Below are positions 1-64,000 of a stretch of 64,000 nucleotides of DNA, piece after piece (position 1 is the first letter of the stretch; every line of letters starts with the position of its first letter). The stretch spans positions 1,659-65,658 of the forward strand of contig CAYLLA010000002.1 of the NCBI GenBank assembly GCA_964384555.1. Direction: 5' to 3'. The notes under the pieces were generated by a model. The model was not told where the DNA came from and did no database searches. It saw nothing but the letters and a program-made list of their open reading frames with translations. Origin of the DNA: an uncultured Ruminococcus sp. (GTDB taxonomy: Bacteria; Bacillota; Clostridia; Oscillospirales; CAG-272). The position numbers were made by a program, and so were the translations under genes.

Positions 1-1049
1 AAAAGCTGATATTCAAGATCATGAAGCGCGGCGAAAAGCTTAACGAGGCGGCCGCGGGCGATGCCGAGCTGTGCGACAGCGGACTGAGATACGATCTTAC
101 CGTGCCGCTTTCAAGATACTACGCAAACAATCAAGCCAAGCTTACAACTCCGTTTATGGCTATGCAGATAGGCAATGTTTGGCGCGCCGACCGTCCGCAA
201 AAGGGGCGTTTTCGCCAATTTACGCAGTGTGATATCGATATCCTCGGCGATGCCACACCGCTGGCTGAGATCACACTCATCTCCGCCACAACGGGTGTTT
301 TGCGTGAGTTGGGCTTTGATAACTTCACCGTCCGCATAAACGACCGCCGCCTGCTTAAGGTGTGCGCCGATTATTGCGGCTTTGCGCCGGAGGATTGTGA
401 CCGCGTGTTCATCTCGCTCGATAAGATGGATAAGATCGGTCTTGGCGGGGTCAGAGAGGATCTTATATCCGAGGGCTTTGCGCCCGAGATGGTAGATAAA
501 TATATCGCACTGTATGATGGCGGTGATGTAAGCGTTTCGGACTTCGTGCGTGACCGTCTCGCGGGAAATGGTGCGGATATTGCGGCATCGCTTGAGGGGA
601 TAATGCGCTGTGCCACCGCGGCAACGGCGGGCGGGTGCAGTCTTAAATTCGATCCTACCCTCGTGCGCGGCATGTCCTATTACACCGGCACAATATTTGA
701 GATAAGCATGGATGGCTACGGCTACGCAGTTGGCGGCGGCGGAAGATATGACGAGATGCTGGCCAAGTTCTCCGGAATGAAGACCCCCGCGTGCGGCTTT
801 TCACTTGGTTTTGAGCGCATAGTGGCCGCACTGGCAGACCGCGGCTTTGAGCCGCCGGCGGCAGAACGTCGCGTGGTATTTTTGGCCGCAAAGGGAATGG
901 ACGAGGAGCGCATGCTTGCCATGTTTGCGGATGCGGCGGCTCTGCGTACCGAGGGCGCACAGGTGCTCGTTACCCCGCGCATGAAAAATGTGGGCTTCCA
1001 AAAGACCAAGCTCTCGGAGGACGGATATACCGAGTTCGTTGAATATTGA
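1..1049 (+). CDS. hisS: Histidine--tRNA ligase, 5' end cut by window edge
   Basis: The frame of ORF 21..1049 stays open back to nt 3 (KLIFKI precedes the listed Met). Class II aaRS motifs RYDLTVPLSRY, RADRPQKGRFRQFTQCD and GGGGRYDEM are present, plus a C-terminal anticodon-binding-like domain. A terminator follows. Confidence 0.85.
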   Translation, partial: KLIFKIMKRGEKLNEAAAGDAELCDSGLRYDLTVPLSRYYANNQAKLTTPFMAMQIGNVWRADRPQKGRFRQFTQCDIDILGDATPLAEITLISATTGVLRELGFDNFTVRINDRRLLKVCADYCGFAPEDCDRVFISLDKMDKIGLGGVREDLISEGFAPEMVDKYIALYDGGDVSVSDFVRDRLAGNGADIAASLEGIMRCATAATAGGCSLKFDPTLVRGMSYYTGTIFEISMDGYGYAVGGGGRYDEMLAKFSGMKTPACGFSLGFERIVAALADRGFEPPAAERRVVFLAAKGMDEERMLAMFADAAALRTEGAQVLVTPRMKNVGFQKTKLSEDGYTEFVEY

Positions 1050-1081
1050 TCTATCTATATAATATATATTTTTTCATAAAA

Positions 1082-1117
1082 ACACAGCCGAGTCGCATGA
1101 CTCGGCTGTGTTTTTTT
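1082..1117 (+). terminator. Intrinsic terminator after hisS
   Basis: 13-bp stem acacagccgagtc / gactcggctgtgt, loop gcat, then T7. Confidence 0.85.
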
Positions 1118-1183
1118 AGCGGCGATAGTATGTTGTAACGACAAAAACTTTACTTTTCAGCGTCACCATATTGAACAACCCAT

Positions 1184-1465
1184 CAGGCGCCACGCTCCTG
1201 TTTCCGCATTGAGTGTGCTCCCCATACAGAAAGCACGTTCAGAGTGCGCAGCCTACCTCATCCGTCACGCTTTGCGTGACACCTTCCCCCACTGGGGAAG
1301 GCTGGGCTGGAATCTGAACTTAATTATATAGATATATAGAAAGCAATAATTTAGAGTTGTAATATCTATCGTTGTCTATACGGCTATGCACTATGTTTGT
1401 ACTACCCCAAGCCTCCCTTGTGTAAAGGGAGGTGGCCGAGCGTGTGGGCGAGGTCGGAGGGATTG
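1184..1465. repeat. Structured intergenic repeat, copy A
   Basis: The 58-nt block 1211-1268 matches 53196-53253 at 47/58 positions (gapless hand alignment). The shared 13-mer atatagaaagcaa lies at 1334-1346. Hairpins occur at 1264-1280 (gtcacgc/gcgtgac), 1282-1301 (ccttcccc/ggggaagg) and 1412-1432 (cctccctt/aagggagg). No credible ORF. Confidence 0.6.
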
Positions 1466-1493
1466 TTCGATGACTTTCGTAATATTTTAGATA

Positions 1494-2945
1494 CTACATC
1501 TTAGTAGTGGTATCGCTGAAATTTTTTGATATTGCCGCTGTCTCCATGCGGACCTCGCGGCGGAGGGCGAGCAAGGCGGCAAGGTTTATCATAGTCATCA
1601 CGCCGATGATCATATCCGCTATCGCCCAAGCAGAGGCGGCCGTCATTACCGCGCCGATATACGCGGAGGCGGCATAGATCACATTGAAACACGCAACTGC
1701 GCGGCGGCGAGCGGCCGCGCTAAGGCCAAGCTGTGCTATGCACTCCTGACCGTAAAATGCCCAGCACGCAACGGTCGCGGCGGCAAACAGTAAAACGGCG
1801 GCGGCAAGCGGCAAAACAGCCCACTCGCCAAGCGCCGCGGCGTATGCCGCTATCGTCATCATGGCAGGGTCGTGACTGTAGAGCACAGCCGCATCATAAT
1901 TTGTAAGTACCACCAAAGCCGTCGCGGCGGCAAGCATCAGCGTATCAACCATCACCTCGGCAATGCCCATAAAGCCCTGCCGCACCGCCGAGCTTGTGTC
2001 GGCGGTCGCGTGCGCAAGTGGGGAAGTCCCACTGCCTGCCTCGTTAGATATCAGCCCGCGGCTCACACCCGAGCGCACGGCTCGAGAGGTAAAAAAGCCG
2101 AATATGCCGCCGATGATCCGCGCGGATATGCCGCCGTTGCCCGCAACATCTTCCGTAAAGCTAAAGGCATCTTGCAGGATAAAGGCAAGCACCCGCGGCA
2201 ACTCACCCGCACGCAGGATCAGTGCCGCTATCGATAGAATAAAAAATCCAACGCTAATAAACGGCACTATCGCACCGCAAAGGGAGGAGATGCGCCGTCC
2301 GCCTCCGCGTGCGATAAAAAATACAGCCAAGGCCATCAAAGCACCGAATATCCGCGGGTCTAAACCGGTACTGCCCAAAAGTGCACCCGCCGCGGCGTTG
2401 ACCTGTATCATGCACCCCATTCCAATGGCGTTGAGGATGCAAAGCAGTGCAAACAAGCGCCCTGCCCACCTGCCGCGCCGCGGACGTGCGGGATCTCCAA
2501 ACGCATCCTCTATGTATATCGGCGCACCTCCGTGCCACTCTCCGCCAATGCGCCGGCGGTGCTTTATTCCAAGCAAAGTCTCGGAATATTTCAGCGAGGT
2601 CGCAAGCAGTGCGGAGATCATCATCCAAAACACCGCGCCCGCGCCGCCCGCCCATACAGCGGCGGAAACACCTGCAATGTTGCCCACGCCAAGCGTTCCC
2701 GCAAGTGCCAGCGCCAGTGCGCGGGCAGGGGAGTTGCGCCCGGTGCGCTCGCCGGGCGTTTGGGGCGTGTTGCTTCCTTTGCCATTTGCACGTTCATCGT
2801 GCGCCTGTGATGAGTGCAGCATACGCACACCGCGCCAAAGCCTGCGCGGGTGCCAAAGGCCTGTGTATATCCCAAGGTAAAGCCCGGATGCCGAAAGCGC
2901 CGCGGGCAACAGCGCGCCGAGTATACGACTGAAAAGATCTATCAT
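1494..2945 (-). CDS. Alanine/glycine:cation symporter (AGCS family)
   Basis: Polytopic membrane protein with GTLGVGNIAGVSAAVWAGGAGAVFWMM, typical of AGCS carriers. The Met at 2945 is preferred because GGAG lies 6 nt upstream; the Met at 2963 has no SD. Confidence 0.75.
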   Translation of the reverse strand: MIDLFSRILGALLPAALSASGLYLGIYTGLWHPRRLWRGVRMLHSSQAHDERANGKGSNTPQTPGERTGRNSPARALALALAGTLGVGNIAGVSAAVWAGGAGAVFWMMISALLATSLKYSETLLGIKHRRRIGGEWHGGAPIYIEDAFGDPARPRRGRWAGRLFALLCILNAIGMGCMIQVNAAAGALLGSTGLDPRIFGALMALAVFFIARGGGRRISSLCGAIVPFISVGFFILSIAALILRAGELPRVLAFILQDAFSFTEDVAGNGGISARIIGGIFGFFTSRAVRSGVSRGLISNEAGSGTSPLAHATADTSSAVRQGFMGIAEVMVDTLMLAAATALVVLTNYDAAVLYSHDPAMMTIAAYAAALGEWAVLPLAAAVLLFAAATVACWAFYGQECIAQLGLSAAARRRAVACFNVIYAASAYIGAVMTAASAWAIADMIIGVMTMINLAALLALRREVRMETAAISKNFSDTTTKM

Positions 2946-3073
2946 GTAAGCTCCGTGCGACATTTATTTTCGTTTTATCGCATTATAATATATATTCGGA
3001 CACCGTGTTGGCAATTACAAAATCGTCTGCTAAAAATAAATGTTAAATATGTGTTAATTCACGCTCTAACCCC

Positions 3074-3101
3074 TTGATTTTTTCCAATATCGTGGTACAA
3101 T
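3074..3101 (+). promoter_or_regulatory. SigA-type promoter of groES-groEL
   Basis: TTGATT (3074-3079), 16-nt spacer with TGg, TACAAT (3096-3101). Confidence 0.65.
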
Positions 3102-3113
3102 TATACTTGTAAG

Positions 3114-3140
3114 TTAGCACTCGGGTCAAACGAGTGCCAA
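3114..3140 (+). promoter_or_regulatory. CIRCE operator (HrcA binding site)
   Basis: TTAGCACTC-N9-GAGTGCCAA compared with consensus TTAGCACTC-N9-GAGTGCTAA (one mismatch). It lies between the promoter and groES. Confidence 0.9.
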
Positions 3141-3170
3141 TAGAACGATAAAAGAAATAGCGCAGACTAA

Positions 3171-3485
<315 letters not shown>

Positions 3486-3497
3486 GGACAAAAGTAA

Positions 3498-5156
<1,659 letters not shown>

Positions 5157-5195
5157 TCTAAATAATATCTCGGCCGCTTACCGGTCGTGATACCC

Positions 5196-5235
5196 CCCTG
5201 CCGCCGCAGATGTCTGCGGCGGCAGGGCTCTTTTT
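5196..5235 (+). terminator. Intrinsic terminator after groEL
   Basis: Stem ccctgccgccgcag / ctgcggcggcaggg followed by ctcttttt. Confidence 0.85.
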
Positions 5236-5370
5236 GGGCGAGCGAGCAAGGCGTGTGCGAGGGCGGATAACTTTCTTTTATGTGTCAATTACGGTACTTT
5301 GTTTTTCGTATAAGATGCGTGTTTTTTTGTAAATATCTCATTATTTTTTGTTGTAGATGCAATAAAAATA

Positions 5371-5399
5371 TTGACACGCTTTTTTTATTGTGCTATAAT
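5371..5399 (+). promoter_or_regulatory. Consensus SigA promoter
   Basis: TTGACA (5371-5376), 17-nt spacer ending TGc, TATAAT (5394-5399). Confidence 0.75.
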
Positions 5400-5445
5400 T
5401 AGGTCAACTTAATTGGCCACGGGCCATAAAGAAAGGTGAAAAACA

Positions 5446-6378
5446 ATGAAAAAAGTACTTTCTGTTCTTCTTTGCGCTATGATGCTGGCATCCATGCTCT
5501 GCATGTCGATATCCGCCGCTGATTACGCCACTGCCGCTGACGGCGATGTTCTTTACGAGGTAAAGTTCAACGAGACAGCAGGCTTTGTTCCCGCCACCAT
5601 TTCGGATGTCAAAGGTGGTCACTCTGTTGATGTCTCCGAAGATGGCAAAACGGTAAAACTCTCCTTTAATGACGTTGCAGCCGGAAGATTCTTCTGGGGC
5701 GGCGCTTTTGAGGGCTTTGAGATCGGCGAGGGCAAAACATACACTCTTTCTGGTAAGATCCAAATAGAAGGCACTAATGCCGGTGTCTATTACAACCCGC
5801 CTACAACCGATCCCGAGACCAACTACACCAAAATGTACGGTGTATACGGTGGTCGTGCCGACAAACATGACATGTCTCTTGTTTTCGGCGGCAAAAAGTA
5901 TGTCGGCTCTGTTACCAAGGAAGATGGAACTCTTCTTTGCGATGGCACTAATTATGCATCGTATGACTTCCAGGCCGCTATGGCAGCTAATGCAGATGGT
6001 TTCTGCCAGGTAGATATCGTGGCGGATGGTTGGGACTACTCCGTTTACTTCAACGGCGTTCTCTTTGATAAGCACATCGGTTCTGCTGACGAGTTTATTC
6101 CCGGCACAAACAACACTGTTGGTTTTGGACTGTATCTTTACAACAGGAATTCTGCTGTTACAGCCAAAGATTTCGTTCTCTACAAGGGCGATGTTGTTAA
6201 CAACGCACCCGTTGTTACCGAGCCTGTAACAGAACCCGTAACCGAGCCTGTAACCGAGCCTGTAACAGAGCCCATCGCTCCCTCCACCGGCGATAACGCT
6301 GTTATCATCGTTTTGGCCGTTGCCATGGTCGCTCTGCTCGGCACTGCCGTAACAGTTAAGACTGTTCGCGAGAAATGA
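5446..6378 (+). CDS. Secreted surface protein: lectin/LamG-like domain, (VTEP)5 linker, C-terminal sorting-signal-like tail
   Basis: Signal peptide MKKVLSVLLCAMMLASMLCMSISA. The C-terminus reads APSTGD, then a hydrophobic stretch, then KTVREK. Promoter, RBS (AAAGGTG) and terminator all support the plus strand. Confidence 0.6.
   Translation: MKKVLSVLLCAMMLASMLCMSISAADYATAADGDVLYEVKFNETAGFVPATISDVKGGHSVDVSEDGKTVKLSFNDVAAGRFFWGGAFEGFEIGEGKTYTLSGKIQIEGTNAGVYYNPPTTDPETNYTKMYGVYGGRADKHDMSLVFGGKKYVGSVTKEDGTLLCDGTNYASYDFQAAMAANADGFCQVDIVADGWDYSVYFNGVLFDKHIGSADEFIPGTNNTVGFGLYLYNRNSAVTAKDFVLYKGDVVNNAPVVTEPVTEPVTEPVTEPVTEPIAPSTGDNAVIIVLAVAMVALLGTAVTVKTVREK
6214..6273 (+). repeat. 5 x 12-nt in-frame tandem repeat (VTEP)
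   Basis: gttaccgagcct-like units encoding VTEPVTEPVTEPVTEPVTEP. Confidence 0.9.
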
Positions 6379-6399
6379 TCGAGTGATCATTTAATATAG

Positions 6400-6434
6400 G
6401 AGACTGTCGCTACGGCGACAGTCTCTGTTTTTTT
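6400..6434 (+). terminator. Intrinsic terminator
   Basis: Stem gagactgtcgc / gcgacagtctc, loop tacg, then tgttttttt. Confidence 0.9.
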
Positions 6435-6509
6435 GAGTGTGTCGCAACCGCGGGTTGCGGAATAATCAAAAAAATCGGTTGCGGGCGCCGCAAAAACGAT
6501 CTTTGTTGC

Positions 6510-6538
6510 TTGACATTCTTCGCGCATTGCGGTATAAT
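6510..6538 (+). promoter_or_regulatory. Consensus SigA promoter of the ROK kinase gene
   Basis: TTGACA (6510-6515), 17-nt spacer, TATAAT (6533-6538). It sits inside the 5' end of the listed ORF 6510..7571, so the true start must be downstream. Confidence 0.7.
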
Positions 6539-6614
6539 ATCATCAGAGGCAGTGCGCAGGTGCGCACGCATGCCAAAATCAGCAAACAGCCGCAACCGCG
6601 GCGGGAGGACTAAA

Positions 6615-7571
6615 TTGTATAGGATAGGCATTGACCTTGGCGGAACCAACATCGCCGTAGGACTTGTTGATGAAAATATGAATATCGTTGAAAAGCAGAG
6701 CACACCGACTCTTGCCGAGCGCGATCCGCTTTGCATAGTTGACGATATGGCTGCGCTCTGCCGCAAGGTGGCAGAGGCTCACGGCATTTCAATTGGCGAT
6801 GTGGAGTCGGTAGGCGTAGCCTCCCCCGGTATCGCCAACGATCACAGCGGCCGTATAGAGTACGCAAACAATCTGCCGTTCAGACAGTTCCCGCTTGCAG
6901 CTCTCTTGGCGGAAAGGCTTGGGAATGTCTCGGTGCATCTTGCCAACGATGCCAATGCCGCCGCGTGGGGCGAGGCCGTTGCGGGCGCCGCAAAGGGAAC
7001 GAGCGATTCTGTTATGATCACCCTCGGCACCGGAGTCGGTGGCGGTGTTATTATCGATAACAGGATACTTACAGGCTTTAATAATGCGGGCGGCGAGCTT
7101 GGTCACATCGTTATCGCCGCGGGCGGCAGACCCTGCTCTTGCGGTCGCCGTGGTTGTTGGGAGGCCTACAGCTCCGCCACAGCCATGATAAACATGACCC
7201 GCGAAAAGCTTGAGGAGTGCCAAAAGAGCGGACGGCACACTCTTATCGAGGATATGGTGCGCGAGCGCGGTAAAATTTCCGGCCGCACGGCATGCGATGC
7301 CATGCGCGCGGGTGACGAGGCGGCGGCAGAGGTCTTTCACGAGTATCTCCACTACCTTGCCTGCGGACTTGCCAACATCATAAATATATTCCAGCCTGAG
7401 ATAATCTCGCTGGGCGGCGGCATCTCAAACGAGGGCAATTTCCTGCTTGAGCCGCTGATCCCGCTCGTGCGTGCCGAGCAGTACGGCGGCGGACTGGTCA
7501 GCGTGACCGATATACGCATCGCGCAGCTTGGCAATGATGCCGGCATCGTTGGTGCGGCAATGCTTAAATAA
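6615..7571 (+). CDS. ROK family sugar kinase (glucokinase-like)
   Basis: YRIGIDLGGTNIAVGLVD ATP-binding N-terminus and CSCGRRGCWEAY zinc motif. The start is set to the in-frame TTG at 6615, which lies 6 nt after GGGAGG; the ATG at 6570 has no SD. Confidence 0.8.
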   Translation: MYRIGIDLGGTNIAVGLVDENMNIVEKQSTPTLAERDPLCIVDDMAALCRKVAEAHGISIGDVESVGVASPGIANDHSGRIEYANNLPFRQFPLAALLAERLGNVSVHLANDANAAAWGEAVAGAAKGTSDSVMITLGTGVGGGVIIDNRILTGFNNAGGELGHIVIAAGGRPCSCGRRGCWEAYSSATAMINMTREKLEECQKSGRHTLIEDMVRERGKISGRTACDAMRAGDEAAAEVFHEYLHYLACGLANIINIFQPEIISLGGGISNEGNFLLEPLIPLVRAEQYGGGLVSVTDIRIAQLGNDAGIVGAAMLK

Positions 7572-7689
7572 TTAAAAATGACAGAGCGATGGGTGCGCAC
7601 TTGGGCGGACCTATCGCTCTGTGCGGCTTTGGGGCCGAATGCTTGATATCAATATTCTGCCGCCGCGGGCGGCAAAAACGGAGTTACCC

Positions 7690-9123
7690 ATGAAAAACAC
7701 AAACACAAACAAAAGCACTTATGTATTAACAAATGGAGTGATCCTTGACGGCACTCGAAATATGGAGCCACAGCGAGGCAAGGCGATATTGGTGCGCGAC
7801 GGTAAAATTGCCGAGATCATGCCGAGCGAGCGCGTGCCGAGCGGCGCGGAGAGGGTGGATCTTGGCGGCAAGTATATAATGCCGGGTCTTATCAACATGC
7901 ATGTTCACCTGGCAGGCAGCGGCAAGCCGCAAAAAAAGCAACGCGACAATGCTCGGCTGGTGGATATGATAATGAGCACTGCTCTGACTCGCTCCGTGGC
8001 CTACAAAATGGTTGGCGGCTTTGCGCTGACCGAGCTTGCAAGCGGAGTTACCACCATCCGCACGGTCGGCGGACTTGGTAGTTTTGATTCCCGCCTGCGC
8101 GATGATATTGCCGCAGGGCGCTGCCGCGGACCGCGTATTCTGGCCGCAAATGAGGGCATATCCGTCCCCGGCGGACACATGGCGGGTTCGGTCGCGGTAG
8201 CGGCACACAACAACGATGAGGCACTGGCACAGCTTGAGCGTGCACGCGCCCAGGGCGTTGACCTTGTAAAGCTGATGGTAACGGGCGGCGTTTTGGACGC
8301 CAAGGAAAAGGGGACTCCGGGCGAGTTGAAGATGCCGCGGGAGATGATACGTGCGGTGTGCGATGCGGCGCACAAAATGGGCTACAGTGTGGCGGCGCAT
8401 GTTGAATCAACGGAGGGCGTGCGCGCGGCACTTGAGGGCGGCGTTGACTCTATCGAGCACGGAGCCAAGCCGGATGCCGAGATAATCTCGCTCTTTAAAG
8501 AGCGCGGCGCGTTTTTGTGCACAACGCTCTCTCCGGCGCTTCCTTACGCGCTGTTTGACAGGTCGATCTCAAACGCCTCCGAGGTCGAGCAGTTCAACGG
8601 TAATATGGTATTTGAGGGGATAATCGATTGCGCCCGCGCGGCACTTGAAAATGATATCCCGCTGGTGCTTGGTAACGATGTTGGATGCCCCTGGATCACG
8701 CAATATGATTTTTGGCGCGAGCTTTATTACTTCCATAAATTCGTGGGAGCGGAAAACTCCTTTGCCCTTTATACCGCAACAGCACGCAGTGCCGAGCTTG
8801 CGGGTATTGGGAATATTACCGGCAGTATAGCCCCCGGGCTTGCGGCGGATATGATAGTTACTGCCGCCGACCCGCTGGCCGACCTTCGTGCGCTCCGCCA
8901 TGTTGATATGGTGATAGCACGCGGGGAGATAATGGCCGACCCCAAATTTAAGCGCCGCAAAAATGTTGAGGCGGAGCTTGATAAGTTTCTTTGTTGCTCG
9001 CATCACACAAAATATAACACGACCCGCCCCGCGCAGACCATCGCCTGCGCGGGGCGGGTTTTAGTGTTTGTATCTACGAATTTGCGGCGGCCATCTGGCG
9101 GTGCTTCATTTGGCGCCAACTGA
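7690..9123 (+). CDS. Metal-dependent amidohydrolase family protein
   Basis: PGLINMHVHL (HxH) and downstream His/Asp motifs. The Met at 7690 has GGAG 7 nt upstream. The last 34 codons read through a terminator hairpin (see findings). Confidence 0.7.
   Translation: MKNTNTNKSTYVLTNGVILDGTRNMEPQRGKAILVRDGKIAEIMPSERVPSGAERVDLGGKYIMPGLINMHVHLAGSGKPQKKQRDNARLVDMIMSTALTRSVAYKMVGGFALTELASGVTTIRTVGGLGSFDSRLRDDIAAGRCRGPRILAANEGISVPGGHMAGSVAVAAHNNDEALAQLERARAQGVDLVKLMVTGGVLDAKEKGTPGELKMPREMIRAVCDAAHKMGYSVAAHVESTEGVRAALEGGVDSIEHGAKPDAEIISLFKERGAFLCTTLSPALPYALFDRSISNASEVEQFNGNMVFEGIIDCARAALENDIPLVLGNDVGCPWITQYDFWRELYYFHKFVGAENSFALYTATARSAELAGIGNITGSIAPGLAADMIVTAADPLADLRALRHVDMVIARGEIMADPKFKRRKNVEAELDKFLCCSHHTKYNTTRPAQTIACAGRVLVFVSTNLRRPSGGASFGAN
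9022..9062. terminator. Bidirectional-looking GC-rich hairpin between convergent genes
   Basis: Perfect 15-bp stem acccgccccgcgcag / ctgcgcggggcgggt, 8-nt loop, then ttt on the plus strand. It lies 12 nt downstream of the pnuC stop on the minus strand. Confidence 0.7.
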
Positions 9124-9802
9124 TATATGCGTAGATATCGTTAAACAAAAACGCCGTAAAGCAGACAGTTACCGATATATAGGTGCTGTCCTTGACAGAT
9201 GCAAGTGACCACAGGATGATAAGTATCACATCGTTGGCCGCATAGGCGAGCGAAAACAGCTCACTGCGCCTGAATGTAAGGTACGCGGCAAGAAAGCTCG
9301 TGGTAACGGATATCGTACTCGGCAGCATATTGGCCGTGCCGAGCGCATCCAGGATAAAATAAAAGCCAAGCGTTACCGCCGCGGTAAGAGCGAACATCAG
9401 GGGGATCTCGCGGCGACCGAGGTGACCCACCTTTACCTCCGAGCGGCGACCGTTAAACGGATTTTTAAGCCATGATATAAGCGACAGGACCGCCATTGGG
9501 GCTGTCATGCCGAGGTAGGTGATCATCTCGCCGTAATAGGAAAAGCCAAGGGATATTATGCCGTAAAGCACGCTGAAAAATATCATAAAAAGCTGCCCCA
9601 GCGGGTTGCCCTTGGCGGTAAGCATCAAGGAGCTGACACCGATGAGCGAGGCGGCGAGCGTTATAAAATTGCGGCGGTCGAATATCAAAAAGGATGATAT
9701 TATCAGCAAGCAGGAGACTGAAAACAGTACCGCATCAAATCTCATGCGTGATCTTGGCGACGGTGCGTGGGCGGCGGGGGAGCTTTGTTTGCTTTTTTTC
9801 AT
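9074..9802 (-). CDS. pnuC: PnuC-family nicotinamide riboside transporter
   Basis: Seven or eight TM segments. WLKNPF, FLAAYLTFRR and FLFNDIYAYISW resemble PnuC signatures. The Met at 9802 follows AAAGGAG. Confidence 0.7.
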   Translation of the reverse strand: MKKSKQSSPAAHAPSPRSRMRFDAVLFSVSCLLIISSFLIFDRRNFITLAASLIGVSSLMLTAKGNPLGQLFMIFFSVLYGIISLGFSYYGEMITYLGMTAPMAVLSLISWLKNPFNGRRSEVKVGHLGRREIPLMFALTAAVTLGFYFILDALGTANMLPSTISVTTSFLAAYLTFRRSELFSLAYAANDVILIILWSLASVKDSTYISVTVCFTAFLFNDIYAYISWRQMKHRQMAAANS

Positions 9803-9850
9803 TTTAATTTGATCTCCTTTCGTTTTGGAGCGCCGAGGCACTCCCGGGGC

Positions 9851-9907
9851 AGAAAAAACAGCACCCGCCGCACATCTTCTATGACCTAACGATGTGCGGC
9901 GGATGCT
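9851..9907 (-). terminator. Intrinsic terminator inside the pnuC 5' leader (attenuator or riboswitch expression platform)
   Basis: On the minus strand: agcatccgccgcacatc - 14-nt loop - gatgtgcggcgggtgct (17 bp including one G-U), then gUUUUUU. It lies about 50 nt upstream of the pnuC ATG, and no upstream same-strand gene exists for it to terminate. Confidence 0.7.
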
Positions 9908-10009
9908 TATTGCATCTCTACCCGGTGGCAGATATTATTTTTCTTTTGTGGCATGGCGGCGTTCTTTGCAAAAGATATTGTAAGACCCTCGCCACTGCCG
10001 AACGGAAAG

Positions 10010-10038
10010 ATTATATCATATCCCGCCGCCGCTGTCAA
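10010..10038 (-). promoter_or_regulatory. Consensus SigA promoter of pnuC
   Basis: On the minus strand: TTGACA (10038-10033), 17-nt spacer, TATAAT (10015-10010). Confidence 0.75.
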
Positions 10039-10049
10039 CCCCGCGCGGC

Positions 10050-10078
10050 TTGAATTTTTCATCACCGGGTGATATAAT
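10050..10078 (+). promoter_or_regulatory. SigA promoter of the two-component/VTC operon
   Basis: TTGAAT (10050-10055), 17-nt spacer ending TGa, TATAAT (10073-10078). It is back-to-back with the pnuC promoter. Confidence 0.65.
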
Positions 10079-10204
10079 TTTATTGAACCGATCCTGCAGT
10101 GACCCGTGCGAGCACTTTTTTAGCTGGATTTAAGGTTCGTGGTGTATTATTTATCCTGACGATACTCGTCGGCTTTGGGATCGATCGGGTGAGGAGGAAA
10201 GACT

Positions 10205-10903
10205 ATGAAGCTTTTACTTGCCGAGGATGAGCGTGCGCTCTCCGATGCATTGGTGGTAATACTTAAGCACAACGGCTACAGCGTAGATGCCGTTTGCAAT
10301 GGTGAGGAGGCACTTGAGTATCTCGCCTGCGGAGAGTATGACGGCGTGATACTTGATATAATGATGCCGCGCGTGGACGGTATTGAGGTCCTGCGCAGGA
10401 TACGCGCGGCGGGAAATGCCGTCCCTGTTTTGATGCTTACCGCCAAGAGCGATATCGATGACAGGGTAAAGGGACTTGACTGCGGCGCGGATGATTACCT
10501 TACAAAGCCCTTTGCGACCCGCGAGCTGTTGGCGCGACTGCGTGCCATCACTCGCCGCAGTGGCGGGCGAGCCGCAAACATCCTAAAGGTTGGGGACCTT
10601 ACCCTTGATTGCTCGCAATTTGCGCTTTGCTGTGCGGGCGGCAAGCTTGCGCTGACCGCAAAGGAGTTTGGCATTATGGAGCTGCTAATGCGCTCGCCCG
10701 GGCGCGTTATCTCGGCGGAGCGGATAATGGACAGCATTTGGGGCAGTGACAGCGATGCCGAGATCAGCGTGGTGTGGACGTATCTTTCCTACCTGCGCAA
10801 AAAGCTAAAGCTTTTGGGGTCGCGTGCAAGCATCCGCGTGGTGCGAAATATCGGATATACGCTGGACTGCGGCACTGATGGCGGGGAGGCCGAAAATGTG
10901 TAG
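10205..10903 (+). CDS. OmpR-family response regulator
   Basis: Receiver domain (LLAEDE, ILDIMMP, LTAK) plus a winged-helix C-terminus; GAGGAGG RBS. Confidence 0.9.
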   Translation: MKLLLAEDERALSDALVVILKHNGYSVDAVCNGEEALEYLACGEYDGVILDIMMPRVDGIEVLRRIRAAGNAVPVLMLTAKSDIDDRVKGLDCGADDYLTKPFATRELLARLRAITRRSGGRAANILKVGDLTLDCSQFALCCAGGKLALTAKEFGIMELLMRSPGRVISAERIMDSIWGSDSDAEISVVWTYLSYLRKKLKLLGSRASIRVVRNIGYTLDCGTDGGEAENV

Positions 10904-12239
10904 GCGCAGATCGGGCGGCCGCCGCCGCGAGGCCGAGCCGCGCCAGCTCAGGCGCTTGCGCATAAAATTTATAATTGCGGCCATGTCAGCCGCCGCCATC
11001 GTGCTTGGCTCGGTAATAGGCTTTATAAACGTTCAAAACTACCTGCGCGTGGGGCGGGAGGCCGACCAAATGATAAGCTTTTTGGGGGCTAACGGCGGCA
11101 GATTCCCTGCAAAGCATACCGACGAGCCGCGGACGGAGCCACCCGAAAAGGATCACGGTATACATGAAAGCTCCGCCGGCGAGTGGCAAGGACATGACGG
11201 GGATATTCCGCGAGATATGTCCCCGGAGCTTCCCTTTGAAACAAGATTTTTTACCGTAACGCTGTCGGCGGCGGGGAATGTGACAAATATCGATACTGAT
11301 AAGATCGCCGCCGTTGATGCCGATGAGGCAGGCCGCGCGGCCGTGCTTTTGGCGGCTGACGGTCGGCGCGGCGGCTATTGGGGCGATTATCGCTGTGGCG
11401 CATACGATACCGCGGACGGCGGTGTGATGTATATCTTCCTTGATTGCGGACGCGGCCTTGAGACCTTTCGTGTTTTCCTGCTCAGCAGTATCATCATAAG
11501 CTTGTCGGGTCTTTTGGTGGTCTTTTTCCTGCTCGTTATCTTCTCGGGCATGGTCATGTGCCCGTTTGCCGAGGTCTACCAAAAGCAACGCCGCTTTGTT
11601 ACCGATGCCAACCATGAGCTAAAGACCCCGCTTACCATCATCGGCGCGGCGTGCGAGATCCTTGAGTACAGCAACGAGGAGGAGCGCGGCGAGTGGATAG
11701 CAAGGATCGGTGAGCAGGTTGGCAGGCTCTCGGAGCTGACAAACAAGCTGGTGTTCCTGTCAAAAATGGACGAGGGCGGCGGAGGCACGGTAATGACGGA
11801 TTTCTCGCTCACCGAGATAGCGTCCGAGGCGGCGCGGCAATATTCCGCTCCCGCCGCGGCGAGGGGGCTGACGCTTTGCTGTGAGATAGAGAAAAATCTT
11901 ACCTACTGCGGCGATATCGAGCTTATCCGGGAGCTGTTTTCTATCCTGCTTGACAATGCCGTAAAATACTCGCCCCCCGGCGGGCAGATAACGCTATCTG
12001 TGGCGGCAAGCGGCAAGGGGCGGCGCATTATCATAAAAAATCCCGCGGCGGAGCTTCCGCGTGGCGATCTTTCAATGCTGTTTGAGCGTTTTTACCGTCC
12101 TGATTCCTCCCGCAACAGCGCGTGCGGCGGGCATGGGATAGGCCTATCCGTGGCGCGGTCGATAGTTGAGATACATCGCGGCAGGATAACCGCCTCCTCA
12201 CCGGACGGCGAGTGGGCGATCTTTACCGTCTCGCTGTGA
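10896..12239 (+). CDS. Sensor histidine kinase
   Basis: H-box HELKTPLT, N-box LLDNAVKYS, G-box GHGIGLSVA, two TM segments. The ATG at 10896 follows GGGGAGG and overlaps the regulator stop by 8 nt. Confidence 0.9.
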   Translation: MCRRRSGGRRREAEPRQLRRLRIKFIIAAMSAAAIVLGSVIGFINVQNYLRVGREADQMISFLGANGGRFPAKHTDEPRTEPPEKDHGIHESSAGEWQGHDGDIPRDMSPELPFETRFFTVTLSAAGNVTNIDTDKIAAVDADEAGRAAVLLAADGRRGGYWGDYRCGAYDTADGGVMYIFLDCGRGLETFRVFLLSSIIISLSGLLVVFFLLVIFSGMVMCPFAEVYQKQRRFVTDANHELKTPLTIIGAACEILEYSNEEERGEWIARIGEQVGRLSELTNKLVFLSKMDEGGGGTVMTDFSLTEIASEAARQYSAPAAARGLTLCCEIEKNLTYCGDIELIRELFSILLDNAVKYSPPGGQITLSVAASGKGRRIIIKNPAAELPRGDLSMLFERFYRPDSSRNSACGGHGIGLSVARSIVEIHRGRITASSPDGEWAIFTVSL

Positions 12240-12296
12240 GCGATATGCGGCGCGACGGAGTGGGTAGACAACAAAAAACTGTGTTATAGGAGGCAA

Positions 12297-13040
12297 GTGG
12301 TGGATATTCAAAACCGCTTTGAGCGATACGAGCTTAAGTATCTCATGGACTGCGGGCAATACGATGCCGTTCGGCGGGCAATGGATGGTCGCACAGTGGG
12401 CGACGAATACGGCAGGAGCACTGTGTGCAATATATATTACGACACGCCGGATATGCTCCTCATTCGCCGCTCGCTTGAAAAGCCGATATATAAAGAAAAG
12501 CTCCGCCTGCGGAGCTACGGCGCGGCGAGGGATGACAGTCGTGTGTTCTTGGAGCTTAAAAAGAAATATAAGTCTGTTGTGTATAAACGGCGCGCGGCAA
12601 TGCGCCTTTGCGAGGCTGAGGAGTTTTTTGTCGATCCCGCGGCGGATACACAGATAAAGCGCGAGCTGGCGTATTTTATAGCAAAAATGTCGCCGCTTGC
12701 TCCCGCTATGCTCATCTCCTGTGAGAGGGAGGCCTACTTCGGCGCGGATGACAGGGATCTGCGCATAACCTTTGACCGCAATATCCTTTGGCGGGACAGC
12801 GAGGTGGATCTGCGCTTGGGCGCGGGCGGCAGGGCAGTGCTGGCGGGGGATGCGGTGCTGATGGAGGTCAAAGTCGCGGGGGCGATCCCCTTGTGGCTTT
12901 CGGGTGCGCTGGCCGATGCGCGGATATATCCCACGTCCTTTTCAAAATACGGCCGCGCATACTGCATGCGCATGGCAGAGCAACGCGGTGCGAGTGCGAG
13001 TGCGTACATGAATTTCGCGGCGCGTTCTCGGATCGGCTAA
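12297..13040 (+). CDS. VTC-domain (polyphosphate polymerase-like, triphosphate-tunnel fold) protein
   Basis: The N-terminal FERYELKYL strand and YKEKLRLRSY / LELKKKY basic strands resemble bacterial VTC/CYTH-like proteins. Family recalled from memory. Confidence 0.6.
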   Translation: MVDIQNRFERYELKYLMDCGQYDAVRRAMDGRTVGDEYGRSTVCNIYYDTPDMLLIRRSLEKPIYKEKLRLRSYGAARDDSRVFLELKKKYKSVVYKRRAAMRLCEAEEFFVDPAADTQIKRELAYFIAKMSPLAPAMLISCEREAYFGADDRDLRITFDRNILWRDSEVDLRLGAGGRAVLAGDAVLMEVKVAGAIPLWLSGALADARIYPTSFSKYGRAYCMRMAEQRGASASAYMNFAARSRIG

Positions 13041-13074
13041 AGAAAAATAAAAACAAGATCAAGGAGCATATGTA

Positions 13075-13761
13075 ATGAATAATTTATTTGACAGCATATT
13101 GATGGGAGCGGGCCAGTCTACCATTGCCGTTTCCGACTTTATTTGGTGCATTGCCGCCGCGTTGGCGGCGGGCTTGATGTACGCCGCGGCGTACTCTGTA
13201 AAAAATCGAGCGGGCAGGAGCTTTCGCACTGCGCTGATACTGCTCCCCGCGGTGGTGGCGGTAGTTATCATGATGGTAAACGGCAATATCGGCATCGGCG
13301 TTGCAACGGCGGGAGCGTTTTCGCTTGTGCGCTTCCGCTCGGCGCAGGGAAATGCCAAGGAGATAAGCCTTATATTTATGTCTATGTGCTCCGGGCTGAT
13401 AGCTGGGGTGGGGTATCTTGCATATTCCGTCCTTTTTACCGCAATAATGTGTTTGGGAGTCATCACCTGCAATCTTGTCTCTGCCGCGGGACGGCGGCGG
13501 GATCTTTCCCGCACGCTTAAGCTCACGGTACCGGAGGATCTTGACTACACAGGCGCGTTTGATGATATCTTTGCCGACTTTACTACCGCCTGTGAGCCGT
13601 GCAGTGTTAAGACCTCAAATATGGGCAGTCTTTTCAAGCTGACCTATCGTGTAGTACTTAAAAAGGAAAGATCCGAAAAGGATTTTATTGACAGCTTGCG
13701 GGTGCGCAATGGGAATCTTGAGATATCCCTTTTGAAAACGGAGGAGAACGATGAGCTGTAA
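13075..13761 (+). CDS. DUF4956-like membrane protein
   Basis: Four or five TM segments followed by a soluble C-terminal domain. It is the usual partner of bacterial VTC-domain genes (from memory). Confidence 0.55.
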   Translation: MNNLFDSILMGAGQSTIAVSDFIWCIAAALAAGLMYAAAYSVKNRAGRSFRTALILLPAVVAVVIMMVNGNIGIGVATAGAFSLVRFRSAQGNAKEISLIFMSMCSGLIAGVGYLAYSVLFTAIMCLGVITCNLVSAAGRRRDLSRTLKLTVPEDLDYTGAFDDIFADFTTACEPCSVKTSNMGSLFKLTYRVVLKKERSEKDFIDSLRVRNGNLEISLLKTEENDEL

Positions 13762-16117
13762 ACACAAAAAAGTAGCGAATGATGAGGATGAGGCAAAGCG
13801 CCGGGGGCGCTTGGCGAGCAAGCCATGCGGCGTGTGCGCTCGCATCGTTGCGGGCATGCTTTGCGCGGCGCTTGCCATGAGCCTTACAGGCTGTCGCCGC
13901 AGCGAATTGCCCGATGAGGGGACTACCTCCCCGATCGACAGCGGTGATGCCGCCACAGCGGGATGGGAGCCGCAGGATACGACCGAACAGGTGGATATGT
14001 CTGGACGCCGCGCTGTGGAGAAGCCTACGGCTGATAACGCCACGCTTAAATACACCGGCGGCGAGCTTGAATTTTTGCCGAACGGATTTGACGGCGAGCT
14101 GATGGAGATAGAGGGCGCTGTCGGGCGTGAGGTGGGTGAGTACACCGCCACCGTGTCGCTTAAGGACACCGAGGGCTGTGCATGGGCGGATTCCACCATC
14201 GCGCCGATAGTGTTTGCATGGGCGATACGCGAGGATGGCCTCTCCTATCAGGTCACATGCTCGGGGCAGGTGCTTCACATCACCCACCCGGAGGGCGCGG
14301 TCTCCTACTCTGCGGATATCACAATGCCCGCGGGCGGGGATTATTCTCTGGATCAGGCAAGCGGTGCGCTCACGCTCAGCTACTCGGGCGTGTCTGCCGA
14401 GGATGTTACATGGGTGCTTGAGGGCAGCTATGGCGGGTCCTTGCTGTTTGATGCGGGGGAGGATAATGATATCCTTATCGAGCTTGCGGGCTTTAGCATA
14501 GCTTCGGCACGTGAATGCCCGATATATATCCAAAACGCGGCAAATGCCGATATCTCCGCCAAAAAGAATACCGAAAACAGCATTTGCGATACCCGCGCGG
14601 CGGCTGAGGAGCGCAAGGGGGCGGTATATTCCGTGTGCGACCTAAAGCTTAAGGGCGCTGGCGTTTTAAACGTGGTGTCGGATAACAACAACGGCATCCA
14701 CTCAAAGGATGACCTAAAGCTGCAAAAGCTCACACTGCGCATCAGCTCTGTGGACAACGCGCTAAAGGGAAATGACGGCGTGGTCATCGATTCGGGCGAG
14801 CTGACCCTCATCTCGCGCGGCGGTGACGGCATTAAGACCTCCAACAGCTCGCTCTCATCAAAGGGCAAGCAAAAGGGTAGCGTTGAGATAAATGACGGCA
14901 ATATTGCAATATACGCCGCGCGTGATGGGATAGATGCCGCGTTTGACGTTTATATCAACGGCGGCAGTGTGGATATCTATACAGATAGATATTCCTCCTA
15001 TTCGGAGGGGGTCGCGGCAGACGAAAATAACCAAATGCCGGGCGATATACCGGGCGATATGCCGGGTGATATACCCGGCGACATTCCCGGTGAAATTCCG
15101 GGAGGTATGCCTGATGCCATGCCGGGCGGGCGACCGAATGATGAGCAGCCCGGTGAGCGCCCGAGCGGCGGATACGTCGACGGCGCCGTTGGTATGAGCA
15201 GTCGCCCCGGCGGTAGGGGCGATGGACGTGATGACGGTAAAGGCGGCATGGGCGGCTTTGGTGGTTTTGGAGGCTTTGGCGGCGGCGGTCGCCCCGGCGG
15301 CATGGGCGGCATGGGGGACGGCAACAGCGATAAGTCGGATGTTTCAACCAAAGGCATCAAGGCCGCAAACGAGATAGTTATAAGTGACGGCAGTATAAAT
15401 ATCACCTCATACGATGACTCACTGCACGCAAACAATGACGGCACTATCGAGAGCGGGGTCACGCCGCTCGGCAACGTGACCATCGCGGGCGGCAAGCTCA
15501 CCTTGGCATCAAATGACGATGCCATACATGCCGACGGTACTGCTACCGTCAGCGGCGGCGAGTTGTCTATTCCCCAATGCTACGAGGGCATCGAGGGCAA
15601 TAACGTGGTGATATCCGGTGGTGATATCTCTGTTGTGTCAAGCGATGACGGCATAAACGGTACTGCGACTTCAGGCACGGCTATCGAGATCTCCGGCGGC
15701 AGGATATATGTCATGGCAGGCGGAGATGGTGTGGATTCAAACAGCCGCACCTCCTACAGCGGGATCGTCTTCTCGGGCGGGCGCTCGGTGATAATCTCGG
15801 TCGGTCGCGCGGATTCTTCCATCGATACCGAACAAGGCTACACCTTCAGCGGCGGATATGTCCTCGGCATCGGTATGTCGGGCGGTATGGGCAGTGAATC
15901 AGCAAACTGCAAAAACTTCTCGTCTGTCGGTAAAAAGACGACAGTAAACCTGCAAAAGGACAGCATTCTGACCGCGAGCGGCATAGTATCGGTAAAATTG
16001 CCCGAGAGCTTGAACGCTCTTGTCGTCCTGCTGGGCGATACCACGGCCGCCATCACCTCCGGTGCATCGTCGGATGGAATATCGTTTGACCAAAACGGCG
16101 TTGCGTGGCTGAAGTAA
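13751..16117 (+). CDS. Lipoprotein with Cthe_2159-like beta-helix carbohydrate-binding repeats and a Gly/Pro/Met-rich insert
   Basis: Lipobox LTGC. Recurrent DDGIH / NDDAIHADG / SDDGINGT / GDGVDSNS turns. Low-complexity insert MPGDIPGDMPGDIPGDIPGEIPGG...GGFGGFGGFGGGGRPGGMGGMG. Confidence 0.6.
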   Translation: MSCKHKKVANDEDEAKRRGRLASKPCGVCARIVAGMLCAALAMSLTGCRRSELPDEGTTSPIDSGDAATAGWEPQDTTEQVDMSGRRAVEKPTADNATLKYTGGELEFLPNGFDGELMEIEGAVGREVGEYTATVSLKDTEGCAWADSTIAPIVFAWAIREDGLSYQVTCSGQVLHITHPEGAVSYSADITMPAGGDYSLDQASGALTLSYSGVSAEDVTWVLEGSYGGSLLFDAGEDNDILIELAGFSIASARECPIYIQNAANADISAKKNTENSICDTRAAAEERKGAVYSVCDLKLKGAGVLNVVSDNNNGIHSKDDLKLQKLTLRISSVDNALKGNDGVVIDSGELTLISRGGDGIKTSNSSLSSKGKQKGSVEINDGNIAIYAARDGIDAAFDVYINGGSVDIYTDRYSSYSEGVAADENNQMPGDIPGDMPGDIPGDIPGEIPGGMPDAMPGGRPNDEQPGERPSGGYVDGAVGMSSRPGGRGDGRDDGKGGMGGFGGFGGFGGGGRPGGMGGMGDGNSDKSDVSTKGIKAANEIVISDGSINITSYDDSLHANNDGTIESGVTPLGNVTIAGGKLTLASNDDAIHADGTATVSGGELSIPQCYEGIEGNNVVISGGDISVVSSDDGINGTATSGTAIEISGGRIYVMAGGDGVDSNSRTSYSGIVFSGGRSVIISVGRADSSIDTEQGYTFSGGYVLGIGMSGGMGSESANCKNFSSVGKKTTVNLQKDSILTASGIVSVKLPESLNALVVLLGDTTAAITSGASSDGISFDQNGVAWLK

Positions 16118-16147
16118 GCGGCCGCTGAAACTTAAGATTTTAAAAAA

Positions 16148-16183
16148 ATGGTCGGGGCGAGCAGTCGCCCCGACCATTATTTT
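16148..16183. terminator. Bidirectional intrinsic terminator
   Basis: 13-bp stem atggtcggggcga / tcgccccgaccat, loop gcag, flanked by A7 upstream and tatttt downstream. Confidence 0.85.
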
Positions 16184-16311
16184 CGCCGCTAATAAAGGAG
16201 CTTTATATACGGCACAATTTAGAACTTCAGGCAAAAAAGATCTTACCGATGACCACAGCTATGCACAGAATCTCGGGCAGAAGGTGTGATGCCCGCTGCC
16301 CTTAATAAAAA

Positions 16312-17271
16312 TTATGATTCGATCTCGTCGAGTATTTTTTGCACGTTCTCATTTTGCAGATAGAACGGAGAAAGATGAGATTTTGTATATTGCATATACG
16401 TTCCGTTCGTTCTATCAGAAAGAAGCTCGGTAAAGTATTGCTCCCAGCTGAAATAAGCAGAGGACTCAATATAGTCCTGCGGTGCACTGAGTATCGCCTT
16501 TACTTCATTATCACGTAACACATCCGCCTTGAGTATCAACCATTCAAAGGATTCGGGGAGATACAAGGTTATCCTTCCGGGTTTCATGGACTGCAACTTA
16601 TATATTCTGTCGATCTCACATCCGAAAGCAGCCCCGTCTGCTATCACTATCACATTCTTATCGGTGTTTGCCAAAACTTCAAATATCTTGCTTTTTCCCT
16701 TCGCGGAGATGCAATGGATGCCCTTTTCGTCTGCAACGTGAAGAAAGAACTCATATCCGGAATTAGAGTCCTCTGTAATAAGGGTATCCGCATTGTTGAT
16801 GCTGCGATTCCGGGTAGGTATATCGGAATAAAATCTGCGTGTTCCGTTATATACCTTACCAAGCCTCATGCTGTGGCGGTAGGGTCGCATTTCATATATT
16901 TCCTCTACGCTGTACGGCAGATTATAAAGGTTTTCACGTGTGATAAGGACGTAATAGTTATCCGAATCGCGAACGGCTCGTGCAAATTCCTCGCTCTTGA
17001 TAAATTTATTGCCTTCGTCTATAAATACGATACTGTCCTTGATGTTATCAAGCCTTATCTGCCAATCGGTTCCCATAAGCACACGGCAGGGCTTATCGCA
17101 TTTAACGGTTACGCCGCTTTGTTTTCCAAGGGCTTCATAGTCGGAGAGCAAGCCTATAAGTGTTGTTTTTCCCGTAGCGCTATCACCGCGAATTATGGTG
17201 ATGTTTCTGAATAGGTCAAAATGAAACTGTACCTTTTGATTGCCGACTTTGACATTATGCTTTCCTATCAT
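16312..17271 (-). CDS. P-loop NTPase (Walker A/B) fused to a Toprim/DUF4435-like C-terminal domain
   Basis: GDSATGKTT (Walker A); SIVFIDEG (Walker B-like); C-terminal LITEDSNSGYEF and NVIVIADGAAFG. The ATG at 17271 follows GAGGTG. Confidence 0.55.
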   Translation of the reverse strand: MIGKHNVKVGNQKVQFHFDLFRNITIIRGDSATGKTTLIGLLSDYEALGKQSGVTVKCDKPCRVLMGTDWQIRLDNIKDSIVFIDEGNKFIKSEEFARAVRDSDNYYVLITRENLYNLPYSVEEIYEMRPYRHSMRLGKVYNGTRRFYSDIPTRNRSINNADTLITEDSNSGYEFFLHVADEKGIHCISAKGKSKIFEVLANTDKNVIVIADGAAFGCEIDRIYKLQSMKPGRITLYLPESFEWLILKADVLRDNEVKAILSAPQDYIESSAYFSWEQYFTELLSDRTNGTYMQYTKSHLSPFYLQNENVQKILDEIES

Positions 17272-17282
17272 ACGCTCACCTC

Positions 17283-17717
17283 TCAAACGTACTTTCCCGC
17301 AATGAGGATAAGGTCTTGCATGTTGTTCACCGTCTTCTTCTCGTTAATGACGTAAACTTCAAAATTCTTGCCGAAATCCATAATGTGATTCAGATTAATG
17401 GTGACGTCTTGCTCCTTAGCGAGTTCAAGCAACCATTTGGCACAGTTGTCGCCGCAGGTAGAGGCATTAAAAACGGTTTTCGGTTCGTTTTTGATCAAGA
17501 TCAAGGTCTTAACTCCGCCGGAAAGACCGGTCGGTGGAATCATACCAAGATAGGGACTGTCTATCACCTTATCGCTGACCACTGTGGAATCGTCAATGCC
17601 TTTGATCATTTCCTTTGTTTTGGAATCAAGCAGCCAACTCTCCCTATATTTATTTTTGAAATAGACTTCCGTATTATAGATAGCCTTTGGCATATCTCCA
17701 AAAAAGATCTTCAGCAT
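17283..17717 (-). CDS. Small protein with an ABC/SMC-type LSGG signature (DUF4869-like)
   Basis: 144 aa, MLKIFFGDMP...GLSGGVKTLILI...CGDNCAKWLLE. GGAGG RBS. Its stop lies 11 nt before the next ATG. Confidence 0.55.
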   Translation of the reverse strand: MLKIFFGDMPKAIYNTEVYFKNKYRESWLLDSKTKEMIKGIDDSTVVSDKVIDSPYLGMIPPTGLSGGVKTLILIKNEPKTVFNASTCGDNCAKWLLELAKEQDVTINLNHIMDFGKNFEVYVINEKKTVNNMQDLILIAGKYV

Positions 17718-17753
17718 CCTCTTACCTCCGTGAGTCAAATTCTTTACTATATT

Positions 17754-17782
17754 ATTTTACCATAAAATCGTGATAATATCAA
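17754..17782 (-). promoter_or_regulatory. Promoter of the two-gene cassette
   Basis: On the minus strand: TTGATA (17782-17777), 17-nt spacer ending TGg, TAAAAT (17759-17754). Confidence 0.6.
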
Positions 17783-18054
17783 GATGTAAAATAGGATCGG
17801 ATCGGTATTTTGAAAAAAGCAAAAGGAAAGGCTTGTCTATTTCAAAAACATCACAAATGAAATCGATAACGATTTGTGTCATTGCTCGGATCGTGCATTT
17901 GTCAATGATGTGAGACCAAAAAAGAGAAAGAACTCTCTGCCGGATGGTTTGTGGTGATTCTATTTTAGCACAACTCGGTCACTTTTTTAATGCCCATTGG
18001 TCTCTCATCTGTTGTAACACTACAATAGAAAAAGAGTCAAAATGAAACAAAATA

Positions 18055-18083
18055 TTGACTCTACTTTTCTTTTGTGGTATAAT
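18055..18083 (+). promoter_or_regulatory. SigA promoter of the acyltransferase gene
   Basis: TTGACT, 17-nt spacer ending TGg, TATAAT. Confidence 0.7.
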
Positions 18084-18105
18084 GAAGCCAAGGAGGACAC
18101 GTACC

Positions 18106-19191
18106 ATGAAAAGAGAAGTTAATGTTGATTTATTCCGAGTAATTGCCACATTCCTTGTGATTGTTCTGCATATTTTGGGTCAAGGCGGTATTTTATCAAG
18201 TTTGTCACCAAGTGCGGCAAGTTATTGGATAGCGTGGTTGGTGGAAATTATGGCTTATTGTGCTGTCAACTGTTTTGCATTAATAAGTGGATACGTTATG
18301 GTTCAGAGAAATATAAAAATAAAGAATATATTAGGATTGTGGCTTCAGACTGCATTTTATTCATTGTTGATTTCAGCGTTGTTCTTTGTTTTTGTTCCCG
18401 AAACGAGAAGTATCAAATCATTAGTGGTTGCCTTTTTGCCGATAGTGGGAAACCAATGGTGGTATATGTCCGCGTATTTCGCACTGTTTTTTTCTATACC
18501 TATTATCAATGCGGGGATAAATCATATCGCTAAAGAAACGTTAGAAAAACTATTGGCTGTTATCTTAATTGGAATATGCATTATCGATTGCGCTATCCCG
18601 ATTGATGCTTTTGCAATTAAAGATGGTTATTCTCCTATGTGGCTGATTATGATGTATCTGTTAGGGACGTATATAAAGAAATACGATGTGAAACAAAAAA
18701 CTACAGCAACTAAAAGCCTGCTTCTTTTTGGACTTATGGTCGTGATCACATTTTTGAGCAAACTAATTATTTTTGTTGCAACCAATATAATTATGGGACA
18801 AGTCAAATATGATAAAACATTTATATCGTATATATCTATTACGATTGTATTGTCCGCAATTTTCCTATTTCTTTTTTGTCTCAAAGTAAAAATAAAACCC
18901 ATTTTTGAAAGAATAATTGGGGCGTTGGCACCAACAACTTTAGGAATTTATTTGATACATGTTCATCCATTTGTGTTTCAGTATGTAATAAAGGATGCTT
19001 TTGTGAACTTTGCACACAAACCGGCTATAATAATGATTCTCTGCGTGATTGTTGCGGCATTGGCAGTGTTTTTTATATGCTTCGTGATTGATCGAATTAG
19101 AATACAGTTATTTAACCTTTTAAGAATTAATAAGTTATGCGAGTTCATTAGCAATAAGATTACAGGTATTTGTGATAGCTTGAAAGAATAA
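18106..19191 (+). CDS. Acyltransferase family 3 (OafA-like) membrane protein
   Basis: MKREVNVDLFRVIATFLVIVLHIL start; about 10 TM segments; AAGGAGG RBS; very AT-rich. Confidence 0.8.
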   Translation: MKREVNVDLFRVIATFLVIVLHILGQGGILSSLSPSAASYWIAWLVEIMAYCAVNCFALISGYVMVQRNIKIKNILGLWLQTAFYSLLISALFFVFVPETRSIKSLVVAFLPIVGNQWWYMSAYFALFFSIPIINAGINHIAKETLEKLLAVILIGICIIDCAIPIDAFAIKDGYSPMWLIMMYLLGTYIKKYDVKQKTTATKSLLLFGLMVVITFLSKLIIFVATNIIMGQVKYDKTFISYISITIVLSAIFLFLFCLKVKIKPIFERIIGALAPTTLGIYLIHVHPFVFQYVIKDAFVNFAHKPAIIMILCVIVAALAVFFICFVIDRIRIQLFNLLRINKLCEFISNKITGICDSLKE

Positions 19192-19193
19192 AC

Positions 19194-19222
19194 GTATAAA
19201 ACTCCTTGTTCTTCAAATACTA
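19194..19222 (+). promoter_or_regulatory. Possible forespore (SigG/SigF-type) promoter of spoVT
   Basis: GTATA (19194-19198), 17-nt spacer, AATACTA (19216-19222), compared with the recalled consensus GnATA-17/18-CATAcTA. Confidence 0.3.
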
Positions 19223-19251
19223 ATATTACATATTTGGAAAACAAGGAGTTT
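19199..19251 (+). terminator. 12-bp hairpin ending the acyltransferase transcript; its 3' arm contains the spoVT SD
   Basis: aaactccttgtt (19199-19210) pairs with aacaaggagttt (19240-19251) across a 29-nt loop, followed by attatatt. Confidence 0.4.
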
Positions 19252-19259
19252 ATTATATT

Positions 19260-19811
19260 ATGAAAGCAACAGGAATAGTTAGGAGGATCGACGACCTCGG
19301 TCGTGTAGTCATCCCCAAAGAGATAAGGCGCACCATGCGGATACGCGAGGGTGACCCGCTTGAGATATACACCGACAGGGACGGCGAGGTGATATTTAAA
19401 AAGTATTCACCGATAGGCGAGCTTAATGCGTTTGCGGCGCAATATGCCGACACTCTGCACAAGATCGGCGAGCTGGCGGTCATCATATGCGACCGTGATG
19501 CCATCATTGCCGCGGCGGGAATACCGCGGCGCGACCATGCAGAAAAACAGCTCTCCGAGGAGCTGGACGGAATGATCGATTCCCGCACGCTTTACGTGTG
19601 GCGGGAGGGCGAGCCGCGCCTCTCGCCCATGCGGGACAGCACGGGATATTATATCAGCTGTGCCATGCCAATAATCAGTGATGGTGATCTTGTGGGCTGT
19701 GTGGCCTCTGTGCTGCCCGCAGAGGCTCAAAGAGGCAGCGCGCCCATAGATGCCGAGGCGAAGCTTATCGAGACTGCGGCGGGCTTTCTCGGCCGTCAGC
19801 TTGAAGCTTAA
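19260..19811 (+). CDS. spoVT: Stage V sporulation protein T (AbrB-family regulator)
   Basis: MKATGIVRRIDDLGRVVIPKEIRRTMRIREGDPLEIY SpoVT/AbrB swapped-hairpin N-terminus plus a GAF-like C-terminus. Confidence 0.92.
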   Translation: MKATGIVRRIDDLGRVVIPKEIRRTMRIREGDPLEIYTDRDGEVIFKKYSPIGELNAFAAQYADTLHKIGELAVIICDRDAIIAAAGIPRRDHAEKQLSEELDGMIDSRTLYVWREGEPRLSPMRDSTGYYISCAMPIISDGDLVGCVASVLPAEAQRGSAPIDAEAKLIETAAGFLGRQLEA

Positions 19812-19829
19812 GCTGTCAAACACAATAAA

Positions 19830-19872
19830 AGCACCGACCGTCGGGCAATAGCCCGACGGTCGGTGCTTGGTT
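19830..19872. terminator. Bidirectional terminator between spoVT and murA
   Basis: 17-bp stem agcaccgaccgtcgggc / gcccgacggtcggtgct, loop aata, with A-rich and T-rich flanks. Confidence 0.9.
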
Positions 19873-19891
19873 TATAATAATTGATATCTGA

Positions 19892-21181
19892 TCAGTTGGC
19901 TTTTTCCATTGCAGGATCGGGGATGCTCAGCATGGAGATGTCCGCGCCGACTCCGCGCAGCTTGCCGACTATGTTATCATAGCCGCGCTCTATATATTCG
20001 ATGTGGGATATCTCTGTTCTGCCCTCGGCGGCAAGGCCCGCTATAACGAGCGCCGCACCGCCGCGCAGGTCGGGAGCGTTCACGGGTGCACCGGTGAGCC
20101 TGTCTTTGCCCACTATCGTTGCATTGCGACCGTCAACAGATATATCGGCATTCATTTTTGCAAGCTCATCAACATATTTAAATCTGCTTTCAAATACGCC
20201 CTCGGTGATTATCGAGGTACCCTCCGCCATTGCAAGCAGTGCGCTGAACTGCGGGTGCATATCGGTGGGGAAGCCGGGGTAAAAATAGGTCTTTATATTC
20301 GCATGGCGCAAAGCACCCATGCGGCTGACTACAATGCTGTCGTCACATTCGTCTACCGAAACGCCCATCTCCTGCAGTTTTGCCGTCACCGTTTCCATAT
20401 GCTTGGGAATGACCCCGCGCAGTGTCACGCGTCCGCCGGCGGCTGCCGCGGCGACCATGTATGTGCCGGCCTCTATCATGTCTGGCACGATCGTATAGTT
20501 ACAGCCGTGCAGGCGTTCCACACCCTGTATTTTTATAAATGATGTGCCCGCGCCGGATATGCGAGCGCCGCACATGTTAAGGAAGTTTGCGAGGTCAACT
20601 ATATGCGGCTCGCGCGCGGCGTTGTCGATGGAGGTCTTGCCGGGCGTGGTAACGGCGGCAAGAATGACGTTTATGGTAGCCCCAACACTTGCAATATCAA
20701 AGTATACCGATGCACCGCAAAGCCCGCTCGGCGCGGCCTTAACGTGGTTACAGCCGCCATCTATCGTCATTGTGGCGCCAAGTGCCTCAAAGCCCTTTTT
20801 GTGCTGATCGATGGGGCGGGTGCCAAAGTCGCATCCGCCGGAAAAACCAACGCGCGCCTCGCCAAAACGGCCAAGCTCTGCACCAAGGAGATATGTTGAA
20901 CCGCGAAGCTTGGATACAAGCTCTACCGGGGATGTGCCGCCCACAAGGTGGGTGGTATCTATCTCTACCGTAGTTCTGTTGAGCATCTTGACCGACGCGC
21001 CCATAGCGCCGAGTATGCGCAGGGAGATGGCAACATCGCTGACCTCGGGCAGGTTTTCAATAACACAGCGATCCTTGGTCAGTATGCTTGCAAAAATTAT
21101 CGGCAGAGCGGCGTTTTTCATTCCGCTGACCGTTATGTCACCAAAAAGGGGACGTCCCCCATTGATAATGATCTTGTTCAT
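19892..21181 (-). CDS. murA: UDP-N-acetylglucosamine 1-carboxyvinyltransferase
   Basis: MNKIIINGGRPLFGDITVSGMKNAALPII start and full-length MurA similarity. The listed ORF start at 21325 is an upstream extension. Confidence 0.93.
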   Translation of the reverse strand: MNKIIINGGRPLFGDITVSGMKNAALPIIFASILTKDRCVIENLPEVSDVAISLRILGAMGASVKMLNRTTVEIDTTHLVGGTSPVELVSKLRGSTYLLGAELGRFGEARVGFSGGCDFGTRPIDQHKKGFEALGATMTIDGGCNHVKAAPSGLCGASVYFDIASVGATINVILAAVTTPGKTSIDNAAREPHIVDLANFLNMCGARISGAGTSFIKIQGVERLHGCNYTIVPDMIEAGTYMVAAAAAGGRVTLRGVIPKHMETVTAKLQEMGVSVDECDDSIVVSRMGALRHANIKTYFYPGFPTDMHPQFSALLAMAEGTSIITEGVFESRFKYVDELAKMNADISVDGRNATIVGKDRLTGAPVNAPDLRGGAALVIAGLAAEGRTEISHIEYIERGYDNIVGKLRGVGADISMLSIPDPAMEKAN

Positions 21182-21535
21182 GTTGATGCCTTTCTGAAAA
21201 TAAAAGGTAATGCCGCACCGCCGCCGCGGCGCGTGTCGGATGGCCCGATACAGCGTGGCAGGCACGGCGGCATCGAGCGGGCGTATGTTTGCTTTTCGAT
21301 ATATAGTATGGCTCTCTCGGAGCACAGTAATTCTATTCTATTTAATTATACCATATATTAAGAAAAAAGAAAAGAGGGGGAAAGAAAAAAATCTCAAATA
21401 TCTTTTAAAAAGATAAAATAATTTTCCCTCCCGCTCTTACTTTTCGTCAGATCGGGTGACTGTCTATCAACAAAAGGCGTGCAGTGCCATTAATTGAAAA
21501 AATGTAATAAATAGCCACACCTGCCCATTTGCATA

Positions 21536-22801
21536 TTATTCACCGCGGCGGTAATATGCCACACAAAGATCCACCACCAAACCGTAACTGCGCGAGCCTA
21601 CCGTCCCCTGCATCTGCAGGTAGGTGTTGTTTACCGTTTCGGATACCGTTGCGGCGGGATTTTCGCGGTACTTATCAAAAAATCTTGAGTATGCGGTCAT
21701 CTCCTCGCGCACGTGCTTATCGAGCGACGAGTACACCGCGCTGTAGTAGCTCTTGTTGGCGGAGTAAAGGGAGGATGCTACATATTCGTAGACCTCAAGA
21801 TATCCGCTGTAGCGGATGTAAGGATCATCGGATGCCGTACAGACCAAAAAGGCAACAAAGTTGGCCTCATCCTCGCGCGCTATACCGCGCTGATGCGCCA
21901 TCTCGTGCGCCGCGGTGTAGGGAATGGTGTAATCGGGAAAGTTAACGTTTATATTGGCCTCGCCGGTAAAATAGGTGTAAACGCCGGAAATGTGAGTGTA
22001 CGTCCATGGCTCGCTCAGCATCACGGGCTTGACGCGCGAGGTAAGCCGCGGGATAAAATCATATTTATCGCAAACGCTGTCATAGGCCGAAACAAGGCGG
22101 CGGCTCAGCTCGTCATAGCTGTAGGGCATAACAGATCGATCCGTTACGCAAAAGCTTACGTTTTTCGCCTCCTCGTTTACATGTGCGGCAAGTATAGCTG
22201 CCGTCATGTAAAGCTCCTCCGGGGAAACATCCGAGCGGTCAAGCCCCAGCTTCTTATCTATCGTACTGCCAAAGTAGCCTGTGCCAAAGCCCCAAATAAA
22301 TGTGGTAAAGAGCAATGATACCACCGATATCAGCGAGCCGAGGTATATAAATACCGAGCGCCAGCTGTCGGCATAGCGGCGGCAGGCAAGCACCACCATA
22401 AAGACCGCGCCGATCGGCAAAAAGATAACAAGTGCCTCGCCGAGTGAAAAGGGGAGAATGGCAGTCAGGTGAGCAAGCGCCCCGCGCACCACCGCGCCGA
22501 TGTAGCGGTTAAAAAAGTCGGCAAATGCGGGGGAGAGGCGCGCGACTATATAGATCACGAGAGAGACCGCCGCCAGCGCGTAAAGAACTATCGCAAAGCG
22601 GGGCAAGCGGCGCGGTGCGGGCTTGCCTGCGGTGGTGGATTCGGGTGTACCCTCTCCCCCTGCCTCAGCGGTGTCGGGTGTAAGATCCGGTGTGAGACCG
22701 CTCGTTGTTTCCGATGGTGTCGAATCAGCCGCGGAGGGCGTCGGTGTATTTTTATTATCGATATCCTTGATATTTTCGTTTTGGGCGGAGTTTTGCATCA
22801 T
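21536..22801 (-). CDS. DUF3810-like membrane metalloprotease-like protein
   Basis: Thr/Pro-rich N-terminus, TM segments, and an AAHEMAHQRG HExxH motif. Confidence 0.6.
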   Translation of the reverse strand: MMQNSAQNENIKDIDNKNTPTPSAADSTPSETTSGLTPDLTPDTAEAGGEGTPESTTAGKPAPRRLPRFAIVLYALAAVSLVIYIVARLSPAFADFFNRYIGAVVRGALAHLTAILPFSLGEALVIFLPIGAVFMVVLACRRYADSWRSVFIYLGSLISVVSLLFTTFIWGFGTGYFGSTIDKKLGLDRSDVSPEELYMTAAILAAHVNEEAKNVSFCVTDRSVMPYSYDELSRRLVSAYDSVCDKYDFIPRLTSRVKPVMLSEPWTYTHISGVYTYFTGEANINVNFPDYTIPYTAAHEMAHQRGIAREDEANFVAFLVCTASDDPYIRYSGYLEVYEYVASSLYSANKSYYSAVYSSLDKHVREEMTAYSRFFDKYRENPAATVSETVNNTYLQMQGTVGSRSYGLVVDLCVAYYRRGE

Positions 22802-22824
22802 TTAAGCCACGCTCCTTTTGATTT

Positions 22825-23730
22825 TTAAAATTTTTCGTTTATGATCTTCAGCATATCGGCGGGCAGAGGGGCTGACATTCGCAGCAGCTGTCCGCTCGTG
22901 GGGTGGGTAAATTCAAGCCGTGCCGCATGCAGTGCATGGCGGGAGATCACCTCGGGGCATTCCTCGCCGTAAAGAAAATCGCCAAGCAGTGGGGTGCCTA
23001 TGTGCGCCATATGCACGCGTATCTGGTGCGTGCGGCCGGTCCTTGGCTCAAGGGCGACCAGGGCAAGACGGCCGTCCTGCGAGTGGCGCATGGTGCGGTA
23101 ATCGGTGACGGAGGGCGAGCCGTCCTCTCTTACCGTGCGCATGAGTATGCCCTCCTCGGCTCTTGCTATCGGTGCATCTATCCTGCCCGCGGCGGGGGAT
23201 GGAACGCCGCAGGTGATGGCGGTGTAGGCTTTTTTTATCCTGCCGGCCCTCATATCTTCAAAAAGACGGCTTGAGGCAAACCGATTCTTGGCAAGCAGTA
23301 CAAGGCCGCTGGTGTTGCGGTCAAGGCGGTTGGCAGGGCGAAAGACAAAAGGCTCTCCCCGCTTTTGTGCGCGGTAGGCAAGGGCATTGGCAAGTGTATC
23401 GTCAAGGTGACCGTGCGTTGGGTGGGTCGGCATGCCCGCGGGCTTATCTGCAACTATTATATCGTCATCCTCAAAAACTATCGCCAGCGGCAGCTTTTTG
23501 GGGATTATCTCGGATGTGCCCGTCTCCGGCTTGTCCGCCGTATCAAGCCGCAGTATATCTCCCTCGCTGAGCTTGTATCTTACCGTCACCCGCTCGCCGT
23601 TTACCGTGATCCCTGTCGGTGAATTTTTAAGCAGTGTCAGCGTGCCTGTGGATATATGCATGCGGCGGCGAAGGATATCAAATACCGTAGCACCGTCAAG
23701 CTCGCGTGTTATCTTTATCTCCATTGTCAT
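22825..23730 (-). CDS. RluA-family 23S rRNA pseudouridine synthase
   Basis: S4-like N-terminus, catalytic ANRLDRNTSGLVLLAK, and GRTHQIRVH. Confidence 0.88.
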   Translation of the reverse strand: MTMEIKITRELDGATVFDILRRRMHISTGTLTLLKNSPTGITVNGERVTVRYKLSEGDILRLDTADKPETGTSEIIPKKLPLAIVFEDDDIIVADKPAGMPTHPTHGHLDDTLANALAYRAQKRGEPFVFRPANRLDRNTSGLVLLAKNRFASSRLFEDMRAGRIKKAYTAITCGVPSPAAGRIDAPIARAEEGILMRTVREDGSPSVTDYRTMRHSQDGRLALVALEPRTGRTHQIRVHMAHIGTPLLGDFLYGEECPEVISRHALHAARLEFTHPTSGQLLRMSAPLPADMLKIINEKF

Positions 23731-23947
23731 ACCGTTTTAACCTTTGCATATACATATAATACTCTACCGTATATTATAAATGATGCTTGCGATATTTTCG
23801 TTAATAGAGCTAAAACAAAATGTAATTTTGTGCGCCGCGGGCGGGGGACTGTCATAAAAATATCGCCGCGCGAGTATATTTTACCGTGCGGCGACAGCAT
23901 CAAAGCCAAATGCGGGAAAGGACGCCCTGCGCGGGCGATCGAATGAA

Positions 23948-25306
23948 ATGACAAAGCTGTTATCACTTGCTTTAATGTTTTTTGCAACGGCGGGAACTCT
24001 CCTCTCGCCCACTATGGGAAGTCTCGCAGCGGGTAGCGTGAGCGGAGAGCCGCAGGGCGCGGCCGAGACCGCGGCCGAGACGGTAGAGCCGCTCTCCCCC
24101 GGGCTTTATGTTATCGCCGAGGCGGAACGCATGGTAATGTCGGCAGGCCGCGGGAGGGATGTGGTGTTTGAGGCAGAGGATCTTGAGGCGGCGGCAGGTA
24201 CCTCCGCCATCGAATATATAACGCTCACAAAGCTGCCGTCGCTGTCGGAGGGCTGTCTGCAGATAGGCTCGCTGGCGGTCTCGGAGGGGCAGAGCATCTC
24301 TCGCATAAACCTCTCGCGAATGTCCTTTGTCCCCGCAAGTGCGGATGTGGAGCGGTGCAAGCTGTCTTTTAGTGTCAACGGCGCGGCGCACAGCTATACC
24401 TGCACCATGAATTTCAGCGATGAAAAAAACACCACCCCCACGCTTGGCGAGGTCGGTGCGGCGGCGCTTACAAATGCCACATATTCGGGAATGCCGGTCA
24501 TTGGTCGGCTGGCGGCATATGATGCCGATGGCGATGAGCTGTTTTATTCTATATCCGCCACCCCCGCACATGGCAGTGTACTGCTGACGGACAGAACGGC
24601 GGGGCGATATATATACATCCCAACCACCGGCTTTTCGGGGCGGGATAGTTTTTCCTACATTGTGCGAGACAGCCGCGGCGCGCGTGCCGAGGGTGAGGCA
24701 ACGGTGAGCATCAAGATAGACCGCCGTGCGGGGCGCGGCGGCTTTGCGGATATGAGCGGCAGTGTGTATGAGAGCACCGCAATGCGCATCTGTGAGGGCG
24801 GCATCATGGATGCCAAGGAGATAGGCGGCAGTTTGCAGTTTGAACCTCAGGCGGCGGTCAGCCGAGCCGATTTTATCGTTATGGCAATGACGGCTGCGGG
24901 GATAGGCGATCTGCCGCAGTGTGCGGCAACCGTATTTGCGGACGATGATGATATTCCCGCCGCTGCGCGTTCGTATATCGATGCAGCCTATAAGCTCGGC
25001 ATCTGCCAAGGGTGGATAAGGGACGGACGGCAGTGTTTTTTGCCGAATGAGCAGATAAGCGTAGCAGAGGCGGCGGTCATATCCGCGCGTATATTGGGGA
25101 TAGAGCCGGATGCCGCCGCATCTGTGTGGTGCGCGGCCGGGGCGGGTGCGCCGTCATGGGCGGCCGAATGCTTTGGCAAAATGAGTGCGGTCGGGCTTAT
25201 TGGTGCCGGTCTTGCCGACTCGGCACGTGCAAAGCTCGACCGCCTCGGTTGCGCCGAATTGCTTGCCGCGCTCATGCGCATGCATGCCGACTCGGCGAAA
25301 GGGTAG
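23948..25306 (+). CDS. Secreted protein with a cadherin/Ig-like domain and SLH-like C-terminal repeats
   Basis: Signal peptide; YDADGDELFYSISATPAHGSVLL...FSGRDSFSYIVRD; C-terminal FADM...AVSRADFIVM segments. Confidence 0.55.
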   Translation: MTKLLSLALMFFATAGTLLSPTMGSLAAGSVSGEPQGAAETAAETVEPLSPGLYVIAEAERMVMSAGRGRDVVFEAEDLEAAAGTSAIEYITLTKLPSLSEGCLQIGSLAVSEGQSISRINLSRMSFVPASADVERCKLSFSVNGAAHSYTCTMNFSDEKNTTPTLGEVGAAALTNATYSGMPVIGRLAAYDADGDELFYSISATPAHGSVLLTDRTAGRYIYIPTTGFSGRDSFSYIVRDSRGARAEGEATVSIKIDRRAGRGGFADMSGSVYESTAMRICEGGIMDAKEIGGSLQFEPQAAVSRADFIVMAMTAAGIGDLPQCAATVFADDDDIPAAARSYIDAAYKLGICQGWIRDGRQCFLPNEQISVAEAAVISARILGIEPDAAASVWCAAGAGAPSWAAECFGKMSAVGLIGAGLADSARAKLDRLGCAELLAALMRMHADSAKG

Positions 25307-25318
25307 ATCGATTTGCTG

Positions 25319-26251
25319 TTAATTGCGAGAATTTGTTTCTTCCCGTCTTGTTTCAAATCGTCCCACACGGCACACCACATCCGCAAAGCCTGTATGGGTA
25401 ATACCCAGCAGAGAATCCATCTCAGCGGCGGCATTTTTGTACCGACCGGGCGAAAAGTGGGTTACGACGTAATCCGCCTCTTTGATATTCCCCGCCGCCT
25501 TTAGACAGAAGCTTCTAACGGGAGCGGAAATGGCAAACACCCAGATCGGAGAACAGATCGTCACATGGTCATACTTTTCTAAATCCACTGTTATCGGTTC
25601 AATAGGCATCTCCCGGCGGTGCATACCGTATCTGCCGCACCACCAGAAGCCCGATGTGCCCTCCGTTCGTTCGGTGGATCTGATCTCATAGACCTCTGCA
25701 CCCGTCCGGTTTGCTGTTTCATAAGCGACCTTTTTCACATAGCCCATGCGAGAAAAAAAGACCACCAGCCGGTTCGGATCAGTGCCGATGTTGGGGTAGT
25801 CGGACTCGTTCACCGTGAAGACCTCTTGCTTTCCGAATACCCACGCCGCATAGCCCGTGACTGTTTGGGAAAGGCCAAAGATGAAGTAGGCGGTGGACAG
25901 GACATTAACCGGGAACATATAAAACTGAATACAGATCCACAGCATCAGCGTCATGCCGAAGACGCCGCCCAGCACCACGCCGGACTTTTTCTTTGCCAGC
26001 AGCAGCCCGGCCGCCGTCAGGTTGGTCAGCCCATTGACGATAAGCAGGGCGATACCCGAAAATGTATAGTCAACGAACAATATGTCGGCAAACGGCAGTT
26101 TTTTGAAATACGGCAGCATCGCATCCATGTGCAAAAGCTTGCCCGAGGGGGCGATCAGCATACACACTGCACCCCATACTGCGCCGATGCCGACAAACAG
26201 CGTCCAGAAAATCAGCCATTTACGTGCTGTGTTGAATCTTGATCTTTTCAT
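25319..26251 (-). CDS. Membrane-anchored flavodoxin-like protein
   Basis: Four TM segments followed by LVVFFSRMGYVKKVA...ICSPIWVF, a flavodoxin-like fold. Confidence 0.5.
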   Translation of the reverse strand: MKRSRFNTARKWLIFWTLFVGIGAVWGAVCMLIAPSGKLLHMDAMLPYFKKLPFADILFVDYTFSGIALLIVNGLTNLTAAGLLLAKKKSGVVLGGVFGMTLMLWICIQFYMFPVNVLSTAYFIFGLSQTVTGYAAWVFGKQEVFTVNESDYPNIGTDPNRLVVFFSRMGYVKKVAYETANRTGAEVYEIRSTERTEGTSGFWWCGRYGMHRREMPIEPITVDLEKYDHVTICSPIWVFAISAPVRSFCLKAAGNIKEADYVVTHFSPGRYKNAAAEMDSLLGITHTGFADVVCRVGRFETRREETNSRN

Positions 26252-26257
26252 TAATAT

Positions 26258-26863
26258 TCACGCTTTTTCTTTTATCCAGCTATCTAAAAACTTCATTTGC
26301 TCCGCTGTGTGGAACCAGTGCTCGCCGTTTTCCATAACGGTCAGGCTTGCTCTATGGTCGTTGGCAAAGGCAGTGATTGTTTCTAAACCGGTCAAATTGT
26401 CCCGCCCGCCATAAAGAATTTCGGTAGGTACAGCCCACTGGATCGGGTGATTGCGGACCCAACAAAGATATTCCCACGACAGCGTTTCGCCAAAAGCCGT
26501 TTCTATGATTCCCTTTTCCCGCAACTCGTCCTCGGACACATTTGCCCAATTCATCATGTTGCCGATCAGCTTTTCCATATTGACGATAGGGGAAATGAAA
26601 TACGCCTTTGCGATCTTCTCCTGCGGCAAAGCGCACATGGAGAAATATGCGCCGATGCTGTTGGCGATCAAAATCACACGGCTGTATTTGATGGAAAGTG
26701 TTTCAAAGGCGATCGGAAATTCCGCTTTTGCCTCCCACGGCGTTTCGGCACTGTAGTCAAGGCCAACTACATCGCAATGGGGGAAAAGGGGGTTATAATG
26801 CGCGGCTTCCTCAGCCTTGCCGCCCTTGCCGTGTATGTATAAAACCAAAGTGTTGTTCTTCAT
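26258..26863 (-). CDS. Alpha/beta hydrolase
   Basis: LVLYIHGKGG, nucleophile elbow LIANSIGAY, C-terminal His (GEHWF). Confidence 0.6.
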   Translation of the reverse strand: MKNNTLVLYIHGKGGKAEEAAHYNPLFPHCDVVGLDYSAETPWEAKAEFPIAFETLSIKYSRVILIANSIGAYFSMCALPQEKIAKAYFISPIVNMEKLIGNMMNWANVSEDELREKGIIETAFGETLSWEYLCWVRNHPIQWAVPTEILYGGRDNLTGLETITAFANDHRASLTVMENGEHWFHTAEQMKFLDSWIKEKA

Positions 26864-27061
26864 CTCATTTGTTCCTCAACCCGAGAATATACAAGTTCGG
26901 TCAACCGCATTAAGTGCTCAGGTCACACTCTCCTGCTTTGCCATAGCGGAAACGATGATTTCCGTTCGCTCGTTGCAGGCTTGCTCGATCTCCGCAAGAT
27001 GTTCGGATATCGTCCACTCTACAAAATAATTGGTATAGCTGATCTATTATCCGCTTGCGGC

Positions 27062-28288
27062 TTAAAGCTCCTCTCGGTGGAGCTTTGAGCCGCCTTTTCT
27101 TATCGCCGCCTGCAGGGCGGCGGTCATTGAGTCATCTATCACCGCAAGATCATCAAACATTGCGGCCGCAGTACCTGCCGCCTCGCCTGTTACGGCGCAG
27201 GGCGGGATAACGCGTGTTATGTCCCACATCCGCTCGGTGACCGAAATATCGCGCCCCGCCGCCAAAAGATTGCGGCATCCGCGCGCAACTATGCAACCAA
27301 ACGGCAGCTCGTATATCGGTCCGCGCGTGCGCCAGCTGCTGATAAGACCAATGCTGTCCTCGGCGCGTTCCTCGCAAAGGTCGGCCGTGGCGTGACCGCA
27401 TATGCGGCGGGTCATTCTAAGCTGTGGTATCGTTGCCAAAACATCCGGCAGATATGAGGGATCGGATGCGTGCTTTTTTGCCCAATCGCGATATGTCGCA
27501 TCATGCGACATCTGCACCATCTCGCTTATCTCATAGCCGTCAAGACCGCTAAAGCGGCGCTCGGATAAAAGCTTTGGCTGTTTTTTGCCGGCGGCCAGCT
27601 GCTCGTCGGTTATCTCCGCGCCGCCGTACATCAGGCATCGGCGCTCGTGGGAATTTATAAAATAGTACCAGCCGGTCAGAGTATTGCCGCGTGAGTAAAC
27701 GGCAGTCTCGGCCCCACACATTGCGGCAATGGCGGCATCTCCCGTGGCATCTATCACATTGCCGCTCACTCGTATTGCCGAGCGACCGCCGCGGTTTTCA
27801 ACTATCAGTGCCTCTATCCTGCCTCTGTTCACTGCCACCGAGCATACCGATGTGCCGTAAAGGATGCGCACTCCCGCCTCTGTCAGCAGGCGCTCTGCCT
27901 CAAGCATAAACAGCGGGCCGTTGTATCCTGCCTTAAAGCGAGTTTTCTTTCGTTCTTCATCCGTACCGCCGTCAAGCCATGGGTCGGGTCTTGCGCATTC
28001 ACAGCCGTGCTTTATCGCCAAGTGCAAAAGCTCCTCGCCAATGCCGTATACAACCTGCCGCCCGCATCCGTCGCAGATGGGCAGATAGTAGGTCACAAGC
28101 CCAAGGGTCGCAAGTCCGCCAAGCGCAAATTCACGCTCTATCAGCAAAACGTCACGTCCGCCGCGAGCCGCCGCAAGAGCCGCGGCTATGCCGGCGATGC
28201 CTCCACCGCATACGGCTACGGCGCAGCTCTCCCGCACTTCGGTGTTCAGTGTCTCCGTGATATGCTCACGTCGTTCAATGTTATCCAT
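27062..28288 (-). CDS. FAD-dependent oxidoreductase
   Basis: VAVCGGGIAGIAAALAAARGG dinucleotide-binding motif. Confidence 0.7.
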   Translation of the reverse strand: MDNIERREHITETLNTEVRESCAVAVCGGGIAGIAAALAAARGGRDVLLIEREFALGGLATLGLVTYYLPICDGCGRQVVYGIGEELLHLAIKHGCECARPDPWLDGGTDEERKKTRFKAGYNGPLFMLEAERLLTEAGVRILYGTSVCSVAVNRGRIEALIVENRGGRSAIRVSGNVIDATGDAAIAAMCGAETAVYSRGNTLTGWYYFINSHERRCLMYGGAEITDEQLAAGKKQPKLLSERRFSGLDGYEISEMVQMSHDATYRDWAKKHASDPSYLPDVLATIPQLRMTRRICGHATADLCEERAEDSIGLISSWRTRGPIYELPFGCIVARGCRNLLAAGRDISVTERMWDITRVIPPCAVTGEAAGTAAAMFDDLAVIDDSMTAALQAAIRKGGSKLHREEL

Positions 28289-28576
28289 TTGTTATCTAAA
28301 CTCCTGTATTCGCGGCAATGTCCCCGCGGGATCCCCCTTGCCGCTTTGTCCTTTTGATCTTTTTAGATCCTTCTTTGATCGTCATATGATCGATCCTTCG
28401 ATCGATCTGCGAGGGTACATTAAATTATACATTACCCGCCGCCGTTTTGTCAATCACTACCCGCCGCCCGCTGCGCATTTAAGTATTATTCTGCCACAAA
28501 AAGTAGGATTTTTAAAACGCTGCGGCATGTCTGTCCGAAAAAAACCACCGCATCCCAAAAAAATCGCGAAAGGGTA

Positions 28577-28605
28577 TTGCAATCCGGCGCGTTTTTTGAT
28601 ATAAT
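28577..28605 (+). promoter_or_regulatory. Promoter of SRP RNA
   Basis: TTGCAA, 17-nt spacer ending TGa, TATAAT (28600-28605). Confidence 0.6.
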
Positions 28606-28631
28606 ATACAAGAGAAAACTTGTTTCAGGCT

Positions 28632-28930
28632 TCGGCTGTGAAATAAGGCCATACCAGCCGGGGAGTTAGCGGTGCCCTGTACCCGAGATCCGCTAAGCGG
28701 GGGTGCATTCCCCGAACGAGGGCTGATCCGACGCGGTCTGAGACGGTATTTGTGTGTTGAGGAGCGGGTCCTGCGCAATTCGGAGCTGTGAACCATGTCA
28801 GGTGGGGAACCAAGCAGCATTAAGCGGTGATCCGGATGTGCCGCGGGGATGCCTGTTCTGAGCACAGGTATCGAGTAACGCGCGGCGGTGATGTTCGACT
28901 TTGGGGTGTATGGTCTTATTTTGCAGCCGA
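28632..28930 (+). ncRNA. ffs: Signal recognition particle RNA, large Bacillus-type with Alu domain
   Basis: gccggggagttagcggtgccctgtacc (5' domain) and gaaccatgtcaggtggggaaccaagcagcattaag (domain IV) match B. subtilis scRNA as recalled. The ends pair (tcggctg...cagccga). It lies upstream of dnaX as in Bacillus. Ends are approximate. Confidence 0.85.
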
Positions 28931-29002
28931 TTTCTATAGCGGCTTTTTGGGGGACTGCACTGTGCAGTGCCTCGGCGCTTTATCTTTTTGGGAGGCTACA
29001 GT

Positions 29003-30724
29003 ATGCATCAGGCATTATATCGCAAATACCGCCCGCGCACATTTGATGACATGTGCGGGCAGGAGCATATCACGCGCGTGCTTAAATATGAGATAGCGCA
29101 GGGTCAGATAAGCCATGCATATCTGTTTTGCGGCTCGCGCGGAACAGGCAAGACCACATCGGCCAAAATACTGGCGCGTGCGGTAAACTGCCAAAGCCCG
29201 GTGGATGGCAGTCCTTGCGGCAAGTGCGATGCATGCCGCCTTATTGCCTCCGGTGGCGAGACTGATATCCTTGAGATGGATGCCGCCTCAAACAATAAGG
29301 TAGACGATATCCGTGCCATTCTTGATGAGGTGGTGTATACTCCCTCAAGTCTCAAATATCGCGTTTATATTATCGACGAGGTGCATATGCTCTCGCAAAG
29401 TGCGTTTAACGCTCTGCTCAAAACGCTTGAGGAGCCGCCCGCGCATGTAATATTCATTTTGGCTACCACCGAGCTGCAAAAGCTCCCATCAACTATAATC
29501 TCCCGCTGTCAGCGTTTTGATTTCAGGCGCATATCCGTGCCGGTGCTGACATCACGGCTTGAATATATCGCGGGGCAGGAGGGAATAGCCCTGGAGCATG
29601 ATGCCGCACTCATGCTGGCGCGATTGGCGCAGGGCGGCATGCGTGATGCCATCAGCCTACTTGAGCTTTGTGCCGGCGGGCGCGAGCGAGTGACCCCCGC
29701 TGTGGTCAATGATGCGGTGGGATCTACAGGGCGCGCAAGCGTTTCCCGCACCGTGCGCGCATTGGCGGCGCGTGATGCGGCAACGCTGTTTGATATAGTT
29801 TTTGAAACAGATGCATCCGCCAAGGACATAACCGTTTTTTGGAGTGAGCTCATATCCTATTATCGCGATATGCTTGTGACCAAAACAGGTGTTGATGCGG
29901 CAAAATATCTTGACCTTACCGAGGCAGAGGGAGAGGAACTTCTCCGCGATGCGGCACTTTTTACCCGCGAGACATTGCTCTATCACAGCCGCCTGCTTGA
30001 CGAGGCGTATCTTTCAATGCAGCGCGCCGGAGCTATCCGCCGTTCCGTTGCCGAAATGACACTCCTGCGCATGGCGGACGAGCGGCTCGATACCCGCCCC
30101 GAGGCTTTGCTTTCCCGTATTGCGGCGCTTGAAAATACACTGGCGGGCATTCCCATGACCCTGCCGCTGGTTAATGACGAATACCCTGTGGCGGATAACT
30201 CACCTACTCTCGGTTTTAACGGCAATACACCCACACCGGTCGTGAGAGCGCCCGAGCCCGAGACGATAGACCGCGCACCGTGGGAGGAGGTGCCCGCGGC
30301 GGAGTCCGCACCTGCGCCCGCCCCGGATGTCTCTGTGCAAATGCCTGCACAGCCTACCCGGCCAACACAGCCAATACAGCCTACACAGGATGCAAGATCC
30401 GCCCGCAAGCCGGTGCGCAGCTTTGCCGAGATAGCGGAGCGCGTGGCAGAGGCTGACCGCGGTCTTGGCGGCTTTGTACGCAAGTGCCGCGCGTATTCGG
30501 AGGCTGATGACTCGCTGACCATCTATTGCGAGACCCAGTTTACCAAAAATCTGCTGGCGCGGGAAAAGAGCCTTGGTATTTTAGCCACAGCCGCATCTGC
30601 GGTGCTTGGCCGCCGCCTTACCCCGCAAAGCATCAAGGTCGAGGTCCTGCCCGCCTCGGATGACCCGGATGCGGCCGCATTGCTTGACGATGAGCTGTCG
30701 GCTCTGGCATCCGAAAACAGATAA
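29003..30724 (+). CDS. dnaX: DNA polymerase III subunit gamma/tau
   Basis: MHQALYRKYRPRTFDDMCGQEHI, GSRGTGKTT, and the zinc module CGKCDAC. The ATG at 29003 follows GGGAGG. Confidence 0.95.
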   Translation: MHQALYRKYRPRTFDDMCGQEHITRVLKYEIAQGQISHAYLFCGSRGTGKTTSAKILARAVNCQSPVDGSPCGKCDACRLIASGGETDILEMDAASNNKVDDIRAILDEVVYTPSSLKYRVYIIDEVHMLSQSAFNALLKTLEEPPAHVIFILATTELQKLPSTIISRCQRFDFRRISVPVLTSRLEYIAGQEGIALEHDAALMLARLAQGGMRDAISLLELCAGGRERVTPAVVNDAVGSTGRASVSRTVRALAARDAATLFDIVFETDASAKDITVFWSELISYYRDMLVTKTGVDAAKYLDLTEAEGEELLRDAALFTRETLLYHSRLLDEAYLSMQRAGAIRRSVAEMTLLRMADERLDTRPEALLSRIAALENTLAGIPMTLPLVNDEYPVADNSPTLGFNGNTPTPVVRAPEPETIDRAPWEEVPAAESAPAPAPDVSVQMPAQPTRPTQPIQPTQDARSARKPVRSFAEIAERVAEADRGLGGFVRKCRAYSEADDSLTIYCETQFTKNLLAREKSLGILATAASAVLGRRLTPQSIKVEVLPASDDPDAAALLDDELSALASENR

Positions 30725-30814
30725 ATAAAAAACGAAGGTACAGTCTGTTTTTTAGCGATATACCGCGGCGAGCCGCGTGTTCGCAATGCTCGCGCAGGAG
30801 GCGCATAAAAGATC

Positions 30815-31258
30815 ATGAAAAGCATAAAACCCGGGCGCGGTCCGTCATTTAAGGGTGGGCTTATGTCTGTGCTTGTGGCACTTTTTGGCGTGTTTTGGAT
30901 AATCGCCGCATGTGCCATGGGCGGATGGTTCATGGCTCCGTTTGGGCTGATATTTGTTGCCGTCTCGGTGATAGAAGCAGTATATAACTTTAAAAACGCC
31001 ACTCGTGAAAACAGATATTCCGAGTTTGATATCACCGACGGCACGGAAGAACCCGACCCGCTGAATGTACGCTTTGGCGGCGGCAACGCCAATATCGATG
31101 CAGATATAGACTGCCGCAGCCACAGCACCGGGACCGTCGCAAATATAAATAATAAAAATAAAAATAACGATAAAACCAACAATTTTTGCCCGTATTGCGG
31201 TAACGCGGTCGAGGGAGACTACGCCTATTGCAATAACTGCGGCAAAAAACTGCCGTGA
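30815..31258 (+). CDS. Small membrane protein with a C-terminal zinc ribbon
   Basis: Two TM segments, an Asn-rich linker, and CPYCGN...CNNCG. Confidence 0.5.
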   Translation: MKSIKPGRGPSFKGGLMSVLVALFGVFWIIAACAMGGWFMAPFGLIFVAVSVIEAVYNFKNATRENRYSEFDITDGTEEPDPLNVRFGGGNANIDADIDCRSHSTGTVANINNKNKNNDKTNNFCPYCGNAVEGDYAYCNNCGKKLP

Positions 31259-31277
31259 GCAGTGAAAGGACAGAAAA

Positions 31278-31640
31278 ATGAAAGCAAGAATACCCAAGGG
31301 CGTTGGTGGGGGCGGTCCTGCCAATATGAACGCGCTGATGCGCCAGTATGAGAAGTTCCAAAACGATATGGCCGCGCTGACTGAGGAGCTTGAGGCTCGC
31401 GAGTATGAAGTATCCGCGGGCGGCGGCGCGGTTAAGGTCAAAATGAACGGCAAAAAAGAGCTTGTGGCCATCGAGATGGCACCCGAGGTCGTTGATCCGG
31501 ATGATACCGAAACTCTCTCCGATATTCTTATTGCCGCAGTCAACGAGGCGATAAGAAAGGTTGAGTCTGTGTACGATGAAGAAACACAGGCGCTTACCGC
31601 GCGCTCGGGTCTTCCCAGCGCCGGCGGGCTTGGATTTTAA
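31278..31640 (+). CDS. ybaB: YbaB/EbfC nucleoid-associated protein
   Basis: NMNALMRQYEKFQNDM...GGGAVKVKMNG, with conserved dnaX-ybaB-recR synteny. Confidence 0.9.
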   Translation: MKARIPKGVGGGGPANMNALMRQYEKFQNDMAALTEELEAREYEVSAGGGAVKVKMNGKKELVAIEMAPEVVDPDDTETLSDILIAAVNEAIRKVESVYDEETQALTARSGLPSAGGLGF

Positions 31641-31643
31641 AGC

Positions 31644-32243
31644 ATGGCCGATTATATTGCATCCCTTGAGGTGCTGGCCGAGCAATTTGCACGGCTGTCG
31701 GGAATTGGCAAGCGCACGGCAATGCGGCTGGCGTTCTCAGTCGTGGATATGAGCCGCGAGGAGGCAGAGGCCTTTGCCCATGCTATAATCGAGGCGAAGG
31801 ATAGGATCCACCTTTGCCCGATATGCCAAAACCTTACCGATCTTGACGTCTGCCCCATATGCGCCGATGCCACGCGTGATCACAGCACCATTTGCGTGGT
31901 GCAGGATACCAAGGCCGTTATGTCTATGGAGCGCGTGCGCGAGTATCGCGGGACTTACCATGTCCTGCACGGCGCACTTTCGCCTGTCAACGGCATCACG
32001 CCGGATAAGCTTCGCCTACGCGAGCTGATGGAGCGTATAGGTACAAACGATATCGAGGAGATCATAATCGCCACCAACCCTACAGTCGAGGGTGAGGCGA
32101 CCGCCATGTACATAGCAAGGCTGCTAAAGCCGTTGGGCATCAAGACCACACGGCTGGCATACGGCATTCCCGTTGGCGGCGAGCTTGAATATGCCGATGA
32201 GGTCACGCTCTCCCGCGCACTTGAGGGGCGGCGGGATATCTGA
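31644..32243 (+). CDS. recR: Recombination protein RecR
   Basis: Helix-hairpin-helix N-terminus, C4 zinc finger CPICQNL...CPIC, and a Toprim domain. Confidence 0.95.
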   Translation: MADYIASLEVLAEQFARLSGIGKRTAMRLAFSVVDMSREEAEAFAHAIIEAKDRIHLCPICQNLTDLDVCPICADATRDHSTICVVQDTKAVMSMERVREYRGTYHVLHGALSPVNGITPDKLRLRELMERIGTNDIEEIIIATNPTVEGEATAMYIARLLKPLGIKTTRLAYGIPVGGELEYADEVTLSRALEGRRDI

Positions 32244-32401
32244 CGCGGCAAGCTTTGACTGATCGGTATATCCGCAAAGGAAATATTATTTTAAAACAGA
32301 TACCCCGCGGTTTTGATGCGAGTTTTGCACCAAAGCCGCGGGGCGTTTTTTGTTTATTCTTTATAGGCTCTGTTTTTATATCTGATACGGTGGATATAAG
32401 A

Positions 32402-33676
32402 TCATCTGCGCTTGCCCGTGTTGGGACGGCGGGAGTCTGTTGCGCCGCTGGTGATGTCCCCGGCGCGGGTCAGTGCCATCTTTGTCAGCATAGGACCAAC
32501 AAGCTCGTATATCAGCACGCCAAAAAGTACTATGTTTCTAATTATCGCGCCCTCCTCGCCCAGTGCGCCAACAGTTACCGACATGCCAAGTGCCACGCCG
32601 GCCTGCGGGAGCAGGGTAATGCCAAGGTTTTGAACAATACTGCGGTCACAGCCCATAAGCTCACTGCTCCATTTAGCTCCGAATATCTTACCTGCGGAGC
32701 GGGAGATGATATAAGCTATGCCAATGCCCACAACGGCAAGGTCGGCAAATACGCTAAGCTCAAGCTCTGCACCGCTGAGTACAAAGAAAAGAATGAACAG
32801 AGGGCCTGTCCACGCATCGGCACGCTCCATGATCTCCTCCGAAAAGTCGCATATGTTGCAAAAAACGGTGGCTACCATCATGCATACCAAAAGGCTGGAA
32901 AAGCCGATGTGTACACTGCCAATGTCAAATTCAAGCTTTGAGAGCGCAACCGAGAGTATCACCACGGTCACGGCCAGCGACAAACGTTTGCTCTTGGAGT
33001 GGAAAAAGCGCTCAAAGATAGAGAAGAGATAGCCCACGATAAAGCCGAGCAACAGGGAGAGCACTATCTCAAGTATGGGGTTGACTATTATTGAAACAAG
33101 GTCAAAGCTGCCGGTGCTTATCGCTTTGGCAATTCCAAAGGAGACGGCAAACACAACAAGGCCCACGGCATCATCAAGCGCCACTATCGGGAGCAGTATG
33201 TCCGTCAGCTTGCCGCGCGCCTTGTACTGGCGCACGACCATAAGGGTGGCGGCGGGTGCGGTGGCCGTTGCTATTGCACCAAGCGTTATGCAGGTGGAGA
33301 CGGGCAGCTTGTCGCCAAGGAAAATGTGCATCACGAGCAGTGTTACATCAACGAACAGGGTCGCTACCAAGGCTTGGATAACGCCTATCACTACCGCCTG
33401 CTTGCCTATGTGGCGAAGCTCGCGAAGCCTGAATTCATTGCCTATCGAAAAGGCTATAAAGCCCAGGGCAACATCGCTGATAAGCCCCAATGCCGAAACG
33501 GCGGCGGTGGAGGTAAAGCCTATCCCCTCTATTCCCAGTCTGCCGAGGCAGTAAGGGCCAACAAGAATACCGGCAACAAGATACGCAGTTACCGCGGGGA
33601 GCTTTAAAAGCTTTGCGCCGCGCGAGAGCATAAGTCCGGCAATAAGTGCTATTGAAATACTTAAAAGAGTGGTCAT
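32402..33676 (-). CDS. Cation:proton antiporter (CPA family)
   Basis: MTTLLSISIALIAGLMLSRGAKLLKLPAVTAYLVAGILVGP; polytopic membrane protein. Confidence 0.75.
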   Translation of the reverse strand: MTTLLSISIALIAGLMLSRGAKLLKLPAVTAYLVAGILVGPYCLGRLGIEGIGFTSTAAVSALGLISDVALGFIAFSIGNEFRLRELRHIGKQAVVIGVIQALVATLFVDVTLLVMHIFLGDKLPVSTCITLGAIATATAPAATLMVVRQYKARGKLTDILLPIVALDDAVGLVVFAVSFGIAKAISTGSFDLVSIIVNPILEIVLSLLLGFIVGYLFSIFERFFHSKSKRLSLAVTVVILSVALSKLEFDIGSVHIGFSSLLVCMMVATVFCNICDFSEEIMERADAWTGPLFILFFVLSGAELELSVFADLAVVGIGIAYIISRSAGKIFGAKWSSELMGCDRSIVQNLGITLLPQAGVALGMSVTVGALGEEGAIIRNIVLFGVLIYELVGPMLTKMALTRAGDITSGATDSRRPNTGKRR

Positions 33677-33806
33677 TTTATCTTTGTCCTTTCGATCATC
33701 ATTGCCACAAGTGCATAGTATACCACACAACGGCGTGTTTGTCAAGCCGAAAAAATCATCAAAAAAAGGGTGGCAATTGTGCTTGCCACCCGCCGTTTTG
33801 CCGGTT

Positions 33807-34493
33807 TTACGGTTCGCCGTAAAGCAGGGTAAAGGTGCTGTAATGATCGTCGGTGTAATATATTAGACCATCGTTTGAAAAAACTATTCGTTTTGCTCCG
33901 CGCGCGGTGGCACCAAGCGTGTCAATATCGCACTCGGTGTATGTACGGCCGGACTTTTTGGGCAGCACTCCCTCATAGTTACCAAACCTGTCGCCGCCAA
34001 TGCATTTGCCGGGCGCGTAGGATTCAAGCCCGCCGCTTGACCAGCCAAGCTTTCGTGCCTCGGTTTTGGTTATAAAGTTGCCGGGCAGGCGACCGTACTG
34101 GTGAATGTACAGGGCAACGTCATCGCGGTGGGTGTAGCTGCCGTTGCGGTCAAGCTTTTGTTCGGTCTCCGGAGCTTTTGTAGTCTCGGGGGACTTTGTG
34201 GTCTCCGGAGCTTTGGCGGTTTCGAGTGCTTTGGTTGTCTCGGGCGTTTTTGTAGTTTCCGGCGTTTTTGATGTATCGTCCGGTAGCCCCTCCGTGCCCG
34301 GCGCGGCCGTGCTTTGCGGCAGGGAGAGGGAGGAGGATGCGGGAGTGCCCGAGGACTCGCCCGGTAGCTCGTCGCCGTCGGTTATAAGTTCCGGGAAAAA
34401 GAAGAATACTATCGCGGCCAAAAGCAGCAGTGCCGCACCAAGCAGCAGCTTTTTGGTCTTTGCGTTAAGGGGGAATATCGATCCTTTTTTCAT
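33807..34493 (-). CDS. Membrane-anchored barnase-family ribonuclease with a PETTK-repeat stalk
   Basis: The C-terminal 110 aa align by eye to barnase: LPGNFITKTEARKLGW, GGDRFGNYEGVLP, RTYTECDID (catalytic Glu), ARGAKRIVF, TDDHYSTF (catalytic His). The N-terminus has one TM segment. Confidence 0.85.
   Translation of the reverse strand: MKKGSIFPLNAKTKKLLLGAALLLLAAIVFFFFPELITDGDELPGESSGTPASSSLSLPQSTAAPGTEGLPDDTSKTPETTKTPETTKALETAKAPETTKSPETTKAPETEQKLDRNGSYTHRDDVALYIHQYGRLPGNFITKTEARKLGWSSGGLESYAPGKCIGGDRFGNYEGVLPKKSGRTYTECDIDTLGATARGAKRIVFSNDGLIYYTDDHYSTFTLLYGEP
34161..34268 (-). repeat. In-frame 18-nt tandem repeats encoding (T/A/S)PETTK x6
   Basis: TPETTKTPETTKALETAKAPETTKSPETTKAPET. This is the same unit found in the 950-aa lipoprotein at 55780-56103. 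Confidence 0.85.
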
Positions 34494-34780
34494 TTTATCG
34501 CATTACTTTCACTAAAAAAGTGTCCTTTCTCGGCGGTAGGGCAGGGGACTGTTCAGCCCGCCCCCGCACCGCGCGATCCTTGATATTATATATATTATAT
34601 ATAATTGTAGCACATAATGCCGCCAATGTCAATGCCGAGGGAGTTTACTCTTGGGGAATATCATAATACGCCAAAAAATTGTTAAAAATCTGTGCTCGTG
34701 TAGACATCCCCAGCAAGATATGCTATAATATGACCAAGATCAAACTGCCGTCTGTGCAGGCAAGTGAGGAGGCTTCCATC

Positions 34781-34990
34781 ATGTTGGTTCTCGGTGTAAA
34801 CAAAATACAAAATATATGTCAGGTGATCTCGGGCGGAATACGACATTCCTGCCCGATGAAAGAAATAAACGGTGAGCTGTGCTTTATCTTTAAAAATGCA
34901 TGGCACCCGGTAGCAAAATATCTGTCCGAACATACCGAGGAGCTGGTTCGAGAATCGGGAAAGGTCATCTCAAGGCCATTTGGAAAATAA
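34781..34990 (+). CDS. Hypothetical 69-aa protein
   Basis: The ATG lies 8 nt after GAGGAGG. No recognisable motif. Confidence 0.3.
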   Translation: MLVLGVNKIQNICQVISGGIRHSCPMKEINGELCFIFKNAWHPVAKYLSEHTEELVRESGKVISRPFGK

Positions 34991-35034
34991 CACGGATGAG
35001 GTGACCACGATATAAGAGAGACATTGTATCGATA

Positions 35035-36273
35035 TCATATCGTCCATGCGGGAATTACAAGGACATCCTTGTTTAATGCCGTAAAGCTTTCCTTTAGGCA
35101 CAAAATACCACCCATGCCTGTAGGAACAGCGGATCTCGTGAGCACACTGAAATTGCTTACCATGGAGAGGGTCGCCGTTGCCGCTTTTTTTATCTCAAGC
35201 GGGTGCAGCAAGCCATCGCTTTCGATAATAAGATCGATCTCCTTTGTGTCTTTATCCCTGTAGTAATGTAGGTAGCATTCGATTCCTGCATTCAGATATG
35301 TTTTTCGTATCTCTGATACGATATAATTTTCAAGTATCGCACCGTTGATCGAACCGTTGGCAAGAATTTCGGGGGAACTGTAGCGAGTAAGATATGCCAC
35401 AAGCCCCGTATCAAAGAAATACATCTTTGGGATCTTCACGGTCCGTTTTAAAAGGTTGTTGGAATAGGGTCTCAAATAAAAGATGATATCCGATCTTTCA
35501 AGGACTCCCAGCCAGCGTGCGGCCGTATCATCGGCAATGCCGACGTCCGAGGCGATAGCATGCACGTTCAGTTGTTGCCCCGCACGGCATGCCGCGGCCC
35601 GTATAAAATCGTGAAAACGGATCTTATCGACTCTGTCGATCATCTCGCTTACATCTCGCTCTAAATAAGTCTGCAGATAGCTTGAATAAAACACATCGCG
35701 ATCTGTATATTTGCCGCTTATATGCCCCGGCATCGTGCCTTTAAAAACACGCTCAAACATGCCGTTGACGTCCGTTTGAACACGTTCTTTCGATCTTTTT
35801 GTTATCTCATCGACCGAAACAGAAAATGGCCTGTTTTCGCCCGAGCCGTAGAATTCGTTTTGAGAAATAGAGCTTAAATGTAAAAGCGCCACTCTGCCGG
35901 CCAAGGATTCCTGCGCAAGTTGCATGAGCTTAAATGCTTGCGAACCGGTCAGCCAATAGCTGCCCGCAGGTGCACCGTTGTCAATTTTTATTTTGATGTA
36001 TGGAAACAGTTCGGGCGCATATTGAATTTCGTCTATCAGCACGGGTGCGGGGTGCATGGCTAAAAACATTTCGGGATCGGTTTTAGCCAAGGCTCTTTCG
36101 TTGAGATCGTCCAAGGTCACTTCATTGCGGTCCGATCCCATGATGTGCCTAAGCATCGTGGACTTTCCAACTTGGCGGGGGCCGCTTACCAATATACAGG
36201 AGTACTCCTTTGAAAGAGAAAGCACCAAGCCCTCCATATTCCGCTTAATATATTTATCAGAATTCATATCCAA
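35035..36273 (-). CDS. AAA ATPase with a DUF4143-like C-terminal domain
   Basis: Walker A SGPRQVGKST and Walker B LIDEIQ. The architecture is that of the AAA_14/DUF4143 family (from memory). AT-richer segment. Confidence 0.65.
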   Translation of the reverse strand: MDMNSDKYIKRNMEGLVLSLSKEYSCILVSGPRQVGKSTMLRHIMGSDRNEVTLDDLNERALAKTDPEMFLAMHPAPVLIDEIQYAPELFPYIKIKIDNGAPAGSYWLTGSQAFKLMQLAQESLAGRVALLHLSSISQNEFYGSGENRPFSVSVDEITKRSKERVQTDVNGMFERVFKGTMPGHISGKYTDRDVFYSSYLQTYLERDVSEMIDRVDKIRFHDFIRAAACRAGQQLNVHAIASDVGIADDTAARWLGVLERSDIIFYLRPYSNNLLKRTVKIPKMYFFDTGLVAYLTRYSSPEILANGSINGAILENYIVSEIRKTYLNAGIECYLHYYRDKDTKEIDLIIESDGLLHPLEIKKAATATLSMVSNFSVLTRSAVPTGMGGILCLKESFTALNKDVLVIPAWTI

Positions 36274-36366
36274 ATCTCCTGCCTCCTATCATTAAATCGG
36301 CTAAAATTCGATGCAATCTTATTTTAGCCGATTTTTTGGACTTTGTCAAGAGCTTTGACAATATTT

Positions 36367-36960
36367 TTATAATTCCATCAATATCGCGCGGCATGGAGAG
36401 CCCTCGGCGCCTGCAATATCAAGCGGCGCGGCGTTTAATAAATAAACCCCCTCGGCAATGTCTGCAAGGCATATGCCCTCAAGCAGTACCACATCTGCGC
36501 CGAGCAGTGCAAGGTGAACTGCCATAGGTGACTCGGGCGGTCCTACCGTTTGCCCCTCGTTGCCCAAAAGCAGCAGACCCTCTGCGGCAAATACCCGCGC
36601 CGCCTCAAGCGAGACCTCAACATCCCCTCGCAACAGTATCCGCCGCACCGCTTCGTCATCCCGCGCCCGCGCACGCGCCACTATCACTGCGGCATCATCG
36701 GCGGTGATAATGCCGGTATGCTCCGCCACATATGCCGCCCCAACAAATGCATCGAGAGGGATCTCGTCTATCGTCCTGCCGCCTTTAATAAAATGGCGCG
36801 GTGCATCTATGTGAGTGCCGTTGTGCGCGCACATATAGAGCGCTGATAGCTCATACGCCGCGCCCGCATCGATGGACGAAAGCACCTCGCGCCGCGGCTT
36901 CGGGTCGCCGGGGTATACCCTGCACCCCAACACCTCTTGTGAAATATCGTATATTTTCAT
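36367..36960 (-). CDS. Cyclase-family protein (kynurenine formamidase-like)
   Basis: HNGTHIDAPRH signature. Confidence 0.7.
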   Translation of the reverse strand: MKIYDISQEVLGCRVYPGDPKPRREVLSSIDAGAAYELSALYMCAHNGTHIDAPRHFIKGGRTIDEIPLDAFVGAAYVAEHTGIITADDAAVIVARARARDDEAVRRILLRGDVEVSLEAARVFAAEGLLLLGNEGQTVGPPESPMAVHLALLGADVVLLEGICLADIAEGVYLLNAAPLDIAGAEGSPCRAILMEL

Positions 36961-37103
36961 TTTTGACCTCCGGGTGCGATCCTATCGCAGCCATGGCTCC
37001 ATTATATCATAGATCACATTACTTTTCAACTTAAAAAGCTTGTTGCCGTGGTCAAAAATGACATCACATCGTTGGGTTGGCCCACATCAGTGGTGCCTGA
37101 GGC

Positions 37104-37141
37104 ACAAATAAAAGATCCGAAAGCCTCGGCTTTCGGATCTT
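37104..37141 (-). terminator. Terminator after tRNA-Gln
   Basis: Stem aagatccgaaagc / gctttcggatctt, then ttatttg on the minus strand. Confidence 0.8.
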
Positions 37142-37215
37142 TGGCTGGGATGGCCGGATTCGGACCGACGAATGCAGGAGTCAAAGTCCTGTGCCTTACC
37201 GCTTGGCGACATCCC
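37142..37215 (-). tRNA. tRNA-Gln (anticodon TTG), CCA encoded
   Basis: GGGATGTCGCCAAGCGGTAAGGCACAGGACTTTGACTCCTGCATTCGTCGGTCCGAATCCGGCCATCCCAGCCA. The 7-bp acceptor stem, anticodon loop CTTTGAC and T-loop GTCCGAATC are all present. Confidence 0.92.
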
Positions 37216-37231
37216 AATAAATGACCATATT

Positions 37232-37260
37232 ATTTTATCATATTTGCGCGGATATGTCAA
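37232..37260 (-). promoter_or_regulatory. Promoter of tRNA-Gln
   Basis: On the minus strand: TTGACA (37260-37255), 17-nt spacer, TAAAAT (37237-37232). Confidence 0.7.
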
Positions 37261-37328
37261 TACCTTTTTTCCGAAAGTTGCATTTTTTGCGCTCGAACAG
37301 CAGGACGCCCGCGCTGGGCGTCCTTACT

Positions 37329-38546
37329 TTATTCGATAATATCGTACATCCGCATCAGCTCTATGCGCTCGTGGCCGAGCTTTATCGAGCCGGAGGCACT
37401 GTTGTTCTTCTTGTCGGATCGTTTTTCCCCGGCATAGTGGCAGATGCGTTGCATCCACGCCACAGGCAACAGCCAGTGGTGCCGTTTTAGGTATTGGTAC
37501 CGCCCCTCAAGGTAGCGGCGGGGAGGGAAGACCGAGCGGAGCAGTCCGCTTTTTTTGCCGCGGCGGTTTGACCTTACCGCGTTCAGCGTGACGGTGGAGG
37601 AGTGCAGCCGCGTGTAGTCGTTAGAGCCGAATATTCCGCCGCTCAGCGTGTCATGCAGCAACGGCTCAACGTCGATATCCGCACCCCAAGGATCGGATAG
37701 CGCAAAGTCAATGCCCAGCACATCCCGCGCTATCTTAAAGGCGGCATCGGCAAAGGTCGCGGCGTGGACCTCGGCGCACTGAAAGCGCAAAAGCGGCCAG
37801 TCGATCTCGTCAAAATAATTTTTTGCCCAAAGACCAATGTCGCAAAACTGGCGCAGGCCTATCCCGCAGGCCACAAAATGCTTGTACGCGTGCAGGATGA
37901 GATAAAGCAGGTGCTCGTGCGGCGGCAGGGATAAAAAGCCGTCCGCCTCCACAGCTCGCTCGCGCGCGTTGGCAAAAAAGGAATTAAGATCGTCGTGCGC
38001 ATCCTCGGATGAGTCAAACAGACGGCGGTGAAGCTCGATGTAAAGCGGCGTGCCGGCCTTGCGGTAGGAGACCTCGTCGGCGGTGGCAAGCGAGTCATCC
38101 GGCGTGTCGGTGGTAAGACCGAGCGACAGCAAAAGCTCGTGGCAGGCAAAAAACTCATCGTCGGAGATAAGCATGTCATCGTCGGCACTTATGCGGTGGT
38201 CGCGCAGGGGATAAAGCCTGTCGCAAAGCTGCCCCTTGATCATGATGGGGTGAAGCCCCGCCTCCCGCAGCGCGCGGTAGACAGAGGCAAATTCCGCCGA
38301 GCGAACAGTCTGCCCCACGACCTGCGCGATAACTTGCTTTTTTGTGATGGCAAACAGCTCGGCATCCTCACCCGCCACCGGCAACCGCCGCAGATGCTCA
38401 AATATAAACGGTAACAGCTTTTGCTGATCCGCCAGCTTAAATAACGCGGGGAAGGAATCGTACTCCCCGGGAGCATTATCCGGATGCTTTCCGAATATCG
38501 AGTTCATGATAGCCATCAGATCGCGCTCGTATTGGTTAAAGATCAT
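37329..38546 (-). CDS. Uncharacterised nucleotidyltransferase-family protein (NTP_transf_5-like)
   Basis: Last gene of the polysaccharide operon. Family recalled from overall sequence character only. Confidence 0.45.
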   Translation of the reverse strand: MIFNQYERDLMAIMNSIFGKHPDNAPGEYDSFPALFKLADQQKLLPFIFEHLRRLPVAGEDAELFAITKKQVIAQVVGQTVRSAEFASVYRALREAGLHPIMIKGQLCDRLYPLRDHRISADDDMLISDDEFFACHELLLSLGLTTDTPDDSLATADEVSYRKAGTPLYIELHRRLFDSSEDAHDDLNSFFANARERAVEADGFLSLPPHEHLLYLILHAYKHFVACGIGLRQFCDIGLWAKNYFDEIDWPLLRFQCAEVHAATFADAAFKIARDVLGIDFALSDPWGADIDVEPLLHDTLSGGIFGSNDYTRLHSSTVTLNAVRSNRRGKKSGLLRSVFPPRRYLEGRYQYLKRHHWLLPVAWMQRICHYAGEKRSDKKNNSASGSIKLGHERIELMRMYDIIE

Positions 38547-38559
38547 ACATAGTACCTTT

Positions 38560-40098
38560 TTAGTGTGCTTTGTGTAGTTTGCTCAAAAGTTTTTTAAAGT
38601 AGGGGGATAGCATCTCCTTGGCGGCAAGGAAAGTCTCTTTGTCAAAGATAGATGCCACGACAAAAAACAGCGGAACTATTATAACGCAGGAGATGGCCGC
38701 CCACAGGATAATGCGCGGGTATGTATCAAGCGCAATATGCGTAAATATCCGCTTGGATACAAGCGTTACAATAATGAACATCCCAAGATTGATCAGCCAC
38801 CTGCGATATGTCTTCCACGGACTCCGGTTCAGTATCCGCTTGTTGGCGTAGATGATCATTACATTTGCCCTGTAAAATAAGGCTGCTATTGTTCCAAATA
38901 AAGCACCGTAAATTCCAAACAGCATTACTCCCGGAATTGTGACAGAAATATTTATGAGCATTTCGATAAGTGCGTGACTCTGAGTTTGTTTGAAATGTCC
39001 CGCTATATGTATAGTTTTGGCGGAAGATGTGCGGCTGCATTCAAGTAGGTATATAGATGCAAACAAGAATGGCAGATATGCATCAATATAGTTTATATCG
39101 GTGATTCCGTTAGTATAGAGCTTTAAAAAAGGTGTGATAAACAGACAAGCAATAAGTATCAAGGAAAAAGACAGTGATATATGAATAAGTTCAAATACAT
39201 TTTGTCTTTTTTTATAAAGATCCATGTCTGCATACATTTGTTGTCCTAAGGCAAACGTTATTCCGTTGGCTATATTAGATAACAATGTGCTTATCATACC
39301 AAAAAGCATGGTATACATGGAGTAAACACTGACAACGCTTAGCCCGCAAAACACAGATAACAACACAGTGTCGGTATTATTAAATACCAATCCAGATACC
39401 TGATGCAACAAAGCGGAGTTTTTTTGAGCTATTTTGTCAAAAGCGGGCGGCGTTGATAAATCAAGCCATTGATAATGACGTTTGATATATATATATATAT
39501 ATGCCATTTGAGCGAGGCTCAAAACAGAACATAAAAGCTGAACCGCAACAACGCCAAAGCCGAGTAACAGCAGTATTATTTTGCCTATACTTGTTAGCAC
39601 ACTGACAAACGTAGCTAAGTTTGTTGTAATATAACTTTTACCTTCGGCTTGGAGTAATATTTTATATTTACCCTGTAGGTAGTAGTTGATAGCTCCGGGG
39701 AGTCCGCTTATTAGTATTACGGCGACCATGGTGGAACAACCTATTGATGATTCAACCACTTGCGGATAGATAAAAGCTAGTAATATTACAGCTATAAAAT
39801 AGAAAGTGCCTGTTTTCTTATAGTATGCATGAGTAGCAGACATGATCGAGTTTATAGCATTTCGATCATTGATGGCAATAGGTTTGTATAAGGCTTGTAA
39901 TGAAGCCATTCCAACACCCGCTTCAAGAAGCCCTACATATCCGAGAACTTGGGCAATAGAGTTTAAGAGTCCGTTGGCCTCAGATCCAAGATTAACAAGT
40001 ACAAGCTTAGGTATAAGAATCCCAAGAGCTATTGTAATTACTTGACCTAAAATGCCTGTTATAATATTATAAAAACTTTTCTTTGTATTAGATTCCAT
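38560..40098 (-). CDS. wzx: Oligosaccharide flippase (Wzx, MOP superfamily)
   Basis: 512 aa, 12-14 TM segments, typical Wzx N-terminus, AT-rich. Confidence 0.8.
   Translation of the reverse strand: MESNTKKSFYNIITGILGQVITIALGILIPKLVLVNLGSEANGLLNSIAQVLGYVGLLEAGVGMASLQALYKPIAINDRNAINSIMSATHAYYKKTGTFYFIAVILLAFIYPQVVESSIGCSTMVAVILISGLPGAINYYLQGKYKILLQAEGKSYITTNLATFVSVLTSIGKIILLLLGFGVVAVQLLCSVLSLAQMAYIYIYIKRHYQWLDLSTPPAFDKIAQKNSALLHQVSGLVFNNTDTVLLSVFCGLSVVSVYSMYTMLFGMISTLLSNIANGITFALGQQMYADMDLYKKRQNVFELIHISLSFSLILIACLFITPFLKLYTNGITDINYIDAYLPFLFASIYLLECSRTSSAKTIHIAGHFKQTQSHALIEMLINISVTIPGVMLFGIYGALFGTIAALFYRANVMIIYANKRILNRSPWKTYRRWLINLGMFIIVTLVSKRIFTHIALDTYPRIILWAAISCVIIVPLFFVVASIFDKETFLAAKEMLSPYFKKLLSKLHKAH
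39485..39502. repeat. (AT)9 dinucleotide repeat inside wzx, currently in frame
   Basis: Encodes AYIYIYIK. Confidence 0.95.
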
Positions 40099-40109
40099 GG
40101 ATATTGTTG

Positions 40110-41294
40110 CTAATCCTTGCTCCCTACCAATTCATAAAACCGTTCGATTTCCTCGGTGTTGCCTTTCTTTTCACTTTGTTGATATTTTTTTATGTGATCG
40201 TATAATGCTTTATCGTTCATAAGTCGTTCTACACCATCGGCAACGGCTTGGGCGTTCATATCTACAACAAGTCCGTTTTCGCCATTTATCATTTGTTCGT
40301 ACACAACATCAAATGCAGTTGTAACGCATGGTATGTTCAGCATACGTGCCTCGGCAAGTGTCAGACAATAACCCTCGAAGACGGATGTTTGCACATATAT
40401 ATCCGCTGCGGCAATGAATGGATATGGATTTTGCTTGGCGCCGAGAAGAATAAAGCAATCATCAATACCATATGTGGCGATATCCTTTTCTATCGGCGTG
40501 GCATCTCCGCCACCGACTACGTACCACTTGAATTCCACACCGCGTTCCTTGAGGATCTGCGCGGCTTTAGCGGCAATATCATACCCTTTTTGGCGAACAA
40601 GTCTGCCGACAGTGGTTATCGTTATTCCTTGTTTTTGAATGTTGCATTCTTCCTGCGCCATTGTTGAGATAAGTGCGGCGTTTTGAATATCCAATATTAC
40701 ACTACATTTTTGTGTGTACTCAGGATATACCTTAACAAAGATATCTCGTAGTTTGTTGGAAACGCATACGATGCCTGTGTATTGCGCGTATATGTCTCGG
40801 TCAAAATCTTTATTATGTCCCGCATCCTCGTAGTGTGCATTTACCCACGCATATTTCTTTTTTGCGTTTACCTTTTGGGCTACAAAGTGTGTAGGCGTAC
40901 CCTGCCCCCAAGCTATTGCAACATCATACTGTTGCGGAAGAGTATGATATGCGGAGGCTGAATGCTTCCAATAAGCTTGCGTATCATGAAGCGGATGGCC
41001 ATGCCGTGCGTTTTTACGGAGTTCTGCGGCCGTTTTAACTCTTGCTGATATCCGTTTTACATCAAAGGAAAAGATCTGAGCCGCAAAGCTTTTACTGCAA
41101 AAAATGCTGTGATCAAGAGGGGGTAATATATTTATCTCCGCGGGGAGCAGCTCTTCAAACATACCTCCGCGCGTAAACATTTGCAGGGATATGTCGTATT
41201 TGTTACGATCCATCAATGTGAGTAGCGAAAGCAAAGCTTTTTCTGCACCGCCGCAACCAAGGGAATTTATAACAAACAGTATTTTTTGCTTCAC
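40110..41294 (-). CDS. Glycosyltransferase family 4 (GT-B)
   Basis: LGCGGAEKAL N-terminus and the C-terminal EGYCLTLAEA E(x7)E-type motif. Confidence 0.8.
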   Translation of the reverse strand: MKQKILFVINSLGCGGAEKALLSLLTLMDRNKYDISLQMFTRGGMFEELLPAEINILPPLDHSIFCSKSFAAQIFSFDVKRISARVKTAAELRKNARHGHPLHDTQAYWKHSASAYHTLPQQYDVAIAWGQGTPTHFVAQKVNAKKKYAWVNAHYEDAGHNKDFDRDIYAQYTGIVCVSNKLRDIFVKVYPEYTQKCSVILDIQNAALISTMAQEECNIQKQGITITTVGRLVRQKGYDIAAKAAQILKERGVEFKWYVVGGGDATPIEKDIATYGIDDCFILLGAKQNPYPFIAAADIYVQTSVFEGYCLTLAEARMLNIPCVTTAFDVVYEQMINGENGLVVDMNAQAVADGVERLMNDKALYDHIKKYQQSEKKGNTEEIERFYELVGSKD

Positions 41295-42412
41295 GTTTCA
41301 GCCTCCTCAAGAATGTTTTTTATATATGCCTTAGAACTCTCTGTGAGCGCGGAAAGGCGTTCTTTTACATGGGTGTAGTCTATTTTACCAAGCTGAGCGA
41401 ACTCGTTGGATGCCATACTGCTATTAAGCCCAAGCGCGGCGGTCAGATCCTGCATGCGCGTGTTTATACTGTCGCGGCGTGCGGTGACGGCAAAATCCTT
41501 TTCGAATATGATCGAAAATGCTGTTGCATGAAAGGAATTTGAAAGCACAAAGTCCGCGCCGCTTATAAGCCCCAAAAACTCTTGAGGCCCAACATGCGCA
41601 AAGCACTTTTTAGCATAAGGTACATTAAAAACAGAATATATGTCTAACCCGCGTTCCGCCGCCACTTTTTGCGCTATACTGCGGATCGTGGGATCGTTAT
41701 CAAAATCATAAACAAGCAGATAGTTTTTGTTTTTTTTCGATATGGGGCGTGCCATTTCTGCCCAGTGATCTTGAGTCAGTAAAAAAACAGGATCAACAAC
41801 CGTACACCCATCGTGTATGTCCAACTGCTCAAAGATATTCAACGCCGATGATTCACGTACCGAAACGTGATCAAGTTTTTTTATTCGTTCGGACATGACA
41901 GAACGAAGTTCTGTGGGGATCTCCTCCACTGCAAAGCTTGCGGCATATGATGCACGAATACCATCAGAAACAAATTCAAGATAAAAAGCCGGATCCTTGC
42001 CATTTGGAAAAATGGGATTCCAAATTTGGTCGCTTCCCGCAAAATAAATATCTGCCTTTGGTGGGGCGGCGCACAATTCATCAAAGGATGAATAACGCCG
42101 CGTGAGTTTAAAGTATTGGGCTGTAAATGCATCAAAAGCGCGCTTGTGTCGCAAGCCCGCAAGCCTGCCGGGGAGTTTTGCCAACAAATAAAGCTCGCGT
42201 ATCAGAGGCCGGTCATATTTGGGATTACATACAGCAGTAAGCTTGTGGTGACCGCTCAAATAATCCGGCTTGTAATCTATTATACCGGCCTTACATCCCT
42301 GCTTGGCGAGATATGTTTGTAATGCATACGCCTGCAAAGCTGCGCCGGCATTGTAAACATCATGACAAGTGATCGTTAAGGCGCTTATTTGATTTTTCTT
42401 ATCCTTCTCCAT
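41291..42412 (-). CDS. Polysaccharide pyruvyl transferase family protein
   Basis: LTITCHDVYNAGAALQAYAL and a general WcaK/CsaB-like pattern. Start taken at the Met at 42412. Confidence 0.6.
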   Translation of the reverse strand: MEKDKKNQISALTITCHDVYNAGAALQAYALQTYLAKQGCKAGIIDYKPDYLSGHHKLTAVCNPKYDRPLIRELYLLAKLPGRLAGLRHKRAFDAFTAQYFKLTRRYSSFDELCAAPPKADIYFAGSDQIWNPIFPNGKDPAFYLEFVSDGIRASYAASFAVEEIPTELRSVMSERIKKLDHVSVRESSALNIFEQLDIHDGCTVVDPVFLLTQDHWAEMARPISKKNKNYLLVYDFDNDPTIRSIAQKVAAERGLDIYSVFNVPYAKKCFAHVGPQEFLGLISGADFVLSNSFHATAFSIIFEKDFAVTARRDSINTRMQDLTAALGLNSSMASNEFAQLGKIDYTHVKERLSALTESSKAYIKNILEEAET

Positions 42413-43074
42413 ATTCTTCCCATCTTCGCCTTTAGTCTTACGCCAAGCGGCAACCAACTCATTGAGTACCAATGTATCGAGTAGGTGTTATCTGTCTTTT
42501 TAAGGCGGCCGGTGGCGCTGTCAAGCGGGTTAAAAAACTCTGCCGGGTAAACGTGTATGCCGCAAACTGTCTGCTCGCGCCCATCGCGCACAAGGCCAAA
42601 GCGCTCCATGATGTCGGTGTTAAGGTGGGGGCAGCCTACCGGCGTCTGCCGACCGTCCGGCTGAATAAAGTGCATCCTCTCGTATTCTTCTATCATTGCG
42701 CGTATCACCGGATGGTGCGCCTTGGCGGCGAGCACCTGTCCACTGTTAACAAACTGATCGTTTTCAAACCCGATGAAGCCCTCATCGGCCATCAGCGGCG
42801 TGATATCGAGTATCAGCTCAACATCTGTATCAAAATACACACCCCCGTGCTGCTCAAGCACTTTAAGGCGCATCACATCCGAGACGAATGCATATTTTTT
42901 TGCCTGATACGCCTCCGCCGTAAACGGCATGGCAAGGTAGTCGCAATTGTCCTCGTTCCATTCGATTATCTCAAAGTCCGGGCAAAACTTTTTCCAGCTT
43001 GCAATGCAACGCCGGGCGAGCTCCGGCTTTTCGCCGCGCCCAAACCAGCAGTAGTGGATCTTTTTGGGGATCAT
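42385..43074 (-). CDS. Glycosyltransferase with DXD motif (GT32/capsular sugar transferase-like)
   Basis: IPKKIHYCWFG, YFDTDVE. Confidence 0.7.
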   Translation of the reverse strand: MIPKKIHYCWFGRGEKPELARRCIASWKKFCPDFEIIEWNEDNCDYLAMPFTAEAYQAKKYAFVSDVMRLKVLEQHGGVYFDTDVELILDITPLMADEGFIGFENDQFVNSGQVLAAKAHHPVIRAMIEEYERMHFIQPDGRQTPVGCPHLNTDIMERFGLVRDGREQTVCGIHVYPAEFFNPLDSATGRLKKTDNTYSIHWYSMSWLPLGVRLKAKMGRIWRRIRKIK

Positions 43075-43079
43075 ATGCT

Positions 43080-44124
<1,045 letters not shown>

Positions 44125-44126
44125 TT

Positions 44127-45320
44127 TTACCTCATCAAAGTGTAGATCTTCTCGACTTCCGCGCTGTTAGTATAGTCTCTTTGTTTACAATTATCTGCCA
44201 GCTGTTGCATACGCTCCGGGGAGCGCAGCAGGGCGGCGATCCCGGCGGCACAGCTTTCATTGTCCATCGGGACGATCAAGCCGTCCACGCCGTCCTCAAG
44301 CTGACTTGCTGCGGTTGCGTAATTTGTTATCACTACCGGGAGTCCGAGCAGTTGCGTTTCCCGCACTGTTACCGATTTCCCTTCATAACGTGATGGCTGC
44401 ACATACAGATCGCAGGCGCGCATGTAGGGGTAGGGGTTTTCCTTTTTGCCGAGGATGATCACACGATCCTGCATCCCGGCTTCGGCTATCCTCTGCCGTA
44501 TCAGTGGCTCATCTCCGCCGTAGCCGATGAGATACCATTTGATATCCAGTCCCGATCCTACTAATCGGCGGCAGATGTCCGGCACGTTATCAAAGTTTTT
44601 CGCGTCGCAAAAGCGGCCAACGGATAGGAGCTTGATCGAGCCGTCTGGCGGCATATCCTGTTGCGGTTCCTCTGATTGTGTGCGTATAAGCGCTGCGGGG
44701 AGGATGTTTTCCACCGTGCACACTCTGTCGGCAAGTTCCGGGAATGTGGCTGCAAAACCTGCAGCTACCTTGTCTGAAACGCCGCATATATAGTCATACT
44801 CCCGCCACATCTCAAGCTCGGTGGTGCGGTCAAAGGATAGGGCAGTGTAATCTGTGTGTATCCATGCGGCATATTTTTTGGCTTTTACCCGTGCTTTGGT
44901 GAAAAAATGCGGTGTCAAAAAGCTGATGGCAAGATCGTAGGTCTTGTTGGATATTTGGGGCATCGCGCCTATGGTGAATTTATGGCTGTAAGTAAGTGCC
45001 GTAATAGATGGCTTTTCGCTTGGATGTTTGGCATCAAAGCGCGCGGCAGCAAGCTTTCCGTGCAGTCTCCCCGCAAGCGTACCAAGCCGCCCCCGCTTGA
45101 TAAGTGATGACATGGGGACTGCAAGGGATGCGTATTGCGGGATCTCATCAAGCACGTGTACTCGCCTATCAAGGTGGGGCATAAGCTCTCCCGCGTGGCG
45201 CATGAGAAAAAGATCCACATCGTATGCGCTGTAGTTTATAGAGTCAAGCAGCCCGAGTAGGCTGCGCTCGACCCCGCCAAGTTCCATGGCTTGGGAGAAG
45301 ATGAGGATTGTGTGTTTCAT
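44127..45320 (-). CDS. Glycosyltransferase family 4 (GT-B)
   Basis: GGVERSL N-terminus and C-terminal EGKSVTVRET. Confidence 0.8.
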   Translation of the reverse strand: MKHTILIFSQAMELGGVERSLLGLLDSINYSAYDVDLFLMRHAGELMPHLDRRVHVLDEIPQYASLAVPMSSLIKRGRLGTLAGRLHGKLAAARFDAKHPSEKPSITALTYSHKFTIGAMPQISNKTYDLAISFLTPHFFTKARVKAKKYAAWIHTDYTALSFDRTTELEMWREYDYICGVSDKVAAGFAATFPELADRVCTVENILPAALIRTQSEEPQQDMPPDGSIKLLSVGRFCDAKNFDNVPDICRRLVGSGLDIKWYLIGYGGDEPLIRQRIAEAGMQDRVIILGKKENPYPYMRACDLYVQPSRYEGKSVTVRETQLLGLPVVITNYATAASQLEDGVDGLIVPMDNESCAAGIAALLRSPERMQQLADNCKQRDYTNSAEVEKIYTLMR

Positions 45321-45323
45321 GTG

Positions 45324-46447
<1,124 letters not shown>

Positions 46448-46449
46448 TT

Positions 46450-47343
46450 TTATAAACCCGCCTTCTTTTTGATATACAATGTCAATAATAATCCCGCCGG
46501 CGTACACAGTACCGTCAGCAGTTTTTTGGGTGATTCTTTTATATAGTGTTTGTTGTGCGCGAGGGTACTGCTTGAGCAATAATGGATGCAATCGATGATC
46601 AGTCGTTTAAAAGATTCGGGGTAACGCATCTTTATAGTGCGCCAAAACGCAAAACCTTTTGGGTTCTTCAAATATTGGCGCAGCATGTTGTTGCTTGACC
46701 CATCCGGCTGATACTCGACATTACAGAGTACTGTATTGAGTACCGCAAGTTTGTAGTCCTGATCTATGAGTAGATATTTATAAGCAAGGCTTACATATTT
46801 TTCGCCTTCAAATGTAGGGTACTCGGGGTAAGAATTGATTACATCTGTACGATATACAAGTTTTTTATCGCCGGAGCCGCCGCGGGCATAATATCCCGAG
46901 AGAGTTGTTTCGTCAAGTCCATCCGGAAAGGCGCTGCCAATTATGTTGCCGTCAAGATCTGCATCTATCCCCACCAATCCGGCATAGTCGCGGGCTTTTA
47001 CTTCTGTCCATTTTGTAATTATCTTTTCTACCGCGCCATCACTTAACATGTCATCCGAATCGATGCACGTGTTAAGTTCTGTGTGTATGGCTGCGTATGC
47101 GACATTATGTGCAGTGTGCATGCCGCCATTCTCTTTGTAAATGTACTGTATTTCAAAGCCGTTATCCCGCTGTTGCCATTCCCTAACAAGCTCGGCGGTG
47201 TTGTCTGTTGAGCCATCATCTACAATGAGCCAAATAAAATCTTTGCAGTTTTGGCGGCAAAGGCTTTTATATGTCCGCGGCAGGGTATGTGCGCGGTTGT
47301 ATGCCGGCGTAAAGATCGTAAGTGTCGTTTTATTATTGCTCAT
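46450..47343 (-). CDS. GT2 glycosyltransferase
   Basis: LTIFTPAYNRAHTLPRTYKSLCRQNCKDFIWLIVDDGSTD. Confidence 0.85.
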   Translation of the reverse strand: MSNNKTTLTIFTPAYNRAHTLPRTYKSLCRQNCKDFIWLIVDDGSTDNTAELVREWQQRDNGFEIQYIYKENGGMHTAHNVAYAAIHTELNTCIDSDDMLSDGAVEKIITKWTEVKARDYAGLVGIDADLDGNIIGSAFPDGLDETTLSGYYARGGSGDKKLVYRTDVINSYPEYPTFEGEKYVSLAYKYLLIDQDYKLAVLNTVLCNVEYQPDGSSNNMLRQYLKNPKGFAFWRTIKMRYPESFKRLIIDCIHYCSSSTLAHNKHYIKESPKKLLTVLCTPAGLLLTLYIKKKAGL

Positions 47344-48430
47344 ATGCTTTTAAATAAAACTCCTGTAATTTTATAGCCTCATTGGAAATATCAAACTCGT
47401 GTGCGGCGATTTCGGTGCGCCTGTCCCGGCGCGGTGTGTTCCTCAGCTCGAGTATTGCCCGGGCAAAGGCTTCTGTGCCGGCGGAGAGGGGGGAGACATT
47501 AACAAGATCCTTACAAAGTACGCATTCCGCCGGTACTTTATCCGATATAACGCAAGGTAGACCTGCGGCTTGTGCCTCGACCATCGTGACCGGCAGTCCC
47601 TCATAAAGCGATGGAAAGGCGAAAACATCCATAGTTTGCATAAGCTCCGCAATGTCACTTCTCACACCGAGAAAACGCACCTTATCGGCAATGCCGAGGT
47701 CGCTTGCCTGCTGCTGCGCTCGTGCCATGCCGTCGCCGCCACCTGCGAGAAGTAGTGTGGAGTTGGGCTCTTGCTTGAGTAAGGCCGCAAACGCGTTGAT
47801 CAAAAATGGGTGGTTCTTGGGTGGGTTGAACCTTCCGACATGACCGACAACAAAACTGTTTCCCAGCTCGAGCATATCTCGCACCGTGTTACGTGTGCAC
47901 GGATCATAGGCATATTTCGTGGCATCAATGGCATTGTTGATGACCGCATAGGGGACATCGCCGAACATCCATTTTCCGGCTTCATTGCCGCAGGCAAATA
48001 GGGTGGTAGCATATTTTGATATGCTTCTTTTATACCACAGCTTTATCGGATATTTTAAATTTTTATCTTGATTGGAGCTATGGCTATGCGCTATTCGAAC
48101 AGGAACCGAGTGCACTTTAGCGGCTTTAAGTGCTACAGAACTAAGACAATCTTGGTGGACGTGAACGATCTTATAGTCGCGATGAGTGTCAAAAAAAATA
48201 TTCAAGGCATTTAAGTAGGTGCGACTCCATGGCACGAGCCTTGGCAGACGGAAGATCTTGGCGCCCAATGCTTCTATCTCATCGTCATAGGCGCCGCGCT
48301 CCTCGCGATGAACTATAAAATCAAATTGAACTTGGCTGCGGTCGATCTGTCTGTAATAGTTCATCAGCATAGATTCAAGTCCGCCGCGGTTCATTTGTGT
48401 TACGATCTGCAGAACACGTATGGGTGGCAT
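47333..48430 (-). CDS. Glycosyltransferase family 4 (GT-B)
   Basis: IRVLQIVTQMNRGGLESM and C-terminal EGLPVTMVEAQA. Start taken at the Met at 48430. Confidence 0.8.
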   Translation of the reverse strand: MPPIRVLQIVTQMNRGGLESMLMNYYRQIDRSQVQFDFIVHREERGAYDDEIEALGAKIFRLPRLVPWSRTYLNALNIFFDTHRDYKIVHVHQDCLSSVALKAAKVHSVPVRIAHSHSSNQDKNLKYPIKLWYKRSISKYATTLFACGNEAGKWMFGDVPYAVINNAIDATKYAYDPCTRNTVRDMLELGNSFVVGHVGRFNPPKNHPFLINAFAALLKQEPNSTLLLAGGGDGMARAQQQASDLGIADKVRFLGVRSDIAELMQTMDVFAFPSLYEGLPVTMVEAQAAGLPCVISDKVPAECVLCKDLVNVSPLSAGTEAFARAILELRNTPRRDRRTEIAAHEFDISNEAIKLQEFYLKAYEQ

Positions 48431-48431
48431 G

Positions 48432-49538
48432 TTATCCTCCAAACTGTGCGAAGTATTCCGATACGGTAAGACGTGAGAAATATTCATCAAACGGCTGATT
48501 GATTACATTGGAGTAATAGAAATACGCGCTGTAACCGAGCAGCATACAGATAGTGAGTATCCTGCCGTCTCGTCCGCCAATTTTTTTCATCAACCAAGGC
48601 AGCGATAGCGACTGGAACAGGATAAAGTAGTTTGCCAGGCGCGCAAAGTAGTTGGCTGTGCCGAAAAGTCCAACAAACATTATGGCTCCGTTGAGCATCG
48701 TAAAGTTCATGATAAGGTTATCCGCTTCTGTGCTGTCCTTAAATATCCTGTCACGGTACAGCCATGACAAAACGGTTGGAACATTGCAAACCAACACACG
48801 GAATATGTTAACACCATCGCCGCTGAAAGACTCAAGAGTGTATTCCTCGCCAAGCATCGTGGTTATATCCACGATGGTACCAAGTAACGGGCGCAAAAGA
48901 ATGCCGCCGATGATCGCTCCAAACACAAGAATATACGAACCGTGGCTCCAAGGGCGAAATTTGAGTATCGGTACCAAGAAGAAGAGCAGAGAATAGGGGT
49001 GTATAAATGTGGCTATAAGTATACATACGGTATAGATCACCCACTTCTTTTTTAATGCAAACATTACGCCGAGCATGGATATTCCCATGGCGGCGGCTTG
49101 CTTGATCCCCGCGGCGGCAAAAAGATACCCGCCGGCAGTAAAGATCAAAAAAATAGTTAAAGGATAATCAACGGAGTACCTATGCAAAAATGCCAGGTAA
49201 CAAGCCACGGTCAAAAACGCCCAAAACATTAAAAAGTTTTGAGTGGATACCCCCGCCATTCTCAACCAGTAGTTTATTATATTAAACAGCGGGTTGGCAC
49301 CCGGGCTCATATCTCTCCCATCAAGATAGCCCTCTGTAATAAGCTCGTAAGCCCAAGTATAGGCAGTAGTGTCATTGCAATGCGTGCGCAGACCGATATA
49401 CCCCGCCATGAGAATGACAAGGCAAACGGTGAAAAAAACACTCCTGTGCTGAATTTCCGCGGGTCTGTTTTTGTATTTTATATCTGCCAGCCAGGCAAGT
49501 ATCAGAGCTATAAAAAATAGGGTGAGAAGATCAGCCAT
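48432..49538 (-). CDS. EpsG/Wzy-like polysaccharide polymerase
   Basis: 368 aa, about 10 TM segments, located in a Wzx-dependent locus. Confidence 0.6.
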   Translation of the reverse strand: MADLLTLFFIALILAWLADIKYKNRPAEIQHRSVFFTVCLVILMAGYIGLRTHCNDTTAYTWAYELITEGYLDGRDMSPGANPLFNIINYWLRMAGVSTQNFLMFWAFLTVACYLAFLHRYSVDYPLTIFLIFTAGGYLFAAAGIKQAAAMGISMLGVMFALKKKWVIYTVCILIATFIHPYSLLFFLVPILKFRPWSHGSYILVFGAIIGGILLRPLLGTIVDITTMLGEEYTLESFSGDGVNIFRVLVCNVPTVLSWLYRDRIFKDSTEADNLIMNFTMLNGAIMFVGLFGTANYFARLANYFILFQSLSLPWLMKKIGGRDGRILTICMLLGYSAYFYYSNVINQPFDEYFSRLTVSEYFAQFGG

Positions 49539-50652
49539 TGGTGATTCCTAAATTATCTACAGTTTTTTTAACAACAAGCTTTTTGTCAAAGCTTGCGGCG
49601 ATATGGTCGTGCGAGGCCGCCGCCATTCTGCGCCTGTCATCCTGTGACAGAGATGCGAAGCGTATCATCGCATCGGCGAGGGCACCGGCATCTCTTGCCG
49701 GGCAAAGATAACCGGAGCTGTCCGACACGGCCTCGCGGCAGCCTGGAATATCGCTTGTAATTATCGGGCGGCCGGTCGCTGCGGCCTCAAGCAGAACGTT
49801 TGACATCCCCTCGTGATAGGACGGCAAAACTATGCAATGCGCCGCGCGGTAAAACGGCCGTACATCCGGCTGTTGACCGTGATATATCACAGTGCCGTCC
49901 CGCACCTGCTCGTCCATAGCGGCGCGGTATTCCTCCTCAAAGGAGCCGACTACGTGAAAATCCACGCGGTCGCCAAAAAGCTCTTTCAGCTTTCGTGCGG
50001 CGGCAAAAAACTCGTCTATTCCTTTTTCATGCATTACTCTGCCTACAAAAAGGAATTTTATTATTTCGCCATCGGGGTAGGTGGCATATGGAAAATCATC
50101 AAGATTCACACCTGCGCCGTTTAACACCACCGATCTGCCTTGGGGGAGTATTCCGGTCGCCTCAAGTGTGGCGTAGTTGCCGCTGTTTTCAAAAAAGATC
50201 ACGCGCGCCTGCTTCAGCGCCGGGCGATAGAGTGAGAGCACCAATTTTTTCAGCAGTCCGCCGTTTTCGATGGCACTGCCGAGCCCGGTTATATTTACCG
50301 CGTACGGAATATGCGCCATACGGCAAGCCAGGCCGCCGTATATGTTGGGCTTGATGGTGTATGTTATCACAAGATCCGGGGCAACATCCCGCAATATCCT
50401 GCGATACTTTCGCAAAAGCCCGAGATCCTGCACCGGGTTCATCCCGCGGCGGGAGATGTCGGTCTCTATGTAATGAAACCCCAAATCCTCAAGTTCCGGT
50501 ATGAATTGTCCATTTGGCAGTGATATGTATACTTCGAAGCCGAGTTTGCTGAATTCAACAAGCAGATCCTTGCGAAAGCGGTATAATCCAACATCGTTGT
50601 TGGCGAGTACCAGCAGCCTTTTATTTGATTTTTTTTGCGGGAATGCCGACAT
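49531..50652 (-). CDS. Glycosyltransferase family 4 (GT-B)
   Basis: LLVLANNDVGLYRFRKDL and C-terminal EGMSNVLLEAAA. Confidence 0.8.
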   Translation of the reverse strand: MSAFPQKKSNKRLLVLANNDVGLYRFRKDLLVEFSKLGFEVYISLPNGQFIPELEDLGFHYIETDISRRGMNPVQDLGLLRKYRRILRDVAPDLVITYTIKPNIYGGLACRMAHIPYAVNITGLGSAIENGGLLKKLVLSLYRPALKQARVIFFENSGNYATLEATGILPQGRSVVLNGAGVNLDDFPYATYPDGEIIKFLFVGRVMHEKGIDEFFAAARKLKELFGDRVDFHVVGSFEEEYRAAMDEQVRDGTVIYHGQQPDVRPFYRAAHCIVLPSYHEGMSNVLLEAAATGRPIITSDIPGCREAVSDSSGYLCPARDAGALADAMIRFASLSQDDRRRMAAASHDHIAASFDKKLVVKKTVDNLGITNG

Positions 50653-51244
50653 AGGTTCCGCTCTCCTCAATATTATTGATGACTACGGCTCCTGCACCTA
50701 TCATGCAATTGCCGCAAATAGTCAGATTGTTGCTTACAGTTGCGCCTATGCCGATCCATGTACTTGGGCCTATCGTTACCGTGCCGCCGAGTTTGGCACC
50801 GACTGAGATGTGTGCAAAATCCTCGATTTTATTATCGTGTTCCACCACAGCTGCGGTGTTTATTATGCAATGGTTGCCTATATGTGTCGATGGAGATATT
50901 ACCGCGTTGGCCATTACTGCGCTTCCTGCGCCGATCGTTACATTCGCGCCGGATATCACCGCCCTGGGGTGGATGGCCGTGTAGTAGTTTACATCGCCAA
51001 GCCGATCGGCTATAGTCTTGCGTATTTGAGCGTTACCGATGGCTATGATAAAATGCGCATCGGGATACTTTATGTAGTCCGCTACTTCACCGAGTATTTT
51101 GATCATGCTCGTATCGTTGCTTGCGTGTGGTGCATCGTCAAGAAAGCCCAACAGATCGTCACCGTTTAGTTGTACAATATCTGCAATTACCTTGCCGTGA
51201 CCGCCGGCACCGATTATAATTACGTCTTTAGATCTATTTTTCAT
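50621..51244 (-). CDS. NeuD/PglD-type hexapeptide-repeat sugar N/O-acetyltransferase
   Basis: VIIIGAGGHGKVIADIV Rossmann-like N-terminus plus a left-handed beta-helix repeat region. Confidence 0.75.
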   Translation of the reverse strand: MKNRSKDVIIIGAGGHGKVIADIVQLNGDDLLGFLDDAPHASNDTSMIKILGEVADYIKYPDAHFIIAIGNAQIRKTIADRLGDVNYYTAIHPRAVISGANVTIGAGSAVMANAVISPSTHIGNHCIINTAAVVEHDNKIEDFAHISVGAKLGGTVTIGPSTWIGIGATVSNNLTICGNCMIGAGAVVINNIEESGTYVGIPAKKIK

Positions 51245-51890
51245 TGGCGAGTACTTGCGGCGTCCCCGTAAACGCATCCATTGTTGCGCTATCGGCGGAA
51301 TTTATGCCCTCGCGGCGCAGTACGCAGCGCACGGTGGCGAGAATGATCTTTATATCTGTAATAAGACTGATCGTTTGTGTGTATTCGATATCATGTGCAA
51401 AGCGCTCCTCCCAGCTTGAGAGGTTACGACCGTTGACTTGAGCCAGTCCCGTAAGTCCGGGGCGCACATCGTGGCGGTGGTGTTGCTCCTCATTGTAGAG
51501 CGGCAGGTATTTTACAAGCAACGGTCTTGGTCCCACTATGCTCATCTTGCCGCGAAAGATATCCCAAAGCTCGGGGAGCTCATCAAGGCTTGTGGAGCGC
51601 AGTTTGCGGCCGAAGCCGGTCAGGCGCTCGGCATCCGGCAGGAGGTGGCCGTCCTTATCGCGTGCATCCGTCATGGTGCGGAACTTATGCATTTTAAATA
51701 TCTTTTCGTCCCGCCCGGGGCGTTCTTGGCAAAATATCACCGGGCTGCCCAGCTTTATCCTCACCAGTATCGCAGTCACGAGCATGACCGGGGAGAGTAT
51801 TACAAGTGCCGCGCCGGAGAGCAATATATCAAGCAAGCGTTTTATGTATTTTTCGTATATCCCCGCGCGGCGTTTGGCGTGCCCCATCAT
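51234..51890 (-). CDS. Small monotopic phosphoglycosyl transferase (PglC/WbaP C-terminal type), initiating enzyme
   Basis: KRLLDILLSGAALVILSPVM...GSPVIFCQERPGRDEKIFKMHKFRTM. Confidence 0.85.
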   Translation of the reverse strand: MMGHAKRRAGIYEKYIKRLLDILLSGAALVILSPVMLVTAILVRIKLGSPVIFCQERPGRDEKIFKMHKFRTMTDARDKDGHLLPDAERLTGFGRKLRSTSLDELPELWDIFRGKMSIVGPRPLLVKYLPLYNEEQHHRHDVRPGLTGLAQVNGRNLSSWEERFAHDIEYTQTISLITDIKIILATVRCVLRREGINSADSATMDAFTGTPQVLANEK

Positions 51891-53011
51891 TCAAACAGCC
51901 CCCTGATGACCGCGCACACAGTGTCTACCTCTGCCATGCTCATTTTTGTATCGCTCGGCAGGCAGACTCCGCGGGCAAATATATCATTGCAAACAGGCTC
52001 GTCCGTAATGCTCACAAAAGGCGCGTCGGCAAATATCGGTTGCAGGTTCATTGGCTTCCAAATGTGTCTGCCTTCGATGTTTGCGGCATCAAGTGCCGCC
52101 AAAAGCTCGGCTGGCGTTACTCGCTCACCCTCGTTGATGAGCAGGGAGGAGAGCCAACGGTTGGGGGCGGATCTGTCAAGTGCGGGCTGCATTACGAGGG
52201 GAAGTCCCGCAAGTCCCGCACGGTATCTTTCAAATATCGCACGTTTTTGTTCAACGCGCAGGGGCAGGACCTTGGCCTGACCGCGACCTATGCCCGCCGA
52301 GATGTTGCTGAGGCGGTAATTGTAGCCTATCTCCTCATGCTGATACCAAGGGTACGGCTCGCGCGCCTGCGTTGCCAGCTTTAGTGCGTGGCGGGCGGTG
52401 GCCTCATCATGGCACAGCAGCATGCCGCCGCCGGAGGTGGTGATTATTTTATTTCCGTTAAAGGAGAGCGCGCCAAAATCGCCGAACGTACCGCATTTTT
52501 TGCCGTCGTATTCAGAGCCGAGTGCCTCGGCGGCATCCTCAATAAGTGCCACGCCGGCATCCGTGCAGATCTCGCGAAGCTCCGCAAGCTTTGCGGGTGT
52601 GCCGTAAAGGTGAACGGCGACAACCGCGCGAGGCTTGCCGTATATATCAAAGGCGCGGCGCAGTGCGGCAGGGTCGATGTTCCATGTCTCGCGCTCGCTG
52701 TCTATAAACACCGGGCGTGCGCCCACATATGTAACCGGATTTACCGATGCCGAAAAGGTAAGGCTTTGACAGAACACAAGGTCGCCCGGTTTGACTCCCG
52801 CCAACAGCATAGACATATGCAGTGCGGCCGTGCCGGAGGCGAGCGCTACCGTTTGCTCCGCGCCGGTATATGCGGCAATGTCTCGCTCAAAGCCCGTCAC
52901 GTTCTCGCCAAGCGGTGCGATCCAGTTTTTCTCAAATGCGTCCCTTATGTATTCAAGCTCATAGCCCTCGTCGGACATATGAGGTGTTGCAAGCATGATC
53001 CTTTTGTTCAT
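51887..53011 (-). CDS. DegT/DnrJ/EryC1-family sugar aminotransferase (PglE-like)
   Basis: First gene of the operon, with PLP-aminotransferase motifs (SFNGNKIITTSGGG). Confidence 0.85.
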   Translation of the reverse strand: MNKRIMLATPHMSDEGYELEYIRDAFEKNWIAPLGENVTGFERDIAAYTGAEQTVALASGTAALHMSMLLAGVKPGDLVFCQSLTFSASVNPVTYVGARPVFIDSERETWNIDPAALRRAFDIYGKPRAVVAVHLYGTPAKLAELREICTDAGVALIEDAAEALGSEYDGKKCGTFGDFGALSFNGNKIITTSGGGMLLCHDEATARHALKLATQAREPYPWYQHEEIGYNYRLSNISAGIGRGQAKVLPLRVEQKRAIFERYRAGLAGLPLVMQPALDRSAPNRWLSSLLINEGERVTPAELLAALDAANIEGRHIWKPMNLQPIFADAPFVSITDEPVCNDIFARGVCLPSDTKMSMAEVDTVCAVIRGLFE

Positions 53012-53097
53012 TTCAGTTCATCCCGATAAGATCTAAAACAGTAGCCTTGCGGCCGCTTTTGCGCGGTGATGATAACGGCCGGGTACTCTTGTATTAA

Positions 53098-53126
53098 ATT
53101 ATACCACTATTTCTCTAAAAAAGCAA
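53098..53126 (-). promoter_or_regulatory. Candidate promoter of the polysaccharide operon
   Basis: On the minus strand: TTGCTT (53126-53121), 17-nt spacer ending TGg, TATAAT (53103-53098). Confidence 0.5.
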
Positions 53127-53174
53127 TAGATTTGAGTTAAATATTGAATTTTATTTTGTTGCAGGTTTCATGAG

Positions 53175-53375
53175 AGGAGCGCCGGCTCCCCTATTGGGTG
53201 TGCTCCTAATATTGACAGCACGTACATAGTGCACAGCCCACCTCATCCGTCATGGATCACCGGAAAATCCACAAAAACGACGTTTTTGTGGGTCGTCCCC
53301 TGATCAGTGACGGAGGAGGAGGTAAAATTAGATTTTTGCGCAAGCAAAAATTTCATATAGAAAGCAAGAGTCTAC
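53175..53375. repeat. Structured intergenic repeat, copy B
   Basis: The block 53196-53253 is homologous to 1211-1268. The shared 13-mer lies at 53354-53366. The internal hairpin module differs (ccacaaaaacg/cgtttttgtgg nested in an imperfect cctcatccgtca...tgacggaggagg stem). Confidence 0.6.
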
Positions 53376-53407
53376 GATCCCGCAGGCGCGAAGAGCCTGC
53401 CCAACAT

Positions 53408-53450
53408 TTAAAACAAAGCCACCCCGCCGCGGCATATTGCCGCGGCGGGG
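53408..53450 (-). terminator. Terminator after the 950-aa lipoprotein gene
   Basis: 13-bp stem ccccgccgcggca / tgccgcggcgggg, then tggctttgtttt on the minus strand. Confidence 0.85.
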
Positions 53451-53463
53451 TAGTGGGGTGGCG

Positions 53464-56316
53464 TTACCAGCTCCAATCGGTATAGCCGCCGCCTTTTATG
53501 TCGTTTTGGTAGCAATGCACCAATCTGCCGCCCTGAACGCAAATGCCGTCGGTGCGGTCGCCGCCGTAAAATACCATATCGTCACTTGCATATCGTGTGG
53601 CATTTTCGAGTATCTTTTTACGTGAGTTGCCTGCCACGGCACCTCCGCTCGTTTGCGGGGCAAACACTACCGTGGCCTGTATCTTGGGATACAGCGCGAT
53701 ATCGTTGTAAACATGGTGCGCTATCTGCACTATGTCGCCGCGCATGGCGGAATCGCTGTACATATCAAGTATCCTGTTTGCCGCGGGCTTGTTGATATCG
53801 CCCAGCAGCCAGAATGACTTGCCGTCAAACTCGATCTTAAGCACCATGCTGGAGTTGTTAAAGTCACCTGCCACGCCGCTGATGCCGGTGGTGGCGTTTA
53901 CAAGATCCTCATGCGTGTACATAACGTGCACCTTGATATCGGCAAGGCTGAATGTCTCTCCCGTGTGTACCTGCATGAATTTTATCTGCTCGCGCGGGAA
54001 GTACTTTTGCAGATACTGTATGAGCTTTGCTTGGTTGTTCATGCCGTCGCGGAAGATCTCGGTCTCTGAATAGAATGACGGGAAGTTAAAGAACACGCGC
54101 TCGAGCGTCAGCTGTGAGCTGTACTCCTTAAAGAAGAGCGATATTCCCGCCAGGTGGTCGTTGTGTGCGTGGGTCACCGCCCATGCGGCGATCTTTATCT
54201 TGCCGGTCTTGATTCCCGTGACCTCGCGCAAAAAGTCCATAAATCCGCGGCGCTGCGCAGCATCAAATTGCTTGTGACTGCCGCCGTCCATTACAAATAC
54301 AGAGTTATCGGCAAGCTTTATCACATACATCATGCCGCAGTTTATGCGGGTCTTGCCGTCGGTATCCTTTCCGCTTGAGCCGAGACTGTTCATGGGAACG
54401 CCGTATTGGTAGAGCACTGTGCTGTCGCTTGACTGCTTTGTGTAGGTGTAGCCAAAGTCTTGGACAGTTCCGTCACTGCTCTTATCAAGGATCACACGTA
54501 CCTCTTTGGTGTTGTTGGTGTAATAGGTATAGATCAGCTGATCGTAGCCGGTGTACTGCGCGTAGACACTGTTATCATAGCTGTAGCTGTAGACCTCGCT
54601 ATAGCCGTACTGCTTAAGGCGTGCACGGTAGTCGTTAAAGCCGCCAAGGGAGGTGGAGGATACTATCATCTCCATCGTTTCGTTTGCCTTGGGGAGCAGG
54701 GGATCATCGATGCCCTGGCCGCCGCGATAGAGATTGGATGCGTACTTTCCGCCAACATAGGATGGCACTGTGCGCAGCAGCCACTTTGTGCCCTCGTTTG
54801 AGCTGTATATGCCGCAGACTGTGCAACGGCGGTCGCCGGTACTTCCGACGTAGGTGTAGCTGTGGGGAAGCTGACGTCCTATAACGCCGCAATAAATGCA
54901 ACGCTCGGGGTCGCCGCAGGTGTTGTCGGCGGTGAATTTATGGCCGGAGCACCCTGAGCTCTTGGAGGTCAAAAGCGGGTTTTTGAGGTCGCTCGGCTGT
55001 TCGCCCGTGCCCTCCCAAATTATAATGTTATCGATGTAGCCGTTCTGCGCGCCGCCGGTCTTGATGGCAATGCCGCCGCCAAGCTCATCGGGCGAGCAGT
55101 ATTTTTTGATGTCGCCGAATGCCGTGGGGGAGCTTACGAGCGTCCATTTGTCACTGCCGGGGTAGCCTGGGGTGTTTACGCGCATGTAAACGGTGGCACC
55201 GCGGCTCCAATCCATGACATAGCGGATGGATACGCTGATGCCGGAGAATGACTGCTGCGAGCTCTTGTAGCTCTTGCCGAGCAGCTTTGAGATTATGGAA
55301 TTTGAGTTGGTGTTTGCGGCGTAATCCTTGGTGCCGGATCTGTCATAGGTATACCATGAGCCGAAGTAGTGGATCTGGTTGTTTGCCGTGCCGCGGTTGC
55401 GGAAGTGGAAGGAGTTGTAGTTCGTACCGTTGTAATCGATCACAAGGGCAATGTAACGGTCGGCCGCGGAGGCATCGGCGTAGAGGATATCATACTGATA
55501 TGTATAGTTCTGCTCATGATATGCGCCAAACTGCGCGGGGGTGAGGACTATTACATAAGAGTCGCTTGCATCGCTTGTGTTGTTTTTGATATACAGCATG
55601 CGGCTGCCGTTTTGATCGACAATGCTGTATTTAGAGGTGTTGTTTTTGTATGCGCCGTTCTTTACTGTATCCTTGGTCCAGGACAGGCGCTGAAGCACAA
55701 GATCACTGCTTGCGGAGAGGGACTGATCGTCAAAATTCTGATAGTAGATCAAACGTCCCGCAGGCTCGGGGTCGGGAGTCTTTGTAGTTTCCGGGGCTTT
55801 AGTAGTCTCGGGGACCTTGGTGGTCTCGGGAGCTTTAGTGGTCTCCGGGGCTTTAGTGGTCTCCGGGGCTTTGGTAGTCTCGGGGGCTTTGGTAGTCTCG
55901 GGGGCTTTGGTAGTCTCGGGGGCTTTAGTAGTCTCGGGAGCTTTTGTAGTTTCGGGAGCCTTTGTAGTCTCGGGGGCTTTAGTGGTTTCCGGGGCTTTGG
56001 TGGTCTCGGGAGCTTTAGTAGTCTCAGGAGCTTTTGTAGTTTCCGGGGCTTTAGTGGTCTCGGGAGTCTTTGTGGTCTCGGGAGTCTTTGTAGTCTCCGG
56101 CGCCGCTGTCGTTTCCTCGGGGGCGGTCGTCACAGGCGGCACTTCCGTGGTGTCCGGGGGATCGGCGGATGATACCGGGGCGGCGGTGGAGTCTGTCCCC
56201 TCGGTAGTGGTCTCGCCTCCGCTTTGCGGCTTGCAGGCGACAAGCGAGAGCAGGGTAGTGGCGATCATGATAACTGCCAATATCAGTGACAGTATCCGTG
56301 TCGGTCTTCGTGTCAT
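53464..56316 (-). CDS. Large lipoprotein: PETTK-repeat stalk, LamG/lectin-like region, Cys-rich module, C-terminal metallo-beta-lactamase-fold domain
   Basis: Lipobox LVAC; about 18 x (A/T/V)PETTK; CSGHKF...CGDPERCIYCG...CTVCG; MBL motif VTHAHNDHLAG. Confidence 0.7.
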   Translation of the reverse strand: MTRRPTRILSLILAVIMIATTLLSLVACKPQSGGETTTEGTDSTAAPVSSADPPDTTEVPPVTTAPEETTAAPETTKTPETTKTPETTKAPETTKAPETTKAPETTKAPETTKAPETTKAPETTKAPETTKAPETTKAPETTKAPETTKAPETTKAPETTKAPETTKVPETTKAPETTKTPDPEPAGRLIYYQNFDDQSLSASSDLVLQRLSWTKDTVKNGAYKNNTSKYSIVDQNGSRMLYIKNNTSDASDSYVIVLTPAQFGAYHEQNYTYQYDILYADASAADRYIALVIDYNGTNYNSFHFRNRGTANNQIHYFGSWYTYDRSGTKDYAANTNSNSIISKLLGKSYKSSQQSFSGISVSIRYVMDWSRGATVYMRVNTPGYPGSDKWTLVSSPTAFGDIKKYCSPDELGGGIAIKTGGAQNGYIDNIIIWEGTGEQPSDLKNPLLTSKSSGCSGHKFTADNTCGDPERCIYCGVIGRQLPHSYTYVGSTGDRRCTVCGIYSSNEGTKWLLRTVPSYVGGKYASNLYRGGQGIDDPLLPKANETMEMIVSSTSLGGFNDYRARLKQYGYSEVYSYSYDNSVYAQYTGYDQLIYTYYTNNTKEVRVILDKSSDGTVQDFGYTYTKQSSDSTVLYQYGVPMNSLGSSGKDTDGKTRINCGMMYVIKLADNSVFVMDGGSHKQFDAAQRRGFMDFLREVTGIKTGKIKIAAWAVTHAHNDHLAGISLFFKEYSSQLTLERVFFNFPSFYSETEIFRDGMNNQAKLIQYLQKYFPREQIKFMQVHTGETFSLADIKVHVMYTHEDLVNATTGISGVAGDFNNSSMVLKIEFDGKSFWLLGDINKPAANRILDMYSDSAMRGDIVQIAHHVYNDIALYPKIQATVVFAPQTSGGAVAGNSRKKILENATRYASDDMVFYGGDRTDGICVQGGRLVHCYQNDIKGGGYTDWSW
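55780..56103 (-). repeat. About 18 x 18-nt in-frame tandem repeat (APETTK)
   Basis: ggggctttagtggtctcc-type units on the plus strand. Copy number is hand-counted and approximate. Confidence 0.85.
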
Positions 56317-56492
56317 TGCAGTTAGGTCCTTTCATTGTGGCGGCCGTGCGATGTAGGTCCGCTCGTTGTTTAAATTATACCATCACTGCGGTATCAAAGT
56401 CAATATTTTTCGGGCAATTACAATAAAAAAATATCGGATGCACCGAAAAATATCGGTGCATCCGATGGGTCATCGTCTAACACGTGTGATTT

Positions 56493-57716
56493 TTATTTGA
56501 CAGTGACTTTCTTGTAGGCTTTTTTGCCGCGGCGGAAGACTATTCCCGCACGCAGTGCATCGCCTGTGTATTTTGCCTTAAGATCCGTCACCTTTTCGCC
56601 GTCGGCGGAAACACCGCCCTGCTCAACGGCGCGGCGTGCCTCTGATTTGGAGGCCACAAGTCCCGCCTTTACAAGGATGGTGAGTATATCCATGTCGCCC
56701 GCCTCGTCAAGATCCGCGGCGGAAAGCTCGGTGGTGGGGATGGCGGCATCCGCTCCAGCTCCAAAGAGGGCGCGTGCGCTCGCCTCGGCGCGTTCTGCCT
56801 CCTCCTTGCCGTGAACAAGCGAGGTGAGCTCAAAGGCCAGTATCTCCTTTGCGCGGTTAAGATCGCTGCCCTGCCAGCCGTTCATTTCGTTTATCTGCTC
56901 CATAGGCAGGAATGTCAGCATGCGGATGCACTTAAGCACGTCATCATCGCCAACGTTGCGCCAGTACTGATAAAAGTCGTAGGGGCTGGTCTTTTTGGGA
57001 TCGAGCCAAACGGCGTTGCCCGCGGTCTTACCCATCTTTTTGCCCTGCGAGTCGGTAAGCAGGGTAATGGTCATGGCGTGGGCATCCTTACCCAGCTTGC
57101 GGCGGATAAGCTCTGTGCCGCCCAGCATATTGGACCACTGGTCATCGCCGCCAAACTGCATGTTGCAGCCGTACTTTTGGAAGAGATAATAAAAGTCGTA
57201 GGACTGCATTATCATGTAGTTGAATTCAAAGAAGGAGAGACCCTTTTCCATGCGTTGCTTGTAGCACTCGGCGCGCAGCATGTTGTTGACAGAGAAGCAT
57301 GCGCCGACCTCGCGCAAAAGCTCAACATAGTTGAGGTCAAGCAGCCAGTCGGCATTGTTGACCATTTGAGCCTTGCCCTCGCCGAATTCGATAAAGCGCT
57401 CCATCTGACGGCGGAAGCATTCCGCGTTGTGATCTATATCCTCGCGTGTCAGCATCTTGCGCATGTCGGTACGACCGGAGGGGTCGCCTATCATCGTTGT
57501 GCCGCCGCCGATAAGAGCTATGGGCTTGTTGCCCGCCATTTGCAAACGTTTCATAAGCGTGAGCGCCATAAAGTGGCCCGCCGTCAGGCTGTCGGCAGTG
57601 CAGTCAAAGCCGATATAAAACTTTGCCTTGCCCTCGTTCACCATACTGCGGATCTCGTCCTCGTTGGTTACTTGGGCTATGAGACCGCGCGCCCGGAGTT
57701 CTTCGTAGATAGTCAT
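56493..57716 (-). CDS. tyrS: Tyrosine--tRNA ligase
   Basis: MTIYEELRARGLIAQ, HIGH-like LTAGHF, KMGKT (KMSKS), and a C-terminal S4 domain. Confidence 0.95.
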   Translation of the reverse strand: MTIYEELRARGLIAQVTNEDEIRSMVNEGKAKFYIGFDCTADSLTAGHFMALTLMKRLQMAGNKPIALIGGGTTMIGDPSGRTDMRKMLTREDIDHNAECFRRQMERFIEFGEGKAQMVNNADWLLDLNYVELLREVGACFSVNNMLRAECYKQRMEKGLSFFEFNYMIMQSYDFYYLFQKYGCNMQFGGDDQWSNMLGGTELIRRKLGKDAHAMTITLLTDSQGKKMGKTAGNAVWLDPKKTSPYDFYQYWRNVGDDDVLKCIRMLTFLPMEQINEMNGWQGSDLNRAKEILAFELTSLVHGKEEAERAEASARALFGAGADAAIPTTELSAADLDEAGDMDILTILVKAGLVASKSEARRAVEQGGVSADGEKVTDLKAKYTGDALRAGIVFRRGKKAYKKVTVK

Positions 57717-57818
57717 TTTATTTTCCTTTCGGGGATGTTTTGTGCGTTTTTGTGCGATGGCCGTCACCGGTGTGCGGGGGGGCGTATCGATCGATCCGTC
57801 CGTGCCGGCGGCTGATCA

Positions 57819-59351
57819 TCATTGACCCGTCATCGCCTCGTTTATCTTTTTGATGCTTGCGTTCATAACGGATGCGATGGACTTTGCATTGCGCGCCCAA
57901 CCGGAGGCCGTGTTGTTTTTAACGGCATTGCGGAAGGGGGCGTAGGAGTTATTGGCAAGAGGTGTGGTGAATATACGTCCAAGGTCCATAACGACCGTGC
58001 GCTTTATCATGTCATACATCACGCTGTCGTCGGGGCTTTCGGAATAGCGTATCTTCATCGACTGCTCAAACAGTGCGGGTGTTACTCTGCGGTAGCCCTC
58101 GGATCCCATGCATTCAAGCACGGCGGCGGCCGCATCGGCATCACGTGCCTTTACTGATACCGAGTAAAGCGTGTAGGGGAATGCCATGCAGGTCTTGTAT
58201 TCCGTCTGGTTAAGATCGTATTTCGGTATGGGCAGGAGGCCGTATTTAAAGCTTTCGGATCCGTCCTTGAGAGAGCCGGAGGCTATGTAAACACGGTCGA
58301 TGGTGAATATCGTCTGCTCGGCAAGGAATGCCTGCACAGAGGACTGATTGCTTACCGTGCCCTTGGCGTAAGCGTACCCGCTGGAGTGCAGGAAGTTTGT
58401 AACCTTTTCAAGCAGATTTGCGGTCTTCTCTCCTGTATAATCGGGGGAGATAGCCAGCTCGCCATCGGCGTTTTTGATAACAGAGCCGATATCCGAGCCG
58501 ATAAAGAATGCATCAAAGTGCAGATCTATCGTTTCAAAGCCGTAAAAATCGCCGTAGTCAACAAGTCCGTTGCCGTTATCGTCGCGATAAATGCCTTGGC
58601 ACAGCTCGATCAGCTTATCGATAGTCCACTTGCCCTCGTTTGCGATGGCGTAAAGATCGGCCACCGTCATATCCGAATGATGATCCACAAACAGGGTCTT
58701 GTTAAAGAATGTTGCGTACATCATGTAAAGCATGTTGGTGGAGATATCGCCGGAGGTGAAGTACAGCTTGCCATTTATCGTTGCGCTGTCGGTAAGGCTT
58801 TCCGGCCACCAAGGCTTTTCAAAATCAATGTGATCGAGCGCCAGCAGGTTTTGGGTAAGACCGTTCATTGCAAGCGTTGCGGCCGTCATGCTGTAGCCGG
58901 CAAAGATATCATATCCGCCGCCGGCGGCAACACTGTTTGTAGCGGCCTCAACAAAGCCCTTTTGATTGTTAAAGTTGCCCTTTGTTCCCACCCAATCGAG
59001 GGTAACGCCCAGGCGCTCTTCAACCTTTTTATTGCGCTCTATAAGTCTTGAGTTGACGATATTGCCGTCATTTTGATCTTCCTCAATAAAAAACTCGGGG
59101 CGCTCAACATCAGACCAGTACAAAAACGTGACTGTGTCGTTTATCTTAAGTGTCTCGGGCAGATCGTCATCCACAAAGGCGCTGGTGGTCTCCGGGGTGG
59201 CGGGGTCGCTCGTGTTGGGGAGAGTCGTGTCATCGGGGTCGGGCGTTTGGTCGTTTGCGCAGGCAGTAAAGGTCAGCGCAAGCGTGGTGAGAGTGGCAAG
59301 AGCCGCCAGCGCGGCAATGATTCTTTGGAACATCTTTGTACTTTGCTTCAT
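57819..59351 (-). CDS. ABC-transporter extracellular solute-binding lipoprotein (sugar type), orphan
   Basis: Lipobox FTAC and a 510-aa family-1-like SBP. No permease or ATPase gene is adjacent. Confidence 0.65.
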   Translation of the reverse strand: MKQSTKMFQRIIAALAALATLTTLALTFTACANDQTPDPDDTTLPNTSDPATPETTSAFVDDDLPETLKINDTVTFLYWSDVERPEFFIEEDQNDGNIVNSRLIERNKKVEERLGVTLDWVGTKGNFNNQKGFVEAATNSVAAGGGYDIFAGYSMTAATLAMNGLTQNLLALDHIDFEKPWWPESLTDSATINGKLYFTSGDISTNMLYMMYATFFNKTLFVDHHSDMTVADLYAIANEGKWTIDKLIELCQGIYRDDNGNGLVDYGDFYGFETIDLHFDAFFIGSDIGSVIKNADGELAISPDYTGEKTANLLEKVTNFLHSSGYAYAKGTVSNQSSVQAFLAEQTIFTIDRVYIASGSLKDGSESFKYGLLPIPKYDLNQTEYKTCMAFPYTLYSVSVKARDADAAAAVLECMGSEGYRRVTPALFEQSMKIRYSESPDDSVMYDMIKRTVVMDLGRIFTTPLANNSYAPFRNAVKNNTASGWARNAKSIASVMNASIKKINEAMTGQ

Positions 59352-59505
59352 GGTACCGTCCTCCTGTGATAAATGGTGGCCTGTGGCCTTGTTACCGATT
59401 TAATTATACAGTGTTTTAAATGGATTGTCAATACCTGCAATATATAAAATAAACTTATCCTTTAATGCTCTCGCGGGGGAGTGCGGGTGCGCGGTCTGCG
59501 TGCCT

Positions 59506-60261
59506 TTATGCCGCGAGCATGTCAAGCGCAGCGGTAACTATGTTCATGGCGCCGCTGACGGCCATGAAGATATAAACGTATTTTTTGATCTTTTTGCCGT
59601 CAAGACGGTCAAATACCCGCCCGCCGAGCCAAAGCCCCAGCGCCATGCCGATAACGCCGACCGCAAAATAAACGATCACGTTTTTGGTAACAAAGCCGGC
59701 GGCCACCTTGACGCATATCGAGTAGATATTGGATATCGTAAAGTAGGCCTGTATCGTGGCCATATAGTGCTTTGTATCCTGCTCGGATTCCATATAGTAT
59801 ATAACAACGGGAGGTCCGCCCATTGAAAACAGACCGCCGAGAATGCCGGAAAGGCAGCCGCAAATCAGTCCGCCGTACCATGTGGGGCGGATATGTATCT
59901 TTTTTGAAAATACCAAAAAGTAAATGCTCAGCAGTATCAGTGCCGCACCAAGCAGCATGCGCAGCAGTGCATCCCCCTGACCCTTCATAAAGTTGACGGT
60001 GATAAAAATAAACGCCATGTTGCCGATCATGGGGAAGACGAGATTCTTCCAGTTGATGTCGCGGAACATCCTTGCCGCAACGGCAAGCGACATCAGCATC
60101 GAAAGCATGGTGCTGAGCGCGTTTGCCTCGGTGTAGAGGGGCAAAACATAGGGGAGGAACGTCATGGCAAAAATGCCGAAACCAAACCCCGACACACGCT
60201 GAATAAAGCATGCGCCAAAGGCAATGAGTGCTATAAGGATCAGTTGCAGAGAGGTGTCCAT
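59506..60261 (-). CDS. TauE/SafE-family anion exporter
   Basis: 251 aa, eight TM segments, FIQRVSGFGFG. Confidence 0.7.
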   Translation of the reverse strand: MDTSLQLILIALIAFGACFIQRVSGFGFGIFAMTFLPYVLPLYTEANALSTMLSMLMSLAVAARMFRDINWKNLVFPMIGNMAFIFITVNFMKGQGDALLRMLLGAALILLSIYFLVFSKKIHIRPTWYGGLICGCLSGILGGLFSMGGPPVVIYYMESEQDTKHYMATIQAYFTISNIYSICVKVAAGFVTKNVIVYFAVGVIGMALGLWLGGRVFDRLDGKKIKKYVYIFMAVSGAMNIVTAALDMLAA

Positions 60262-60374
60262 CTTTGTGTGCTCTTTTCAAAAAAGATATATATGAATATA
60301 AAAAACATATAACTTATTTTAACACAATTCGCACGCCGTGTCAAGCACGCAAAGCTGTCTTTTTGCCGCGCATG

Positions 60375-60590
60375 TCATGCACTTCGCGGTTGCGGGCGAG
60401 GCTCGACCCGGACATACGGGGCGGGATCGGAGAAATAGAAAGAGCGGATTTCCTCACATCCATCGCCGCTTTTAAGATCCTCATCAGAAAGGATCTCGTC
60501 CGGTTCTTTCTCGGTCGGTTCGATGATCTCATCACCCTTTTCTTGCTGTCCGTAGGTCAATGCTTCCTTGTCATTCATTCGCTTCGTCAT
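60375..60590 (-). CDS. Hypothetical small acidic protein
   Basis: Begins MTKRMNDKEALTYGQQEKGDEIIEPTEKEPDEIL and lies after the cassette terminator. Weak evidence. Confidence 0.3.
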   Translation of the reverse strand: MTKRMNDKEALTYGQQEKGDEIIEPTEKEPDEILSDEDLKSGDGCEEIRSFYFSDPAPYVRVEPRPQPRSA

Positions 60591-60601
60591 TATATGATCA
60601 A

Positions 60602-60631
60602 AGCAGGTGTACCTACTGCGGTACACCTGCT
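60602..60631 (-). terminator. Hairpin terminating the DUF4417 cassette
   Basis: 12-bp perfect stem agcaggtgtacc / ggtacacctgct, 6-nt loop, 16 nt after the stop at 60647. The T tract is weak. Confidence 0.55.
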
Positions 60632-60646
60632 TCTACCGGTTTAGAC

Positions 60647-60970
60647 TTACTCTAACGCTTTCAATCTATCTGTTTCAAAATCCTCGATCACAAAACTGCC
60701 ATCATTGATTGCGTTTAAGCGAGAGACTATTTGTGCGATAAGATCAAGCATAACTTCTTTTTCAGCCTTTTCTTTTTCGTGATTAAACCAACAAGGTTGA
60801 TTATGCGAATCAAACTCGTAATAATCATCAAACATATCGGAAGCTTGTTTGCAGTAGTTTTGCAGAATTGTATCTTCTTCGATAATTGGCAAATCATCAG
60901 TTATGATTCCATCTTCGTATGTCCATATAGGACTGTGTAAAAACTCGTTCATGATTTTAATTACAACCAT
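60647..60970 (-). CDS. Acidic 107-aa protein, candidate immunity/antitoxin partner
   Basis: Asp/Glu-rich. AAAGGA RBS. Its start lies 6 nt after the stop of the alternative frame of the upstream gene. Confidence 0.4.
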   Translation of the reverse strand: MVVIKIMNEFLHSPIWTYEDGIITDDLPIIEEDTILQNYCKQASDMFDDYYEFDSHNQPCWFNHEKEKAEKEVMLDLIAQIVSRLNAINDGSFVIEDFETDRLKALE

Positions 60971-61070
60971 AATTATTTATCCTTTCTTTTTTGGATATGC
61001 TGAGACAACAAATCCATTCGTGCCCAAACCAGTAATTACATGGTAGTTGCCCTCATAATAATAGGTTCGT

Positions 61071-61424
61071 TCATAGCATTCGCGAGATCTTTTTTTTAAC
61101 AAGCTTGTTATCAATCACTGTGCCCTTGCTAATTACTTTTTCTAAAAAACTCGGGATCTGATCTCGCGATACTCCAAAAGCTTTTTTAAAATCCACAGCG
61201 TGTCCCGGGGTTTGTCCATTACCGTCAAGTATATGCTTCAAGCCCGCGTATGGACTACCTGTTTCAAGCCACACCGTTTGCCCTGTTTCATCTTGGGTTA
61301 TGAACACAAGATTCTCTTTGGTGAATTTTACACCGTTTTTCTCCAAATCTGCAATCAGGGCCTCTGCAACATGGTTTCTTTCACCATTGGTTCTGCCAAA
61401 TCCGCCGTGATATCCTGTACCCAT
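61071..61424 (-). CDS. Small nuclease-toxin-like protein, apparently truncated by an A8 frameshift
   Basis: MGTGYHGGFGRTNGE...GSPYAGLKHILDGNGQTPGH. Its start overlaps the upstream stop (TGATG). The -1 frame after A8 continues for 35 codons (…YYYEGNYHVITGLGTNGFVVSAYPKKKG). Confidence 0.45.
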   Translation of the reverse strand: MGTGYHGGFGRTNGERNHVAEALIADLEKNGVKFTKENLVFITQDETGQTVWLETGSPYAGLKHILDGNGQTPGHAVDFKKAFGVSRDQIPSFLEKVISKGTVIDNKLVKKKISRML

Positions 61425-62089
61425 CAGGCGATCACCGCCTTTCGACTTTGCATATAGTCACTGTCGAATTGCAGTATTTCTATGCCCATAGCTTTATACT
61501 TGGCAAATATGTAATCAGGTGCAGTTCCATATACGACGATTGCTGTCGGCTCTAATGTATCAACCACATAGTTTAAGCCGTCTTTGAAATATTTTCGCTC
61601 GGTCAGTAGCTTTATGCAACCGTGAGAGCCTACTGCAATGACACCATGCTTATTAACGCCTGCACAAGACGCTTCAAATGTTCGTTCATCCCCAAAGCGT
61701 ATGTTGGGAATGACGGATACGCCATGCTCCTGTAACCAACAACCGATTGCTCTGCTTCGGTAAATATTCCATTGTTGCATTACCAATGGCATATCTCTAT
61801 AGACGCTGAAATCGGGAGAAATAACGCCCTTGAACTTCTTTAGAATTGGGAGATATTTGTTCGGCCTATTCCATAATCTCTCAAAAACAGCATCGTCCTC
61901 GTAGAAATGTACCCAAGCATCATAAGAGGTGTGGTTAATGGCTTTTGAAAATGCTGTCAGCTTTTCCGGCTTCTTTAGTTCGTTTTTTAAACAAGGGATT
62001 TCAAGCGAACTATCATAGGTCGCATTTTTGACTAAAAATGCGTGAAAAACATCTTTGCACCCACTACGAGTGCAATTTTCTTTTGACAT
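61424..62089 (-). CDS. DUF4417-like protein
   Basis: VHFYEDDAVFERLWNRPNKYLPILKKFKGVISPDFSVYRDMP...VIPNIRFGD. Family recalled from memory. AAGGAGG RBS. Confidence 0.5.
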   Translation of the reverse strand: MSKENCTRSGCKDVFHAFLVKNATYDSSLEIPCLKNELKKPEKLTAFSKAINHTSYDAWVHFYEDDAVFERLWNRPNKYLPILKKFKGVISPDFSVYRDMPLVMQQWNIYRSRAIGCWLQEHGVSVIPNIRFGDERTFEASCAGVNKHGVIAVGSHGCIKLLTERKYFKDGLNYVVDTLEPTAIVVYGTAPDYIFAKYKAMGIEILQFDSDYMQSRKAVIA

Positions 62090-62221
62090 ATATTATGCCT
62101 CCTTATTTGTTGAATTGCAAAATATTTTTGAATTTTTTCGATTTTCCTTGCAATTTCTCTCTAGATGTGGCATAATAAATATAGCGACATATTGGATGCT
62201 CACATCCAAAGAGAAGGCACG

Positions 62222-62247
62222 TTGTGAATTGTTGCAGCAATTTACAA
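62222..62247. promoter_or_regulatory. 26-bp palindrome, candidate operator or weak terminator
   Basis: TTGTGAATTGTTG|CAGCAATTTACAA, with 11 of 13 arm positions complementary (the other two are G-T). It lies between immA-like and DUF4417-like genes. Confidence 0.35.
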
Positions 62248-62317
62248 TGTGCTTTTTCTTTTTTGCTTTCTTACAATCAAACAACATCACCGTCCTTTCC
62301 TTAAATTTATATTTATA

Positions 62318-62869
62318 TTACACAGCTTTATAAAAAAGCTGAAGCAATCGTAATTCGTAATCGGTATAGTCCTTATAGCCGTAAGTTAACCATTTCCGAT
62401 AATAGTTGAGTGCATAACATGCCGCCTCAAAGCTCACGTTAAAGATATTGGCAATATCATGCGGATCATCTAATTTCAACTTGTGTACCAGCACAGGCGG
62501 AACAAGTGCATATTTGGCAAAGAAATTCACTTCTTTATCTGCAAGTTCGCTATCCTCGCTGTGGTCTAAAGCACTATGACCTATTTCATGCATGATCGTA
62601 TTGTTGATACGGCCATATTCTTTTTTGTCATTATAATAAATGTACTGCTCTCCGGTGTTCTTCTCCACCAAAAATCCATCTTCGCTCTTTTTCAAAAGAA
62701 GCCATTGTTTGCTTTGGTGTATTGCCGAATACGGAATGACCTTAATGCCCATTTTGGTTGCAAGTTCAAACCCATTCACAGGCACACAGCAAACGTTGTA
62801 TTTCACAAATAAATCAACAACGATCCGCTTGATCTCTTCACACCTTGCGTGTGATAAAGAAATTCCCAA
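62318..62869 (-). CDS. ImmA/IrrE-family (COG2856) metallopeptidase
   Basis: TIMHEIGHSALDH HExxH motif, directly downstream of an XRE gene. Confidence 0.85.
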   Translation of the reverse strand: MGISLSHARCEEIKRIVVDLFVKYNVCCVPVNGFELATKMGIKVIPYSAIHQSKQWLLLKKSEDGFLVEKNTGEQYIYYNDKKEYGRINNTIMHEIGHSALDHSEDSELADKEVNFFAKYALVPPVLVHKLKLDDPHDIANIFNVSFEAACYALNYYRKWLTYGYKDYTDYELRLLQLFYKAV

Positions 62870-62871
62870 TA

Positions 62872-63183
62872 TTACTCCTCCCCTAACAATACTTTGATCA
62901 ATTCTCTTTTTTCCTGTTCTGTCATGGAAGAGGCGTTTCGTGCAATCATGCGTCGAATGCCGTAGTGGTTATATTCTGTGCATTCGATACCGAGCAAAAA
63001 ATCGGATGTGGTGTGGAGAGCTGTAGCCATGTTTGCTAATGTATCCGGTTTGGGTTCTCGATCACCGGAAATATATCTGGAGATTACGGCTTCCGTTACT
63101 CCTATGCACTCGGCTAATTCTTTCTGAGTCATGCCTTGTTTTTTCAAAGCTTTGGTTATACGTGAGCCTAATTCCTTTCCCAT
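62872..63183 (-). CDS. XRE-family helix-turn-helix regulator (ImmR-like)
   Basis: MTQKELAECIGVTEAVISRYISGDREP. The Met at 63183 follows AAAGGGG. Confidence 0.88.
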   Translation of the reverse strand: MGKELGSRITKALKKQGMTQKELAECIGVTEAVISRYISGDREPKPDTLANMATALHTTSDFLLGIECTEYNHYGIRRMIARNASSMTEQEKRELIKVLLGEE

Positions 63184-63224
63184 GATGGTGCCCCTTTCTG
63201 TGATCATATCTCGATCGCAATTGA

Positions 63225-63253
63225 ATTATATCACATACTTGCCAATTTGTCAA
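63225..63253 (-). promoter_or_regulatory. Consensus SigA promoter of the XRE/ImmA cassette
   Basis: On the minus strand: TTGACA (63253-63248), 17-nt spacer ending TGa, TATAAT (63230-63225). Confidence 0.75.
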
Positions 63254-63846
63254 GTTATTTTGCCTCTTCTGGGAAAATATTTATATAGTGTCACAATAGA
63301 TGCGAGACTTAAAAGTAAAAAAAGTACAAAGTGAGCGAGTCCTGTTAAAGCGGAAATACCCCAGATAGCAATACCTCGATCACATCAAGCAACATTGCAG
63401 CGGAAGGTATCCTGCCCCGCTCGGTGAAGGATGGCTTAATACCTACCTTGCCGATGGGGATGAACAAGCGCAAGAAATGCTGACCTCTCAGACGGCATAG
63501 CTTGCCAAGACTTACGTTGTCGATCAACACATCAAAGAGACCGATCAAATGAGGTGGTTGGATACTCTGCGGCAGACGGGACTTTATGAAGATACTTTTC
63601 GGAAAGTCATACGACGAATAACAAGTGATCGCTGTCCCGCGGGGCAGCGATCTTCTTTAGCGGCAGGCATTCGAATAAAAATTCCCATTCATAAAGCGGG
63701 GCGGGCGGCGCAAAATAGTAGCAGAGAACGCGATACGCCGAAGCGCCTACAGCGCCGGACGCCGCAAAGTGTCACGGCATACGCGGACTCAATTAATATA
63801 GATCGTGAGCATCCGCGTATGCGAGTGCACACACAAGGAGTTTAAA

Positions 63847-64000
63847 ATGTCCAACAATAAGAATCTTGTTCCCGAAGCTAAGGCTGCACTTGATAAGTTT
63901 AAGATGGAGGCCGCAGGTGAGGTCGGTGTTGATCTTGCCAACGGTTATAACGGTGATCTTACCTCCCGTCAGGCCGGCTCTGTTGGCGGTCAGATGGTAA
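63847..64000 (+). CDS. Alpha/beta-type small acid-soluble spore protein, 3' end cut by window edge
   Basis: MSNNKNLVPEAKAALDKFKMEAAGEVGV...LTSRQAGSVGGQMV; AAGGAG RBS. Confidence 0.9.
   Translation, partial: MSNNKNLVPEAKAALDKFKMEAAGEVGVDLANGYNGDLTSRQAGSVGGQMV

Follow-up and report, generated by a model that had tools for sequence, protein, structure and literature searches.

The conserved part of the leader that precedes a pnuC-like gene (9933-9851, minus strand) is very probably a guanidine-IV riboswitch operating as a transcriptional ON switch. The element lies in a 64 kb stretch of DNA that was analysed as a whole and is referred to here as the window. Both the riboswitch class with its mechanism and its association with PnuC-like genes are already known, from work published in 2020. 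A first-pass annotation of the locus had described an unclassified riboswitch or attenuator built on a terminator-based platform before pnuC. A riboswitch with a terminator-based platform is upheld; the label "unclassified" does not stand, as the published guanidine-IV class already lists PnuC-like genes (PMC7736828). Class membership rests on a covariance model of our own (R1) and on comparison with published guanidine-IV sequences; for the window copy, the binding of guanidine, the ON direction of switching and the kissing-loop mechanism are carried over from the literature. The features of the locus are collected in Table 1.

Table 1 Features of the pnuC leader and its surroundings, in window coordinates.
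Feature	Position	Strand	Details
Sigma-70-type promoter	10010..10038	-	TTGACA 10038-10033, 17-nt spacer, TG-extended TATAAT 10015-10010
58-nt hairpin insertion	9947..10004	-	Between promoter and riboswitch; window and L201 only
Guanidine-IV riboswitch (GGAM-1 / mepA motif), whole element, very probable assignment	9851..9933	-	Covariance model R1; core identity to C. botulinum and L. lactis RNAs
P1 hairpin UCUGCC-ACCG-GGUAGA	9917..9932	-	Loop ACCG 9926-9923 is the 5' half of the split aptamer
Linker hairpin GAUGC-AAUAA-GCAUC	9902..9916	-	3' arm 9906-9902 doubles as 5' base of the terminator stem
Intrinsic terminator	9853..9907	-	5' arm 9907-9891, loop 9890-9877, 3' arm 9876-9860, G, U6 9858-9853
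Small GC-rich hairpin GGGAGUGCCUCGGCGCUCC	9827..9845	-	19-nt insertion between terminator and RBS; window and L201 only
RBS AAAGGAG (9820-9814) and PnuC-like transporter gene	9074..9820	-	ATG 9802, stop 9074, 242 aa
Bidirectional terminator	9022..9059	.	Ends pnuC and the convergent amidohydrolase gene; 17-pair stem on minus, 16-pair on plus

The downstream gene had been called pnuC on first reading, and this identification is supported by matches of its product to Pfam PF04973 (E 9e-32) and TIGR01528 (60.7 bits), as well as to the N. mucosa PnuC (PDB 4QTN; E 6.5e-13). The window protein keeps tryptophans that are also conserved in N. mucosa PnuC. A substrate call by comparison with the N. mucosa structure was dropped, the retained tryptophans being uninformative.

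The basic layout of the leader is as the first-pass annotation described it. The perfect TTGACA-17-TATAAT promoter on the minus strand is present, matching the consensus at 12/12 positions with an upstream TG, and the same promoter is kept in syntenic relatives of the locus. Transcription is predicted to start at approximately 10003, giving the leader of about 200 nt that had been proposed; this RNA folds with an energy of -84.3 kcal/mol (z -6.9 vs shuffles). The 17-bp terminator stem followed by gUUUUUU was likewise correctly placed, with the end of the U-tract 50 nt before the ATG. The observation that the strand holds no upstream gene for this terminator also holds: the upstream neighbour encodes an OmpR-type response regulator (10205-10903, plus strand), and since that gene is divergent, the terminator has no upstream gene to serve. 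The plus-strand region 10205-13761 contains the response regulator, a histidine kinase, a 247-aa ORF (12297-13040) and a further ORF (13075-13761). The 247-aa ORF is probably a VTC-domain gene (PF09359), judging from PF09359 calls in the syntenic loci L201, L203 and L205. The gene order of this region is kept in the closest relatives and has no relation to the riboswitch.

PnuC relatives number in the thousands in Clostridia. From contigs of one genome per species, 80 orthologue loci with a PnuC identity of 57-67% were assembled, and an element of approximately 85 nt was found directly before pnuC in 79 of them, spanning diverse Clostridia, the 80th being truncated by the contig end. The element is common to the orthologous upstream regions (nhmmer E down to 1e-13), with the consensus aCUGCC-ACCG-GGUAGu / g-a-AUGC-loop-GCAU / UCG-uuu-ACACAUC-GUUAGGUCUUuGAA-GAUGUGU-aug-CGGAUGC-UUAUUUUUU-GGAGG, and in most orthologues the U-tract directly adjoins the GGAGG RBS. 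No conserved operon partner of pnuC was found across the 80 loci, the neighbours being heterogeneous with occasional NimA-like genes. Of the contigs with a Clostridia-type pnuC and the riboswitch, L007, L050 and L065 are labelled as Coriobacteriaceae, Selenomonadaceae or Prevotella MAGs; these odd labels may reflect binning errors or horizontal transfer.

An alignment of 74 orthologous leaders was used to assess covariation. Changes on both sides of a pair were seen for 4 of the 6 pairs of P1 (96.8% of cells paired), 15 of the 17 pairs of the terminator stem and 4 of the 5 pairs of the linker hairpin. For the three helices, 95-97% of cells are paired, as compared with 20-48% when the partners are slid by 1-3 columns, and the observed covariation values were reached by none of 500 shuffles. 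The first-pass annotation had proposed that orthologous pnuC leaders be compared for conserved structure; such structure is present, with all three helices covarying. The small competing hairpin (gatgc-aataa-gcatc) that it had drawn over the 5' arm of the terminator is thus real and conserved by covariation. The stems vary, but none of the 74 sequences departs from ACCG in the P1 loop or from UAGGUC, G and G in the terminator loop, an invariance that a plain terminator would not require. A NiaR-type DNA operator was considered and rejected, given that stems varying through compensatory changes around conserved loops are a signature of RNA.

In the window, the 14-nt terminator loop GUUAGGUCAUAGAA corresponds to the 3' half of the split aptamer; across the orthologues it is conserved as GUUAGGUC..AGAAG, with UUAGGUC..AG as its core. 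The ACC of the P1 loop (9926-9924) is complementary to the GGU of the terminator loop (9886-9884), and as both are invariant, covariation is uninformative for this contact in our alignment. Published alignments do report covariation for this loop-loop contact (PMC7736828; Salvail et al. 2020). A different pseudoknot, between CCG of the P1 loop and CGG of the terminator 3' arm, was rejected as the CGG is missing or replaced in L008, L046 and L010.

Covariance model R1, comprising P1 and the terminator, was built from the 74 orthologous leaders. It gives the window element a score of 82.4 bits (E 2e-17), identifies a single copy within the 64 kb window and matches 79 of the 80 orthologue loci. 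Metagenome contigs were scanned with the core pattern ACCGRGYR-N20-50-TTAGGTCNNNGAAG and the matches filtered by R1, yielding approximately 100 further copies. While 56 of these precede PnuC genes, others precede genes for MATE (~440 aa), SugE/SMR (~105 aa) and Pyridox_ox_2 (NimA-like) proteins and, in one case, an EamA protein, as confirmed by Pfam. R1 scores range from 47 to 102 bits on PnuC-, MATE- and SMR-linked copies. A possible new riboswitch class had at first been considered, and was dropped after the MATE and SugE associations emerged; it is the occurrence of the core with MATE and SugE genes in metagenomes that led to its identification as guanidine-IV.

Two groups reported the guanidine-IV class independently, Lenkeit et al. 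under the name GGAM-1 (2020 NAR, PMC7736828) and Salvail et al. under the name mepA motif (2020, bioRxiv 10.1101/2020.10.21.349134). Lenkeit et al. count 2,882 examples, located upstream of genes for SugE (31%), PnuC-like (25.2%) and MATE (22.6%) proteins (PMC7736828 Table S4), with NimA and GNAT also in the gene set (PMC7736828; PMC9788692). Among the loci collected here, two guanidine-IV copies occur in tandem in L019 (Blautia sp. Marseille-P3087; 3261-3346 and 3872-3957) and in L024 (Clostridium sp. AM30-24; 2368-2453 and 2979-3064), the first copy lying before a 166-aa NimA/Pyridox_ox_2-like gene and the second before pnuC. In L059, L063 and L073, this NimA-like gene lies after pnuC and has no switch of its own. 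On the metagenome contig L106, two model matches are found about 470 nt apart (1838-1919 and 2311-2395, both minus strand); the stronger precedes a NimA-like gene, and the weaker scores 48.9 bits. A metagenome contig that has a SugE-linked guanidine-IV copy (L095) also carries a Moco riboswitch at 6612-6756 (plus strand).

The window core consists of UGCCACCGGGUAG and UUAGGUC.UAG.AG, and both UGCCACCGGGUAG and UUAGGUC are common to the validated C. botulinum aptamer. In the window, the P1 core reads CUGCC-ACCG-GGUAG and the terminator loop GUUAGGUCAUAGAAG. The corresponding segments are UUGCC-ACCG-GGUAGC (UUGCCACCGGGUAGC) and UUUAGGUCUUAGUAGG in the validated C. botulinum riboG, and ACUCC-ACCG-GGAGU (CCACCGGG) and AGUAGGUCUGAGAAG (GUAGGUCUGAGAAG) in the validated L. 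lactis 95 Lla, and the supplementary alignment of guanidine-IV has rows with CUGCCACCGGGUAGG (PMC7736828). The mutations G66C, U67A and G72C in the L. lactis RNA abolish guanidine binding, and these positions are 97% conserved (PMC7736828). Their hand-counted equivalents relative to 95 Lla are G9885, U9884 and G9879, all invariant in the 74 sequences. L. lactis G62 is 90% conserved and modulation is greatly diminished in G62C; both the window and the validated C. botulinum RNA have a U there. The window element has in common with guanidine-IV the CC-ACCG-GG loop of P1, the UAGGUC...AG.AG terminator loop, the ACC/GGU complementarity, a variable linker and the gene set. Where it departs from the class description, the defining core remains the same: the PnuC-linked subtype usually adds a small, covarying linker hairpin in competition with the lowest 4-5 bp of the terminator stem, and only the window copy, apart from one relative described below, adds the 58-nt 5' hairpin and the 19-nt hairpin after the terminator.

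Rfam 15 gave no match to the leader at gathering score, nor at E<=10 when 9750-10100 was scanned with permissive filters. The NAD+-I, NAD+-II, TPP and FMN models were among those without a match at E<=10 on 9750-10100, in agreement with the first-pass annotation, which had failed to find by eye the conserved features of TPP, FMN or NAD+-II. As the SugE- and MATE-linked copies are equally without an Rfam 15 match at gathering score, the library evidently has no guanidine-IV model and the negative for the leader reflects this gap. A negative Rfam scan should therefore not be equated with an unclassified leader, and similar leaders will keep being flagged. The sole Rfam matches in the window are a bacterial large SRP RNA (28649-28913, plus strand, 171.9 bits) and a tRNA (37145-37216, minus strand). 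The HMP-PP riboswitch (thiS motif) differs from the window element in its conserved nucleotides, ligand and gene context. It resembles the element in that its aptamer lies inside an intrinsic terminator hairpin, an analogy drawn by Salvail et al.

The window leader was aligned with three syntenic relatives. Locus L201, the relative with a PnuC 97% identical to that of the window, has the 58-nt hairpin, whereas the hairpin is absent from the syntenic L202 and L205 (PnuC identity 75-77%) and from leaders L001-L080. The segment folds with an energy of -20.1 kcal/mol, and within it GGCAGUGGCG (9999-9990) can pair with CGCCGCCAUGCC (9961-9950). From this comparison, the 58-nt 5' hairpin is judged to be a young lineage-specific insertion and no part of the riboswitch or aptamer: since the segment is restricted to the window and its 97% relative, the aptamer is not located there. 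The first-pass annotation had noted that upstream segments pair and leave a loop-rich domain. The pairing is upheld; an aptamer role for the domain is not, the domain being the recent 58-nt insertion. A repeated mobile element was considered as the origin of the insertion and dropped, as no other copy occurs within the window. The 19-nt hairpin, GC-rich like the 58-nt one, is absent from the syntenic relatives with a PnuC identity of 75-77% and has no repeat in the window. In these relatives, the -10 box is located approximately 17 nt from P1 and the U-tract is close to the RBS.

Guanidine-IV RNAs act as transcriptional ON switches: read-through increases with guanidine, with an EC50 of ~260 uM in vitro, and reporters are induced in vivo (PMC7736828). 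The Salvail preprint (bioRxiv 10.1101/2020.10.21.349134) describes a split aptamer that depends on linker length: its loops can dock only as long as the lower terminator pairs are still open and leave a sufficient stretch of linker. Single-molecule FRET has shown formation of the kissing loop and a narrow time window for the decision during transcription. Transferred to the window, this model predicts that without guanidine the 17-bp terminator would be completed at the U-tract, and transcription would stop about 50 nt before pnuC. With guanidinium bound, ACC would dock with GGU as a kissing loop/pseudoknot while only the upper part of the terminator stem exists, and the docked loops would keep the linker taut, so that the bottom base pairs beside the U-tract would be blocked. 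In the PnuC-linked subtype, the freed 5' shoulder GCAUC would also be captured by the linker hairpin. The polymerase would then read through, and the PnuC-like transporter would be made.

GCAUC is shared by the linker hairpin and the bottom of the terminator, so that only one of the two pairings can exist at a time, and both are conserved. For the window, the full terminator has a computed energy of -40.3 kcal/mol, and the combination of linker hairpin and 11-bp upper stem one of -34.9 kcal/mol. When the last 12-14 nt are left out, as for RNA still covered by the polymerase, the linker hairpin forms in the minimum-energy fold. With the terminator complete, the linker measures 9 nt in the window, and the median for 134 PnuC-linked copies is also 9 nt; it is 6-8 nt in MATE- and SMR-linked copies. 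A linker hairpin is predicted in 72% of the 134 PnuC-linked copies, against 13% with shuffled linkers, and in 0/10 SMR-linked and 3/11 MATE-linked copies. The L. lactis sugE RNA can, from its sequence, form one as well (AUCG/CGAU). In the guanidine-IV model of the Salvail preprint, the linker is called single-stranded. We infer that, through the linker hairpin, strand exchange of the classical antiterminator type may operate alongside the steric mechanism.

Of the alternative explanations, the strongest is that the PnuC-linked copies constitute a PnuC-specific lookalike of guanidine-IV that senses another ligand, candidates being guanidino compounds or nicotinamide-related cations that the PnuC-like protein would carry. 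Constructs tested so far derive from sugE (L. lactis, R. timonensis) and mepA (C. botulinum, L. brevis), and the ligand identity of the PnuC-linked subtype therefore rests on identity of the core. A precedent exists in Gd4v (Lenkeit et al. 2022, PMC9788692), which is common in gut metagenomes and, like the window element, combines a P1 hairpin with an ACCG loop and a terminator hairpin as platform, the two being linked by a pseudoknot that is a predicted one in the window. The paper presents Gd4v as a close guanidine-IV variant that probably has a different ligand and is located for the most part before transaminase genes, in no case before SugE. Two Gd4v constructs contain an extra hairpin in the terminator loop, have GGUA in place of GGUC and have lost the G of GAAG, as in the construct 95 Csp (GUAGGUA-[hairpin]-UUACAAG). 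The position of the Gd4v mark D1 (a non-G where guanidine-IV always has G) was inferred from these construct sequences. The window loop, in contrast, is 14 nt long without an inserted hairpin and keeps both GGUC and the G of GAAG; with none of the construct marks in the window, identity with Gd4v itself was ruled out. The skew of the linker hairpin towards PnuC-linked copies would fit a subtype with its own ligand, but the linker lies outside the conserved binding loops. Furthermore, P1 and the loop cores are identical to those of validated guanidine binders, and the same core precedes SugE, an established guanidine exporter family. We therefore consider a different ligand unlikely.

Less probable still is the reading proposed in the first-pass annotation, in which an unclassified riboswitch or attenuator responds to an NAD- or vitamin-related ligand and represses pnuC. 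The downstream gene does belong to the PnuC family, and Rfam assigns the leader to no class. According to the same annotation, other PnuC genes are under TPP or FMN riboswitches. Others are controlled by NAD+-II (pnuC motif, Panchapakesan et al. 2021, PMC7749635), which shares with the window element its location upstream of pnuC genes. However, NAD+-II is found in Streptococcus only, forms a pseudoknot with the RBS, switches translation OFF and follows another consensus (PMC7749635). Against an NAD or vitamin ligand in general, the architecture, core sequence and gene set of the element match guanidine-IV, and the element also occurs before SugE, MATE and NimA-like genes, which have no NAD link. 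In addition, the four Rfam models for such ligands are unmatched even at the permissive threshold given above, and the apparent 5' "domain" is a recent insertion. Together these observations make an NAD- or vitamin-sensing leader very unlikely. Least credible is a ligand-independent or protein-dependent attenuator, with a constitutive terminator and a loop serving as protein-binding site: the conserved hairpin loop could in principle bind a protein, but homologues of this RNA bind guanidine themselves, and their switching in purified in vitro transcription needs no protein factor; moreover, no conserved neighbour gene for an RNA-binding protein is present across the 80 loci.

Guanidine, and not an NAD or vitamin compound, is thus most likely the ligand of the window copy, as suggested by the sequence comparisons. 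PnuC proteins are otherwise known as nicotinamide riboside importers. Because the known PnuC proteins import, an ON switch would be odd here unless this subfamily exports, and the window PnuC-like protein presumably exports guanidine or a close relative. Lenkeit et al. have speculated that PnuC and MATE proteins are guanidine exporters (PMC7736828); in the literature searched, we found no paper testing guanidine movement by PnuC-like proteins. Taken as a single proposal, that the PnuC-linked linker is a covarying hairpin combining steric and strand-exchange antitermination, and that PnuC-like (SWEET-fold) proteins are guanidine exporters as opposed to vitamin importers, the picture is a tentative one, which we rate at somewhat below even chances. 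PnuC-linked copies of the riboswitch occur very frequently in Clostridia of the gut and rumen, as the 79/80 orthologue loci illustrate. The gene in the window should be annotated as a nicotinamide riboside importer with caution only, as its riboswitch points to guanidine efflux or detoxification.

Follow-up and report, generated by a model that had tools for sequence, protein, structure and literature searches.

Polymorphic toxin systems of the Rhs, CDI, LXG/T7SS and MuF types share a common architecture, in which a constant N-terminus precedes variable toxin domains, the immunity gene lies downstream, recombination breakpoints fall at the junction of the constant and variable parts, and displaced orphan modules accumulate; the MuF toxins are, in addition, phage-associated. 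Compact accessory cassettes of toxin and immunity genes are also found in the SOS-induced colicin operons, which have the order toxin-immunity-lysis. In ImmR/ImmA (ICEBs1 and phi105), CapH/CapP (CBASS and other defence operons) and DdrO/IrrE, an HTH repressor gene followed by an M78 peptidase gene heads an accessory operon. Both CapP and IrrE sense single-stranded DNA via a GAF domain, which in the published domain description of CapP is C-terminal (bioRxiv 10.64898/2026.05.16.725639). The locus described here carries a regulator pair of this type ahead of a three-gene payload and, at a probability that we put at roughly 60%, represents one allele of a polymorphic toxin-immunity system undescribed in the literature searched.

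The locus lies in the window, by which is meant the whole 64,000-nt stretch of contig CAYLLA010000002.1 (uncultured Ruminococcus sp.) that was analysed, on an accessory island of 2,919 bp with a GC content of about 39-40%, compared with about 51% in the flanks (Table 1). The original prediction had described an AT-rich minus-strand unit running from a perfect promoter to a terminal hairpin, and all of its elements were recovered at their predicted positions, the promoter with an additional extended -10 TG. TTG(N)CAA repeats are present both in the promoter, where they overlap the -35 element and could constitute an operator, and in the spacer between regulators and payload. The hairpin was not called by a terminator scan because only TTT follows the stem; the transcript probably ends at this hairpin, whose T tract is weak. 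The segment from 60364 to 60600 did not significantly match any of the toxin or immunity families collected, and no orphan module was found inside the window. In sister strains with flanks that are 98% identical, a different cassette of 2,739 bp occupies the place of the island: blastn against L099 aligned window positions 64000..63283 and 60363..57001 with L099 positions 3441..4159 and 6899..10257, respectively, each at 98%. Neither repeats nor an integrase were seen in the junction sequences of this comparison, and the site is a clean 2.9-kb swap hot spot.

Table 1. Positions in the window of the features of the accessory island.
Feature	Positions	Strand	Remarks
Accessory island	60364..63282	-	2,919 bp
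Sigma-70-type promoter, TTGACA-17-TATAAT	63225..63253	-	12/12 matches, extended -10 TG; top site in scan
XRE-family HTH repressor, ImmR/CapH-like	62872..63207	-	111 aa; Pfam HTH_3 E=1e-13
M78 (ImmA/IrrE-type) zinc metallopeptidase	62318..62869	-	183 aa, HEIGH; Pfam Peptidase_M78 E=2e-9
Spacer between regulator pair and payload	62090..62317	-	228 nt; conserved length
DUF4417 protein	61424..62089	-	221 aa; PF14386 E=8e-69
Effector/toxin: leader plus CdiA-CT(BWH57)-type BECR RNase domain	60977..61424	-	split by +1 frameshift
Invariant N-terminal leader of effector	61383..61424	-	14 residues, MGTGYHGGFGRTNG; family consensus (from 121 effectors) in text
Toxin 117-aa ORF	61424..61071	-	TGATG overlap with DUF4417 stop
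A8 homopolymer bearing the frameshift	61090..61097	-	intact relatives: AAAAAAGGA, encoding KKG
Toxin C-terminal remainder, other frame	61114..60977	-	35-45 codons; matches toxin HMM, as does the 117-aa half
Cognate immunity-type protein	60647..60970	-	107 aa; acidic, pI 4.2
Hairpin 3' of immunity gene	60601-60613 / 60620-60632	-	perfect 13-nt arms

The polymorphism of the system was recognized from the gene that follows DUF4417. The 121 effectors encoded directly after DUF4417 begin with the consensus M-G-[AT]-G-[FY]-H-G-G-F-G-x-T-x-G; all four Gly codons are in use at its invariant Gly positions, and this leader is under selection at the protein level. Among 108 complete effectors, the C-termini joined to the leader form 15 unrelated clusters, which include Ntox50 (E=1.2e-27), DUF6883 (E=8.6e-14) and the BECR domain of the window, the last being present in only 9 of 80 DUF4417-selected loci; at least 8 of the 15 families have no significant Pfam match. 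The clusters of downstream ORFs correspond to the toxin clusters essentially one-to-one (e.g., 42/42, 8/8 and 7/8). DNA identity between cassettes remains at 93-100% through the 3' end of DUF4417 and for 30-45 nt into the effector gene and then falls to ∼25%, which places the recombination breakpoints at the leader/toxin junction. Orphan or displaced modules (L060, L013, L194 and L039) and tandem immunity genes were also detected, and at seven loci the leader is joined straight to an immunity-like domain. A constant leader, swapped toxins, co-varying partners, junction breakpoints and orphans together argue for a polymorphic toxin system. The original prediction, which had reported no delivery domain, was correct to the extent that no signal peptide, transmembrane segment, trafficking domain or T5SS, T6SS or T7SS gene was found in or near the cassettes, although it had overlooked the 14-residue leader. 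A literature search on the leader motifs returned nothing relevant.

In the window the effector domain is of the BECR type. The toxin family profile matches the Serratia CdiA-CT structure 7M5F_C with E=8.3e-26 (hmmsearch), the toxin model matches the same chain in Foldseek (E=7.6e-9, TMt 0.79), and 18 of 36 family members match Pfam PBECR1 weakly to moderately (best E=8e-7), the window toxin itself scoring 19.5 bits, below the gathering cutoff of 27.6. The assignment as a BECR-type RNase toxin domain, suspected from motifs alone in the original prediction, is thereby supported. H64, H75 and N136 do not vary in the family. The motifs containing them align with the 7M5F segments GLQHIV..EEH and GSNGYVVGAN, which are expected to hold H47, H52 and N117, the residues flagged by the depositors of that structure; the source for the structure reports no substrate (PMC8616854). 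Other relatives of the domain form the C-termini of hemagglutinin-repeat and ALF-repeat toxins. In the AlphaFold2 model the leader is disordered, with pLDDT <50 for residues 1-11.

The predicted translational coupling of the 117-aa ORF to DUF4417 is borne out by the overlap of the two genes, and this ORF constitutes only part of the toxin gene, the reading frame being lost after residue ∼111 so that the last beta-strands are encoded in another frame. The same A8 tract is present in two independent Logan assemblies and the 117-aa product is called on further contigs too; a read error in the window does not account for the frameshift. Among the matches listed, relatives with at least ∼70% query coverage are single ORFs of ∼124-175 aa, the exception being a 117-aa product of the same lineage (P0003). 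The window toxin gene is either inactivated or reduced to slippage-dependent expression, and this copy of the cassette may be inert.

The acidic 107-aa ORF, part of a payload to which toxin/immunity character had been ascribed, belongs to a family whose gene lies downstream of the BECR toxin gene in all 42 loci scored, other toxin types having other partners, and its co-variation with toxin type supports a role as the cognate immunity partner. The protein has no match in Pfam, PDB, PADLOC or NCBIfam. Homology to CdiI-BWH57 was considered and rejected, neither the single sequence nor a 48-sequence profile finding anything in PDB, and an apparent coincidence of K5, W16 and D25 was dropped. That the toxin and its partner might be an ordinary two-gene toxin-antitoxin (addiction) pair, simply located beside unrelated XRE, ImmA and DUF4417 genes, is very improbable. 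A small basic toxin with an acidic partner would suit such a pair, as would the ∼12 loci with toxin and immunity gene alone, four of which (L007-L010) show the same region, between ksgA and ispDF, in four assemblies, several others being cut by a contig end. However, a linked DUF4417 gene accompanies the toxin in 76 of 90 loci despite only 20-25% identity between its clades, its stop codon overlaps the toxin start, the leader is common to 15 toxin types that all lie behind DUF4417, and Pfam revealed neither an HTH nor any other DNA-binding domain in the immunity protein. The unit normally comprises three to five genes, unlike the two-gene operon of type II TA systems, in which the antitoxin is a DNA-binding autoregulator or labile partner.

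DUF4417 itself, which had been proposed only as a likeness, gave a full-length match to PF14386 (231 bits against a gathering cutoff of 28.9) and none to PADLOC or NCBIfam models. Residues D66, P92, D93, W118, G144 and F195 are invariant in the alignment, and the AlphaFold2 model (pLDDT 87.7, pTM 0.86) predicts an alternating beta/alpha, TIM-barrel-like enzyme, with no match in PDB at E<1e-3. A TGT/DpdA-like transglycosylase was considered from weak BFVD Foldseek matches (E 6e-3 to 5e-2, TM ∼0.42) to 'queuine tRNA-ribosyltransferase' models of phages and is kept as no more than an idea: hhalign to E. coli Tgt gave a probability of 0.1, there was no Pfam cross-match, and no TGT was among the top PDB matches. 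No link between DUF4417 and toxins was found in the literature searched.

The cassette was sampled as 114 toxin loci among 185,579 species genomes searched and 311 DUF4417-clade loci in metagenomes, the metagenome scan being queried with DUF4417 clade 1 only. In the toxin-selected set, 32 loci were scored as having the order XRE, M78, DUF4417, toxin, immunity, and hosts include Clostridia, Bacilli, Coriobacteriia, Bifidobacteriaceae, Bacteroidales, Fibrobacter, Synergistales and Ruminobacter. In most of 79 loci the XRE stop and M78 start are separated by -4 to +4 nt, and the gap between M78 and DUF4417 has a median of ∼200 nt; in the window this spacer, whose palindrome had been noted earlier, contains an AT-rich palindrome (62113-62134) and a 20-bp imperfect hairpin (62211-62258). 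Recurrent linkage of DUF4417 to XRE/M78 pairs, which the original prediction had named as a check, was observed in 47 of 55 metagenome loci selected on DUF4417 only, and in 36 of 57 genome loci, both counts being of loci with enough upstream sequence. Gating by XRE/M78 is not obligatory, however, because about one third of toxin-selected loci lack the pair.

These distributions bear on the suggestion, made in the original prediction, that the segment is what a decayed element, a prophage or ICE, has left of its regulatory end. In favour of this, ImmR/ImmA pairs are usually located at the head of such elements, the base composition is AT-rich, and DUF4417, which is of phage ancestry in the cassette, is mainly a phage family, with >1,800 homologues and 508 phage records. 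Nevertheless, intact copies of the same five-gene unit are found with housekeeping neighbours in dozens of genomes, spread over several phyla of gut and rumen bacteria. The borders of the island are sharp, and it has a promoter of its own and a terminal hairpin and sits in the swap hot spot described above. The absence of recombinase, capsid or conjugation genes, originally reported for this segment, was confirmed, no adjacent integrase, excisionase, structural or transfer genes or att repeats being found, and the toxin family has no relatives in IMG/VR or GenBank phages. Decay of a larger element is thus scarcely credible as an explanation.

Both regulators had been named correctly from the sequence. 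The XRE protein matches PADLOC capH (3e-12) and, under the model cutoff, the NCBIfam RstR-family repressor (2e-15), and the M78 protein matches PADLOC capP (1e-9) over model positions 4-149 of 242 only, being a short form that lacks the GAF domain and the inter-domain groove through which CapP-type peptidases sense single-stranded DNA. As in CapH/CapP loci, the HTH repressor and the M78 HExxH peptidase are encoded together ahead of a payload, and since such pairs head many defence operons, the cassette could conceivably be a purely intracellular, signal-gated abortive-infection or TA-like defence. Infection or DNA damage would then derepress the operon, DUF4417 would sense or activate, for instance by releasing the RNase from the bound immunity protein, growth would stop, and the toxin would stay inside the cell. 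The absence of export signals, the location of one relative next to Fic and MmeI-type R-M genes, and frequent pseudogenization of the toxin or DUF4417, as suits a costly suicide module, are in keeping with this. Set against it, orphan and tandem immunity genes and toxin-less leader-immunity fusions make most sense with incoming toxins, the CdiA-CT and Ntox50 families and recombination at a constant N-terminal handle are the pattern of secreted polymorphic toxins, and PADLOC matches only the regulators, with no model for any of the three payload proteins, in which NCBIfam also matched nothing. A strictly intracellular defence is therefore regarded as possible though unlikely.

The polymorphic toxin-immunity system that we favour would consist of constant parts, namely the XRE and M78 genes, the ∼200-nt spacer, DUF4417 and codons 1-14 of the gene that follows it, and variable parts, namely the remainder of the effector gene encoding the toxin domain and the immunity gene after it; the window allele would combine the CdiA-CT(BWH57)-type BECR RNase with the acidic 107-aa protein. 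By analogy with ImmR/ImmA, CapH/CapP and DdrO/IrrE, XRE would hold the unit repressed until a DNA-damage, prophage-induction or infection signal activated the peptidase, which would cleave XRE and allow transcription of the payload. DUF4417, given its strict genetic linkage, may act with or on the leader of the coupled effector by processing, modifying or loading it, and the immunity protein would neutralize the RNase in the producer and its kin. The toxins are probably meant to reach other cells, because orphan immunity genes are kept and immunity domains outlast a lost toxin; delivery would be without a visible route, since export machinery, signal peptides and receptor-binding domains are all absent.

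A parallel in phages offers one candidate route. Among 80 viral DUF4417 loci on IMG/VR contigs, 62 have an ORF with an MG[GS]RG.. or [LM]FGGRG leader, and 54 of these ORFs start within -60 to +100 nt of the DUF4417 stop. Phage DUF4417 genes lying just before terS are followed by MGGRGASS-leader proteins and are often fused to a ParB-CTPase domain; the Streptococcus phage phiST1 is an isolated example of the pair, just upstream of terS. The phage leader proteins match only phrog_9479 in PHROGs, which has no function annotated. An L27/Prp-type cleavage motif, otherwise known from L27 and virion proteins (PMC5744158), occurs directly after the leader (..NLQFFA|..) in L246, L249 and L253 and, as K[LI]NIQ[LM]F|GGRGASS, before the leader in seven phage ORFs. 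The link between DUF4417 and the leader is not universal, because in mycobacteriophage Chy5 the gene after DUF4417 (gp2) lacks a Gly leader, and the claim is accordingly limited to the chromosomal clades and the 80 IMG/VR contigs. The phage pairs beside terS suggest that DUF4417 and the Gly-rich leader might form a phage-derived cargo-handling step, with phage DUF4417 marking or loading small effectors for co-delivery with the virion or its DNA. Speculatively, and with considerable doubt, XRE/ImmA cassettes might hitch-hike on this step, turning on during the activity of a resident or infecting phage and loading their toxin onto phage particles, so that the next cell would be poisoned unless it carried the matching immunity gene.

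Were the favoured polymorphic toxin reading correct, it would add an apparently abundant class of such systems among the dominant anaerobes of gut and rumen communities and extend ImmA/XRE (CapP/CapH-like) gated payloads to toxin-immunity cassettes. It would also provide a first functional handle on DUF4417, predicted to work with the Gly-rich N-terminus of the neighbouring gene's product, and the leader could serve as a straightforward guide to toxin and immunity domains that are new. If the phage link is true, a new way of moving proteins between cells would be at hand.

In comparison with known systems, the toxin domain is homologous to that of CdiA-CT/CdiI of Serratia marcescens BWH57 (contact-dependent inhibition), and in both the immunity gene is directly downstream. 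The cassette, however, has no CdiA filament, CdiB, VENN motif or translocation domain; its toxin, at ∼150 aa, is a free-standing protein that begins with the 14-residue leader, its hosts are mostly Gram-positive anaerobes, and its immunity family does not resemble CdiI-BWH57 in sequence. In phage polyvalent proteins, PBECR domains (Iyer et al. 2017, PMC5512222) share the BECR RNase fold class and a His in the N-terminal helix with the cassette toxin, which lies outside any polyvalent protein. Like the colicin operons, the cassette is probably damage-inducible; it lacks their receptor-binding and translocation domains and lysis gene and has XRE/ImmA in place of LexA. In contrast to typical CapH/CapP loci, its regulators share their direction with the payload, and that payload, unlike those of ImmR/ImmA, CapH/CapP and DdrO/IrrE, is a polymorphic toxin module. 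Relative to Rhs, CDI, LXG and MuF, the constant part is reduced to ∼14 disordered residues, the conserved partner is a separate DUF4417 protein with no secretion or trafficking domain and no linked secretion system, and the whole cassette is under an XRE/ImmA switch. The novelty of the cassette lies in three features combined in one polymorphic toxin system: the new leader, DUF4417 as its dedicated partner, and gating by ImmA/XRE.

The layout predicted from the sequence alone, in which a promoter is followed by an XRE repressor, an M78 peptidase with HEIGH, a 228-nt gap, a DUF4417 gene, a TGATG-coupled ORF and an acidic 107-aa ORF, is present on the minus strand of the window, and the unit closes with the expected hairpin, whose perfect stem spans 13 bp and not the 12 bp first given. 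The window comes from a spore-forming gut bacterium of the Oscillospirales; the TyrRS of this host falls into one cluster, at ≥90% identity, with the TyrRS of Anaerotruncus sp. CAG:390. PADLOC recognises only the two regulators; the payload proteins have no match there, and none is recognised by NCBIfam. Pfam assigns no family to the 117-aa or 107-aa protein, apart from a sub-threshold PBECR1 match that appears when the following 35-45 codons, which lie in another frame, are added to the 117-aa ORF.

Features of the cassette and its surroundings (window coordinates unless a locus is named)
Feature	Position	Strand	Remarks
Sigma-70 promoter with TG	63253..63225	-	12/12 matches; upstream of five ORFs
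XRE repressor	63207..62872	-	HTH_3 1e-13; PADLOC capH
M78/ImmA peptidase	62869..62318	-	HEIGH; tightly coupled to XRE; Peptidase_M78 2e-9; PADLOC capP
Spacer between M78 and DUF4417 genes			228 nt; contains imperfect 20-bp hairpin
DUF4417 gene	62089..61424	-	DUF4417 8e-69
117-aa toxin ORF	61424..61071	-	Overlaps DUF4417 stop (TGATG)
Acidic 107-aa ORF	60970..60647	-	No Pfam family
Perfect 13-bp hairpin closing the unit	60601-60632		Downstream of 107-aa ORF
Acidic 71-83-aa ORF (MTKRMNDKEALTYGQQEKGDE...)	60375..60626	-	Distal island segment, 60364-60600
Terminator-like hairpin, 11 bp, GC-rich	63627-63652	+	Upstream of SASP gene, conserved intergenic region
Alpha/beta-type SASP gene	Starts near 63850 (~63850-64000)	+	Read from sequence; PF00269 matches syntenic L099 gene
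Alternative sister-strain cassette	L099:4160-6898		Same chromosomal site as window 60364-63282; own TTGACA/TATAAT promoter
AT-rich patch, GC 34-45%	16312-17738	-	Two overlapping genes
Long low-GC run	38560-49538	-	Glycosyltransferases GT1/GT4, GT2; polysaccharide pyruvyl transferase; acyltransferase

The resemblance to BECR-type RNase toxin domains first suggested is borne out, and the toxin fold can be regarded as established. A profile of 36 toxin-family sequences matches one PDB chain (7M5F_C, E=8.3e-26), the CdiA-CT toxin domain of Serratia marcescens BWH57, which is also the sole significant structural match of the AF2 toxin model (pLDDT 84; E=7.6e-9, TMt 0.79), and half of the family members also match Pfam PBECR1. 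The 7M5F domain is a BECR-fold RNase with H47, E51, H52 and R89 as candidate catalytic residues, according to its depositors (PMC8616854). Invariant H64, H75 and N136 of the toxin family fall in motifs that align with this region of 7M5F, a correspondence at the level of motifs and not residue by residue. By tblastn, the domain matches the C-termini of plasmid-borne hemagglutinin-repeat and ALF-repeat toxins, and it has no match in GenBank phages or IMG/VR. The profile and structure comparisons proposed for the payload placed the toxin and neither of its companions: no PDB relative of the 107-aa protein was detected, CdiI-BWH57 included, and the DUF4417 model has no PDB match at E<1e-3.

The gene order is conserved in other genomes. 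A scan of species genomes (one genome per species) yielded 114 toxin relatives, and 80 loci were analysed using our own ORF calls and iterated HMMs. DUF4417 lies upstream in 76 of 90 toxin loci and the 107-aa family downstream in 86 of 90; the complete order XRE-M78-DUF4417-toxin-immunity was scored in 32 loci. The suspected recurrent linkage of DUF4417 to XRE and M78 holds from either side, being found in 36 of the 57 genome loci with sufficient upstream sequence and in 47 of 55 such loci from a metagenome search that used only the DUF4417 clade as query, so that the toxin did not bias the sample (311 relatives, 80 loci analysed). Carriers include Clostridia, Lachnospiraceae, Bacilli, Erysipelotrichaceae, Anaeroplasma, Coriobacteriia, Bifidobacteriaceae, Bacteroidaceae, Fibrobacter, Synergistales and Ruminobacter, and the linked DUF4417 proteins keep their position at just 20-25% identity between clades. 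The cassettes are neighboured by housekeeping genes, one locus adjoining Fic and an MmeI-type R-M gene. Since the order recurs across host groups among housekeeping genes, the suggestion that the segment is the stranded regulatory end of a decayed element is ruled out.

In about 71 of the 80 metagenome loci, that is, wherever the start is readable, the gene after DUF4417 begins with a 14-residue glycine-rich leader, MG[AT]G[FYV]HGGFGx(G)TxG, and the BECR domain is found in only nine of the 80. All sets pooled, there are 121 leader-bearing effectors, and the 108 complete ones form 15 unrelated C-terminal clusters, including Ntox50 (E=1.2e-27) and DUF6883 (E=8.6e-14); one cluster has a JAB-like HxH...S..D motif, two have HExxH, and at least eight of the 15 have no significant Pfam match. 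Toxin and immunity genes co-vary, with clusters of downstream ORFs mapping one-to-one on toxin clusters (BECR 42/42; others 8, 7, 5, 3, 3 etc.). DNA identity between loci with different toxins stays at 93-100% across the 3′ end of DUF4417 and up to 30-45 nt into the effector gene, beyond which it falls to ~25%. Displaced modules are also found: at L060 a full DUF4417 gene and one toxin precede a 55-aa DUF4417 3′ fragment with leader, BECR toxin and immunity gene; at L013 a leader-Ntox50 gene precedes a BECR toxin gene that is broken and has no leader, together with its immunity gene; at L194 a DUF6883 effector is followed by an orphan immunity gene, and L039 has tandem units. The leader is predicted to be disordered and is conserved at the protein level (%: M100 G100 A71 G100 [F47/Y36] H86 G100 G98 F98 G92 x T88 x G88), every invariant glycine using all four Gly codons across 94 distinct DNA versions. 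Swapped C-termini, matched partners, junction breakpoints and displaced modules are the genetic hallmarks by which a polymorphic toxin system is defined. One variant (L263:9001-10265) consists of DUF4417, leader-DUF6883 (136 aa) and DUF4926 (61 aa), with a 480-aa protein without Pfam family in place of the XRE/M78 pair, and suggests that DUF6883/DUF4926 is a toxin-immunity pair.

In the window, the toxin reading frame breaks within an A8 run (61097..61090), where intact relatives have AAAAAAGGA. The identical A8 is seen in independent Logan assemblies, and the break is therefore a real feature of the lineage. The toxin relatives listed with at least about 70% query coverage are single ORFs of ~124-175 aa, the exception (P0003) being the window lineage's own 117-aa product. 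The frameshifted copy is therefore either decaying while immunity is kept or expressed only via slippage on the A8 tract. Split toxin or DUF4417 genes with an intact immunity gene occur in the window and at L013, L033, L036, L045, L067 and L079, a noticeable fraction of cassettes that is consistent with recurrent inactivation of costly parts. At seven loci (L225, L226, L230-L233, L241) the leader is fused straight to an IMM107-like immunity domain, giving 135 aa without any toxin part, as if the toxin had been lost and the immunity kept. Immunity genes that are orphaned or retained in this way point to toxins that would reach other cells. The main rival, a wholly intracellular defence of the Abi or TA type, is held to be rather improbable.

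[quoted passage not shown] Its AF2 model is confident (pLDDT 87.7, pTM 0.86) and has alternating beta/alpha elements, with D66, P92, D93, W118, G144 and F195 invariant, and we read the predicted structure as a TIM-barrel-like enzyme. The first non-family hits in BFVD are phage 'queuine tRNA-ribosyltransferase' models (E 6e-3 to 5e-2, TM ~0.42), a likeness between models that is suggestive given the precedent of DpdA and the ParB-like DpdB; such a relationship is unsupported by profile comparison.

DUF4417 matches 508 phage records and lies immediately upstream of terS in Streptococcus phages. Among 80 IMG/VR contigs selected by DUF4417, a BECR toxin is present in one alone and a leader ORF (MG[GS]RG[ASTV].. 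or ..[LM]FGGRG...) in 62, on the same strand in 61 and starting -60 to +100 nt from the DUF4417 stop in 54 of the 62; most remaining contigs have variants such as LGGRGSSS, VGGRGQNF and GIGRGRGG. The C-terminal parts of the phage ORFs are diverse and mostly orphan, and chromosomal and phage leaders share the core GG[FR]Gx[ST]xG. Adjacency of DUF4417 and leader is strict in both evolutionary settings; it is not universal, since mycobacteriophage Chy5 gp2, encoded by a gene linked to DUF4417, has no Gly leader. In the isolated Streptococcus phage phiST1 (KC413988), MGGRGASSG is in frame upstream of the annotated start of ST1_0024 (L091:4049-4459). This frame runs upstream to MGGRGASSGMSK..., overlapping the DUF4417 stop; the deposited start codon is probably wrong, and similar misannotations would keep the leader out of sight in databases. 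ST1_0024, a member of phrog_9479 (unknown function), contains the His-rich motif DxDHxHK..PHxHxGYxH. The leader (YHGGFGRTNGER) loosely resembles the N-terminal tail of ribosomal protein L27 in its mature form (..GGSTRNGRDS). A motif like the L27/Prp cleavage site, K[LI]NIQ[LM]F|GGRG.., directly precedes the Gly core in seven phage ORFs (L113, L114, L129, L130, L135, L140, L146), and a similar ..NLQFFA|.. directly follows the leader in one chromosomal toxin family (L246, L249, L253); these likenesses may be a low-complexity coincidence. Prp cleaves this motif in L27 and in phage 80alpha virion proteins (PMC5744158).

Comparison of related flanks, also proposed earlier, revealed an occupied and not an empty site: in strains with 98% identical flanks, the interval between the SASP and TauE genes is filled by another low-GC cassette. 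The swap boundaries are exact (63282 to 60364), and neither repeats nor a recombinase was found at the junctions, in keeping with the predicted lack of an integrase; the island thus stands as a self-contained accessory cassette that occupies a variable hot spot. The products of the sister-strain cassette are a secreted M23 peptidoglycan hydrolase carrying SH3-like repeats and a lipoprotein of 332 aa, which could be another antagonism/immunity pair, in which case the SASP-TauE interval would be a swap hot spot for competition genes. The island's distal 237 nt have host-like GC (52%), and the acidic 71-83-aa ORF there belongs to no family, has no match among the collected toxin and immunity families and is missing from the sister-strain cassette. 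Elsewhere, the AT-rich patch encodes a DUF4869 protein (E=2e-55) and a 324-aa protein without Pfam family, adjoins an Acyl_transf_3 gene (18055-19191) and may be another small accessory or conflict islet; the long low-GC run is a surface-polysaccharide biosynthesis cluster, not a prophage.

By analogy with ImmR/ImmA, CapH/CapP and DdrO/IrrE, the XRE protein would repress the unit until a damage or infection signal led the M78 peptidase to cleave it, and the conserved M78-DUF4417 spacer (~200 nt) probably holds a regulated payload promoter or attenuator. Unlike CapP/IrrE-type relatives, this peptidase has no GAF domain, so the inducing signal may differ from ssDNA. The linkage suggests that DUF4417 would act on or with the leader. 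As a vehicle for the toxins, a virion- or DNA-coupled route is the most interesting possibility because the DUF4417-leader pair is of phage ancestry and Prp motifs adjoin some leaders, even if we hold it to be unlikely, more so than purely intracellular defence.

Each part is of a known kind: the toxin is a BECR domain of the CdiA-CT type, the switch is an ImmA/XRE pair, and the third part is a DUF. Neither PADLOC nor NCBIfam nor the literature that could be searched has them combined as leader, DUF4417 and swapped toxin-immunity genes. Together they make up a polymorphic toxin system whose hallmarks are a glycine-rich leader of 14 residues and a dedicated DUF4417 partner, and which has a counterpart in a phage gene pair; its working is read throughout from sequence and structure. 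In contrast to known polymorphic toxin systems, the constant handle here is just 14 residues long, and the constant partner is encoded by a separate DUF4417 gene.
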